64,000 nucleotides of DNA from Hemiscyllium ocellatum (Eukaryota), in NCBI RefSeq assembly GCF_020745735.1, contig NC_083433.1, positions 2,987,363-3,051,362 on the forward strand, written 5' to 3'. The notes beneath the pieces are model-generated. The model had not been told where the DNA came from and did no database searches. It was given only the letters and a program-made list of their open reading frames with translations. The first letter of the stretch is position 1. Each line of letters starts with the position of its first letter. Below, in pieces: positions 1 to 64,000 of this stretch. Made by a program: the position numbers and the translations under genes.

Positions 1-582
1 ATACAACAATAAAATACTATATGAAATACAGATTTATACACTTTTGTTTAACATTGTTAAGGATCTGTAGTTTAATTGCAGTTTCCCCTGTTCTGTACAC
101 AGAATACTAGGCAATATGTAGAGTGAGGTTCAATAAGACAGTTCTGGTTGGGGACACAGCCTCTCAGAGAACGCACCAAGGATGTGGGGTTTGCTGACAG
201 CTGCTGTTATTGATAGTGGTGTTAACGGTGTGTAGGCTGTGGCACCTTTTCAATCACACAGAGACCTCCTGATACCAATTAATAACCACCCAAGGCTATC
301 TTCCACCCTATTAATGTTCTCACCGAGTACTGGCTGATCTACAGTCTCCTGCTCTGCACTCCACCTCAAAAGCACAAACAGCCTGGTCTGATTGCTGGGC
401 CACAGCGGGATCTTTCTGCCCCTTTACTCCCACCTCCACAGGCTTCAGCAAGAGGTCAAAGGAATGCTGAGAGGTCACTCTCTCTGGCTGCAGAGCTCTA
501 TCCATGCACCCTGCAGTCTGGGAGGGAAGGAGGGAGGGCTGGGCCAAGGTGGCAGATTATCCAGTTGATGCCCATGAGGAGG

Positions 583-764
583 NNNNNNNNNNNNNNNNNN
601 NNNNNNNNNNNNNNNNNNNNNNNNNNNNNNNNNNNNNNNNNNNNNNNNNNNNNNNNNNNNNNNNNNNNNNNNNNNNNNNNNNNNNNNNNNNNNNNNNNNN
701 NNNNNNNNNNNNNNNNNNNNNNNNNNNNNNNNNNNNNNNNNNNNNNNNNNNNNNNNNNNNNNNN
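583..764. other. assembly gap (N run)
   Basis: Run of n in the sequence. Confidence 0.99.
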
Positions 765-840
765 CAGAGAGAGATAGGACATGGTGGGGGAGGAAAACAA
801 GCCAAAAGGCAGGGTACACACCACACCCAGGCACATGTGT

Positions 841-842
<2 letters not shown>

Positions 843-898
<56 letters not shown>

Positions 899-908
899 AC
901 ACCCACCC
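843..908. repeat. (CA)n microsatellite downstream of the SYNGR1a stop (probable 3' UTR)
   Basis: Direct dinucleotide repeat. Confidence 0.95.
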
Positions 909-1840
909 ACTCCCGCCCTCGCCCCCCCTTCTCTCACAGGGCAATCCCTGATGAGACCCAGTGCCATGACAAAGGTGAACTCTCTCTCACTATCGAAAAC
1001 TCAGGCTCCAGATCAAGTTGAGTCCATGTTTCCCCAACCCCCACACCATCGTGACTCCTTCCCCATGTTTTAAATAACTGGAGCAGGGCAAATGTTGTCT
1101 CTGATCATTTGTAAGGGCTTCTCAAGTGAACAGGAATCACTGTGCTTCTAACCCAACATCCTCCCCTGGGAAAAAAACTTTGCTGAGCTGGCTACTTTGT
1201 GCTTTTCAGTAAATGAGAATAGCTTTCCTTCACACCCGACTCTGGCCCTGTGGCCCTGGGAAACACCGGTTGAGGCAGCATCCTGAACAATGGCCTGTTC
1301 CACACCTCGGCGCCAGTGGGAGCAGGGGCCCATAGTCTCTCGCGTTTGCTCCAGTCCTTTCCCCCAGCCCCATTCCCTGTCAGTGCTGGTGCTGTGCAAA
1401 GATCCCATTCCTGAGTGAGGGAGCTGGGAGGAGGGATAGTGAACTCGCAGAGAGGAGATGGCATTGGTGGGCTCATCCGGGGAGTGGGCAAGTTTTCAGC
1501 AGCCAACTGTTTTCCAGAATCAATAAGTAAACCTTAAATTAAAATAAATATATATACATATATATACCATTCCATCAAACATTATCTGCATTTCAGTGAT
1601 CACATCTTACAGAACAGGCTAGGCGACGTGGAAATATTTTATATTCACTTTAAGCACCTGCAGGAGTTATAATACGTGTTTCAAACTCAAGAATATTAAA
1701 CCCTGACCCAGTGATGATAGACACTTGTGGTGTATCAGAGTTTTCTCTCATTTAAACCAAGGGTTGCCCAGTAAAATGTGTAAAGGTTGCGTGTGAGGGA
1801 TTCGCATTCTGGTGTCACTCACTCCTGGCCGTCGCTTTCC

Positions 1841-2056
1841 TCAGTAATCCTGCGTCTGATATCCCTCTGAGGCGCTCGTGTAGGATCCTGTCGACAGTGG
1901 TTGCTGGTAAGAGCCTGGGGCTTCCATCTCGTCCCCGGAGAGGTACGGGCCGTAAGGGGCAGAGGTATCCTGGCTCGGGTCGGTGTACTCCTGGGAGAAA
2001 AGAGCAGAGTCGGCTCCCAGGCGGTACCGCTGGTATCCCAGGAATGCCTGAGCAGC
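1841..2056 (-). CDS. SYNGR1: synaptogyrin-1 terminal coding exon 4a (long isoform a-type C-terminus)
   Basis: Acceptor AG at 2058-2057, phase 0. Translates AAQAFLGYQRYRLGADSALFSQEYTDPSQDTSAPYGPY...EGYQTQDY* (TGA 1843-1841), matching the recalled SYNGR1a tail GADSALFSQDYMDPSQD. This frame is not in the ORF track. Confidence 0.95.
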   Translation of the reverse strand, partial: AAQAFLGYQRYRLGADSALFSQEYTDPSQDTSAPYGPYLSGDEMEAPGSYQQPLSTGSYTSASEGYQTQDY

Positions 2057-2094
2057 CTTTCAATGGAGCAAGGGCAGACAGGAGGCATAGACAA

Positions 2095-3417
2095 AGAGAG
2101 GGAGAGAGAGAGAGAAAACGAGAGAGAACGAGAGATAGAGCAGAGAGACAGAGAGCGCGAGAGATGGAGCAGGAACAGAGAGAGAGCGAGAGATGGAGCA
2201 GAGAGAGGGAGCGAGAGATGGAGAGCGAGAGATGGAGCAGAGAGAGAGAGGGAGCAACAGATGGAACAGAGAGAGCGAGAGATGGAGCAGAGAGAGCGAG
2301 AGATGGAGCAGAGAGAGCGAGAGATGGAGCACAGAGCGAGAGAGAGAGAGATGGAGCAGAGAGAGCGCGAGACATGGAGCAGAGAGAGAGCGAGAGATGG
2401 AGCAGAGAGAGAGAGAGAGAGCGAGAGATGGAGCAGAGAGAGAGAGAGAGAGAGCGAGAGATGGAGCAGAGAGAGAGAGAGAGAGCGAGAGATGGAGCAG
2501 AGAGAGAGAGAGCGAGAGATGGAGCAGAGAGAGAGAGAGAGAGCGAGAGATGGAGCAGAGAGAGAGCGAGAGATGGAGCCGAGAGAGAGCGAGAGGTGGA
2601 GCCGAGAGAGAGCGAGAGAGAGCGAGAGATGGAGCAGAGAGAGAGAGAGCGAGAGATGGAGCCGAGAGAGAGAGCGAGAGATGGAGCCGAGAGAGAGCGA
2701 GAGATGGAGCCGAGAAAGAGCGAGAGATGGAGCCGAGAAAGAGCGAGAGATGGAGCAGAGAGAGAGAGAGAGCGAGAGGTGGAGCCGAGAGAGAGCGAGA
2801 GAGAGCGAGAGGTGGAGCCGAGAGAGAGCGAGAGAGAGCGAGAGATGGAGCAGAGAGAGAGAGAGAGAGCGAGAGATGGAGCAGAGAGAGCGAGAGGTGG
2901 AGCAGAGAGAGCGAGAGATGGAGCAGAGAGAGCGAGAGATGGAGCAGAGAGAGCGAGAGATGGAGCAGAGAGAGCGAGAGATGGAGCAGAGAGAGCGAGA
3001 GATGGAGCAGAGAGAGCGAGAGATGGAGCAGAGAGAGCGAGAGGTGGAGCAGAGAGAGCGAGAGGTGGAGCAGAGAGAGCGAGAGGTGGAGCAGAGAGAG
3101 CGAGAGAGATGGAGCCGAGAGAGCGCGAGAGATGGAACCGAGAGATGGAACCGTGAGAGAGCGAGAGGTGGAGCAGAGAGAGCGAGAGGTGGAGCAGAGA
3201 GAGCGAGTGATGGAGCAGAGAGAGCGAGTGATGGTGCAGAGAGAGAGAGAGAGATGGAGCAGAGAGAGGGAGCGAGAGATGGAGCAGAGAGAGGGAGCGA
3301 GAGATGGAGCAGAGAGAGAGCGAGAGATGGAGCAGAGAGAGAGAGAGCAAGAGATGGAGCAGAGACAGAGTTAGAAATGGAGCAGAGAGAGAGAGAGAGA
3401 TGGGGCCAGAGAGAGAA

Positions 3418-3475
<58 letters not shown>
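2095..3475. repeat. GA-rich minisatellite, about 21-bp unit GAGATGGAGCAGAGAGAGCGA, ending in (GA)n
   Basis: Direct tandem repeat; explains the spurious RE/LS-rich ORFs. Confidence 0.95.
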
Positions 3476-3477
<2 letters not shown>

Positions 3478-3834
3478 GGGCAGAGATGGAATGGGTTTTG
3501 GGGAAGGAATGAGAGTGTAGGGAGTAGCAGGGCCATAGTAAAACAGACATCGAGAGGTGGAACAGTAAAAAGGACACTGCAGTTAGTGATGTTAGCATGC
3601 AGAATGTTAATGACCTTCAGAAAGCAAAGCACATTATGAGATCTGTGGTTAACACATTAGAAAGCAGTTTTAAAGGTCTTTGATATGAGCACTGCGACAA
3701 ATCCAAGCAGTTAATTGTTTTGCATCTGCAGATACACGTCAGTGATAAGGAAACATGGAATACTGAAACATTCTCAGCTCATGTCCATACTAACTCAGCT
3801 GTGGAGATTAACCTAACCAGCTAGAACCTTTTAT

Positions 3835-3985
3835 AAAACAGAGAACTGCAGATACTGGAAATCTGAAACGAAGTGCTGGAGAAACTCAGATCTGGCAACA
3901 TCTGTGAGGAAGGATCACTGCACCCAAAATGTTAACTCTGACTTCTGTCCACAGATGCTGCCACACCTGCCGAGTTTCTTGTAGC
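3835..3985. mobile_element. degenerate palindromic Penelope-terminal-repeat-derived element
   Basis: Arms AAACTCAG..TCTGGCAACATCTGTG / CACAGATGCTGCCAC..GAGTTT around an eroded hammerhead-like core; same family as 7307 and 25890. Confidence 0.55.
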
Positions 3986-4669
3986 AAGATCCTTTGTCAG
4001 GCTTTAAATCAATCCTGAAACCGATATAACTTTCGGGACGACACATGACACTTGCTGGGCTATGGGGAGTGGAAAATGTTAGAATCCCGCTGGACTGATA
4101 CACCCTACAGGCTCAAGTGAAGCTTATTTGCTGGAAGTACAAATATCCAAAGCAGACGGTGAAGACGATAAATAAACCAAACACGTTCATCAGCTCTTAG
4201 GATCACAATTTGCAAAATTAGCGAGTTAATGCAAGCAAGGGCAAGGGAAAGAGAGAGACAGCAGTGGTCAGGTGAAGCAGAGGCACAGCGAAACTTTGGA
4301 GGCCAAGGTAGACGAGAGAGAGAGAGGGTGAGTCTGAGGGTTATGACTATGAGCAAAGTGTGGGGCTCCTCAGATTACTTGATACTAAAACATCCTGTAT
4401 CTCAATCAGCAAACCGCCACAGGTACAGAGTGAGTTAAGGAGTAAGGTAGGGGTATGGGACAACTTACAAAGCTACACCTGCTTATTCTCACAGGCAATA
4501 AAATCAAATTTGCTTTCTCCCTCAAAAATCAGATTGGTCACCACAATCACGAGTTATAGCAGCATGAGAGAAAACCACTCAGGCAAGCAGGGATAGTCTA
4601 GCAGCTCACAGTGTTCAAACTGCTGTACTTCAGAGTCTGGGTGTTTGGAAGCAGAGAAGGATGCTGTAG

Positions 4670-4771
4670 TTAAGCAAGAGGAGGGGTTTGCTGGGGTGGG
4701 AACAATTTATTGTATTCCTCAGTGAAGGTGATGCCTTTTAATCGATCCATGGCAAAGAGAACCAAATAACC
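4670..4771 (-). CDS. SYNGR1: synaptogyrin-1 alternative terminal exon 4b (short isoform b-type C-terminus)
   Basis: Acceptor CAG 4774-4772, phase 0. GYLVLFAMDRLKGITFTEEYNKLFPPQQTPPLA* resembles the recalled human SYNGR1b end (..RFKDLSFQEEYSTLFP..). Confidence 0.85.
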   Translation of the reverse strand, partial: GYLVLFAMDRLKGITFTEEYNKLFPPQQTPPLA

Positions 4772-4958
4772 CTGCAAAAGGAAGGTGCAGGAATTGGAAT
4801 TGGAATTGGAATTAAAACACATGAGGATTGGAGGATGAAAAGTAGTCAGGATTGAAAATAGCAAGCTGTCACTAATAGCATCTCTATGCTCTGTTCTTCA
4901 GACCACTCATTAGAAATTAATGGGGTATATAACATAATCATCTGAAAGAAATGGTGAA

Positions 4959-5180
4959 TCTCCCCCTACACTGTTCCCCTCAAAAACTACCAGGACAGGG
5001 ACAGCATGGGATTACATAGAGTAAAGTTCCCCCTACTCTTTTAAACTCTCAGTGAGTTTCTCTCTACATTGTCCCCCTCAAATTCTCCAGGACAATGACA
5101 GCACGGGGTTAGATACAGAGTAAAACCCCCCTCTACACTGCTCAAACATTTCCAGGACAGGGACAGCATGGATTAGATAG
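4959..5180. repeat. short degenerate tandem repeat (CTCTACACTGTCCCC..CCAGGACAGGGACAGCATGGGGTTAGATACAGAGTAAA), about 3 units
   Basis: Motif blocks recur at about 4960, 5060 and 5130. Confidence 0.7.
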
Positions 5181-5654
5181 TCAAGCTCAGTGCATCATTC
5201 CCTCACTGACCATGAGTTAGTCTGCCACACTGATTCCTTGATGCTCTGTTGGGTAACTCAGACCCAAAATGTTGGAGTGCCAAGTGTTAATTGTTCAAGG
5301 GCTCCAATGCGCTGCCATCTTGGAATGTTGCTCATTGGATTTAATGATGTACCTGAAACGCTGCATCCTGCAAGTTTTTGAATCAGGTGCCAGAAAGCAG
5401 GATTCAACCAGGCAGCTGGTTTACTCAGCCAGTACACACAGGAGGCTGAATGGCCACCTTCTGTCTGTAAACTTTCTCTGGTTCTATGAAATCCCCTTGG
5501 TGCCCAGACAGGCGGTCAGTTTTCTCCACTGTGCTTTTCTGAATGGGATGTGAATGCATTGGCCCAAATTCTAGGCCAAGCCTTGAAAGTGAATGGGCAA
5601 GAGAAGATGGTCAACACTCTACTATCTCGATGTGATCCCAGGGGAAGGGTCATA

Positions 5655-5958
5655 GAATCCAGAAACAAGACAGTGCAGCAAGAGGCCATTCAGCCCATCA
5701 AATCTGCACCAATCCTCTAAAGAGTATTCCACCTCGACCAAACCCATCTCTGTAACCCCGCAGGGTTTTTTTTTTATCATGGCTAACCCACTTAACCTGC
5801 ACATACCTGGACACTGGGCAATTTTGAGCATGGCTTTGGACTGTGGAGGAAACCCCCACACAGACATGGGGAGAACGTGCAAACTCCACAAAGACAGTCG
5901 CCCAAGGGTGGTATCGAACCGGGGTCCCTGGTGCCGTATGGCACCTGGTCACTGTATT
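5655..5958 (-). mobile_element. HE1/V-SINE-type tRNA-derived SINE
   Basis: Conserved body TTTGGACTGTGGAGGAAACCC..GGGAGAACGTGCAAACTCCACA, shared with other copies in the window. Confidence 0.8.
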
Positions 5959-6042
5959 GCCCCTGTCGTTATGGGAGGAGGAGGGGTAGGTGTCAAACCC
6001 AGTGTACCAATGCTGTACAGGATCTAGAGTGAGACGACTTAC

Positions 6043-6191
6043 CCAGGTGAAGATTGAGAAGAAGGAGAAAGTGATAGCAGCTCGAGCAGCATCAGCTCCT
6101 TCCTGTAACGGGTCATCCTTCTCCAGATCCGTTACTTGCCACTGGTTGGTGAGGAAACAGAATCCCACAAACCATAGGAAAGACCAAAACG
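6043..6191 (-). CDS. SYNGR1: synaptogyrin-1 coding exon 3
   Basis: AG/GT flanked, 149 nt; (A)FWSFLWFVGFCFLTNQWQ...AARAAITFSFFSIFTW, MARVEL TM3-TM4. Confidence 0.97.
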
Positions 6192-7306
6192 CTGTTAGAA
6201 GAAACAAAACAAAGGAAACTGTGAATCTGCAGCAGAGGGAGGTGGGTCCTGAGGCATGAACAATCCAGAACACCATCCAAGCAGCATCATCGGTTCAGTG
6301 CAGAGCACAGACTGGAAGAGGGAGGGAAGAGAGACACTACATGTAAGGGTGCTGTCTCTGTGGGCAGCAGTAGTATGATGTGGTGGTGGGGGGAATCGCA
6401 GGTACCACAGAGGGAGCGAGCAAGACCACGTGGCACTGGGTGAGAGTGAGAGATAGCTCACAAGCTGCAGAGGGGGAGAACATGACAATAAGGGATTGAG
6501 CAAGAGAAACACAAGTGGAAAGGACATGTGACAGAGTGAGTGTATGCGAGAGGGTGCAGGCACATGAGAGAGAGAGCAAAAGGGGAAAGGAAGTTAGAGA
6601 AAGTGTGCACATTTGTGAGATACAGAGTGTGAGCATAGATGTAAGAGCGTACATAAATGGAGAGACAGAGGGAACGAGAGAGAGAGGGAATGCTACATTT
6701 GGAGTCACAGCTAACACTTATCGAATTAAACTCTGCTATTCCCATAGGAGTTCTCTCTTTGGTGTAAAGACCATATATTTTAATATTGTGAACGGTATGA
6801 AAATGGCTGTTTGAACACCAAGAATTATGGAAGGCATTTCTGAACATTTAAACAGTAAGTTTCTGAAATTCCTTCTAAGTTGTGTTTACCAGGGCTGGGC
6901 ACAAAACGAGATTCGGCTGGTAGCAGGTTGCTGAGTGGTTTGTAGAATTGTGATGAGTTGTGGATGCCAAAGGCCATCAGCTGACGATTACCTGATTGTC
7001 CCTGGGGTAGATGAACAGCTTGTGGGTGTGAACAATAGTAGCAGCAGCCTTTGGATTGCTACAAGGGACAACACGGTGTCTTCATCTCCAGTAAAACACC
7101 TAAAGTCTAAAGAATGCTACTTTATCTGCCCTCATCAGTTGCTGTAAGCTGTGGCCTTTAACCAGTAACAAGAAATTTTACAGCGAATGTATCAATTGTC
7201 TGTGCCTCCTCATAAATGAAACAAAAAACAAACCTGGGGAGAAAGATTGGAAAATGCCAACAAACAACTCAGTGACCTCTGTGGATGTGACCATTGAATC
7301 ATTTCC

Positions 7307-7523
7307 CCAACAGAAACCAAAAGAACTGCAGATGCAGCAAATCAGAAACAAAAATAGGAATTGCAGGAAAAGCTCAGCAGGTCTGGCATCATGTGTGGTG
7401 AGAAATCACAGTTAATATTTTGGGTTGAGTTCTAAGGATGGATCACGAGACCCAAAACGCTAACTCTGATTTCTCTCCACAGATGCTATCAGACCTGCTG
7501 AGCTTTTCCAGCAATTTTTGTTT
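7307..7523. mobile_element. palindromic Penelope-terminal-repeat-derived element
   Basis: Inverted arms GAAAAGCTCAGCAGGTCTGGCATC / GATGCTATCAGACCTGCTGAGCTTTTC; imperfect TSD TTGAATCATTTCC (7294-7306) / TTGAATAACTTCC (7524-7536). Confidence 0.7.
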
Positions 7524-8346
7524 TTGAATAACTTCCTTGGCTTTTTATGTAGTGTATAAGTGCACATGAAATGAGAAATAGCAATTTTATAAACTTATAT
7601 ATATATGAGTGTGTGCGTGTGTGTGTGGGGGGGGGGGGGGGGGGGGGGAGGTGAGAGTCATAGGGGGAGAGAGAGAAAGAGACAGAGAGAGATTCATAAA
7701 CTTATATTAATCTGCGTGCATGAGAGAGACAGTATATGGCTGAGAGTGAGTTTGTGTTTCTGTGTAAGAGAGAGACAGAATTTTAATATGTCTGCCTGTA
7801 CAGTGCGGCAGTGTATGTGTGTGTATGTCAGTGCATGAGAGAGAGAGAGACAGCGAGGGGAGAGGGAGAATCAGGGAAAGAATGAAAGATAGAGTTTCAA
7901 TATATGTACGCCTGCGTCTGTGCACGTGTGAGTGTGCAAGACAAAGAGTGTGTTTTAATTAGTACAGTTCCCAATTGTTTATCTGTGGTTAGAATTAATG
8001 GATTTCTAACAAATAGCTCTGGTAAAGTACAGAAACTTGGGTGTGACAGCTAATTTGGGGACAGTGTGCACTGTGATAAAACCATTAAGCTGTGTAACAG
8101 CTGTAGAAATAGCAGGGCTAGATTGGCAGGGCAGTGGCCCTGAATATTTTTAAGGTCGAGGTTGATCAATTCCGTGCCAACAAGAATTTAAGGTCATTTG
8201 TGGAGATGGGAATGTGGAATTCAAAACAATCAAAGCAGCCATGGTCTTATCGAATGGTGCAATAGGAGCCAAATGCTCTCCTTTTCCTCCAATTTCATGG
8301 GCAATAAACATGAGGATCTACTACTCTCTGAGAAACAAACACTAAC

Positions 8347-8584
8347 CTGAAAATCCAATGTCTCCCAGAACCACCTTTTTGCGATCCTTTACGCTGCTGA
8401 TCTGTGGAAAGTAAGCATCAAGGGCAAGGAAGGCCATGCAGCCGAGGAAGGCCAGCACACCAATGGTGATGCCATAGTTACAGGCGTTGGGATTCCGGTT
8501 GAAGATGCAGTGCTGTTCCACCTCCGTGGGTCGGTTCATGTAACCCTCATTGATAATTGATCCAAAGACAACAATCGAAAAGAG
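8347..8584 (-). CDS. SYNGR1: synaptogyrin-1 coding exon 2
   Basis: AG/GT flanked, 238 nt; LFSIVVFGSIINEGY...CIFNRNPNACNYG...YFPQISSVKDRKKVVLGDIGFS. Confidence 0.97.
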
Positions 8585-8831
8585 CTACAGAACAGAGTGG
8601 GAGAGAAAAAGGAAGATAAGCTCCAGGTTGGGTGTTCCAGTTCAGCTTATTGTAGGCCAATTTAGGCCCCTAAATATCAAGCTGAATTGGTGTTATCGCC
8701 TACAACAGTAACGTAATTTCACAACATCATTCATCTATGCTTATTAACTAACTCTGAGCTACACAGTCTGAGAATGCAGCTTTAAATAAAATACACTCTA
8801 ATGTAACATCACACAAGTGACTCCTGGGCAT

Positions 8832-8845
8832 GCTGCCATGGCAAC
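8832..8845. promoter_or_regulatory. RFX X-box candidate
   Basis: GCTGCCATGGCAAC is a 13/14 match to the palindromic X-box GTTGCCATGGCAAC. Confidence 0.45.
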
Positions 8846-11178
8846 CTCATGGACCACCTACCCAGCTTGGTGCTTGACTGCCTAACCCCACAGAAAGAGA
8901 GAGAACTAGACAGCTGGAACAATAGAGAGACAGAGAGCACAAGGCAGAGAGAGAGAGATATAGAGAGTGCGTGAGTGAGACAGAGAACAAGGGAGGGTGC
9001 TAGGATGGGGGGGGGGGGGGTGGGAAAGAGTGAAAGTGAGAGGGGATGAGGCAAGAGAAGGGAGAGCATGCCAGGGAGAGTGAGTGTGCCAACAGGTAGC
9101 CTGAAGCCTGACCAGTGAAGGTTGCCTGTACAGAAGCCTCCCCCCCAACCAGCCACTCCTCGAGGCACAGCAAGTAGGACATCACACTTTTGTTTTTATT
9201 AAATCATGAATTGATCAATACTGATTGCTAACACCTAATTCCTCTTAAAGTGGTGGTGACTGCCATGTTGAACCATTGTAGTCCATATAGTACTGGCTCA
9301 TCATAGCACTGTCAGGGAGTTACAGTCTTGACTTGAAAAATCAAGGAACAGTGATACATTTTCATATCAGGATGGGAAGTGGCTTGGAGGGGAACTTACT
9401 GATGGTGGTGTTCCTATGTATCTGCCATCCTTGTCCTTCTAGACAGCAGTGGTTGTGGATTTGGAAGTTGTTGTCTAAGGAGCCTTTATTGATTTCTGCA
9501 ATGCGTCTTATTGATGAACAGAATTGACTAGGTTAGGACAGAATAGCCTTCATTGTCACATGCACTTGAATGACTGCAGTGAAAAGATTGTATTTTGGCC
9601 TCTTGGTGCCATCTTAAGTACAGGGGACCTAGGTACAGATATTTTAAGTGTTGTTACAGAATTGAAATAGTGAAACAAAAAAAGACTAACATGGGAATAC
9701 AGAGTCTATAAAGACTCCTGAATGAGAATAAAAAATATCTTTAAAGTACTCCATGCCCGCTAGGCCTCAGAACACGAGACCTTGCTACCTCAACGTCCTG
9801 GTCTCCATCCAGGACTCACTCCCCCAGCCAGCCTGGGCTCCCTCTACACCTACTCAGGCTGCGGCTCAGCCAGAGGCACGTACTTTGTGCCCCGCTCTAG
9901 GACTCTGCCTGTGTGCACCGCACTCCGGGACTCACCCCGTGCACGCTGTGCTCCCCCTGTCTGTAACTGATCTCCTGCGCTGGGCTGGTCATGGATGCCG
10001 TTCTCCATTCCCTTCAGGTGAGGTAAGTTAAAAGGTGGGGGGAGGGGAACTGCAGCAAGAGGGAGAAAAGAGAGGAGGAACTCGCGAGTAGAGGAGCTCT
10101 GGGTGGTGTGTCTAACTCTAACTCTGTCACCATGGTTACATGCTGCTGCTACTACGAAGCGGTGATAGTAGAGAGAGTAAACATTTGTGGATGTGGTGCC
10201 AATCAAGTGGGCTGCTTTGACCTGGATGGCATTGAACTTTTTCTGTACTGTTAGAACTGCACCCATGCAGGCAAGTGAGCAATATTCCATCACACTTGTA
10301 GATGGTGGACAGGCTTTGGGGAGATAAGGCGGAGTTATTTGCTGCAGATTCCTAGCCTCTGACCTGCTCTTGTAGCTACTTAAAAAGGCTGGTTCAGTTC
10401 TGCTTCTGGTCAATGGTAACCCCAAGAATGTTGATCGTGGGGGGAATTTAGCAATGAATTCACCATTGAAAGGCAAGAGGTGATGGTTAGGTTCTCTCTT
10501 CATAGAGACTATCATTGCCTGGTCACCACTTGCCTGGTGTGAATGTTAATTGCCACTTCTCAGCCCAATTCTGTATAATATGCAGTTCTTACTGCACTTG
10601 GGCATGGACTGCCTCAGTCACTGAGGAGTTGTGAAATGATGCTGAACATTCCCAGTTTTGACTTATGAAGGAAAGGTCATTGATGAAGCAGCTGGAGGAT
10701 GGTTAGGCCTAGTACACCATCCTGAGGAACTCCTGCAGAGATATCCTGGAGCTGAAATGACTGACATCCAATAACTCTCCAAAACAATCTCCATCCTCTT
10801 CCTCTGTGCCAGGTATGATTGCAACCAGCAGAGACTTGCCCCCTGCCCCCCGATTCCCATTGACTCCTGTTTTGCTAAGGCTCCCCAAAGCCACTATCAA
10901 CCAAATGTGGACTTGATGTCAAGGGCAGTCACTTTTATCTCATCATTGCAATTCTGCTCAACCAAGGTTGTAATGAGGTCAGGAGGCGTGTGGTCCTGGT
11001 GAACCCAAACTGGGTGTCACTGAGCAGGTTATTGCTGAGTTGGTGCTACTTGTTAGCACTGTTGATGACACCTTCCTTTACTTGATTAATGATTGAGTGT
11101 AGATTGTGGTGGTAATCGGCCAAAATGGATTTTGCTGTACAGGACATTGCTGGACAATTATCCAAATTGTTAGGTAGA

Positions 11179-13296
11179 CTCCTTGTTTTGGGAACTCAGA
11201 CCACAATGCCGTATTTCTTCTCCCGGCTTACAGGCAAAAGCTCAAGCGAAGACTTCCCCTCGCGGATAAAGGTCCAGTGCTGCACGGTGGAAGCAGAGGA
11301 TCAACTCCGGTGCCGTTTGGAATCAGCTGATTGGGCCATGTTCAAACAGTCCATAGATACCCAGGTGGGGTACACCACCACCATCACAGCCTTTATCGGT
11401 AAGTGTGTGGAGGACTGCATACTAAGCAAGTCAATCTGGATGTTCCCCAACAGGAAACTCTGGATGAATCAGGACAGACAGAACCTGCTGAAAACCAGGT
11501 GTGAGGCCTTCAGATCAGGAGACCCACTTAAATATAAGGAATTCAAGTATAGCCTTCGCAGAGCCATTAAGATAGCCAGGGACCAATACCGATCCAAACT
11601 AGAGACCCAGACAGACACCCAGCGACTATGGTAAGGACTGAATGACATCACAGGTTCTAAAAAGAGTCAGTGCAAGAGAGCTGACGATGACATATCCCTC
11701 CCAGACCATTTCAACGCCTGCTATGCTCGCTTTGAGCAGAATTTTGGCAGAGAGGTAGCACCTATTCCGACACGTCCTGACAAACCTATCCTAACAGTCA
11801 CTGCATCAGAGGTCAGATCAGTTTTCCTGTGCATTAATCCAAGGAAAGTGATGGGAACAGAGAGTACCAGGCCGTGCACTCAGAGCATGTGCAGATCGAC
11901 TGGCAGAGGTCTTCCCGGGCATCTTCAGCCTCTCCCTGCAGCAGGCCACTGTCCCTGCCTGTTTCAATAATGCCAACATTATCCCTGTGCCTAAGAAGGC
12001 TCATGCAGCATGTCTCAATGACTACCACCCAGTGGTAGGAAGTGCTTTGAAAGGTTGGTCATGGCATTAAACAACTCCAGCCACCCCACTACCCCTGACC
12101 CACTCCTATTTGCCTATTGGACCAACAGATCCACGTCAGATGCCATATCACTTGCCCTTCACTCCTCCCTAGAACATCATGACACCAAGTACAGCTATAT
12201 AAGAATCCTACTCAAAGGCTACAGTTCAGCCTTCAACACTATTATCCCTTTGAGAGTGAGTTCTAAACTTAGTGATCTCAGACTAAGCCCCAGTCTCTGC
12301 AACTAGATCCTCAGTTTCCTGACCCACAGGCCACAATCAGTGAAGATTAGGGACAATATTTCATCCTCACTAACACTCGACACTGGAACCCCCTCCAGGG
12401 GTGCATACTCAGCCCCCCTACTGTACTCACTGTATACCCATGACTGTGTTGCCAAATACCAGACTAATGCAATTTACAAGCTCGCTGATGACATCACCAT
12501 ATTCGGTCAAACCTCACATGGCAACGAAACAGACTACAGACAGGAGGTGGAAGACCTGGAAAAATGGTGCACTGAACTAGCTCCCAATGCCAGCAAAACC
12601 AAGGAACTCATTACTGACTTTCGGTGGGATATTACTCATGCCCCCTGCACATTAACAGCACAGAGGTGGAATGAGTGGAGACTGTCAAGCTCCTGGGAGT
12701 GGTCATCCACAACAAGCTTTCTTGGACTGTTCATGTGGACACACTGGTTACAAAGGCCCAACAACATCTCCTTTTCCTCAGACAGCTGAGGAAATTTGGC
12801 ATGACAGGAAATAACTTCGCCAACTTTTATAGGTGTGCCACTGAGAGCATTCTGTCTGGATGTATCACTACCTGGTATGGTAACTGTACCATTCAAGATC
12901 GGAGATGGTTACAGAGAATGGTGAACTCAGCCCTAACAATCACAAAGGCCAACCTTCCATCTACAGAATCTACCCACTGTCAAGGACAGGCCACCAGCAT
13001 TCTCAAAGATCCATCCCACCCTAGCAATGCTTTTCTACAACCTCTACCATCAAGAAGGTATAGAAGTCTGAACACACGCACCAGCCAGTTTCGAAACAGT
13101 TACTACCCTACTGTTGTTAGAATGCTGAATGGACTCACAAACCCTTAACATTCGCCTGTAGCTGTGTTTTAGTTTTTGCTGCTGTAACCATTATTTACTA
13201 TCTATGCTACTTAACTCTGTGATCTGCCTGGATTACTCGCAAGACAAAGCTTTTCACTGTGCCTCAGTACATTTGACAATAAATTCAATTCAATTC
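11179..13296 (+). mobile_element. 5'-truncated, frameshifted Rex1/Babar-type LINE
   Basis: RT motifs FAYWTNRSTSDAI, YSSAFNTIIP, LLYSLYTHDC, KLADD, FYRCATESILSGCITTWYGN; AATAAA plus (AATTC)n tail; AGA on both sides. Confidence 0.85.
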
Positions 13297-13445
13297 AGAT
13301 TCCAGTGTTGTCACTGTACTGGGACAGCTGGGCTTAGGGCTCTGCAATTGCTGGAGCACAAGTCTTCATTGCTATTACTGCAATATTGTCAAGGCCTGTA
13401 GCCTTTACAGTATCCAGTGCCTTCAGCTGTTTCTTGATATCACAT

Positions 13446-14646
13446 TGTAAAGATCTGAGTTTTTTATTTTTCTGTATTACAAAATGAGGCTAGTTCAAAA
13501 TCACTGCACTTTTTTAAAGCATATTACCTGACACTCAATGTAAATACTGTTCACATAGCTGTTGATTCAACAAGTGGGGGAATCCTGATTACAGAGGAGC
13601 TGGAACCAGGGAGCTGTGTTTGAAGGGAGATTTGACTGGCTACAGGTAGCTGATTGATACTTGGTCACTACTGCACAGACCAATGACAAAGGCTTTCTGC
13701 CTGCCAACAGCCATGTGATTGGCTCCCAGGTAGCCAAACAGTTTTGGGGTAGGAATGTTTGGGGCAGAAGCTATCAGACCTTGGGGAAGGAAGGTGCTGT
13801 TTCTGCTCTGCTGCAGTAAAAGAAAAGCATCTCAAATCTGAAAACAGCCAGTTTGTTTCCCCTTTCCAGTTACTGTAAACTGTGATTTTTGTTTAATACG
13901 TTAGAGACCTTTATAAATGCAAATCAGTCACCCTGTGCCTCCTGCAAAAACAGGCTAATAAGGAAGATAAAGAATCGGCATTCCGATCAGCAAACTCTGA
14001 CAGGACTCACTGAACTGCTGCCCTCAGATCCCACCTCCCTCAATCTTTAACACCCATGTTGTTTGATGTCTTTGTGTATGTGAGCTAGAGGCAGAATTTT
14101 ATAAGTGGGCTAGAGTTTTAACTAAAGTAGTTATATATTGACAGCACATAACTATCAACTTGCAGTTAACAACAATTACTATTTAGACAAATAAATAGAT
14201 GCTAAATACAGAAACCTGGATAATACCAGGGGTGGCATGTGGTTTACTAGTTAGCACAGGGTCCCAGGTTCAATTCCAGCCTCAGGCAACTGTCTGTATG
14301 GAGTTTACACATTATCCCAGTGTCTGCATGAATTTCCTCCGGGTGCTCTGGTTTCCTCTTACAGTCCAAAGATGTGCAGGTCAGGTGAATTGGCCATGCT
14401 AAAATTGCCCATAGTGTTAGATGCACTAGTCAGAGGGAAACGGTCTGGGTGGGTTAATCTTTGGAGGGTCGGTGTGGACTTGTTGGTCCGTAGGGCCTGT
14501 TTCCACACTGTAGGAAATCTAATCTAATCATACATTGTCAACCTGGGTATAAAAAAGCAGGAAATTTTTAAAAATCTTTTACATTTGTGAAGTCTCCAAG
14601 AGTAGCAAGCCTTGATTTCCAGAACACTACCTGATAAGGTATAACA
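13446..14646. mobile_element. solo LTR candidate (contains a nested SINE)
   Basis: TGTAA...TAACA termini, perfect 4-bp TSD ACAT (13442-13445 / 14647-14650); host LINE continues on both sides. Confidence 0.65.
14228..14528 (+). mobile_element. HE1/V-SINE-type SINE
   Basis: tRNA-like head GGTTCAATTCC, conserved body, (AATCT)n tail. Confidence 0.85.
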
Positions 14647-15714
14647 ACATACAGTAAATCGACTAGGCTGAAGACTGGGGTCGGTGATACTGGTGATCTC
14701 TGGACACACAGTCATACAGCACAGGAGAAGGCCCTTCGGTCCAACTCATCCATGCTGACCAAGTTTCCTAAACTGAACTAGTCTCATTTGCCTGCATTTG
14801 GCCCATATCTCTCTAACCCTTTCCTATCCATGTACCTGTCCAAATGAGTTTTAAATGTTGCAACTGAACCCATCTCTACCACTTCCTCTGGCAGATCTTT
14901 GCATAAACAGACCTCCGTGTATATGTGAAAACGTTGCATCCATCCACTTGGCACTTCCAGCTACAGATTGCTGCAAATACCTCAGTTGCTTTTTTGTTTG
15001 CCCTGATGTGCTGGGCTCCTCCATCATGGAGGGTGGGGATATTTGTGGAGCCTCCTCCTCCAGTGAGTTGTTCAATTGTCCACCAACATTCACGCCTGAA
15101 TATGGAAGGACCGCAGAGCTCAGATATCATTTCACCTTTAAACTAAAATACTGTATTTTAATCTGCAAGGCACAGGTATAATGTTTTTGAAGCACTCATG
15201 TACATAAACACAATCCTTCCAATATTGAGGTGCAGGAGGGAATTCCAGACAGTTGAATGAAGATGGTCGCCAATGGTGAACTGGTTAAAATGGGTGAAGA
15301 CATCACAGGGGACCAGACTTGGAGAGTGCAGAGATCCCAGCCAGCTGAGGTGGCTATTCAGGATGTTTTAATAGAAAGCTGGATAAGACGTAGTACAATG
15401 AATAAAGAAACAGAAGGTTATGTTGACAACATAAGGTGGGGGTGGGAGGAGCTGATGGGCCAAAGGGCCTGTTTCTGAGTTGGAAAATTCCAAGTACCAT
15501 CCTTCCCACTAACCCAGTTTGACTCAAAGTAATTGCTTCTGATTCCCAGGATGCAGTAAAGCTTCCAAAGATCGACTGCATTTCGTAACTAAAAATACAG
15601 AGTTGCTGAAATGAAAATAGAAAGCATATTTCAAAGCACTTTATAGGCATCAAGGTGTAGTTGCTAGAATAAAAGAAACATGGCAAATTACTGCTTGTGC
15701 AGTGTGATAAATGT

Positions 15715-15960
15715 TACAGTACTTTGTTTTAATGACGGTAGTTGAGGGATATATATAGGAAACAGGACACCAGGGTGAAATCCCTCTTCAAATAAGGCCA
15801 TGGGACCTTTTGCATCCCGTTATGAGCACAGACAGGATCTAAGTTTAAGACTTTATCAGAAAGACAGCTCTGCCAACAATGTAGGCCCTTCCTCAGGACT
15901 GCATTGGCTGTTTTAGTTTGGACTTTGCGCTGAGGCTCCTACAGCTTGGAACTGAAAAAC
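15715..15960 (-). mobile_element. Deu-domain (SacSINE1/AmnSINE1-like) SINE fragment
   Basis: Reverse-complement similarity to 53290-53670 (GTTGAGGGATA..CTCTTCAAATAAGGCCATGGGA..TTTGCATCC). Confidence 0.6.
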
Positions 15961-18134
15961 AGAAACTTCAAGCGGCCAACACAACAAACAGTGGGCTTGT
16001 CACATGAGGAGCACGGGAGAGGTCTCAATGCTGGCTCTTCATCTGCTCAATCCGAAGGGAGGTGGTTTTGGGTCCACGTGGTCCTCAGGCGGAACTTAAA
16101 AATACCGACGCTAATTTGCTGGACTGTGTGGTGACTTTGTTCTTCACAGGCCCTGCAGCAGCCAAGATGAAAGAGCCAGTAATTTGCTGCAGCGTAACTG
16201 GGGCAGCAGGGTGAGGATTATTTGAGAAACTGTGACCACGTTACAGCAACACTTCGGCCTTAAGGCTTCAATTAAGACTGAAAAATAAGACTGAAACTCC
16301 TAGAGCCCAAAATAATGATCACTGTTATTGAACATCCTCCCAAAGATCAGTGACCTCTGGCGCCTAGTTTGACGAGGGCACAGGCCAGAGGAAACTACCA
16401 CCAAATTGGGGGAATTGCCCATCAATCCCTGGAGTTTTCTTCCTAATTTCTGTTCTGCAGTTCCTCACCACCTGCACAAGGATAAATCAGATCGACAGGC
16501 AAGAAATATCAGCATTGCCAGAGTTAGCCACATCATAAGATGCAAAAGGTGCTACCCAGCGACTGCGGAAATTTAAGGATATGGAGGAGCATCAAGCTGG
16601 CAATCAACATGCTATCCAGGGAGAGAAGAACAGGTACTAAATGTCATCATGCTGTCTGCTCACCCATCTCTTGACGGTTTGTGGGCTCTTGCTGTACTCA
16701 GAGCAGTTGCCACATTTCTTTATAAAACAGCGACAGAAAGACAAACTCAGTTCAGTAGCTGCGAGTGCTTTGCATCACCTACAATGGCATGCCTCAATTT
16801 TCAAATTCTCATCCTTTAAGTCTTCATGGCCTTGCTCAGCTCTTACCTTTGCCAGCCCCAGATCATCCTCAGTGTCATCTGCACACCTCTGTCTCCTGAG
16901 TATTCTCCATTCACAGGCAGTTGTGTCTTCAGCTGCTTGGGGCCCAAGTTCTAGATTGCTCTCCCTACATCTCTTTGCCTTTCTGTCTCAGTCTTTAAGA
17001 GGTCCTCCTAAAACATAGCGATTTGACCTAAACTATGTTTGTTGCTCTAGAATCCCATGAGGATCAGTATCAACTTTTTTTTAAAATTAAGGTATCTGAG
17101 AGGTGCTTTGGCACTGTACAAATGCAAGTTGCTGCTTTGCATCTGCATAACCAGAACTGGAGGATTTAAGGCCAGATCTGATGAGATCACAGCAGAGTTT
17201 GTTCATGAATTTGTCAGAATTGTGCTCTATTGTATTGCCTCTGTAGCTTGTAAAGACTGGAGCAGGTCATTCACACAAGAGGGGAGTGGTGCTCAAAGAT
17301 GCTCACAGGTAGCTTTGAAGAGCTGGGCATACCTTCCACTAGGCAGCTGACAGAATTCAAACACATCACACTAAATGAACCTTTCCAGCAGCCTAGCTTA
17401 CCCACTGCTGCGCGATGGAGTCTTACTTGCACAAGACTTGCTCTCAATTACTGGTTCCACTATCTTGTCCCCTTTCTTCACCACTGCTTCTCTGACCCTG
17501 TTAAGCTATGGCCTTTTATTTGCTGGTTTCTCTTGCTCCATACCTTGTTAATCAGAGGTGTCAAGGTTGGCAAGTTACAATGAACAAAATCTATGAAGAG
17601 GAAGTAGGTACAACACAGGTCATCTCACAGTGCAATGGAGCATCCCTACCTCATCCCGGTCTGGGACTTAACGACAAGGAAGGTGCATTTAGAACATTCG
17701 AGAGTCAATGTGTCAATTCTACCAATAAATACCAATATCAGGCAGTGGGAATGGCTGTGTGACAGAAAGAATGCTGGAGCCTATCTCATTTCCAGGCTGC
17801 AAAATACAGGAAAGAGCCACAGCTACTCTGACCTTGGACTCCATGAGGGTTGGCTAGTTGGGGATCAGAGCACCAAATCAGAGAATCGATCTGATGCAGA
17901 ATGTTCAACTCCAGAGCAAGTCCCAGTGTCCCAGGAATCTAAAGCCTTCCCTCCTGCACTACTTTTTAGCCATGCATTCATCTGCCCTATTTCGATGCTT
18001 ACTTGCACCAGTCACTGGGAATAACCTGGAGGTTATTATACACTTGAGGTCGAGCATGCTAATTTCCTACCTAACTCCTTAAATTCTGATTGCAGAACCT
18101 CATCTCCATACCAACCAAAGCCATTGGTGCCAAC

Positions 18135-18742
18135 TGTTATGGACTAGGCCAGACCACTCAAAACATTGTTAAGCAGGCAGCCCAGACCGTAGCTTTGCTA
18201 TTTGTTTTGGTAAGTGTATAGTGAAAATTACTCTAAGTCAGCTAGGTTGACTACCAGGTTTTAAAACAGATAAAAATGTATTCACAAAATTACAGAATGA
18301 AACACAAAGAACTGAATAAAGAATATGTACAGAACTCAGTCTATCCAAACGACTTAATTATGCTGCTCTGAATATACACACCAGTCCCAATGAACAAACC
18401 CCTTACACACTGTCAAAATGAAACAAAGGCTTACAAGTCCAAGTTAGAAGGGCAGAAGGAGAGAGAGTCCAGCAGCCTGCTTCCACACAGCTCTACAGCT
18501 GAGCTTCCTAACTTAACCTCAGTTTCCATGACTGGCCACTCCCCTTTCATTACACAAGTTTCTTCTAAACATAAAAGCTTTGGCCTAAAGTCGCATCTGT
18601 TTACATATAAACAAAGAGGCCTCTCAATGCCCTTTTATCTTTGTACCAAACCCAGCTGCTTTGGAGCCCGAAGTGTTTTACCACCCTCTGAAAAAAAAAT
18701 CAAGGATACAGTATCCTTGAGAGAAGGATCAGTTTTGTGACA
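18135..18742. mobile_element. solo LTR candidate
   Basis: TGTTA...TGACA termini, 608 bp, flanks CAAC/CAAT, internal AATAAA. Confidence 0.5.
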
Positions 18743-21700
18743 CAATGTGGACCATGACCTCTGGCTGTTCACCCTCCTCCAGAAGAATGTCATGCAGCTG
18801 CTCTGAGAGCTTCTTGACCATGGCACCAATGGGGCAATGTGCTATCTGGACTCATGTCAATGACCACAGAAAGATAACAAATGCATCCCTCATCACTATT
18901 GCTCCTCCTTTATTTTCCTTTTCTACCACATAGCAAAGCACATGTAATACCACAAATGTGGCTCTGATTGCACTCCCTTGAGACATCAAAATCCTCACCA
19001 GCTTCCAAAACAGAAAAGTGATGTGTCAGCAGCACGTCAATGGACCCCGTCACCATCTTTTTGGTGGTAGCTCATTCCCTTGCTGCTTCCAGGCACTTAA
19101 GCTGCAGTGAGAGTACCTCTCTGTATGTACCATCCCATACAACAATCAGCCTCAACAATATACCACAGTGACTCAGCCACTGCTCAAACTCAGATACCCA
19201 GATCTGAAGTTTCTGTGGCTGGTGAAACTTCCAGCACATGTAGTTGTCTATGCCCAGGAATGTCCTATACACAAAATGCATGATAATTCCAACTCGGCCG
19301 ATTGTTACCCTCGATCATCAGTAAAATGATGGCAGGGGTCATCAAAAGTGCTAGCACGTTGCACTTGCTTAACAATAGCCCGCTCAGCCTGGTTTGCAAT
19401 CTAGGTTGCACCAAGGCCAGTCAGCTCCCAAACTTCATTACAGTCTGGGCTCAAAGATGGACATTGCTGAACTCCAGGTGAGAATAAGAGAGACACTACC
19501 CTTGACACCAAGGCTGTGTTCAACCATATGTGGCATCACAGGGCCCAAACAAAATTACAGGCAATGGGAATCAGTTAAGGAAGGGCAATACAGGCTGGCT
19601 GAGCTCACATTCTATGAATGAATAGAAAACCCCAAGCTGGGGCCATGACCTCCCACATATTGCACATAGATACCAACAGCCAGAGTAGCTGTCAACCCCA
19701 GTCTGGCTGCGGTAAATTCATCTCTTTGTCATGATGCTGTGGGTGGAACCTGCCCTCAGGCAGAGAACTCAAGATGATGGAAATCTAGCTCAAATCCAGC
19801 TAAAAGCTCAAGAAGCAAGTGGATTTAAGATTGAGCACTCTGGAAATAAGCTACAATTTTTCAAGCAAAACCTCCCTCCAAATGAATGAGACTGGATGGT
19901 GGTCTGCAAGTGACACTCCCTCCAACTAAATCCCATTGTTCTCTTTGCTTCTTTCTCCCCAGTAGCAGTGTTTTACTAAGGAAGCTAATCCTCCAGGCAT
20001 CTAATCAGAAGGGAACAGAGAATCAACAAGAGCTTCAGTGATGCAGCAAACAGACGACCCCGAAACCTGCCCTCCCTGACCTCTATTCCTCCCCTCTCTG
20101 AAATCTCCTTACGAGAAAGGTCTCTCAGTGTCAATCTCTCCCGTTGAACAGGGAATGGGCTGATTAAACTGGATATAGAAGGACTTTCTCCTCTCAACTC
20201 AGTTGTGGTAATAAATGCCTGACATAAATCCATTAGCAAGGTTTCCCTTTGTATAATGGAAGCACTGGTAGATCAGCCCATACTTAACACTCCCAGATGT
20301 AAGACTAACCCTATCTTGGTCAATGAAGACTGTGCGGGCTTCAGTGGTGCAGCAACAGTGTTTGGTTTATACATTTCGTTCAACATTACCCTTCTTTTGA
20401 TATCCCATCTACCACTTCCCTGTTTTCTATTAAATTTGTTTTCCTATTTTGGCAATTACATGATTATTATATGCTTTTAACCTGATTACTTCATCTATAT
20501 ATGGATTTTGTGATGTAATTTACACTGCACTTCAGCCTTTGGACCGTGACATGATTCTTGAATTAAATACAATAAACATCAATACTATGGATCAAATGTT
20601 TAACCTGCAAAAAACACCCACAACCCAAGTGTCTCTGATCGCCCCATACTAAAACAGGGGCTCAGGACAAACTCCCGCAGTTTCAATCTGCATTACAACT
20701 GGTTTTTGCTACTCAGATAGAGATAAGGGGGACTGTTTTATCACAGCAAGGTATTGTTATCTAAAACATACTGCCTGAAAGGGAGGGAGAAGTAGATTCA
20801 ACAGGAACTTACAAAAAGAATTTCGATAAATATTTGTAAAAGGAACTTTTTGTGGGTTTATTTTGAGGGCGGGAAGTTGTGGGGTAATTGCGAAACCCTC
20901 ATGTTTTCTCAAGTTTCTAAAGGGCTTCTTTTGTACTATATCATGTGTTATGTCCCCAGCTAATGTTATTATTGACAATTCAAATCCCAAACAGGAATTT
21001 GACTTGATAGATATTTTTGGCCTTAACAATGTGGCCTTTTACTGAAACACAAACATGCAATGCTGCAGATGAAGTTTTAACAGAAGTTTATCACGCAAAG
21101 GCAAGGAAGGATAACCAGAATCAAACTGTTCATATATAAGTCAAGCGATAGTGACTATATTCTGTCTCTTAGTGATGGTCACAGCCTGGCATCTTGTATG
21201 GCGTGCATGTTACTTGCCACTTGTCAGCCTTAGCCTGGATATTGTCTGGACCTTGTTGCATTTGGACATGTTCCAAATGTGTTTTTATTGAATTCAAATT
21301 CCACCATCTGCCATGGTGGGATTTGAATCTGGCTCCCCGGAACATTATCTGGGTCTCTGGATTAGGTCTCCTGGTGATACCACTAGGACTTCACCTTCCC
21401 TTGAGAAAAAGGTCAGTGCTGCCCTCCACTGTAGGGATTCTGATATGATTGCAACCAAATTTGGGTGGATGTTATGACCTTTTTTAAATTGTTTTTTTTC
21501 CCCCTTGAACGTTGGTTATTATTTGGGTGAGGTTGGTTGTGCAAGGAGCAGGGTGAAAATGGCAGCACTGATGTACTGATCACATTTTTGCCTGAAATGA
21601 GAAATCTGTACCAAAAAGTCTTAAAGAGCAGCAAGGAGGTCTAGCTCCACCATCCACAATGTGAATCAGGTGCACCATGACTGTCTTAAGTCATGGGCTC

Positions 21701-22159
21701 TTCTTAAAACTGTCAAAATCATCAACACTACACCTTTTTTCCTTCACCTTCCTGGTATTTGGGTTATTGTTTGTCGCCTGAGGGAAGCAGGGGTAGCAGC
21801 ACGATCAGGACAAATGTAGTGACTAAGATACCAACTAAATGAAGTGTGCTACATTGGAAGGAAAAGGCCTTTTATTTAGAGCAATTGTATATATCCAGCA
21901 CTTAAGTTGCATATGTAGTTTCAGAAAAGCTTGAGGTGAGAATCTTTTTGAAGGTATTATATATTGCTCATCCTAAATTTCTCTGTGGTAGTGGGCTGCT
22001 GGAGATCAAGAAATGGTAATATCATTTAAAGATTGCCAAGTCTCTCGCCATGATTTTGAAGTGGTGTTTCCTTCTGTTTACCCTAACCATACCTTTAGGT
22101 TTAGTGAGTATTTTGAAGGGAGATTTGGTGAATTGATGCAGTGTTTCTGTTTTTCCTGG

Positions 22160-22363
22160 AGCGCTGGAGGCTAGGGGGTGACCTTCAAGGTTTACAAAAT
22201 TGAGGGGCATGGAAACGGTAAATAGGCAAAGTCAATTCCCAGGGATCAGGGAGTCCAGAACTCGAGGGCATAGGTTTGGGGTGAGGGGGGAAAATATAAA
22301 AGACACCTACTGGGCAATCTTTTCACACAGGGTGGTACGTGTATGAAATGAGTTGCCAGAGGA
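22160..22363 (+). mobile_element. CR1/HER1 LINE 3' fragment, left half (continues at 24284-24470)
   Basis: Colinear with the intact copy at 44870-45240 up to GAGTTGCCAGAGGA. Confidence 0.75.
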
Positions 22364-22656
22364 TTAGTTTAGATTAGATTACTTACAGTGTGGAAACAGG
22401 TCCATCGGCCCAACAAGTCCACACCGACCTGCTGAAGCACAACCCACCCAGACCATTCCCTTACTTTTACCCCTTCACCTAACATTACGGGCAATTTACA
22501 TGGCCAATTCACCTAACCTGAACATTTTTGGACTGTGGGAGGAAACCCACGCAGACACGGGGAGAATGTGCAAACTCCATACAGAGTCGCTTGAGGCGGG
22601 AATTGAACCCGGGTCTCTGGCGCTGTGAGGTAACAGTGCTAACCACTATGCCACCG
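22364..22656 (-). mobile_element. HE1/V-SINE-type SINE, near full length
   Basis: A/B box head and (TCTAA)n tail on the minus strand. Confidence 0.9.
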
Positions 22657-23988
22657 TTGTAATCTGAGATAATTTTCTTCACTGTCCACTACACCTCCAA
22701 TTTTGGTGTCATCTGCAAACTTACCTCTTACGTGCACATCCAAATCATTTATATAAATGACGAAAAGTAGTGGACCCAGCACCGATCCTTGTGGCACTCC
22801 ACTGGTCACAGGCCTCCAGTCTGAAAAACAACCCTCCACTACCACCCTCTGTCTTCTGCCTTTGAGCCAGTTCTGTATTCAAATGGCTAGTTCTTCCTGT
22901 ATTCCATGAGATCTAACCTTGCTCATCAGTCTCCATGGGGAACCTTGTCAAACGCCTTACTGAAATCCATATAGATCACATCTACTGCTCTGCCCTCATC
23001 AATCCTCTTGGTTACTTCTTCAAAAAGCTCAATCAAGTTAGTGAGATATGATTTCCCATTTATAAAACCATGTTGACTATCCCTAATAAGTCCTTGCCTT
23101 TCCAAATACATGTACATCCTATCCCTCAGGATTCCCTCTAACAACTTGCCCACCACTGATATCAGGCTCTGGTCAACTTGCCCACCGGCTGGTCACAGGC
23201 TCACTGGTCTAAAATTCCCTGGCTTGTCCTTATTACCCTTCTTAAACAGTGGCACCACGTTAGCCAACCTCCAGTCTTTCGGCACCTCACCTGTGACTAT
23301 CGATGATACAAATATCTCAGCAAGAGGCCCAACAATCACTTCTCTGGCTTCCCACAGAGTTCTCGGGTACACCTGATCAGGTCCTGGGGATTTCTCCACC
23401 TTTAACCGTTTCAAGACATCTAGCACTTCCTCCTCTGTAATCTGGACATTTTGCAAGATGTCACCATCTATTTCCCTACATTCTGTATCTTCCATGTCCT
23501 TTTCCACAGTAAATACTGATGCAAAGTACTCGTTTAGTATCTCCCCATCTCCTGCAGCTCCATACAAAAGCCGCCTTGCTGATCTTTGAGGGGCCCTATT
23601 CTCTCCCTAGTTACCCTTTTGTCCTTAATGTATTTATAAAATCCCTTTGGATTCTCCTTAACTATGTTTGCCAAAGCGATTTCATGTCCCTGTTTTGCCC
23701 TCCTGATTTCCCTCTTAAGTACTTCCTTTATACTTTAAGGATTCACTCGATCTATCCTGTCTATACTCACATATGGTTCCTTCTTTTCCTTAACCAAACC
23801 CTCAATTTTTTTAGTCATCCAGCATTCCCTATACTTACCAGCCTTTCCTTTCACCCTGACAGGAATTTACTTTCTCTGGATTCTCGTTATTTCATTTCTG
23901 AAGGCTTCCCATTTTCCAGCCATCCCTTTACCTGTGAACATCTGCCCCCAATCAGCTTTTGAACGTTCTTGCCTAATACTGTCAAAAT
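22657..23988 (-). mobile_element. CR1/HER1 LINE ORF2 fragment
   Basis: [64 protein letters not shown]. Confidence 0.92.
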
Positions 23989-24283
23989 CAAGTCAATGTT
24001 GGATTTATCACCAATGTCTGGTCACACTGAAAGGAGACTCCAGATGTATGGAAATGATCCACATTGTCCAGGGACTTGCTGTGGATTTTGATGGTTGGGG
24101 ACTCAGGGTAGCGTAGCAGGACTGAGTTGGTCCCAAACCTTTCTCTTCAGAATGTGTAATCTGAGACACATCCTCAGTGAATGCATCATTGATAGACTTT
24201 TTTTAAAAAGATTAGATTCCCTTCATTGTGGAAACAGGCCCCCTGCTCAACAAGTCCACACCAACCCTCCGAAGAGTAACCCT

Positions 24284-24470
24284 GTGGTGGAGGCTGGTAC
24301 AAATGCAACATTTAAGAGGCATTTGGATGGGTATATGAACAGGAAGGGTTTGGAGGGATATGGGCCGGGTGCTGGTAGGTGGGACTAGATTGGGTTGGGA
24401 TATGTGGTCGGCACGGACTGGTTGGACTGAAGGGTCTGTTTCCATGCTGTACATCTCTATGACTCTATGA
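24284..24470 (+). mobile_element. CR1/HER1 LINE 3' end, right half
   Basis: GTGGTGGAGGCTGGTAC...CTCTATGACTCTATGA tail, colinear with 45050-45240. Confidence 0.8.
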
Positions 24471-25889
24471 ACACAAGTTTAAAGATTTCAGAACAACAGT
24501 AAAATACAATCGCATTAATCACAACAGGACTTATTTAAATTACTCACACCAGAGAAAACTCCCTTCACCATCACATCTTTCAGACTTAATTTAATTTGGC
24601 TTCAGTTTCCAGTCTTGAGAATCTGATGGCCTCTTTAAGCCTTCACACACAGTTTAAATTTCTCAGCACTGAATAACCCCTTCAGGGCTTTAACCAAACA
24701 ATTCTGGCCTGAAATTTCAAACTAAACTCCTTATATGGAGGTATCCTATTCCTCAACATTTCTAAATTGTCTCCTTTCTACAGGAGCAACTGTTTTAAAC
24801 ATTCAACCAATACTTCTGCAAATGGAAATCAAGCTTTGGGCATCTCCACTCAGACAAGAACAATTAATCTCTGACCTTCTAAAATGAACTCCAAAGCACA
24901 ACTATATACATGTACTCTGCTCATTCCCAAAACTTACCTAAATGTAAATAAAACCAACTACTCTCCAAAAACTCACTCTCACATGTTTTGAATAAAAAAA
25001 TCACCATGGCTACAGAGATACTTACAAATTAATCATTAAACAGACTCAAAACCCACTTACCACTAGTCCAAAATCCAAAAGTCTGAAATACATGATATTA
25101 CAATATATAGAAACCATACACCTTACATCACAGATCATGATTCCCAAAGACAACAAATGAAGTTGATTTTATCACTCTGGGCATTTGAACCACACAATAC
25201 CACTCAAAGTGGCTGCTGACCTTCTGCTTACAATCGCAACTTGCATCAGAAGAATATTTTAGCCTATTTAACATTAGGGTAAGGTATGGGTTGTAACAGG
25301 TTCATCACTGGGAGCTGAATGTGATTTTAAATATACAAATCAAAGAACATCGTACAACTGTATCACATACATTAACAGGTAGCAATACAGATGCAATTTC
25401 TCCTATAATGTGCTGATACCAGCATTTTAAAAATGTACATACATGCCTATAATACAAAGTGGAAATCACCTACTTCAACTCGTATCTAATGAGACATTTA
25501 TCCAAGGCTTACCTCGACTCTCTCAGAGGAATGAAAAGGGACTATGGTTCTGAAGGAGAATAGAGGAATTCTACCATATTGTCCTGATCAATATTTAACC
25601 CTCAATCATCACCACTAAAAATCAAATTATTTGATCATTTGTATATTGTTGTTTGTGGCACCTTGCTGTAGACAGATTCCCTGCCTTCCTTACTACAATG
25701 AAATGGGGATGATGCTTCTGTCTAGAGTTTTGGGATGTTCTAAGGTTCTCAAAGGTGCTGCAAAAGTAGGGGACAGTCCTTATCCTTCCTTTAAAAGCCA
25801 GTTCTAGCATAATTGTAACTCTGCCACCATACACAGCGCACCAAAAATAAATTTGCTGGTCCACATCATTAAGCATATGTAATACTTTT

Positions 25890-26077
25890 TAACTGAAATA
25901 AGAACTGCAGATGTTGGAAGTCCGAAATAAAAGCAGAAATTGCTGAAGAAACTCAGCAGGTCTGGCAGCAACCTGAAGGGGTTCTGAAGAAGGGTCACTG
26001 GACTCCAACATTACCTTGGTTTTGCTCTCCACAGATGCTGCCAGACCTGAATTTTTCCAGCAATTTCTGTTTTTGTT
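25890..26077. mobile_element. palindromic Penelope-terminal-repeat-derived element
   Basis: Arms CAGAAATTGCTG..CAGGTCTGGCAGCA / TGCTGCCAGACCTG..CAGCAATTTCTG around CTGAAGAAGGGTC..GACTC. Confidence 0.65.
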
Positions 26078-27924
26078 ATGGGTTTTTATTGGGCCAGCTT
26101 TTAATTTGACTTAAAACAAAGCTCTCTGTCATGGTGGGGAGAGGAATTTGAACCAATGTTCCCTGAACATTTGCCTGGGGCTCTGCAGTGCTAGCCCACT
26201 GAATGTACCGCAAGATCACTGTTTCCCGACTGCAGTATGTTCTCTGTCAGAAGATGGGGAATGTGGCAGTCAATTTGTATACTGAAAATTCTCACAAACA
26301 GCAATGTTGCAATGACCAGATCCTAACTTTTTAAAAAGTGCAGAAAATGGGCCAGTATACTGGGGAAGAAGTCTCTACTCTTCATCAAATAATGGTCAAG
26401 GGGATCCTTTATCCTGTCATCCCCAATGAGCGTCGATGATGCAGACTACAAACAACATGTGAGCATAACAAAGCTCCAAATGAATAACCACCTTTTCATC
26501 AAAAACAGACATACAGCACAGCTCAGTTCACAACGCCATAGACATGTGCCCATGTTGGCAATTTCCCACTGCCATCACAGCTCACTGCAGGGTGTCCCAC
26601 TAAACACACTGCCTTTACATACAATGAAACACACCCAGTATCGCTCCAGCCAGCCCAGCTGACCTTAAGGAATTCTCATTCACCCTCCAATAATCAGTGC
26701 TTCTACACCAGGGAGGAGAAACCTAGCATGATTCAGCCACAAAGCATGTCGTATACAAAGGATGCTGAATATTGTCCATGAACAATATACCTGAGAGGGC
26801 CAAAGAACCTCAAAATCAAAATACCAGCATCAATCCTTCAAGTCCTGTGGCAAGAAAGATAGTCCTCTCCCACGCCCACCTGCCCAGCACTTGAGGCACT
26901 GATCATTCAAAATCAGCCCCGCTGAATGGGACATGTCATGCCTGACACCAGACTTTGAAAACAATTGCTTGACTAGGAACGAGTGTGGCAAGAGACTCCC
27001 ACGAATGCAGCGAAAATACCTTGGGGTGTCCTCAAAACCTGCGATCAGCTAAAATACCCGCTCCAACTCACTTCTGACCCTGTCTCGTCAAAAAGTGTGG
27101 TGCTGGAAAATCACAGATGGTCAGGCAGCACCTGAGGAGCTGGGCAGAAGCCCTTCATCACCTTTTCTGAAGAAACTGCAGAATGAATGGATGAGGCTAA
27201 GGCTGTAGGTGTGACGTACATGGACTTCCAAAAGGTGTTCAATTCCAGTGCCACTCAACAGACTTGAGGAAAGTGAGAGATCATGAAATAAAAGGGATTT
27301 GAAGCAAGGTAGGTAGAAGATCAGCTGAGGATTACAACACAGAGTCATCGTACACAAGCATTTTTCAGGCTGCAGAACAGTTTAGAATGGATTTCCCCAG
27401 GGTACAGTATTGGGATCCTTGCCTTTCTTGTAATATATTAATATCTGAATCTCAGTGAGCAGGAGATAATTTCAAAGTTTGATTTGGTTTATTATTGTCA
27501 CGTGTACTAAGATAGAGTGAAAAGTATTGTTTTGTGTGCTAACCAGACAAATCATACCTTACATAAGTACATCAGGCGAATAGAACAGAATGCAGAATGT
27601 AGTGCTACAGCAACAGAGAAGGTGCAGAGAAAGATCAACTCTAATATGAGAGGTCCGTATATAAGTCTGATAACAGTGGGGAAGAAGCTGTTCCTAAGTT
27701 TGCGGACAATACAAACCTTGGAAAAAATGTAAACTAGGAAGAAGACAGTGTAAACCTTAAAAAGGACACTGACATATTGGTGGAGTGGGCAGATAGGTGG
27801 CAGATGAAGATCAGTGCAGCAAAGTGAGGTGATGCATAGGTATAAAGAACATGGGGAAACATTAACAGCTGTAATATTCAAAAGGGTGTGCAGGAGTTCA
27901 GAGACCAGAGCATCTGTGCATTAA

Positions 27925-28031
27925 CCCTTCAGGTACTCTGCCTGTAGTTCTGATGAAGGGCTTTTGCCCGAAACGTCGATTTTCCTGCTCCTCGGATGCT
28001 GCGCTTTTCCAGTACCACTCTAATCCAGTAC
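27925..28031 (+). mobile_element. short Penelope-terminal insertion with minimal hammerhead motif
   Basis: CTGATGA(27950-56)A GGGC TTTT GCCC GAAA C GTC; TSD CTGTG(C/T)ATTAA at 27914-27924 / 28032-28042. Confidence 0.75.
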
Positions 28032-28275
28032 CTGTGTATTAAGTAGTTAAAAAGCAGTAAGAACCAGGTAGAAAAAACTTTAAGCAATCCAGCATTCTAG
28101 GCTTCATTAGCAGGGGCACAGGGTACAAGAGCAGGGTACTTATGCTGAACCGATATTGGACACTGGTTAGACCTCAGCTGGAGTATTGCACATAGTTCAG
28201 AGTACATAAGAACTATGTGAATGCACTGGAGAGCATGCAGGAGCCGTTTACAACACGAATAATGTCTATAGGAAT

Positions 28276-29508
28276 AGTGCCACAGACCGGAGGATAGCAA
28301 ATGATGTTCCCTTATTCAAGAAGGGCGTAGAGACAACCCTGGTAATTATAGACCAGTGAGCATTACTTCAATTGTGGGTAAAGTGTTGGAAAGGATGATG
28401 AAGGCAGGATTTATAATCATTTAGAAAGGAATAAGTTGATTCGGGATAGTCAACATGGTTTTGTGAAGGGTAGGTCATGCCTCACTAACCTTACTCAGTT
28501 CTTTGAGAAGGTGACCAAACAGGTGGATGAGAATAAAGCGGTTGATGTGGTGTGTACGGATTTCAGTAAGGCACTTGATAAGGTTCCCCACATGGTAGCC
28601 TTTGCACAAAGTACAGAGACATGGGATTGAGGGTGATTTAGCAGTTTGGATCAGAAATTGGCTAGCTGAAAGTCGACAGTGGGTGGTGGTTGACGGGAAA
28701 TGTTCATCCTGGAGTTCAGTTACTAGTGGTGTACCAAAAGGAGCTGTTTTGGGGCCACTGCTGTTTGTCATTTTTATAATCAACCTGGATGAGGGCATAG
28801 AAGGATTGGTTAGTAACCTTGCGGATGACACAAAGGTCGGTACAGTTGTGGATAACGCCAAAGGATTTGTAGGTTACAGAGGGACATAGATAAGCTGCAG
28901 AGCTGGGTTGAGAGGTGGCAAATGGAGTTTAATGCGGAAGAGTGCGAAGTGATTCACTTTGGAAGGAGCTGGGCTAATGGTAAGATTCTTGGTAGTGTAG
29001 ATGAGCAGAGGGATCTCGGTGTCCAGGCACATAGGTCCCTGAGTGTTACCACCCAGGTTGATAGGGTTGTTAAGAAGGCATATGGTGAGTTAGCTTTTAT
29101 TGGTAAAGGGATTGATTTTCGGAGCTACAAGGTCATGCTGAGGCTGTATAAAACTCTGGTGTAGCCACATTTGGAGTATTGTGTACAGTTGTGGTCACCG
29201 CATTATAGGAAGGAAGAGGAAGCTTTGGAAAGAGTTCAGAGACGATTTGCTAGAATGTATGGAGGGAAGGTCTTTTAGGGAAAGGCTGAGGGACTTGAAG
29301 CTGTTTTCATTAGAGAAAGAAAGTTGAGAGGTGACTTAATTGAGACATAAGATAATCACCAATTTTAAGGGCATTTAAATAGCCATTGGATAAACATATG
29401 GATGAGAATGGAGTAGTGTAGGCTAGATGGGCTTCAGATTGGTTTCACAGGTCAACGCAACATCAGGGGCTAAAGGGCCTGTACTGCGCTGGAATGTTCT
29501 ATGTACTA
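28276..29508 (+). mobile_element. CR1/HER1 LINE 3' part, nested in an older CR1 (about 27180-29960)
   Basis: [51 protein letters not shown], with stops and frameshifts. Confidence 0.9.
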
Positions 29509-30429
29509 ACAATGAGTCCAGGAAAAAGAAATTTCAGTTATGAGGATAGATTTAGGAAGTTGGGACTGTTTTCCTTGGATAGGAAATGGGTGAAAGGGGA
29601 TTTGGTACAAGTTTTCAAAATAACGAAGGGGTTTGAACAGAGTACGTTGGGAGAAACGGAAACTCTGGTAAAAGGATTGAAAACCAGAGCAACAGACTTG
29701 AAGTGCTTTGTGACAGAAGGGAATGCCAGGTGAGAAAATCCTTATTCACCCAGCGAGTGGTTAGGCTCTGGAATGCATAGCCTGGAAGGGTGATGGAGAC
29801 AGGTTCAACAGAGGTATTCAAGAAGGCATTGGATGTTATTTAAAGAGAAAAAATGAATAGGGTTACAGTGAAACGCATGAGTTTGGTATAAAGTGAAAAC
29901 TTAGAGAGCTGGTGTCATCACAATGGGTCAAATGGCCTCCTTCTGCATCTTAATTCTGAGATTTTAAAACTGGATCTGATCTCAGGAACACATATCATCA
30001 AACTAATTAAACATAAAAAAAACTCTGACCAATCAACTTCTGGCTGAAATGAGTTGAGAGGCAAAAGGAAACTCTATAAATGGACCAAAGATTAAAATCC
30101 ATTGTACTAGTGGACTGAAATTTTATGTTATTATTCCAGTATATTATTCCATTCCTGTCTGTTGCTCTTCATCTCGCCCCAGGCTCAGGAAATTAATTCT
30201 TGTTTCTCTTGCGACTCTGTGGAAGTGGTGACTGGAAAGAGGCACTCCTCCTCCATCCATTTTGTGCTTTCCTGCCAATCTTATGTACTTCTCCTGCTCC
30301 ACTCACTCCTTCATATTTCCCATGAAATCCAACCGGTCTCAGCGAAACAAAATCGCTCATACTTTAACATTGTTGCCATGCTCACACAGCACTGTAAATG
30401 CCTATTCTCCATCAGTGCCAGGCAGCGAG

Positions 30430-32590
30430 ATGCACACACACACACAAACAGTCAGGCCGAGAGCGAGAGAGATACACACACACAGACAGACAGGCCGAGA
30501 GTGAGACCGACACACACACAGACAGACTGGCTGAGAGCGAGAGAGATACACACGCACAGACAGACAGGCCGAGAGTGAGACCGACACACGCACAGACAGA
30601 CAGGCCGAGAGCGAGAGTGATACACACGCACAGACAGACTGACCGACAGCGAGTGATCGACACACGCACAGACAGACAGGCCGAGAGCGAGAGATCGACA
30701 AACGCACAGACAGACTGGCCGAGAGCGAGAGATCGACACACTCACAGACAGACAGGCCGAGAGCGAGAGATCGACAAACGCACAGACAGACTGGCCGAGA
30801 GCGAGCGATCGACACACTCACAGACAGACAGGCCGAGAGCGAGAGATCGACACACGCACAGAGACAGACAGGCTGAGAGCGAGAGAGATACACACGCACA
30901 GACAGACAGGCCGAGAGCGAGAGAGATACACACGCACAGAGACAGTCAGGCCGAGAGCGAGAGAGATACACACACACAGACAGACAGGCCGAGAGTGAGA
31001 CCGACACACACACAGACAGACTGGCTGAGAGCGAGAGAGATACACACGCACAGACAGACAGGCCGAGAGTGAGACCGACACACGCACAGACAGACAGGCC
31101 GAGAGCGAGAGTGATACACACGCACAGACAGACTGACCGACAGCGAGTGATCGACACACGCACAGACAGACAGGCCGAGAGCGAGAGATCGACAAACGCA
31201 CAGACAGACTGGCCGAGAGCGAGAGATCGACACACTCACAGACAGACAGGCCGAGAGCGAGCGATCGACAAACGCACAGACAGACTGGCCGAGAGCGAGC
31301 GATCGACACACTCACAGACAGACAGGCCGAGAGCGAGAGATCGACACACGCACAGAGACAGACAGGCTGAGAGCGAGAGAGATACACACGCACAGACAGA
31401 CAGGCCGAGAGCGAGAGAGATACACACGCACAGACAGACAGGCCGAGAGCGAGAGATCGACACACGCACAGACAGACAGGCCGAGAGCGAGAGATCGACA
31501 CACGCACAGAGACAGACAGGCTGAGAGCGAGAGAGATACACATGCACAGACAGACTGGCCGAGAGCGAGAACGACACACGCACAGTCAGACTGGCCGAGA
31601 GCGAGAGAGATACACACGCACAGACAGACAGGCCGAGAGCGAGAGACCAACACACGCACAGACAGACTGGCCGAGAGCGAGAGACCGACACACGCACAGA
31701 CAGACAGGCCGAGAGCGAGAGAGATACACACACCCAGACAGACAGGCCGAGAGCGAGAGAGATACACACAGACAGGCCGAGAGCGAGAGAGATACACACG
31801 CACAGACAGACAGGCCGAGAGCGAGAGAGATACACACAGACAGGCCGAGAGCGAGAGACCGACACATGCACAGACAGACTGGCCGAGAGCAAGAGAGATA
31901 CACACGCACAGACAGACAGGCCGAGAGCGAGAGACCGACACACGCACAGACAGACAGGCCGAGAGCGAGAGACCAACACACGCACAGACAGACAGGCCGA
32001 GAGCGAGAGACCGACACACGCACAGACAGACAGGCCGAGAGCGAGAGAGATACACACGCACAGACAGACAGGCCGAGAGCGAGAGACCAACACACGCACA
32101 GACAGACTGGCCGAGAGCGAGAGACCGACACACGCACAGACAGACAGGCCGAGAGCGAGAGACCGACACACGCACAGACAGACAGGCCGAGAGCGAGAGA
32201 GATACACACACCCAGACAGACAGGCCGAGAGCGAGAGAGATACACACAGACAGGCCGAGAGCGAGAGAGATACACACAGACTGGCCGAGAGCAAGAGAGA
32301 TACACACGCACAGACAGACAGGCCGAGAGCGAGAGACCGACACACGCACAGACAGGCCGAGAGCGAGAGACTGACACACAGACAGACAGGCTGAGAGCAT
32401 GCGAGAGACGCAGACTGGCAGGCAGAGGGCGAGAGACACAGACAGACAGGCCAAGAGCGAAAGAGACACATATACACACACACACAGACTGGTCAAGAGT
32501 GAGAGACAGACAAACAGATTGGCCGAGTGAGAGACAGCACAAGGCACATAACAGCGACCAGGTGAGAATGAGAGAGAGACACACACTCAG
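30430..32590. repeat. 38-40 bp minisatellite CACACGCACAGACAGACAGGCCGAGAGCGAGAGA(GATA/TCGA/CCGA)
   Basis: Direct tandem repeat; source of the CVCLS/THRQ ORFs. Confidence 0.95.
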
Positions 32591-33349
32591 AGGCTAGGCC
32601 AGAGGAGAGATAACAGCAACAGGCTGGGTAAGAAAAAGACACACAGATCGTCTGAGCAAAAAAGAAATACATCACAATTTTAAATAATAATGTGACTTTG
32701 TTCTCAGGCCTAAAAAGCATTTGTTACATAACAAAAATGCAAAATTACATGTAATTGGTAGACAGCTGCTACCAACAAACAGCCACAGCAACACAAAAAG
32801 CAGATCAGAGACCGACTCGCCTGAATTAACTTCATTTAATGTTTAGCTCTGAGGCGGTTTCTAAATACTGCCCAACAACATTAATATTGCAGAAATCTCA
32901 GGAGGTGCTGAAAGGGTGACTGTAGCTTTTAACCAGAAACATATGCTGTATATGGCACTGAGAATCAGAAATACAAATCGCATAAACAAGGTGCGTAAAC
33001 CTGTGTTAACTATTCAAAACGTTGCTAAAATACCTTAGCACAGGGACATGGAGTGTGCAATGATTCTTAATTAACGCTAGGACATTTTGAAAAGCTCCCT
33101 GTCAAACTGATACCTTATCTTTTTGGACTGCGAGTTGACATTGCTCGTGGTCCGAAGTGTATCGAATCCAATGTCTATTCACTCCATTCCTTTCCCTCTG
33201 CTCCCACATTTCTATCTTCTCTCTCCTCTTCCCACCACAACCTCACACACGCAAACCCCCCAATCCAAGGACCATATTCTCTCCCCAAAACTGGCTGAAC
33301 CCACTTTCTCCCCCAAATTAGATTCATTCTCTCCTCTTGCAAATTCCTC

Positions 33350-36300
33350 CCTTACCACCCCTCCCCCGCCTCCCTCACACTCCCACCCTCACGGCCCTCC
33401 CCACCCCTCACCCCCCCTTCCCCACTACACCATACCCCCTCCCTCACCCCTCACACCCCCCACATTCACACCCCCGCTCCCTTATCTCCTCCCACACCCC
33501 AACCCCAATCCACCCCTAAACTCCCAGCCTCAGACCCCCCCTTCCGCACTCCCCGGTTGCCCAACACCCCTCCTTACCCACCCCCCATGCCCACTCCCAC
33601 ACACCCATTCTGCAACCCACCCCCTCCTGAACCTCTCAACACCCCTCCCTCCTCGCATTCCCCCTCTTCCCCCACTCCTCCTCCCCCTCTCCCTCACCAC
33701 TTCCCTCCTCCCCCTCCCTCCACCCCCACTCCCTCACCATCTCCCCCTCGCTCCTCCCCCTCCTTCTCCCTCACCCCCTCCCCTCCTCCCCCTCCCCTCT
33801 CTCACCCCCCTCCCTCCTTCCCCTCCACTCTCTCACCCCCCTCCCTCCTTCCCCTCCCCTCTCTCACCCCCCTCCCTCTCCACTCTCTCGCCCCCCTCCC
33901 TCTCCACTCTCTCGCCCCCCCTCCCTCTCCACTCTCTCGCCCCCCCTCCCTCTCCACTCTCTCGCCCCCCTCCCTCCTCCCCCCCACGCTCTCACACCCC
34001 TCTGCCTCACCTCTCTCACCCTTCTCCTTTCCTCTTCCCCCTCCCCCCACACTGACCCACCCCTCTCTCTCCCCTCTCCCTCCTCCCCCTCCCTTCTCTC
34101 CCCATCCTCACCTCCCCCTCACCCCTCTCCCTCACTGACCCTCCCCACTCCCCCTCTCCCTCACTGACGCTCCCCCCTCTTCCTCACTGACCCACCCCCC
34201 TCACCCTTCCCTTTCTCCCTCCTCCCCCTCTCCCTCACTGACCCTCCCCTTCCCCCCCTTCCTCACTGACCCACACCCCTCTCCCCTCTTCCTCCTGCAC
34301 TGACCCTCCCCTCTCTCACCCCACTCACCCCTCTGCCTCCTCCCCTCACCTTCACTGACCCTCCCCGCTCACACCCCTCTCACCCTCACTGCTCATCCCC
34401 TCTCCCTCCCCCTCACTGATCCTCCTTTCTCCCTCCTCCCCCCTCTCCCTCACTCATCCTCCCCTCTCCCTCCTCCCCCTCTCCCTCCTCCCCCTCTCCC
34501 TCAGTGATCCTCCCCTCCCCCTCACTGATCCTCCCCTCACCCCCTCCCCCTACTCCCTCACTGACCCTCCCCTCTCACCCCCTCTCCCTCCTCCCCGCTC
34601 TCCCTCACTGATCCTCCCCCTCCCTTCACCCCCTCTCCCTCACTGATCCTCCCTTCTCTCACCCCTCTCCCTCATTGACCCTCCCCTCTCTCACCCCTCT
34701 CCCTCACTGACCCACCCCTATCCCCCCCACTCCCTCACTGATCCTCCCCTCTCACCCCCGTCCCCCTCACTGATCCTCCCTTCTCCCCCCACTCCCTCAC
34801 TGATCCTCCCCTCTCCCTCCTCCCCCCCTCCCCCACTGATCCTCCCCTCTCCCTCCTCCCCCCTCGCCCTCACTGATCCTCCCCTCTCCCTCCTCCCCTC
34901 TCCCTCACTGACCCTCCCCTCTCTCACCCCTCTCCCTCATTGACCCTAACCTCACTCACCCCTCTCCCTCATTGACCCTCCCCTCTCTCACCCCTCTCCC
35001 TCACTGACCCACCCCTATCCCCCCCACTCCCTCACTGATCCTCCCTTCTCCCCCCACTCCCTCACTGATCCTCCCCTCTCCCTCCTCCCCCTCACTGACC
35101 CTCCCCTCTCTCACCCCTCTCCCTCATTGACCCTAACCTCACTCACCCCTCTCCCTCATTGACCCTCCCCTCTCTCACCCCTCTCCCTCACTGACCCACC
35201 CCTATCCCCCCCACTCCCTCACTGATCCTCCCTTCTCCCCCCACTCCCTCACTGATCCTCCCCTCTCCCTCCTCCCCCCTCTCCCTCACTGACCCTCCCC
35301 TCTCTCACCCCTCTCCCTCATTGACCCTAACCTCACTCACCCCTCTCCCTCACTGATCCTCCCCTATCCCCCCTCCCACTCCCTCACTGACGCTCCCCGC
35401 TCACCCCCTTCCCCCTCTCCCTCACTGATCCTCCCCTCACCCCCTCCCCTACTCCCTCACTGATCCTCCCCCTCTCCCCTCCTGCCCCTCCCTCACTGAT
35501 CCTCCCCTCTCCCTCCTCCTCCTCTCCCTCACTGATCCTCCCCTCTCCCTCCTCCTCCTCTCCNNNNNNNNNNNNNNNNNNNNNNNNNNNNNNNNNNNNN
35601 NNNNNNNNNNNNNNNNNNNNNNNNNNNNNNNNNNNNNNNNNNNNNNNNNNNNNNNNNNNNNNNNNNNNNNNNNNNNNNNNNNNNNNNNNNNNNNNNNNNN
35701 NNNNNNNNNNNNNNNNNNNNNNNNNNNNNNNNNNNNNNNNNNNNNNNNNNNNNNNNNNNNNNNNNNNNNNNNNNNNNNNNNNNNNNNNNNNNNNNNNNNN
35801 NNNNNNNNNNNNNNNNNNNNNNNNNNNNNNNNNNTCTCCCTCCTCCCTCACTGATCCTCCCCTCTCCCTCCTCCCCCCTCCCTCACTGATCCTCCCCTCT
35901 CCCTCCTCCACCCTCCCTCACTGATCCTCCCCTCTCCCTCCTCCACCCTCCCTCACTGATCCTCCCCTCTCTCCCCCCTCTCCCTCACTGACCCTCCCCC
36001 TCACACTCCCCCCTCCCACTCCTCCTCCTCCGACTCCCCCTCTCCCTCACTGACCCTTGCCTCTCTCATCCCTCTCCCTCACTGACCCTCCCCTCTCTCA
36101 CCCCTCTCCCTCATTGACCCTCCCCTCTCTCACCCCTCTCCCTCATGGACCCTCCCCTCTCTCACCCCTCTCCCTCATTGACCCTCCCCTCTCTCACCCC
36201 TCTCCCTCATTGACCCTCCCCTCTCTCACCCCTCTCCCTCTTCCCCCCTCCCTCACTGACCCTCCCCCTCACCCCTCTCCCTCCTCCCCACTCTTCCTCA

Positions 36301-37994
36301 CTGACCCTCCCCCCTCACCCATCTCCCTCCTCTCCTCTCTACCCCTCTCCCTCACTGACCCTCCCCCCTCTGCCTCACTGACCCTCCCCTCTCTCCCCAC
36401 TCTCCTTCCTCCCCCCTCTCCCTCACTGACCCTCCCCTCTCTCCTCCCTCTCCCTCACTGACCCTCCCCTCTCTCCCCGCTCTCCCTCCTCCCCCCTCTC
36501 CCTCACTGACCCTCCCCTGTCTCTTCCCTCTCCCTCCTCCCCCCTCTCCTGCCCTGATCCTCCCCTCTCTCCCCTCACCCTTCTCCCTCACTGATTCTCC
36601 CCTCTCTCCCCCCCACTCCTTTCCCCCCTCTCCCTCACTGATCCTCTCCTCTCTCCCCCCTCCCTCACTGATCCTCCCCTCTCTCCCCCACTGATCCTCC
36701 CCTCTCTCCCCCACTGATCCTCCCCTCTCTCCCCCCTCACCCCCTTCTCCCCCACTGATCCTCCCCTCGCTCCCCCCCTCACCCCCTTCTCCCTCACTGA
36801 TCCTCCCCTCGCTCCCCCCCTCACCCCCTTCTCCCTCACTGATCCTCCCCTCGCTCCCCCCCTCACCCCCTTCTCCCTCACTGATCCTCCCCTCGCTCCC
36901 CCCTCACCCCACTCCCCCTACGCCCTCACTGATCCTCCCCTCTCTCCCCCCCTCATTGATCCTCCCCTCTCACCCCCCTCCCTCACTGATCCTCCTCGCT
37001 CCCTCCTCCCCCCTCTCTCTCTCACTGATCCTCCCCTCCCCCTCCTCCCCCCTCTCCCTCACTGATCCTCCCCTCACCCCCTCCCCTACTCCCTCACTGA
37101 CCCTCCCCTCTCTCACCCCTCTCCCTCATTGACCCTCCCCTCTCTCACCCCTCTCCCTCATTGACCCTCCCCTCTCTCACCCCTCTCCTCATTGACCCTC
37201 CCCTCTCCCCTCCCACTCCCTCACTGACCCTCCCCTCTCTCACCCATCACCTTCCTCCCCCCTCTCCCTCACTGATCCTCCGTTCTCTCCCCCTCTCCCT
37301 CACTGACCCTCCCTTCTCTCACTCCTCTTCCTCACTGACCCTCCCGTCTCTCACCCCTTTCCCTCACTGACCCTCCCCTCTCTCACCCCTCTCCCTCACT
37401 GACCCTCCCCTCTCTCACCCCTCTCCCTCACTGACCCTCCCGTCTCTCACCCCTCTCCCTCCCCCCACTCTTCCTCACTGACCCTCCCCCCTCACCCTCA
37501 CTGACCCTCCCCTCTCTCCTCCCCCTCTCCCTCACTGACCCTCCCCTCTCTCCCCGCTCTCCCTCCTCCCCCTCTCCCCCACTGATCCTCCCCTCTCCCC
37601 CCTCACCCCTCTCCCCCCTCACCCCTCTCCCTCACTGATCCTCCCCTCTCCCCCCTCACCCCTCTCCCCCCTCACCCCTCTCCCTCACTGATCCTCCCCT
37701 CTCCCCCCTCACCCCTCTCCCTCACTGATCCTCCCCTCACCCCCCTCCCTCACTGATCCTCCCCTCTCCCCCCTCACCCCCCTCCCTCACTGATCCTCCC
37801 CTCTCCCCCCTCACCCCCCTCCCTCACTGATCCTCCCCTCTCCCTCCTCACCCCCCTCACCCCCCTCCTCCCTCCTCACCCCCTCACCCCCCTCACTGAC
37901 CCCCTCACCCCCCTCACTGACCCCCTCACCCCCCTCCTCCTCCTCCCTCACTGACCCCCCTCACCCCCCTCCTCCTCCCTCACTGACCCCCCCC
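33350..37994. repeat. C/T-rich low-complexity array, core CCCTCACTGA(T/C)CCTCCCCTCTC (gap at 35564-35834)
   Basis: Direct tandem repeat abutting the SYNGR1 exon 1 donor. Confidence 0.95.
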
Positions 37995-37998
37995 TTAC

Positions 37999-38100
37999 CC
38001 AGCTGACGGCCCTCACGATGGTCTGCGGTTGTTTGATGAAGGTGACGGGGTCGAACGCTCCCCCCGCGCGCCCGGCTCCATAAGCTGCTGCAGCCTCCAT
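37999..38100 (-). CDS. SYNGR1: synaptogyrin-1 coding exon 1
   Basis: ATG at 38100; MEAAAAYGAGRAGGAFDPVTFIKQPQTIVRAVSW then GTAAG donor; synaptogyrin N-terminal motif YGAGxAGGAFDP. Confidence 0.96.
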
Positions 38101-38260
38101 CTTCCTGCAGCCTCTCCGCCAGCGCGCACGCGCCAACCCCCACTCGGGGGCGCGCCGCCGCCGCCGCCTCGGCCCCAGCCGCCGCCGGGAGCGCGCGCGC
38201 CGCTGCTGCCAGTGGAAGCTACAAAGTGCAAACCCTGGGCCAGGGGGGTTTGGGGAAAAA
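38101..38260 (-). promoter_or_regulatory. CpG-rich 5' UTR / proximal promoter of SYNGR1
   Basis: Dense CpG and (GCC)n directly upstream of the ATG, followed by a very AT-rich tract 38340-39200. Confidence 0.6.
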
Positions 38261-39699
38261 GAGCATTCCCAAATACAGTACAAACCCGGGGAAGATGCAC
38301 AGGCAGGAAATGCAAGAGGGCAATCCTTGTGCACAAATAAAAATATTAATTGCAGTTTGTTTCCACCTTAAATTTAAAGTGTAATGAATTGTCACCTAAT
38401 CTTTAAAATATGACTGTGCACATTAATTAATCCATTCTTAAAACCGTGATGTTCGTGTGCGAGTTAATCTTTAATATTAACTTTCTGCATAATCAAATTA
38501 TTTGATTAACTTATTTTTTAAAAAAGTTTTCACTGTTTTTGTATTAATTTTATTAAATAATATATTTTTACGATATTAATGTTCATGTTGATGCAAATGC
38601 AGTAACATTATTATCTATTAAATCTAGCAAGTATATTAAATGCCTATTAAATAATCTTTCAAATATATTTTAAAAGTACCAACTGCGTGAAATCGTCTCA
38701 CAAATAACCATAGGAAATACTAGTGCTCACACTATCCTTGCAAACTTAGTGAAAATATTAATTTGGAAAACAACTAATCTTGCAGACACATTAAGATGCA
38801 ACTCTCCATCAAATAATTGTTTAAATGTATTTCAAAATTATTACGCAATCTGAATAATCTTGTAAATAGAATTGAAAGTATATAATGATCATGTCTAATC
38901 TTGTAACTGTATTAATTTGAATACAAAGTCATAGACTAAGTATTGAAACAAAACTACTAAATACTTCAAACATATTTTGATAATAACATTCAAAAATCAC
39001 ATATATCAAAGAGCTTCTTGTTACACTCTAGATTGTTACAGATTTCATATATTTAAAATAAAATTATGCATTACAAGTAATTTTGTAACCATATTTAAGG
39101 TATAATTAATGAATTACGTAATATAATGCTAAAAGGATAGTTTGTTTTAACTCTAACCATCAGATATATTGAGAACTGTAAGAGGTTATTAATATATTAC
39201 ATGAGTGATGGGCAGAGAGAGAAAAATTGTCACAATTTGTCATTACATAAGCCCTCAAATGATCTTTCTTTTACTTTCTCTCACAAACCTGGGGGCATGA
39301 TCCCCAAATATTGCATTGCGTGAGCCCTAACTGACATTCTTACTCTGTCAGATTGTTGAATAGCTGCCTCTGCACATTAGTCGCTTTGTAGGTTCAATCC
39401 CTGATCTGCTAAAAATTGACCAGTGTGGCTCAGTTATTGAGCCCTGGGTTCAACATGAAGATGATTAGTCAGCATCATTTCTGGAAGCACGTGTGCGTTG
39501 TGAACGTGACGGCGATGGCAGGTTCAGGTTCTCAACCTGATGCCTGCTAAATTTAGACAGCTGCCAATTTTCAGTCAATTGGGGCTAAATAATGGAACAT
39601 TAAACCAAAGCCATTTGAGGCCTTGCAGCTGAGAGATGGCATGTCCATTATTGCAGAGTTTCCTCAATCCCAAAACAGGTGAGACATGAGACTTAAACA

Positions 39700-39833
39700 T
39701 CCATTCCTGATGAAGGGCTTATGCCCGAAACGTCAAGACTTCTGCTCCTCGGATGCTGCCTGACCTGCTGTGCTTTTCCAGCACCACACTCTCGACTCTG
39801 ACTCTGCCGGATCTGCAGTCCTCACTTCCTCCT
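39700..39833 (+). mobile_element. short Penelope-terminal insertion with minimal hammerhead motif
   Basis: CTGATGA(39707-13)A GGGC TTAT GCCC GAAA C GTC; perfect 14-bp TSD ATGAGACTTAAACA at 39686-39699 / 39834-39847. Confidence 0.85.
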
Positions 39834-39946
39834 ATGAGACTTAAACAGTAAGCTTTTCCTTGTAAATGGATTATTCACAGAAGGCCGCATTACGAAGCAT
39901 TATTGTCCTAACCCTGTGTCCAATGATCTTTCTTTTTTTTGCCAGT

Positions 39947-40390
39947 CTGTTTGAGCATGTTACTGCACATCTCTGGAACAAGTGAGATTTGAACCCAGGC
40001 CTCCTGGCTCTGAGGTAAGGACATTGCCACTGCACCACAAAAGACCCATGGGCATTCTTTTATCTACTAATCAATCTGTTCGGGGATAGTCTTACACACC
40101 TCTGGAGTAAATGGGGACTTGACAGGGACTTTCTGGCCTAGAGTTAGGGACATTACCACTGCAGCACAAGAACCCTTGGGCTAGCTTAAATTTTTAAAAA
40201 TTAAACCAAGTTTTCTAATCACCCCATTCAGGGATGTTATTGCACACCTTTCAGAGCAACTGGGATTTGAATCTGGGCCTCTTGGCTCAGAGGCAGGGGC
40301 ACTACCACTACACCGCAAGAACCCCTGGGGTCTCCTTTATTTTCTTTTCTAATTAACCTGTTCAGAGATATTATGACACACCTCAGGAGT
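39947..40390 (-). repeat. tandem array of tRNA-derived (A-box/B-box) units, 3 plus a partial unit
   Basis: Units start at 39947, 40076, about 40225 and 40358; unit 1 reads TGGTGCAGTGG..GGTTCAAATCTC on the minus strand. Confidence 0.7.
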
Positions 40391-41309
40391 GGGGTGGGGG
40401 AGTGCTTTTATACTGTTTGAAGAACTGATAGAAAAAAATTGTACCAAATTATACTCTGCAGAACCAATTTAGCACTTTACAGCCCCTCAAAGGGGCACTG
40501 CGACAAAAGTCAAGTTCTGAAAGGAAATGTATAAAGTTAAATTAAAATTTGGTTGTGTGTGGGGGAGGTGGAAGGGTGGAGGATGGGGAGGAGGTGGTGC
40601 GGGAGTGATGTTACTCCACTCCTGCAGTGCCTACGAATTGCAGTAGACTCTGAGGTTACCAGTGGAGACCGTGTGCTCCTTGTCCAGGGACACCTGGGCA
40701 CAGAGTGGCTTTGGAAGAGAGGCAAGCAATCCCCTCCATAGCTCACACCCTGGACTTGTTAATGGTCTAGGAGTAGGCACACCCTCTGACTTGCCCATCC
40801 CCTTTCCTCTGTGTCCAGGATTTACGGAGGCCCAAGAGGGTGGGGTTGAAGTGCAAACAAAACATCAGAAGCAGCTCCCCACCCCCCTCCTCCATCTCCT
40901 TTGCCCGCCAACAAAATGGAACCTGGAGCCTCCCCCACCCAGTGTAATTGTGAAAAATAGACCCCTCGAGGCAACAGAAAGCTCACGCGGCCTGGGAGTC
41001 CATAAACGTTCTGTTGCCCAACAGTTTTAGGGGATTGCTGTGTTCATTGCCCTCTGCACCACGTCACTAATGGTATTCAGGAGACTTCCCACATGGGAAG
41101 CCCTCGGGACCTGTGGCACCAATCAACAGCAAAGCTGAACACTAAGGTGCATTAGGACAACGGATAAGGCCAAGGGAGAGAGTGTGCACAGCAGCAGCCC
41201 AGACAGACACCCCCTCTGTGGGGCACATGGAGGAAATCTCCATAAAATTGCTCACACAGCCTGGCCTGGGTCTGTGAGACCAAAGTGAAGTTCTGGCCGA
41301 GTGCGGGTT

Positions 41310-42080
41310 ACACTCATCTGGGATTGATGACAATAAAATCATCCCTTAATGGAGGCAAAGACCATAACCAATAATAGACAATCTATTCATAACCCATTTA
41401 CATTCAATGGTGTTCCCCTCAGTGAATCCCCCACTATCAACATCCTGGTGGGGTTACCATTGACCAGAACCTCAAAAGGATTTGCCACATAAACACAGAG
41501 GCTACGAAAGCAGGTCAAGGTTAGGAATCCTGCAGTGAGTAACTCACTTCCTGACTACCAAAACCTCTCCAATATCTACAAAGCACAAGTCAGGAGTTTG
41601 ATGGAATACTCCCCACTTGCCAGGATGAGTGTAGCTCCAACAACACTCAAGAAGCTTGACACCATCCAGGACAAAGCCCTTGATTGGCACCACATCCACA
41701 AACATCCACTCCTTCCACCATTGACACTCAGCAGCAGCAGTATGTACTATCTACAAGATGTACTGCAGAAATTCACCAAAGGTCCTCAGATAGCACCTTC
41801 CAAACCATCTAGAATGGCAGGAACAGCAGATACATGGGAACACCAACTCCCTGCAATCCACTCACCATCCTGGCTTGAAAATAAATCACCATTCCTTCAG
41901 CGTCATTGGGTCAGAATCCTGGAATTCCCTCCCTAAGGGCATTGTGGATCTACCTACAGCTCATGGACTGCAGCGGTTCAAGAAGGCAGCTCACCCCCAC
42001 CTTCTCAGGGGGCAACTAGGGACGGGCGATAAATGCCCGCCCAGCCAGCAACGCCCACATTCCGTGAGAGAGTAAAAGGA
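41310..42080 (+). mobile_element. CR1-group (Zenon-like) LINE 3' fragment
   Basis: IYKAQVRSLMEYSPLARMSVAPTTLKKLDTIQDKA; same family as 10140-15120. Confidence 0.75.
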
Positions 42081-42290
42081 AATCTGAGCCACATCGGGAC
42101 CTGTGATTCCATCAGTGCCCAGTACCCACAGTTGCAAGGCTATGAAGGCTGGGAGCTGGGCAACAGTTGTCTGCTGGTGACATCCAAACCTGCCCCTGAC
42201 CCCGGTTACCCAAACCCTTTCATCTACCAGGCAGCTAAGACCATATTCAATTGATTCTTTCATGGGACGTAGGTGATGTGCTGCATTTTG

Positions 42291-42604
42291 GGCGGCATGT
42301 TGCCTCAGTGGTTAGCACTGCTGCCTCACAGCACCAGGGTCGCAGGTTCAATTCCAGCCTCAAGCAACTCAACTGTCTGTGTGGAGTTTGCATATTCTCC
42401 CTGTGTCTGCGTGGGTTTCCTCAGGGTGTTCAGGTTTCCTTCCACAGTTCAAAGATATACAGGTCAGGTCAATTGGCTGTGCTAAATTGCCCATAGTGTT
42501 AGGTGCATTAGTCAGAGGGAAATGGGTCTGGGTGGGTTACTCTTCGGAGGGTCGGTGTGGACTGGTTGGGCCGAAAGGCCTGTTTCCACACTGTAGGGAA
42601 TCTA
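42291..42604 (+). mobile_element. HE1/V-SINE-type SINE
   Basis: Head CAGTGGTTAGCACTGCTGCCTCACAGC..GGTTCAATTCC and conserved body. Confidence 0.88.
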
Positions 42605-42966
42605 AAAAAAATGTGAGCATTGCTGACAGATTTGTCTCCCATCGTTAATTATCCTCAAGACTGGCTGGGACATTTTGGAGGGCAATTAAGAGTTGACCAC
42701 ATTGCTGCAGGGTCTGGAGTCACACATAATCCGGACCAGGTGAAGATGACAGGTTTCCTTCATTAAAGGGGCATTAGTGAACCAAATGCAGTTTTACAAC
42801 ATCGCCATCAGTGAAACATTAAAACCCAGGTCCATTAGTTCGATTTAAATTCCACCAGCTGCAACCTGGGCCTCTGGATTATTAAACACAGTGACAGTCC
42901 CATTACACAATCAAGCCCCTCTAAAATTGAAAGACGTTTGTTGGAAAACCTTATTAAAGGATAATG

Positions 42967-43173
42967 ATTTTTGAGAAGATTTGTAGCTTAGGTTGATACT
43001 AAGTACGGAAGTTAGCTTGCAGACGTGGAAGGTTTGTTTTCAGATATTTTGTCCTCATACTAAGTAACACCATCAGCATACACCAGCGCTTCACCAGAGA
43101 CTCACTGATGATGTTACTTAAAATGGTGACGAAAAGTCTAAAAGCAACCTTCAAGTTCAGCGAGCTAACATAC
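42967..43173. mobile_element. palindromic Penelope-terminal element, separate family, degenerate hammerhead
   Basis: CTGATGA(43105-11)T GTTAC..GTGAC GAAA A GTC with an inverted copy on the left; flanks ATAATG/ATAATG. Confidence 0.6.
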
Positions 43174-43982
43174 ATAATGGTATCACAGGATATAGACGAA
43201 TGGTGGGTAAATGGGGATGGGACAGATGAGCCAATGTTTAATTTAATAGCAGAACAGATTTAAGAGACTGAATAGTTTCTTGTTGTTTCTCAGCTTGAAG
43301 TCCTTCACAGCCACATATCCTGGTAACACCGTCCCTTTGGCTATGGAGGGTGAGCACTTAGGTTGCGGTAATTAGTATGAACAGTGACAGAGAAAAAGCA
43401 CCTGAGGAGCAGGGGTGAACACTGTAGTTAATTATCAGAAAATCATTCAGCCAGTACAGCTAATCTAGACATCAATGGTCTTCAAATTGCCCCAAAGGGA
43501 TGGAGATATTTTCATCTTTCAGTGTCAAACTGAACTATCAGGATAAACTGAAATAGATATGAACTGACTGGTTTGATATTGAGCTCTGATTGAAGTCATC
43601 TCTGAAGCCAGGGCACGGACATAGATATTATCCTTTAACCATCTGCAAAATACACCTTTTTAAAGGGGGGTAGAACTGCCTGTATTATCACATACACTCG
43701 AGTGAGTGCAGTGAAAATGTTTGCAAAGTTGCCTCTCATCATCACCACAGGTACAGGGTACCTGGGTACAGATCCTTCCACCTGAGGTACAGGTTTCAGC
43801 AGCCACTGAGCTGGGGCAGGGATTGGACTCTTTGCTGCTTCATCTAGTTTGATATTTGAAGGCTCTGGGTCGGAGCTGGTCTGAGCACCATTGTCTTATT
43901 GGTGGATGAATCCTTAAATCAGAAAAGGAGAGCTCCCAGCACCGGCAGCCGATGAACAGTGACACATGGTGAATCTAAACTT

Positions 43983-44174
43983 GGAGATAGTGAGGACTGA
44001 AGATACTGGAAGTCAGAGTCGATAAAATGTGGAGCTGGAAAGGCACAGTAGGTCAGGCAACATCAGAGCAGCAGGTGCATTGACCCAAGGATCCTGACCC
44101 GAAATGTCGACTCTCCTGCTCCTCCGATGCTGCCTGACCTGCTGTGCCTTTCCAGCTCCACATTTTATTGACTA
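43983..44174. mobile_element. palindromic Penelope-terminal element
   Basis: About 58-bp inverted arms at 44017-44074 / 44116-44173; TSD TGAAT(C/T)TAAACTT at 43970-43982 / 44175-44187. Confidence 0.8.
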
Positions 44175-44869
44175 TGAATTTAAACTTTATACCTAGAGCC
44201 CTGGAGCACTCAGAAGTAGACAATGAGGCTTGGACACAGCTTTAGCACTGGACAGTCTCTTTAGTGCAGCATTCATAACGTCATCTTGACGATGGAAGTG
44301 TCCCTTTAGTTGTCAATCATTTGTTGCATTTTACTTCAATCCATAACTGATCTGATCAAGTTTCCTCATTAATAAAACAGGAAGCAAGTGAAGGTTAAAA
44401 TGGCCCACAGTGAACAGGGAGCATAGCTCTGCTGGAATATTTCACAGAGAGAGGGTGAAATCTAATTAAAACAATGCGACCTCATAAACCAATATGAAAA
44501 TGAAGATTTCATTATACCAGTGGGAGTTGGACAGTCAGGTGTGTGTGTGTGTGTGTGTGTGTGTCTGTGTGTGTCTGTGTGAAACCTTATCCAGCACTAT
44601 GTCTTTACTAAAATTCGCTTGTTCTCCAACCAACTCCATCTGAAAATGATCACTCTTCCAATATCGCACATCAGCACCCCCTGAGCAGAAGTCCCAAGTG
44701 TTCTGGATCAATATTTATCCCTCAGTCAACATCGCTAAACACTAACAAAAACAGATTGTTTTGGAAATACCAGTCGCTCCAGTAGCATCTGTGGAGAAAG
44801 GAACAGAGTTAACCATAAGACAAAGGGCAGAAACAGGCCATTCAGCCCATCAGGTCCCATGCCCGTCAG

Positions 44870-45240
44870 GTTCTAAAATCATGAGGGGCATGGATATGGT
44901 GAATTGGCAAGGTCTCTTGCCCAGGGTAGAGGAGTCCAAAAGTAGAGGGCATAGGTTTAAGGGAAGAGGGGAAATATTTTAAAGAGACCTAAAGGGCAAA
45001 TGTTTCACGCAGAGGGTGGTGTGTGTATGGAATGAGCTGCCAGAGGAAGTGGTGGAGGCTGGTACAATTACAACATTTAAAAGGCATCTGGATAGGTACA
45101 TGAATAGAAAGGGTTAGAGGGATATGGGCCAAATCCTGGCAAATGGGACTAGATTAATTTAGGATATCTAGTCAGCATGGAAGAGTTGAACCGAAGGGTC
45201 TGTTTCCATGCTGTACAACTCTGTGACTCCAGGACTCTAA
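44870..45240 (+). mobile_element. CR1/HER1 LINE 3' fragment
   Basis: KIMRGMD..SRGHRFK terminal motif and GACTC-type tail. Confidence 0.85.
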
Positions 45241-45836
45241 GTCTGCTCTACTTTCAATGAGAATGTAGCTTATCTGATAATCCTCAACTTCACTTTCCTG
45301 CCTTTTACTCAAACCTTGATTCCCCTTACTGGATAAGGAACTGGTCTCCTAAGCCAAGAATTGTGGGTTTGAGTCCCATTTGGCATGTACCAGCTTGGTT
45401 GAGGTTGGTCTAGCTGAGTTGGCTGGACGGCTGATTTGTAATGCAGAGAGACATCAACAGCGTGACTGGAGTTACCGTGAAGGATTCTTCTTCTCAATCT
45501 CCTCCACTCACCTGAGGTGCAGTGACCCTCAGGTTAAACCACACCAGTCATCTCTCTCTAATGAGAGAGCAGCCCTATAGTCTGGTAAGACTTTACTTTT
45601 ACTTGATTAGAAATCTGTCTATATAACCACCCAGAGTGTACAGCCCCTCTAAGAGAAGAAATTCCTCCTCATCTCTGTTTTCAATGGGTGGCTCCTTATT
45701 CTGAGATGATACCCTCTGGTCTTAGACTCTCAACAATGGAAATCCACCTTCGCCCATCTGCCCTGTCAAAGCCCCCTTAAGAATCATGGATGTTTCAATA
45801 AAGTCCCCTCTCATTCTTGATTGATTGATTGTCATG

Positions 45837-46040
45837 ATGTGGAGGAGCCATTGTTGGACTGGGGTGGACAAAGTTAACAATCACACAACACCAGGTTATA
45901 GTCCAAAAGGTTTATTTGGAGGCACTAGCTTTTGGAGCGCTGCTCCTTCACCAGGTGGTTGTGCTGATTAAGGAGCGGCGCTCCGAAAGCTAGTGATTCC
46001 AAATAAACCTGTTGGACTATAGCCTGGTGTTGTGTGATTT
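45837..46040. mobile_element. palindromic Penelope-terminal element (GGAGC-stem hammerhead family)
   Basis: Arms AATCACACAACACCAGGTTATAGTCCAA / TTGGACTATAGCCTGGTGTTGTGTGATT; TSD ATTGTCATG at 45828-45836 / 46041-46049. Confidence 0.8.
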
Positions 46041-46450
46041 ATTGTCATGTGTACCTAAATACAGTGAAAAGCTTTGTTTGTGAGTGCTACAGGTAGTTCA
46101 TAGTAAGCAAAGATATCCAAATCATAGGGTGACAAAAGAAACTTAGACAGAGGCATGCAGGTTAAATTGCGTAAGGCATGCGCTAGGCAAAATCAACATT
46201 AGCTAGCTCAGCATTATTTGAAATTAGAGAGACCATTCTTCAGTCCAATAACAGCAGTGAAGAAGTTGTTCCTGAACCTGTTGGTGCATGTGTTCAAGCT
46301 TCTATGTCTTTTACCAGATGGCAGAGGTTGTCGGAGAGCATTTCCGAGGTTGGCAGTGTCTTTGATGATGTTGGCAGCCTTTCTGCGGCAATGAGCTGTG
46401 TTATTGGAGTCCATGGTTGGGAGGTTGGCTTCTATAATGGTGTGGGCTGT
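46041..46450 (-). mobile_element. Rex1/Babar-type LINE 3' fragment
   Basis: AHTIIEANLP..KAANIIKD..PLPSGKRHRSLNT..RFRNNFF, similar to 12930-13140. Confidence 0.8.
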
Positions 46451-47615
46451 TCTAAGCTCCGGTGGGTACAGGCCCAACCTACTCAACCTCTCCTCATAAG
46501 GTAGTCCCTCCATACCTCCGATCAGCCTCATTAACCTTCTCGCGAATGTTTACTGTTTCAAAATAAAAATGGCTCTTCTTCAGAACTAAAACATGTCCCA
46601 CTGAAACATCATCCAGTCATTATTGTGTTGTTTTTGTGAGCTTGCTGTGTGCAAATTGGTTGCTGAAATTTCCCAGATGAACATAGTGCCTTTATTTCAA
46701 AATTACTTTAATGATGAAAGGCACTACAGAAATGCAAGATCTTGCTATAATTGTTTTCTAAACGTGTCTTCAGTATCTTCTGGACAATGTTAAGTTTTCA
46801 CAGTTAACAATTAATAAGAAGATCCAGTCAAGGAAATAATTTTTTCCCCAAGATAAGATTTCCATAAACAATCCCCACATTTGTCCATTTCTCTGCTTTA
46901 GTCAATTTCATATTTCCATTTGAAACCACCGCACTGATGACATCATTGGAAGAATTGTCTGGAAGCATTTCGAGAAGCTGTGAGAGTTACAATAAAAATC
47001 TGCAGAACTGACCATTAATCTGCACTGCTTCACCAATTATGTCATTCCAATGGTGTGAATCTTAATTTATGTGTCTTGCTTTATCAGCCTTGATGATTCC
47101 TGAATGCCAGTGCACCCCAGGAAAGGAATAGAGCTGTAATTCAAGAGTGAAATTGCCAAGGTTTCATATTCATCACTTCCCTGGAACTGATTTCAATTCT
47201 TGGCACCACTGGAGCTGTGGGTGGATATATTAGCTTTAGACAGAGTGCAACACCGATATACCAGAGTCATACTGACATTTAGAGGGCTAATGTATGCGGA
47301 CAGTTTGCACAGTGTTGTGTTCTGTGGAGTATAGAAAATTAAGAGGTGATCTAATCAAACTGTTTGCAATAATTAAAAGATGTGATAGGACTGACAGAGA
47401 GGAACTATTCACTGTGGTTGGGAGGAGTCCTCCACCAGAGGACTGACTCTCCTCGTTCAGGGTGATGCCAGGATGTGCATTTTCACAGAAAACGTTCTGA
47501 AATTCCGAGCCCAAAAGTCACTGAGTGTGAGGGTCCATTGGAAATTTCCAAACGTTGATCAGTAGATTTTTGTTTGCTGCACGTATGTATTTAGAATTCG
47601 TGTACCAAGGTGGAG

Positions 47616-47819
47616 GAAGTCACACGATGCCAGGTTATAATCCAACAAATTTATTTGAAATCACAAGCTTTCAGAGCACTGACCCTTCGTCAGGTGAAGT
47701 GCGATGAGGGAGCAGTGCTCCGAAAGCTTGTGATTTCAAATAAACCTGTTGGACTATAACCTGGTGTCATGTAACTTCTGACTTTGTCCACTCCAGCCCA
47801 ACATCAGCACCTCCATGTG
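47616..47819. mobile_element. palindromic Penelope-terminal element (GGAGC-stem family)
   Basis: Inverted arms around GGAGCAGTGCTCCGAAAGCTT; TSD AAGGTGGAG at 47607-47615 / 47820-47828. Confidence 0.75.
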
Positions 47820-49440
47820 AAGGTGGAGAGATAGAGTTGAAGTATGTGACCGGCCATGTTTAACAGAAGGATGGAACAGAGTCAGTGACTGTGCGATCAT
47901 CTCCCTGGTCCTGGCTCAGGGGGCACTGCCTACCATGTTCTTACCATGAACGACTCTTCCTGTTTGATTGCCATCTTGTACATGGTCTCAGGGAGTCCAT
48001 CTACAGCGAGACTCCAACTTCTAAGGAAAGTCTGGTGCTTGTTGTCCTCATCTGACAATGGGCCATGGGGAACGTATAGAAGCCAAAGGCTGAAATTTTC
48101 CATTTGATACCAAAGTGTGGCTTTTAGCATCTGAATTGGGGTCATATTCACCAATGCCCAGAGTGAGTAGGTTCATTCCATTCACATGTTGCTCAGCTCA
48201 TTAGCTATGCAAGCGGGATGTTGCTCAGTTTTTGACAAATCGCAGGTTGTGAGTGACAGGAGGGTCTCCCTGTTGTGGGGAGGTCCTGGGTCAAAGGTTT
48301 TGTCATCAGGGTTAAAGACCAGCTGGATGGCTCTGCAGGCCAGGAATTACAAAGGAGTCCATGGTGCCCACCAAAATACCAACCCATGAAGTCTCGGCTA
48401 GCTTCCGAGTTCACTGACACTGCTCTCACTGAGAGGGCGTCCATCCTGTTCTTTGGAGATGACACCAAGAGGTCTCACATCACACCCGTCCGGACCACAA
48501 GCAGATGGCAGAGTGGGTCAGTGCTGCCAATCCACATAAAAGTGGAACAAGCTTTGTTTTATTCACTCGTGGGAATGGGCGTCGCTGACTGGGCCAGTAT
48601 TTATTGCCCGTCCCTAGTTTCCTGATGAGAAGGCAGGGGTGAGCTACTTTCTGAAACCAATGCAGTCCACGTACTGTAGGTAGACCCAAAATGCCCTTAG
48701 GGAGGGTATTTCCTCCCTAAGGTGCCTCAAGAAGATGAATGGCCTCCTGAACCCTGCAAGGGGATGTGGCATCTTCTTCATGCTCATGGGCATCACTCAG
48801 TCCCAACTCTGCCACTGTGCAGGTATCTTAGAAACAGCCTAGGCCTGCAGTCCCCAGTTTCACACACATGTTGAACACTAGGAGCTCACAGCCATTTCTT
48901 TCCACTCAAAGGGTTAAGCCTCACTGTCAACTGTACTTCCTACACCCTCAGAGGGGATGCCTCAACACCCCACTCAGTTATGTAAGCTCCCAGGGTTCTC
49001 CCACATCACCCACAATCCTCCTCTTTCTCTCATCTCAGGAGAAACCAATGCTCAGTGATGTTGAGAAGGACAAGTCTGGGAGGGGGTGTGACGGCTGCTT
49101 TGGGGCTAGGAGAGTCTTAAATCCTTTGAGGACAGGGCCATCAAGCTGGGAGAGGGACAGAAGACTGGTGCAGGAATTGGTTAGCAATCTGTCCTTCTTG
49201 GTTGAGCACAAAGGCAAACATGTTGTTCTGCATCAGCTCTTCGAAATGGTCACAGATTCACAGAGGTAAAGAATGGTCTGTGAACACCAAAGGCACATGC
49301 AGGCCTCAGCCTGAGCTCCTGGGTGCCAGAACCCTCTCAAGGGAGGAGGTCTGTCAGAGCTTGCAGGCGCGAGGTATTCACTTTGGCCAGAATGGAGACT
49401 GTCACATCAGCAGTGGGGGTTAGGGAGGGAATTGAACCCG

Positions 49441-49796
49441 AACCTTAATCCTCACCACAACTCTAACCATCACCTTGACCCTAACCTAACTCTTTCCCTA
49501 ACCCTAATCCTAACGCAACTCTAACCCTAATCCTCACCCTAACCCTAACTCGAATCCTAACCCTAACCCTAACAATCACCTAACCTTCACCCTAATCCTA
49601 AGCCTAACTTTAACTCAACCCTAACTCTAACCCTTACCCTGACTCTCACCCACAGCCTAACCCTCAACCTAATCCTAACCCTCATCCTCACCCTATCCCT
49701 AAATCTAACCCTCACCTAACCCTACCCTGACCCTAAACCCTAATCCTAACCTTAACTCTAACCTTGACCCTAAACCCTAACCCTGACCCTAACCCT
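49441..49796. repeat. degenerate interstitial telomere-like (CCCTAA)n array
   Basis: Hexamer periodicity with CCCTAA, CTCTAA, CCCTCA and CCCTGA variants. Confidence 0.85.
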
Positions 49797-50978
49797 TTCC
49801 TATGGTAGATACTTGGATATAGATTGGATTTGGGTCACAATTTGAGGAGCATGTCACTGACTTGTGTTGCTCTAGGATGAAACACCAAAGATCTCTGACC
49901 CTCAGGGGTTTGCCAGAGACCAGCTCAGGCCCATTGCAGAAGTGTGGCTCCATCCTCAGCTGTCAACAATGTAGTGAAGTTGCGGAGACAAGTGCAGCAA
50001 CATCAGACATTCAGTAACCCGGACTGAAAGATGGAGTTCTCCCTCCTGTGGTGGCACCAATGTGCTGCCTCTATGGAGAGGGGCAGTGGCTTCCTTAGAG
50101 ACCCAAATCCAGGAGAACAGTCAGTGGTCACCAGACCGGCCTACACTCTCTCACTGAGCCTCATTGACAAGATGGCACCAGCTGAGGCATCTCTACCTCA
50201 CTCCAGGTGCCCCTTCTTCTGAGAAATACAAATTGCCGTTGGCGAGGAAGAGCCTTTTCCCAGGTCGCTCCAGAAGAGCCCTGTCCTGCTGCCATTGTCT
50301 CCAGCAGCTGAGGCCGAGAATGCACCTGAGCCTGTACTGGAGACCGTCAGCTGGGTGGACCACCCTTCCCCTCCCAAAAGGAGATGCTGTCCCAAGGGTG
50401 AACTGTCAGCAGACTCCCTCCACCGCAGCCACTGATGTTGAATTGAATTGAATGAGCTTTATTGTCAGAGTTAGCTTTATTGTCAGTCCTGCACCTAGAC
50501 AAAACAAGAGGGAAAGGGGAGAGAAACGCTCCTGAGGACACATTGGTGACAGGAGTGTTCAATTATTGTTCAATTTGCAAATACACATCCCACTGACCTG
50601 TCCTAATGTCTGTTGTAGTCTTCTTATCACAGTAGGACAGAAGGAGATTCTGCAAAGTGAAAGTTTTGGAGGATTCTCAACCAATCAAAGCATGCAAGGC
50701 ATTTCAATCTCACACTGTGAAACCTCTCCCATCAGCAGCAGAGTGGGTGACCAGAAATGGCTTCACTGTCAGGAAGACATACATTGAGATGTTGCGATCA
50801 CACTTAAGGCACAACAGCTGAATCTCGAGGAGAGTGATGGCCAAGGATGCCATCGACAGACTCCAGTAAACCCCTGCATTATATATGAAGACTTGGCATC
50901 ACTATTTTCTACAGCCATGCCTCACCCAGACTCGAGGCCAAAGAGCAATGTTGACCGGTACACACTCGGTTAATGCAA

Positions 50979-51160
50979 AGTTAAAAATCACTCAACACCA
51001 GGTTACAGTCCAACAGGTGTATTTGGAATCATTTGCTTTCAGATCGCAGCTTCGAACCACCTGGTGAAGGAGCAGCACTCCAAAAGCTAGTGTTTCCAAA
51101 TAAACCTGTTGGACAATAACCTGATGTTGTGTGATTTTTAATTTGGCTCCTCCAAATCTT
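50979..51160. mobile_element. palindromic Penelope-terminal element (GGAGC-stem family)
   Basis: Inverted arms; perfect TSD GGTTAATGCAA at 50968-50978 / 51161-51171. Confidence 0.8.
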
Positions 51161-51344
51161 GGTTAATGCAATGAGTGTCTGATGCATCCAGTATCTCAAT
51201 TCGGCAGGGTTTACTTGAGAAGTGAATTCCAGTGGGAGGGATAATTAATGAGATGTTAATTCATGTGTATGGGCATCCCGTCACTTGATGGTGAGGAAGT
51301 CACCTGGCCCTCCAATGAGGGAGACTTAACCTCAGTGGACACAC

Positions 51345-52660
51345 ATCAAGAACCACCATGTGTTGAGGCTTTACCTGTCCCCATTGTTGACAAGGTGGCT
51401 CTGGCCTCGTTACCTTGAAATTCTCCAAGTGGACAGGCCATTGAACCTTGTGGAATCCTTGTGCAGAAAAACACTTTTGAGCACAAGTCCATCAAGCAAC
51501 GGTCAGCACTTACCATCCTCCAGGCCCTGCTGGGAAAGGAGAACATCGTTCTGGCCGGATGGATCCTTGAGCAGACTGTCACAGTCGTCTCACAGAGCTT
51601 TTCAGCAAGGACCAAGATGTGGCTTAGGTGGCAGCAAGAAAGGCCTTTCCCATTAGATCCCTCTTACCCTCTGGGGGACTCACCACCTCCTCATGTTGCC
51701 CTTGAGGACGGCTGTGTTGGGGAAGACACTGTTGTGCATCTCCTTGCACAATGGGCTTTTGTAAGGAAGATCTGGAGAGAGATTTGATTAGATTAGATTA
51801 CTTACAGTGCGGAAACAGGCCCTTCGGCCCAACAAGTCCACACTGAACCGCAACACACCCAGACACATTCCCTACATTTTACCCCTTCACCTAATACTAT
51901 GGGCAATTTAGCATGGCTAATTCACCTCACCTGCACGTTTTTGGACTGTGGGAGGAAACCGGAGCACCTGGAGGAAACCCGTGCAGACACGGGGAGAACG
52001 TGCAAACTCCACACAGTTGGTCGCCTGAGGCGGGAATTGAACGCGGGTCTCTGGCGCTGTGAGGTAACAGTACTAACCACTGTGCCACCGTGCTGCCCAT
52101 TACCACTGTGCCACCTTGCCGCCCATGATGCCATGGTTTTTATGAAAATTCACCTTGAACCGCTCGGTGATACTGTGCTCCATGAGCTGTGCCTTGGGAC
52201 AGACATCAACTGCACCTGGAGGACCATCCGCTCCGGGAGTGATGCTCTTTGCTTACAACGTAATGGTTCTCCAGAGCCAGGAGTTATGCTCGACCAAGTA
52301 TGACACGGGAAGGTTCCAAGGCCCAATGGGGAATGGTTGCAGTCTAAGGTCTTTCACGCATTGTAGAGAGAGAAACTGTAGAACCGAGCAAGCCTCATGC
52401 CTTACAAAGAATGTACATTGGGATTACGAGGACAGGAAACATATTCTACACAAATCTTTTTTATGTCTACTTTACTTTCAGTAAACTTCAATTTTGATAT
52501 CTTTTGCCTTCAGGCTGTAAACCTGAAATGGAATGGACTTTGTAAATATTAAGTCTATTACGAATTGAATTTATTTCACCATTCTGTTATGTTTGTCCAA
52601 AGTTCACTGTAATTTTGTTTACAAATTTTATGAACAGATAATATTTTTCAAAAAGAAAGA
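51345..52660 (+). mobile_element. degenerate L1-clade (Tx1-like) LINE 3' relic, interrupted by a SINE
   Basis: GCVGEDTVVHLLAQWAFVRKIWRE resembles the C-terminal zinc-knuckle region; A-rich end. Confidence 0.5.
51784..52098 (-). mobile_element. HE1/V-SINE-type SINE, full length
   Basis: Head, body and (TCTAA)n tail as in 22364-22656. Confidence 0.9.
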
Positions 52661-53289
52661 GCTGCCTAAGCTGAGATAGGTTTCCCCAGTGCTTCCAGCT
52701 TTGTGAGTTAACAGTTTGGGGTTGGGTAAAATTGGGTTTAGCTGAAATGCAGGCTGACCAGATTTTCAAAAGCAACTGGGGACAGACTGGGAAGGCAGGG
52801 GCTCCATGGTGATTGACATGTCAGGTAGCCAATGGAGAAATCTGAGGGTGGGTTAGTTGGGATTATGAATTCATGTGATGACATCTGCCAGAATGCTCAA
52901 GCCAAAGACAGCAATGCTGCCCAAATCAATTTTTAAATGGTGTCATCAGCAATGGAGCTAAAAAGGTTCTGGTGATTTTCTTGGGGAAATCAAGGGAATG
53001 GATTATCAGATCAGCTGCCTACAACATAATATGATAGATACAGTAGGAAAAATAACAGTTCACACAACTTTCACCACCTTGACCCATTTTGACAAAAAAG
53101 GAAATGGTGAAAATCAGGACATTACAGATAATTTTAGGAAATTATTAGGACACCAGTATATTTAATGAAAATGTATCCTGGTAAAACTGGCATTGCTGAT
53201 CACCCTATTAAAATGGTTTATGTAGTACTCTCCAGTCTGAAGTATGAATCTGGATTAGCTGTGCCAGTTTATGATGCTGTGGATACCAC

Positions 53290-53670
53290 TTTTGCCTCAA
53301 GATACCAGGTTTGTGCCATTTCCAGGGCGTGAGCATAAAACTCAAGGCTGACACTCCAGTGCAGTACAGAGTGGCTGTTGACCTGCCAGAGGTGCTGACT
53401 TTCAGATGGGGCATTTAAGCTGAGGCATGCTGACTTGGCTAGATGTAAAATGCCCATGGGCACTATTTTGAAGAAGAGTTGAGGAGTTATCCCCTGGGTC
53501 TTGGTTAATATTTATCTCTCAACCAACCAGCAGATTATGTGATCATGCTCACTTTTTGTGGGATCATGCTGTGTACAAATGGGCATCTGTGTTTCCCACG
53601 TTATGACAATGACTACACTTTAAAAGTATTTAACTGGCCATGAAGTGTTTTTAAGTTGTTGGTGGTTGTG
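53290..53670 (+). mobile_element. Deu-domain (SacSINE1/AmnSINE1-like) SINE
   Basis: GCTGACACTCCAGTGCAGTAC..TTTCAGATG..GATGTAAAA..CCCATGG..CACTATTTTGAAGAAGAG core. Confidence 0.7.
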
Positions 53671-53693
53671 AAAGGTGTTACATAAATATATTT

Positions 53694-53838
53694 ATGATTA
53701 GATTACTTACAGTGTGGAAACAGGCCCTTCGGCCCAACAAGTCCACACCGACCCGCCGAAGCGCAACCCACCCATACCCCTACATATACCCCTTACCTAA
53801 CACTATTGGCAATTTAGCATGGCCAATTCACCTGACCC
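53694..53838 (-). mobile_element. 5'-truncated HE1-type SINE
   Basis: Near identity to the tail half of the 22364 and 51784 copies. Confidence 0.85.
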
Positions 53839-54199
53839 TATGTTATGTATCATTGTAGTATTGCTTTATATAAATGAATTTTTTTGAGAAAGTAGGTGCT
53901 AGGAGGAAATGTACCCCTGAAGAGAAACAAAGTTGACAAAACAGCAATGTTAATTTAATCTGAAGGGTAAAGAACCATCTTTGCAAAATTAAATAGAAAA
54001 TAGTAAGACGTAAAAATAGGGCTTTGGTAAATAAAGTGTTAAAGGAAGTGACATAGTATTTAATTGTTGAGCTGGAGAATAAATCAACAAAGAAAAATCG
54101 AAAAGTCGCATTTTTAAATGCATACAAAATAATTGTAAATTAAAGATAGCAATTTTTATTTTGTAATTAATTATAAAAAAGTAAAAGAGGATTGTTGTG

Positions 54200-54275
54200 G
54201 GCAGGAAGTGATGTGGAACCAGGGTATAAAAGGAAAGGCAGCAGTCTGACTCGCTCTTTCAGGTCACTTTGAGAA
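54200..54275 (+). promoter_or_regulatory. RPL3 core promoter and 5' TOP leader
   Basis: ETS/GABP-type GGAAGTG 54204-54210, TATAAAA 54225-54231, TCT/TOP initiator CTCTTTC 54254-54260 about 29 nt after the TATA box. Confidence 0.85.
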
Positions 54276-54278
54276 ATG
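54276..54278 (+). CDS. RPL3: 60S ribosomal protein L3 (uL3) exon 1 (ATG only)
   Basis: ATG|GTGAGT; the ten exons sum to 1212 nt = 403 aa plus stop. Confidence 0.92.
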
Positions 54279-54461
54279 GTGAGTTTGTTATTTTAATCTG
54301 GTCAATATCATAGCCATCCGAGCGCGTAGAGATTTAATATAAGTAAATACTCGTAGAGATCATTTTTAACAACACAGCCGCTACTATATTGATCGAATAT
54401 TTTGAGGATGATGTTGAGGAAAGTGGTTAATCACGTTTTTTATTCCTCTCCGATTGCCCAT

Positions 54462-54472
54462 AAAATGGCGGC
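54462..54472 (+). promoter_or_regulatory. YY1 site in RPL3 intron 1
   Basis: AAAATGGCGGC matches the YY1 consensus, which is typical downstream of ribosomal-protein TSSs. Confidence 0.65.
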
Positions 54473-54916
54473 GGCTGACTGTGGTTCAGGGGATACAATC
54501 CGAGTTCAATCTGAGCCATCCTGCTGCCACGAGCCGCGATCGCTGAATATATCGCTGTTTGTTCGACTCGTCTCAAGTTTGCGCGGTTATTTCCTGATTT
54601 TGTGTTTGGATCAGATGCTTCCGATGGCGTTAGGATGGTGTGTTTAACCTGGCCACCACCAAATGGAGCCCCAGCTGCCAGATCAATGGGTCAAAAGCTG
54701 ATCAAGGCGTGAATCCAAGGATACATACTTATTGCAGGAGTACTATACTTCTAATGGTCATAATCGTAATTGTAGTTTAGTTTTGTAGTAGTATAGAAAT
54801 TAAATATGGAGGGTGATTGAGGATGGATTAATAAAGGTCATTGCAATATTGCATAAAGATTTGTCTCTGTTGTAGTGTCCTTTTCTTTTGTCTATACAGC
54901 TGTTTCTGAGGAATGA

Positions 54917-55273
<357 letters not shown>

Positions 55274-55499
55274 TGAAAAAATTGTGATAGTTGAACAATA
55301 GATCTGTACTCATCTCCCTGGAGTATGTGGTGTAAGTTCCTGAAGCTGTTATAGGCCAAGTTGGAGTTTGTGCAGTGTACTTGTAGAATGTCAGTCAGTT
55401 TTTTTGTACATTTGAGTCTGTGATTAAACCCCCTTCTCTCTTCTTTCCCCCCACCCCAATGGAAGAGTATCACACCTGTAATCCCATATTGACAGTTAG

Positions 55500-55716
55500 G
55501 TCATCCACCTAGCATGTACGTCACTGAACACCATGGGCAGCTTAGCCTGGCAAATTCACCCTAACCTGCACGTCTTTGGACTGTGGGAGGAAACTGGAGC
55601 TCCTGGAGGAAACCCCACACAGACACTGGGAGAACGTGCAAACTCCAGACCCAAGGCTGGAATTGAACCAGGTCCCTGGTGCTATGGGGCAACAGTGCAA
55701 ACATTCAGCTACCATG
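55500..55716 (-). mobile_element. HE1-type SINE in RPL3 intron 2
   Basis: Conserved body TTTGGACTGTGGGAGGAAAC..GAGAACGTGCAAACTCC. Confidence 0.75.
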
Positions 55717-56024
55717 CTTAATTTTTGTAAAGTTTCCCTTCTGGAACTGGTCCTCAAAAATGGACAGTAGCTGGTTTAAGGGTAGGTTAGCCTCCAGTGT
55801 CATCTGGACGCATATGTTTGGCAGGAGCATGAGAAAGAGGAGCATGTTGTTTGAGCCACTTGCACCTACTCTGCCATTCAGTGATTGTGGTCATAACTAC
55901 TCTTTTTGTCTGGCTGCTGTAGCCTTCAATGCCCTTCTAATCAAAAATCTGCATAGGGAGCTAAGCTGAGTAACATTTGCAGGTAAATAGCTTTGCTTGA
56001 ATTACAACAAACCTAAAGCTTATG

Positions 56025-56237
56025 TTGCTGGTTATAGCGCAGCAGGTCAGGCAGCATATCAGGAACAGGAAATTCGACGTTTCGGGCAAAAGCCCTTCAT
56101 CAGGAATTTCCTGATGAAGGGCTTTTTCCCGAAACGTCGAATTTCCTGTTCCTTGGAATGTGCCTGACCTGCTGCGCTATAACCAGCAACACATTTTCAG
56201 CTCTGATCTCCAGCATCTGCAGACCTCACTTTTTAAA
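56025..56237. mobile_element. palindromic Penelope-terminal element with two back-to-back minimal hammerhead ribozyme motifs
   Basis: Arms 56023-56106 / 56108-56191; perfect TSD CTAAAGCTTATG at 56013-56024 / 56238-56249; CUGAUGA..GAAA..GUC on both strands. Confidence 0.88.
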
Positions 56238-56364
56238 CTAAAGCTTATGCCTTAAGTCTTGGCTGCACATTTGTTTAGACTACTTGTCCATTGCCAGCCT
56301 TTTTTTGTTGTTGTTTGGAAACTTTATGAAAAGCCATGATCTGAAAAGTTGTGAATTTCTTTTT

Positions 56365-56787
56365 NNNNNNNNNNNNNNNNNNNNNNNNNNNNNNNNNNNN
56401 NNNNNNNNNNNNNNNNNNNNNNNNNNNNNNNNNNNNNNNNNNNNNNNNNNNNNNNNNNNNNNNNNNNNNNNNNNNNNNNNNNNNNNNNNNNNNNNNNNNN
56501 NNNNNNNNNNNNNNNNNNNNNNNNNNNNNNNNNNNNNNNNNNNNNNNNNNNNNNNNNNNNNNNNNNNNNNNNNNNNNNNNNNNNNNNNNNNNNNNNNNNN
56601 NNNNNNNNNNNNNNNNNNNNNNNNNNNNNNNNNNNNNNNNNNNNNNNNNNNNNNNNNNNNNNNNNNNNNNNNNNNNNNNNNNNNNNNNNNNNNNNNNNNN
56701 NNNNNNNNNNNNNNNNNNNNNNNNNNNNNNNNNNNNNNNNNNNNNNNNNNNNNNNNNNNNNNNNNNNNNNNNNNNNNNNNNNNNNNN
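56365..56787. other. assembly gap (N run) in RPL3 intron 2
   Basis: Run of n. Confidence 0.99.
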
Positions 56788-56901
56788 CAAGGCTTGCAGT
56801 TAGCGATACAAAACTATTTAATGATGAAACGTGCTCAGTTTTTGGAGAAGCATGTGATGTTTCATAGCTCTAGCTTTATCTTTGTGCTAGCATGCAGAAT
56901 A

Positions 56902-56987
56902 ACTACATATGATGATAAACTCGACGGGCGGTCATAATTTAACCACCTGTGGTGGTCTTGCTGAATGTCGAGTAAGCTGACTGTAGT
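56902..56987 (+). ncRNA. SNORD43: box C/D snoRNA U43 (18S Cm1703-equivalent guide)
   Basis: C box ATGATGA 56909-15, D box CTGA 56977-80, terminal stem ACTACA/TGTAGT; guide CGACGGGCGGT is complementary to 18S ACCGCCCGUCG; RPL3 is the known host gene. Confidence 0.9.
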
Positions 56988-57311
56988 GCAATAAAAACTA
57001 GACACTTTGTCAAGATAATTGTTTCTCAAATGATGTACTCAAACTAGCTTGCAATTGCTTTTGTCCCTGCACCAAAACATGAAGCTGTGCAAATCGAAAG
57101 ATTCACTATGGGTAGGCTTGGTCAATCTGTTCACATTTTAACCAGGTACCTGAGTTGGTTAAACCAGCCATGCTGTGCTAATTGCATTATATTAAAGCAA
57201 ACTGTTGGCACTACTCTGCTCTTGACAGAATTTGTGTCAAGAAATTCTTGGTCTGTTTAGTTGTGTTTTTTGTCGAACATTTTAAAAAAAAACAATTTTC
57301 TGACTCTCCAG

Positions 57312-57480
57312 AGGTGAACAAGAAGGAGGTGGTTGAAGCGGTGACTGTAATTGAAACTCCTCCAATGGTGATTGTTGGTCTTGTTGGCTACATTGAGACT
57401 CCCCGTGGTCTCCGGACCTTTAAGACGGTCTTTGCTGAGCACATCAGTGATGAATGCAAGCGTCGGTTCTACAAGAATTG
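57312..57480 (+). CDS. RPL3: RPL3 exon 3
   Basis: AG/GT, 169 nt; [17 protein letters not shown]...RRFYKNW. Confidence 0.98.
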
Positions 57481-57587
57481 GTAAATATGTCACACAATTC
57501 CTGAATCTTTCAACAGTTCATAAAGATGATGCGGAAAGGTGTTAATCTGGATTGAATTGTCAGCGGCTCCACTCGACTATGGCAACA

Positions 57588-57672
57588 TGGGTTGATGAGC
57601 TCCAGGCTCTGATTGTTGGAGGAAAATGTCCTTTGATCCCAACAATGAGCCGACCTGCTTGGTGCTGATTCC
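57588..57672 (+). ncRNA. candidate box C/D snoRNA-like element in RPL3 intron 3
   Basis: C box TTGATGA 57592-98, D box CTGA 57665-68 lying 64 nt from the 3' splice site, short GGG/TCC closing stem, internal 13-bp hairpin; no convincing rRNA guide. Confidence 0.42.
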
Positions 57673-57732
57673 TTCCGCTCACTGTGTGATGAAGGATTGC
57701 GCCAAATGTTCTTTTGTCTCTCTCTATAAAAG

Positions 57733-57868
57733 GTACAAATCCAAGAAGAAGGCTTTCACCAAGTACTGCAAGAAATGGCAGGATGATGATGGCAAGAAGC
57801 AACTGGAGAAGGACTTCAACAGCATGAAGAAATACTGCCAGGTTATTCGCATCATTGCTCACACACAG
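57733..57868 (+). CDS. RPL3: RPL3 exon 4
   Basis: AG/GT, 136 nt; [15 protein letters not shown]...IRIIAHTQ. Confidence 0.98.
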
Positions 57869-58319
57869 GTAGGCACCAGAACTGAATGAATTTGAGAAAA
57901 GGTTTGGGTACAGAAGCTTGTATTTGCACAGGGTTTCTCATTGCCACTAAATTATTTTGGGACACTCAAACGTGTTTTACAAGTTCTCAATAGTAAGGCC
58001 ATTTTTTCTTTTGGAATCCCCATATCATACCTTTTGGGGACCCAAGCCAAGACCATTGGATTCATGTCAGGTTTACTGAATGGTGCGGAGTTCTGCTTCA
58101 ATCCTCTAATTCTGGATGGGTTGCATATAGAACATTACAGCGCAGTTCAGGTCCATCGGCCCTCGATGGTTCCACAGGTCAGCAACAATCTGAAGTCCGT
58201 TTGACCTACATTATTCCATTCTCATCCAAATGCCTACCCAAGATCATTTAGATGCCCTTCAAATTGGCACGTCTACTACTGTTACAGGCAGTGCGTTCCA
58301 CACCCCTCAATTTAAAGCT

Positions 58320-58940
58320 AACACATTCCACCCTGACTAAATTTACCTGGACCATCCCTGACACCTCCTCCCTTTTCCTAGATCTCTCCATCTCCATTAA
58401 TGACAACCGACTTGATACCGACATTTCTTTACAAACCCACCGACTCCCACAGCTAACTGGATTACACCTCTTCCCATCTTACCTCCTGCAAAAATGCTAC
58501 CTGTATTCCCAATGCCTCTGCTGTATCTGCTCCTAGGAAGACTAGTTCCACCACAGAACACACCAGATGGCCTCCTTTTAGAGACTGCAATTTCCCTTCC
58601 CATGTGGTTAAAGATGCCCTCCAATGCATCTCGTCCACATCCCGCACCTCTGCCCACAGACCCCACCCTCCAACTGGAACAAGGACACCTTCCACCCTAC
58701 CAACCTTTGCATAAACCAACTCATTCGCCGACATTTCCGCCATCTCCAAATGGACTCTACCACCAGGGATATATTTCCCTCCCCACCCCCTTCCGCCTTT
58801 CACAAAGACCGTTCCCCCAGCAACTACCTAGTCAGGTCCACCTTCCCCCATCCCACCCCAGTTCCAAACTTCCAGCTCCGCACTGTCCCCATGACTTGTC
58901 CTACCTGCCTATCTTCTTTCCAGCTATTCACTCCACCCTC
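58320..58940 (+). mobile_element. degenerate Penelope-like element ORF fragment in RPL3 intron 4
   Basis: FLDLSISI..YKPTDSHS*LDYTSSH..CKNA..YSQ..ICS, the region between the RT and GIY-YIG domains of PLEs. Confidence 0.75.
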
Positions 58941-59046
58941 TTTCTTGCCCCCCAAAAGGATTGGAGCCTTTGCGTCCTAAAGAGATGCGTTCCACTAAAG
59001 TTGACTCTTGTTCTAACTTCATTTTGGGAATATTTTCTCTCTACAG

Positions 59047-59233
59047 ATGCGCCTGCTTCCCTTGCGTCAGAAGAAGTCCCATATCATGGAGATCCAGTTG
59101 AATGGTGGGACAATTGCAGAGAAGGTTGATTGGGCAAGAGAGAAACTGGAACAGCAGGTTGCTGTTAACCTGGTGTTTGGTCAGGATGAGATGATCGATG
59201 TCATTGGTGTAACCAAAGGCCATGGCTTCAAAG
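59047..59233 (+). CDS. RPL3: RPL3 exon 5
   Basis: AG/GT, 187 nt; [21 protein letters not shown]...GVTKGHGFK. Confidence 0.98.
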
Positions 59234-59369
59234 GTGTGGAAATTGTGAATTTGCTGCTGAGTGTGGTGGGTCTCAAACAATTGTAACTTTGAATTTTTGT
59301 TTATATGCATTGGTAATATTGGACTTGTAATACAGCTTTGGTTGACCACAGTCACATTTGACACTTGAA

Positions 59370-59462
59370 GCATTCTGTGATGATTGACATGGATTATATG
59401 TTGGTAACAGCATCTGACTCTGATGAGGAGCCATTCCATGCTGCCTTCCTTCTGAGGTAGTC
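59370..59462 (+). ncRNA. SNORD83: box C/D snoRNA U83
   Basis: C GTGATGA 59377-83, D' CTGA 59414-17, C' TGATGA 59421-26, D CTGA 59452-55; U83 signature CCATTC..CTGCCTTCCTT-CTGA is complementary to 18S AAGGAAGGCAGC. Confidence 0.9.
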
Positions 59463-59513
59463 TTCATTTCAGGGATTAATGAAGAATTGTCAGCATCTTG
59501 GGTGTTCATTTAA

Positions 59514-59708
<195 letters not shown>

Positions 59709-60044
59709 TAAAGTGTGGTCTGAAATGGATGCGGGTCTCACTTGAGATGTAAGTGTTGTGCCAAAGTATGAACATAGCTGTCCAGGACTTGACACGGTCA
59801 CTGTCAAAGTCAGTGGATACACTGTCACACTTTGGCTACATTGGGTCAGAATGGCAGGTACCCTTCTCTAAAGGATGGTAGTTGGGTCATCAGTCCAACG
59901 GAGTCATAAAGACACGGCACAGAAACAGACCCTTCAATCTAACCAGTCTGTGCTGAACAATCTCGTGCGCGCGCTCTCTCTCGCGCGCACTCTCTCTTAA
60001 AAACATGCCTCCATTCTCAAATGCAAATTGCTTCATCCTCAAGA

Positions 60045-61015
60045 TATTGAGCAGAATTGGGCCATTTGGCCCATTTGAGACTGCTCCACCATTCAGTTAT
60101 GGCTGATATGTTCTTCAATCCCATTCCTCCTTCTCCCTGTAACCTTGATCCCCTTACTGATAAATAACTTGTCTATCTGTCTTTAAGACACTAAATGACT
60201 GCTGCAGAGGCCTTTTGGAGCCCATGAGCTCCACAGATTCATCATCCTGTGCCTGAATAAATTCTCTGTAGAGTCCTCTTTTTACTTGAATTATGCCCTT
60301 GGGTCCTAATCTCTCCTAGTGGAAACACTCCACATTCACTCTGCAGGCATCAGTGTTCTGTTAGCTTAAATCCAGTTTCCCATCATCTTCCTAAACTCCA
60401 AAGTACAAACCCAGATTCTCAACTGTTTTATATGACAAGCCCTTCATTCCTAAGATCATTCTTGTAAACCTCCTGTTGTGCCATTCCAAGGCCACCAAAT
60501 CCTTTAAATGTGGGGCCCAAAACTATTCAACACTTCAAATGCAGTCTGACCAGAACCTTTGTACAATCTCAATAGTATATCCCTATTCTTGTATTCCAGT
60601 CCTCTCGATGAATGGTAACATTGCTTTTGCCTTCCTAACTGCCAGCTGAACCTGCATGTTAAACTAAGAATCCTGAACTATGCTCCAATTCCCTTTTGTG
60701 CTTCAGATTTCCAAAGCTTTTCCCTGTTTAGAAAATAGTTTGTGCCTCCTAATTTTCCAAGATTTTATTTAATTCTTCCCCAATGCTACATGTCCCTCTA
60801 CCTATCTTTGTATCATCTGCAAACTTGGCAACATGCCCTTAGTTTCTTTGTCCAGGTTTGTTTAATGTATAATGTGAATAATTATAGTCCCAACACTCTT
60901 CCCTGTGGAGCTATAACCATCACATTCTGAAAAGGACACCTTTTTATTCCCCACTCGTGTGGTGCCTTCCAGTCAGCCAATCCTCTAGCCATACCTTGCC
61001 ATTAATGCCGTGGGC
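60045..61015 (-). mobile_element. degenerate CR1-type LINE 3' fragment in RPL3 intron 6
   Basis: Reverse-strand RT remnants (GTATCATCTGCAAACTT = KFADD, GGGGCCCAAAAC). Confidence 0.7.
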
Positions 61016-61314
61016 TCAGTTGTCCATGAAGGTGTAAGGATTGTGGGTTAATAGTCCCAGTTTCATGCACTTACTGTTATGCCCAGCCAATTGATTGTTG
61101 GCCACACCTTTTTGGCATTAACCAGAACCAAAACTGCTGTTCTCATTTCTTTTTTAATGCAGATAACATTATCATTTTTATGATAATGACTTCTCTATCC
61201 TTTATTAGTTAAATACATTTTCAAGGATTGAAATCATTGCACCTTGTCTCAGAATGCACTGTTACCAGGTTTTCCTGAAAAATAGTACTTCAACTGAATT
61301 CTGTACTTCCCTAG

Positions 61315-61416
61315 ATCTACAGGATTGGATCAGGTTACCAAACCAAGGATGGTAAGCTGGTGAAGAACAATGCTGCTACAGAGTACGACCTGACAGACAA
61401 GAGCATCAACCCACTA
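61315..61416 (+). CDS. RPL3: RPL3 exon 7
   Basis: AG/GT, 102 nt; [34 protein letters not shown]. Confidence 0.97.
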
Positions 61417-61501
61417 GTAAGCTTTTTGACGAGCTATCATTACACGTTGTGGCTCATTTCCTGGGGCTCTTCTGTTAACTGTTGTTCTCATCTCTCAACA
61501 G

Positions 61502-61597
61502 GGAGGATTTCCTCACTATGGTGAAGTGACAAATGATTTTGTAATGGTGAAGGGCTGTGTTGTTGGTACCAAGAAACGTGTGCTTACACTGCGCAAG
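61502..61597 (+). CDS. RPL3: RPL3 exon 8
   Basis: AG/GT, 96 nt; [32 protein letters not shown]. Confidence 0.97.
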
Positions 61598-62185
61598 GTA
61601 ACTACTTGTCTGTCTTGATATGACTACATAGTCATTTTCAGTCCTCTTCCCTGTTGGTAGCTACCCTTGAGCATTTTTAGTTTCCTAGAGATGGCAATAC
61701 ACATAGCATTTGATGATGCAATAAGAAACAGGAGCAGGAGTCACACTGCATAATCTGTCGCTGTCAAAAGCTGATATTTAGATTTGACTGCACCTTCTTG
61801 CCCACTCCTGTATCATTTGGTTTTCAGAGACCAAAACTGTCTTGCCATTGAATGTATTAAATGGTTTCTCCATGGGGTGCTGAGTAAGTTGTGCAGATAA
61901 AAGGTCCATTGTTGTTTGTTCCTAGTTACATTGAAAGGTAATGGTATCCACACATCATGCAGTCTCTGCTAAAGATGCTCTTTTCACTCTGTAGATGCTT
62001 GATCCTGTGACAAAGGAATAGCTAACTATATTAACCTCCCAGTGTCTTGCCAAGTGAGATGCCATTCCTGTTTCGGTTGATGTGCAGACTGCCTGTCTCT
62101 CTTCTGTCCACACACTATATACACTTTTTTTAGTTTAAAGCTGGTTGTGGTATAGAATGTTGACAAGTTCTTTTCATCCCTGCAG

Positions 62186-62305
62186 TCCTTGTTGGTGCAG
62201 ACCAACCGCCGTGCTGTGGAGAAGATCGACCTGAAGTTTATTGATACCTCTTCCAAATTTGGTCATGGCCGCTTCCAGACCATTGAGGAGAAGAAGGCAT
62301 TTATG
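62186..62305 (+). CDS. RPL3: RPL3 exon 9
   Basis: AG/GT, 120 nt; [37 protein letters not shown]. Confidence 0.97.
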
Positions 62306-62495
62306 GTGAGTCATCTATTCACCAGTGTCTTTCCTGTGGTGGACCTTTTGTAGATTTGCAAATTGACTGACCGCTTTAGTTACAAGAATTGTCTTGTAGG
62401 TGTGATGAGCACATAATCTTGTGGCTCTTTTTTTTTAAAAGTTGCCTCACCCAGCTCTACTTAACACTTTTTTTTTGTCTCATTTTTGTTTTCAG

Positions 62496-62540
62496 GGACC
62501 ACTGAAGAAGGATCGCATTGCCAAGGAAGAAACTGCGTAA
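62496..62540 (+). CDS. RPL3: RPL3 exon 10
   Basis: GPLKKDRIAKEETA* (TAA 62538-62540). Confidence 0.97.
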   Translation, partial: GPLKKDRIAKEETA

Positions 62541-62574
62541 ACCATGGGCCAATTGTGACATTGTTCCAGTGTTC

Positions 62575-62580
62575 AATAAA
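62575..62580 (+). terminator. RPL3 polyadenylation signal
   Basis: AATAAA 34 nt after the stop, followed by a U/GU-rich tract. Confidence 0.85.
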
Positions 62581-63419
62581 GACTTTTATATTTAAAAATT
62601 GTTCTGTTTTCCTATAGTTTTGTAGCAGTCAGGATGTGCTTTGGTTAAATACTACATTTGTATTTAATACTAGCACTAATCTTTTGCTCCCATTGCAGCA
62701 GAGATGATCAGACTAACATCTAGAACGGGTGGGCTGTGTTGTAAAGAAAAGTTGGATTATTGGTGGGGTTTTGTAGAGGGAGGTGACTTGATACCAAACC
62801 ATCCTGAGATGCCTTGATGGAGTTGATGGGGAGAGGATGTTTTCTTGTTGGAAAGTCTAGAACTAGGCATTGCCAGTTTAAAAAGATGAGGTAATACCGA
62901 TCGAGTTGCTCAAGTTTGACAAAGTGAACGTTTTTCTGGACTGCCTTCAAATGCCTTGGATAAAGGGACCAAAACTGTTCACAAAGTATCTAGTGTAATC
63001 TTAGCAGATGACTTTTTTTTTGGTGTTTGGCTTTTATTTCAAAAAGGAATGAATGTTTGCTTGGATAACCCACTGGGATTGAATATGTGTAAATGTAGAT
63101 CAAGGGGTCATAACGTTAGGCTAACTAGGCAGCTGATTTAAAACGGGAGAAAGGACTGGCGAATCTGGATTTGGAACAGTTTGTGATGAGCTTTCCAGAA
63201 TAAGCAGCAATGAAAAGGTATTCTAATAATAAATTACTGGTGACTGGACTGGCAGATCTCAATCTAGGGTTATCCAGTAGTTTTATTCTTGTTTCATATG
63301 TAAATTATATAAAAACCGTGAATTAGTTTTTATTTTCGGAAATATGAAGGAATAATAGCTCATTTGCATCTGTTACCAAGAGTATATTTCTAAAGAGAGC
63401 ACGGATGCAATAGCTCATT

Positions 63420-63735
63420 GAGGGGGGGGCGGGTTATGAGGTGGCCATATTCCTTGATCGACATTAGGGACATCCAATCATATTGCAGTACGTTGTGATG
63501 GACAAGATATTGGCCAATTATCAGGTGATACTCCCTGACTGAACCAAAATATTCAAATCAGAACGGTGGGGATTCTGATGGATGGAGTGCTGGCCAATTA
63601 GAGCCGGACGCACCCCCTTTCAGCCGCAGCCAATGGGAGGGTGTTGCTAGGGCGCAGTAACCAAGGAGTCCGTGACTGCGGCTTGCGGCCTACCCGAAAC
63701 TGAGGCCTGGCCTAGGAGTAGCCAGGTTATTACCG
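63420..63735 (+). promoter_or_regulatory. IFT27 promoter: GC box, multiple CCAAT boxes, X-box-like sites
   Basis: GGGGCGGG at about 63426; CCAAT at 63474, 63514, 63594 and 63630; GTTGCTAGGG at 63643 and GTAACCAAGG at 63657; CpG rich. Confidence 0.7.
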
Positions 63736-63781
63736 ATGGAGTGACGAGGCCCATGGGCTTCAGAACCGAGCGGGAGGAGTC

Positions 63782-63815
63782 ATGGTCAAACTACGAGCCA
63801 AATGTGTGCTGGCTG
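63782..63815 (+). CDS. IFT27: intraflagellar transport protein 27 (RABL4) first coding exon; gene continues beyond the window
   Basis: MVKLRAKCVLAG|GTGAGT matches the recalled IFT27 N-terminus MVKLAAKCILAG; strong Kozak context and donor; only 11 codons are visible. Confidence 0.82.
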
Positions 63816-64000
63816 GTGAGTAATTAGAACAGGCGAGGACTTTACATTTGTAGAGCGCCGACCCCGTCCCCCAGTCAGTGTTCAAGGGCAGCAGTGAAAC
63901 AGCGAACACCAAAATCCCCGGCGCTGCCATCTGCAAATGATCAGGTTTTGTTTTCCCTCAGCACTGACCCTCCGACAGTGCGGCACTCCCTCAGCACTGA

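What the first reader, a model, noticed from the sequence alone, without database searches (positions are those of the whole stretch)
2059..3601. 1.5-kb AG-exclusion zone with distal branch-point, QKI and RBFOX motifs before the SYNGR1a exon
Seen: reading by eye, the transcribed (minus) strand has no AG from 3576 to the acceptor at 2058 (about 1518 nt), including the non-repeat flanks. No good yUnAy branch point lies near the acceptor. At the far edge cluster UGCAUG (3601-3596), UGCUAAC (3597-3591) and CACUAAC (3588-3582), with a further UUCUAAC at 3376-3370. The interval is a UCUCU-rich repeat. Known: long AG-free zones mark distant branch points (usually a few hundred nt at most), PTBP1 binds CU repeats, RBFOX binds UGCAUG and QKI/SF1 bind ACUAAC. 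Inference: an ancestral distant-branch acceptor was stretched by an AG-free repeat, giving an extreme branch distance and a PTB-repressible neuronal switch between exons 4b and 4a.
Basis: partly seen in the sequence, partly recalled or inferred. Interest (0 to 1): 0.7.

Follow-up and report, generated by a model that had tools for sequence, protein, structure and literature searches.

The report
Conserved distant branch site, stretched by repeat
In front of the last (neuronal-type) exon of a shark synaptogyrin-1 gene lies an ancient far-upstream branch-site signal, and a 1.4-kb CT-rich repeat has pushed it about 1.5 kb from its splice site; this is a natural test of how far apart the two can work, but the actual branch site has not been mapped.

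Summary

About 91% of the zone is one 21-23-nt CT-rich minisatellite (2095-3474). GA is also absent from it, so the array lacks AG because of its composition.

The gene matches epaulette shark (Hemiscyllium ocellatum) synaptogyrin-1 exactly. Exon 4a is the 1a-type terminal exon and exon 4b is an upstream alternative terminal exon.

New evidence comes from orthologous introns:
- **Elasmobranchs:** whale shark, sevengill shark and an electric ray carry the same block, UAACA-N-CACUAAC-N-G-N-AG|UGUCCU, exactly at the 5' edge of an 83-84% pyrimidine AG-free zone of 491, 195 and 211 nt.
- **Goose and sturgeon:** ACUAAC-type motifs lie at the edge of AG-free zones of 124 and about 1100 nt.

Exon 4a therefore looks like an ancient distant-branch-point / mega-polypyrimidine-tract acceptor whose spacer expanded in some lineages.

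- **RBFOX:** not supported. There is one UGCAUG, as chance predicts, and it is not conserved.
- **PTB and QKI control:** plausible by analogy, untested.

AG-free zones over 1 kb are already in the literature, so this is a new member of a known class.

The parts
3560..3740 (-). Conserved intronic block that ends in the distal branch-site cluster
   Evidence: Alignable with Rhincodon and Heptranchias (blastn E 3e-32 for 3734-3408). Its core is the best hit of the whole 5.9-kb Narcine intron, at the homologous place. The alignment is A1.
3582..3597 (-). Tandem branch-point-like / STAR-protein motif UGCUAAC-AU-CACUAAC (UAAC-N3-ACUAAC); candidate branch adenosines at 3592 and 3583
   Evidence: U2-pairing scores are 13 and 12 of 14, the best in the whole AG-free zone. 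UAACA-N-CACUAAC is invariant in four elasmobranchs. ACUAAC occurs only 5 times on this strand of the 64-kb window.
3596..3601 (-). UGCAUG hexamer (proposed RBFOX site), judged a chance occurrence
   Evidence: It is the only copy in the 3986-nt intron, against 0.97 expected. It is not conserved in Rhincodon, Heptranchias or Narcine.
3577..3578 (-). AG that closes the zone upstream, 6 nt after the candidate branch A at 3583; too close to be used as a 3' splice site
   Evidence: One search gives the position. Published minimum branch-to-AG distance is about 8-12 nt (PMC5378181, PMC1431707). This AG is conserved in all four elasmobranchs.
3475..3576 (-). Non-repeat pyrimidine-rich tract directly after the branch cluster (UGUCCUUUUUACUGUUCC...), the branch-adjacent polypyrimidine tract
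   Evidence: UGUCCU is invariant in the orthologues.
2095..3474 (-). CT-rich minisatellite, unit GCUCCAUCUCUCGCUCUCUCU plus variable (CU)n, about 60-64 units; 12 CUCUCU per 100 nt
   Evidence: Tandem-repeat call; 50 copies at 2 or fewer mismatches, only here in the window; composition and dinucleotide counts; motif density.
2059..2094 (-). Non-repeat 3' flank ending in the weak acceptor context CCAUUGAAAG; it holds only poor branch candidates (A2088 at -32, A2064 at -8)
1841..2058 (-). Acceptor AG (2058-2057), exon 4a coding sequence 2056-1844 and stop codon 1843-1841 (synaptogyrin-1a-type C-terminus)
   Evidence: 100% match to residues 164-234 of P0001.
2048..2049 (-). Alternative acceptor AG 9 nt downstream (CAG|GCA), giving the annotated isoform X2 that lacks the residues AAQ
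   Evidence: P0124 reads SIFTW|AFLGYQRY.
4670..4773 (-). Exon 4b: strong acceptor UUUUGCAG| (AG 4773-4772), coding sequence 4771-4673, stop 4672-4670; the upstream alternative terminal exon (1b-type)
   Evidence: 100% match to residues 164-196 of P0132. 1b-type isoforms occur from sharks to birds, teleosts and lungfish.
6041..6191 (-). Exon 3 (6191-6043) and its donor GT (6042-6041), the 5' splice site shared by exons 4b and 4a

Best explanation
The stretch is the 3' end of intron 3 of the epaulette-shark synaptogyrin-1 gene, in front of terminal exon 4a.

It has two layers:
1. An old, conserved distant-branch-point module: a tandem UAAC-N3-ACUAAC branch-site / STAR-protein motif, directly followed by a pyrimidine tract and then an AG-free, roughly 85% pyrimidine spacer that runs to a weak (A/C)AG|G acceptor.
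2. A lineage-specific 1.38-kb CT-rich minisatellite that grew inside that spacer. It stretched the spacer from an ancestral 120-210 nt to 1518 nt.

The array is AG-free because its unit is AG-free. It could expand here because an AG-free, pyrimidine-only insert does not create a competing 3' splice site.

Proposed working (inferred):
- SF1, U2AF and U2 assemble on the distal ACUAAC and its adjacent tract.
- Step 2 of splicing takes the first AG more than about 8-12 nt downstream. That is AAG at 2058-2057, with CAG at +9 as a competitor.
- The long CU tract and the dual ACUAAC give PTB-type and QKI-type repressors a platform. Cells that express them would use the strong upstream terminal exon 4b, and cells that lack them (neurons) would use 4a.

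Shown: the sequence anatomy, exon identity and cross-species conservation.
Inferred: branch usage, the regulators and tissue specificity.

I put about 0.8 on the distant branch point being ancestral and functional in elasmobranchs. I put about 0.4 on the branch still forming more than 1 kb upstream in this species.
For: - AG-free zone and motif positions.
- Exon identity: all exons match P0001, P0124 and P0132 (H. ocellatum isoforms X1, X2, X3) at 100%. The coding span of 36,260 nt equals the span recorded for that assembly.
- Orthologous introns: Rhincodon 491 nt, Heptranchias 195 nt and Narcine 211 nt are AG-free and 83-84% pyrimidine. Each begins at ...UUAACA-N-CACUAAC-N-G-N-AG|UGUCCU.
- Alignment A1 shows these bases invariant. 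In the Heptranchias comparison the only alignable parts of the intron are exon 4b, a repeat family and this block. In Narcine the block is the top hit of the intron.
- The block keeps its position relative to exon 4a, not to exon 4b. Its distance from 4b ranges from about 0.9 to 4.2 kb.
- Goose: a 124-nt AG-free zone with CACUAAC at -113 and UACUAAC at -96, and nothing better closer.
- Sturgeon: about 1100 nt AG-free with 12 GA, and CUGACUAAC...CACUAAU at the 5' edge.
- The proximal 100 nt of the window has no credible branch site; the best score is 5 of 14.
- CUCUCU density is 12.3 per 100 nt in the spacer against 0.25 in the rest of the intron.
- Literature: criteria for the distant-branch-point / AG-free-zone class, and PTB exons of this type (PMC1431707). 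Distal branch sites are conserved and sit in conserved intronic islands (PMC5378181). The dBP / mega-polypyrimidine-tract organisation is described in PMC7969005. QKI represses exons through tandem ACUAAC branch sites by out-competing SF1 (PMC11483029). Human SYNGR1 switches from an intronic to the distal poly(A) site during neural differentiation (PMC13601535).
Against:
- Within the window the absence of AG carries no independent weight: GA is also 0 in the array.
- No validated branch-to-3'-splice-site distance exceeds about 400 nt (PMC1431707), and distance weakens 3' splice-site use (PMC5378181). After the expansion a weak non-consensus proximal adenosine, such as A2088 at -32 or one of about 59 CCAUC/CCACC adenosines, may have taken over.
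- Rhincodon, Narcine and sturgeon do have moderate proximal candidates at -43 to -71.
- The goose and sturgeon motifs are analogous in position but cannot be aligned to the shark block.
- Sharks evolve slowly, so conservation within Orectolobiformes alone is weak evidence.
- PTB/QKI regulation and neuronal specificity in sharks are untested. No paper was found linking SYNGR1 with PTBP1 regulation or with QKI.
Confidence: 0.6

Rival explanations
1. Repeat by-product with a proximal branch. In this shark the acceptor now uses a weak, non-consensus branch adenosine close to the exon or inside the last repeat units, helped by the huge pyrimidine tract. The 1.5-kb AG-free zone is then only the footprint of an AG-less minisatellite. 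The distal ACUAAC cluster would be a relic, or only a regulatory site.
For: - The array has 0 GA as well as 0 AG, and the flanks are not significantly AG-poor.
- Gooding et al. describe exactly this artefact class, a repeat lacking AG combined with a conventional branch site (PMC1431707).
- No branch distance above about 400 nt has been validated. Vertebrate branch sites are degenerate, and usage correlates poorly with U2 complementarity (PMC7969005).
Against: - In Gooding's artefact cases a good proximal branch site exists and the orthologue has a short AG-free zone. Here the best proximal score is 5 of 14.
- The orthologues keep AG-free zones of 124-491 nt with the conserved distal block.
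- The distal block shows no decay in this species.
Confidence: 0.3
2. The conserved block is not a branch site in any species. It would be an intronic regulatory element, for example a QKI/STAR, MBNL or NOVA binding site or an element serving exon 4b 3'-end formation. The AG-free zone would then be a side effect of a long pyrimidine tract kept for protein binding.
For: - Conservation extends about 150 nt upstream of the ACUAAC, over UGCU- and YCAY-containing segments.
- The bipartite UAAC-N3-ACUAAC fits the QKI site better than a single branch site would need.
Against: - The block sits exactly at the 5' edge of the AG-free zone in all four elasmobranchs, with a pyrimidine tract directly after it. 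That is the defining layout of mapped distant branch points (PMC1431707).
- Heptranchias and goose have no alternative branch candidate within 100 nt apart from one at -12.
- QKI sites of this kind are themselves branch sites (PMC11483029).
- The block's distance to exon 4b varies about 4-fold.
Confidence: 0.06
3. The array length is an assembly artefact (an expansion), and the real spacer is much shorter.
For: Long low-complexity arrays are error-prone. The window has three N gaps inside other repeats. No read evidence could be laid.
Against: - The array is degenerate and structured, with 23 perfect copies and 27 variant copies at variable spacing, which does not look like a collapsed or duplicated block.
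- DNA runs of the same species hold 83-86% of the sampled words of 1000-6400, which could not be reached if the array's quarter of the words were missing. These runs may be the source sample.
- Independent assemblies of whale shark and sturgeon show expansions of 0.5 and 1.1 kb at the same place.
Confidence: 0.04

Closest known systems
Distant-branch-point exons marked by AG exclusion zones (Gooding et al. 2006, PMC1431707): TPM1 exon 3, PTBP1 exon 11, ACTN1 SM exon
   Same: A consensus branch sequence with an adjacent pyrimidine tract lies at the 5' end of a long AG-free zone. There is no good branch site in the conventional place, the arrangement is conserved in orthologues, the exon is alternatively used and the spacer is CU-rich.
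   Different: The mapped distances are 175-400 nt, against a spacer of 1518 nt here. Here 91% of the spacer is a minisatellite. The regulated exon is a terminal exon competing with an upstream terminal exon, not a cassette or mutually exclusive exon. Nothing has been mapped experimentally.
Human PTPRS exon with an AG-free zone of 1126 nt, against 229 nt in the mouse orthologue (noted in PMC1431707)
   Same: An AG-free zone over 1 kb in one species and about 200 nt in an orthologue, with candidate distal branch sites and no verification.
   Different: A different gene. Here the series spans six species and the distal motif is shown to be conserved.
OGDH exon 4a/4b dBP / mega-polypyrimidine-tract organisation (PMC7969005)
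   Same: An ancient distal branch site plus a very long pyrimidine tract that acts as a protein platform, conserved over hundreds of millions of years, with an AG-free zone protected from spoilers.
   Different: In OGDH the architecture restricts intron size and excludes insertions. Here the tract itself expanded 5- to 10-fold in three lineages. OGDH tracts are U-rich and TIA/PUF60-responsive, whereas this one is CU-rich.
QKI versus SF1 competition at tandem ACUAAC branch sites (RAI14 exon 11; PMC11483029)
   Same: Two branch-like UAAC/ACUAAC elements lie a few nucleotides apart upstream of an alternatively used exon. The layout matches the QKI bipartite site.
   Different: Only one full ACUAAC plus a GCUAAC/UAAC half-site is present. 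It lies 1.5 kb rather than tens of nucleotides from the exon. No binding or expression data exist for sharks.

Membership tests
Distant-branch-point / AG-exclusion-zone exon class | [quoted passage not shown] | tested here: met
   1518 nt in the window. Orthologues have 491, 195, 211, about 1100 and 124 nt.
Distant-branch-point / AG-exclusion-zone exon class | Consensus branch sequence with an adjacent pyrimidine tract near the 5' end of the zone | tested here: met
   UGCUAAC and CACUAAC at 3597-3582 score 13 and 12 of 14 for U2 pairing. UGUCCUUUUU... follows directly.
Distant-branch-point / AG-exclusion-zone exon class | No good branch candidate in the conventional 18-50 nt window | tested here: met
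   No yUnAy within 1097 nt of the exon; best proximal score 5 of 14.
Distant-branch-point / AG-exclusion-zone exon class | Long zone and distal motif conserved in orthologues, so not merely a species-specific AG-less repeat | tested here: met
   The block is invariant in four elasmobranchs, with non-repeat spacers of 195-211 nt. Goose and sturgeon have analogous motifs.
Distant-branch-point / AG-exclusion-zone exon class | AG avoidance in the spacer beyond what composition gives | tested here: inconclusive
   Window array: 0 AG and 0 GA. Sturgeon spacer: 12 GA with no AG, mono-shuffle P about 0.008. The short spacers are individually not significant. The zone is defined by AG absence, so the test is partly circular.
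Distant-branch-point / AG-exclusion-zone exon class | Branch mapped to the distal adenosine (lariat RT-PCR, mutagenesis, inserted AG becomes the 3' splice site) | not testable with these tools
PTB-repressed exon | Clusters of UCUU / CUCUCU motifs in the tract upstream of the exon | tested here: met
   12.3 CUCUCU per 100 nt in the spacer against 0.25 in the rest of the intron. The tract is pyrimidine-rich in all six species.
PTB-repressed exon | PTBP1 binding, or a change in exon use on PTBP1 depletion | not testable with these tools
   No paper was found that shows SYNGR1 to be a PTBP1 target.
QKI/SF1 dual branch-site switch | ACUAAY core plus a UAAY half-site within 1-20 nt | tested here: met
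   UAAC at 3594-3591 and ACUAAC at 3587-3582, with identical spacing in four elasmobranchs. Goose and sturgeon have two or more such motifs within 30 nt.
QKI/SF1 dual branch-site switch | QKI occupancy and QKI-dependent repression | not testable with these tools
   No data; one search found no paper.
RBFOX-regulated exon | Conserved (U)GCAUG near the regulated exon, above chance | tested here: not met
   One UGCAUG against 0.97 expected. The homologous bases read UGCACG in Rhincodon and UGCAUA in Heptranchias, and are absent in Narcine.
Synaptogyrin-1 (MARVEL family) gene with 1a/1b alternative terminal exons | Exons encode a synaptogyrin-1 protein with 1a- and 1b-type C-termini | tested here: met
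   100% to P0001 and P0132; PF01284 is precomputed for the hits; 1b-type tails occur from shark to bird.

The most novel reading that the evidence does not exclude
In the epaulette shark, and perhaps in the sturgeon, productive splicing of the main neuronal synaptogyrin-1 exon uses a branch point 1.3-1.5 kb upstream of its 3' splice site. The second-step search for the AG would then cross a 1.5-kb unstructured CU tract. That is about four times farther than any validated branch-to-acceptor distance. The series goose, ray, sevengill shark, whale shark, epaulette shark (124, 211, 195, 491, 1518 nt) would then be a natural titration of that distance.
Probability: 0.35. Interest if true: 0.75.

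Novelty: new member of a known kind. Interest (0 to 1): 0.55.

Why it matters
How far a branch point can lie from its 3' splice site, and how the spliceosome finds the AG in step 2 (by linear scanning or by diffusion), is still open. In vitro substrates cannot be made long enough to test it (PMC5378181).

This locus offers one conserved distal branch module with natural spacers from 124 to 1518 nt in front of the same essential exon. Lariat mapping and minigenes from these species would make the question directly testable.

It also suggests that pyrimidine-only repeats are a tolerated way for such tracts to grow. That contrasts with OGDH, where the same architecture forbids expansion (PMC7969005).

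Finally, it gives a concrete hypothesis for the neuronal 1a versus non-neuronal 1b choice in SYNGR1: repression through a QKI-type dual branch site and a PTB-type CU tract. If instead the branch has moved close to the exon, the finding reduces to an ordinary repeat next to a splice site, plus a well-conserved ancestral distant branch point.

Tried and rejected
1. **Read evidence.**
   - The look-up of sequencing runs returned only assembled contigs. None is on record as RNA, although X8 and X10 look like RNA of the same animal.
   - As a result no splice junctions, lariats or array-length check were obtained.
Three shorter isoforms were not on record.
3. **RBFOX reading** rejected.
4. **AG avoidance within the array as evidence of selection** rejected, because GA is equally absent.
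5. **RNA structure bridging the branch site and the acceptor.**
   - An MFE fold of 3720-1900 pairs only about 18% of array bases.
   - The only long-range helix is 12 bp, between 3490-3477 and exon bases 1923-1936.
   - Almost any repeat unit could form that helix (UCCAUCUC with GAGAUGGA), so it is not convincing.
6. **The AG at 3578-3577 as a real acceptor, or a recursive splice site**, rejected. There is no pyrimidine tract before it and no 5'-splice-site-like sequence after it. The open frames through the repeat are a trivial result of stop-free composition.
7. **The block as part of exon 4b's 3' end** rejected, because its distance to 4b varies about 4-fold while its position at the edge of the AG-free zone is fixed.
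8. **Literature gaps.** The Gooding 2006 supplements hold no SYNGR1 entry by name; they use database identifiers, so this says little. No paper was found that links SYNGR1 splicing to PTBP1, or SYNGR1 to QKI.
9. **Earlier notes of this scan** held nothing relevant.
Full report
**What is there**

On the minus strand the window carries a four-exon synaptogyrin-1 gene.
- Exon 1 lies at 38100 to about 37999, and exon 2 at about 8584-8345.
- Exon 3 lies at 6191-6043, with its donor GT at 6042-6041.
- Exon 4b is an upstream alternative terminal exon: acceptor AG 4773-4772, coding sequence 4771-4673, stop 4672-4670.
- Exon 4a is the terminal exon: acceptor AG 2058-2057, coding sequence 2056-1844, stop 1843-1841.

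A database search with exon 3 found synaptogyrin-1 proteins. The Hemiscyllium ocellatum isoforms X1, X2 and X3 (P0001, P0124, P0132) match every exon of the window at 100%. The start-to-stop span in the window, 36,260 nt, equals the span recorded for that gene in the H. ocellatum assembly. The window is therefore almost certainly epaulette shark.

Isoform X1 uses the acceptor at 2057|2056. Isoform X2 uses a CAG 9 nt downstream (2049-2048). Isoform X3 ends in exon 4b. The same 1a/1b pair of C-termini is annotated from sharks to birds, teleosts and lungfish.

**The observation**

The minus strand has no AG between 3576 and 2059, a stretch of 1518 nt. This is by far the longest such gap on that strand of the window.

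The nearest yUnAy to the acceptor is CUCAC at 3157-3153, 1097-1098 nt away. Within 100 nt of the exon the best U2-pairing candidate scores 5 on a scale where UACUAAC scores 14 (the script's printed 'max 13' should read 14).

The bulk of the zone (2095-3474) is one tandem array of a 21-nt unit, GCUCCAUCUCUCGCUCUCUCU, with variable CU spacers. It has 50 copies at 2 or fewer mismatches and none elsewhere in the window.

**Is the AG gap more than chance?**

Inside the window, no.
- The array holds 59 A and 127 G, but its adenosines are nearly always in CCAUC or CCACC. AG is 0, and so are GA (0), AA (1) and TA (2).
- AG and GA have the same number of mutational opportunities in this array, so nothing singles out AG.
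- The two non-repeat flanks lack AG with P about 0.20 and 0.47 under shuffling.
- Long AG-free stretches caused by repeats also occur on the other strand of this window, for example 3.5 kb at 34503-38001.
- Gooding et al. warned of exactly this artefact.

**What changes the picture: orthologous introns**

I fetched the gene from whale shark (L001), sevengill shark (L003), an electric ray (L002), sterlet sturgeon (L004) and swan goose (L005).

In the three other elasmobranchs the intron in front of exon 4a has the same layout. An AG-free, 83-84% pyrimidine spacer of 491, 195 and 211 nt begins directly after ...UUAACA-N-CACUAAC-N-G-N-AG|UGUCCU.
- In the four-species alignment these bases are invariant.
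- Between the window and Heptranchias the only alignable parts of the 4-5.6-kb intron are exon 4b, a dispersed repeat and this block (3734-3408, E 3e-32).
- In the ray the 24-nt core is the best hit of the whole 5.9-kb intron, at the homologous place.
- The block keeps its position at the 5' edge of the AG-free zone, while its distance from exon 4b varies from about 0.9 to 4.2 kb. It therefore belongs to exon 4a rather than to exon 4b.

The two bony-vertebrate loci show analogous motifs.
- The goose has a 124-nt AG-free tract whose 5' end carries CACUAAC (-113) and a perfect UACUAAC (-96), with nothing better closer.
- The sturgeon has about 1100 nt without AG (apart from one at -5) but with 12 GA. 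The tract starts at AG|CUGACUAAC...UCACUAAU followed by a U-rich tract, and it also contains a C/CT-rich repeat of roughly 700 nt.
- These motifs are analogous in position but cannot be aligned to the shark block.

An ACUAAY within 30 nt of the zone's edge in three independent lineages is unlikely by chance. The window holds only 5 ACUAAC in 64 kb on that strand.

**Reading**

By the criteria of Gooding et al. this is a distant-branch-point exon: a consensus branch site plus a pyrimidine tract at the 5' end of a long AG-free zone, no conventional candidate, and conservation in orthologues (PMC1431707). Taggart et al. found that distal branch sites are conserved and lie in conserved intronic islands, and that an AG needs at least about 8 nt from the branch (PMC5378181). 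That fits the conserved AG 6 nt after A3583 being skipped.

The ancestral spacer was probably 120-210 nt. It grew in the whale-shark/epaulette-shark lineage, where both share a CUCGCUCUCUCU core, and much further in the epaulette-shark line through the 21-nt unit. It grew independently in the sturgeon. A pyrimidine-only, AG-free repeat is the kind of insert such an acceptor can tolerate.

**How it probably works (inferred)**

SF1, U2AF and U2 would assemble at the distal ACUAAC and its adjacent tract. Step 2 then takes the first suitable AG, AAG at 2058-2057, with the better CAG 9 nt on as competitor. Both are annotated.

The acceptor is weak (UUGAAAG|G), whereas exon 4b has a strong one (UUUUGCAG|G).

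The spacer is saturated with CUCUCU (12.3 per 100 nt against 0.25 elsewhere), the classic PTB ligand found in known exons of this class (PMC1431707).

The invariant UAAC-N3-ACUAAC matches the QKI bipartite site. QKI has been shown to repress exons by out-competing SF1 at tandem ACUAAC branch sites (PMC11483029). PTBP1 and QKI are low in neurons; that is general knowledge and was not tested here.

Human SYNGR1 switches from an intronic to the distal poly(A) site during neural differentiation (PMC13601535). A PTB/QKI-repressible choice between 4b and 4a is therefore coherent but untested.

The RBFOX part is not supported. There is one UGCAUG where 0.97 is expected, and it is not conserved.

**What remains open**

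It is not known whether the branch in this shark still forms 1.3-1.5 kb upstream.
- For: there is no proximal candidate and the distal block is intact.
- Against: no validated distance exceeds about 400 nt, distance weakens 3' splice-site use, and vertebrate branch choice is flexible.

I put this at about 0.35-0.4.

Array length could not be checked with reads. The degenerate structure of the array, the word shares of DNA runs and similar expansions in two independent assemblies argue against an artefact.

**Limits**

Only six species could be compared. No RNA or lariat evidence was available.

**Novelty and score**

Distant-branch-point exons, mega-polypyrimidine tracts (PMC7969005) and even an unverified 1126-nt AG-free zone (PTPRS) are already known. 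I found no report for SYNGR1.

This is a new, deeply conserved member of a known class, with an unusually large repeat-made spacer and a useful natural length series. Interest 0.55.

Noticed in passing
window 2048-2049 (minus strand): A second acceptor, CAG|GCA, lies 9 nt inside exon 4a. It matches annotated isoform X2 (P0124, lacking the residues AAQ). A weak AAG followed closely by a CAG is what first-AG scanning with nearby competition would give.
   Followed up: partly
window 1991-1992 (minus strand): There is an in-frame internal acceptor with a good pyrimidine tract (CUCUGCUCUUUUCUCCCAG|GAG) 66 nt into exon 4a. The equivalent site is used by the Heptranchias perlo isoform X1 model (P0006: FTW|DYTDPSQD). 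If the upstream acceptor fails, this conventional-looking site could rescue a protein 22 residues shorter.
   Followed up: no
window 34067-37995, with an N gap at 35564-35834: A 3.9-kb array, C-rich on the plus strand and G-rich on the transcript strand, has periods of about 32, 48 and 102 nt. It starts within a few bases of the exon 1 donor (exon 1 coding sequence 38100 to about 37999). It gives a 3.5-kb AG-free gap on the plus strand, so intron 1 begins with kilobases of GGGAGRGG-type repeat.
   Followed up: no
window 30434-32398: A 38-nt minisatellite of about 52 copies (ACACACACGCACAGACAGACAGGCCGAGAGCGAGAGAG) lies in intron 1.
   Followed up: no
window 49435-49796: An interstitial telomere-like array, (AACCCT) x about 61, lies upstream of the gene.
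   Followed up: no
window 1923-1930 versus the repeat units in 2095-3474: Exon 4a contains GAGAUGGA (codons for D-E-M-E), the exact complement of the repeat core UCCAUCUC, which is present about 40 times in the intron. The MFE fold pairs 3490-3477 with 1923-1936. This may be chance: roughly 0.07 for any 8-mer of the unit.
   Followed up: partly
Reverse-transcriptase ORF fragments of a LINE lie in intron 1.
   Followed up: no
L003 (Heptranchias) about 22700-26800: The part of intron 3 between exon 4b and the conserved block is 81% pyrimidine, with 24 CCC per 100 nt. This is a multi-kilobase C-rich array upstream of the branch block in that species.
   Followed up: no
L004 (Acipenser ruthenus) 22804-23905: The sturgeon has an independent C/CT-rich repeat expansion of roughly 700 nt at the same intronic position. 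An AG at -5 (GAGAAG|G) is skipped by the annotated acceptor. No 4b-like exon was found between exons 3 and 4a by a simple peptide pattern.
   Followed up: partly
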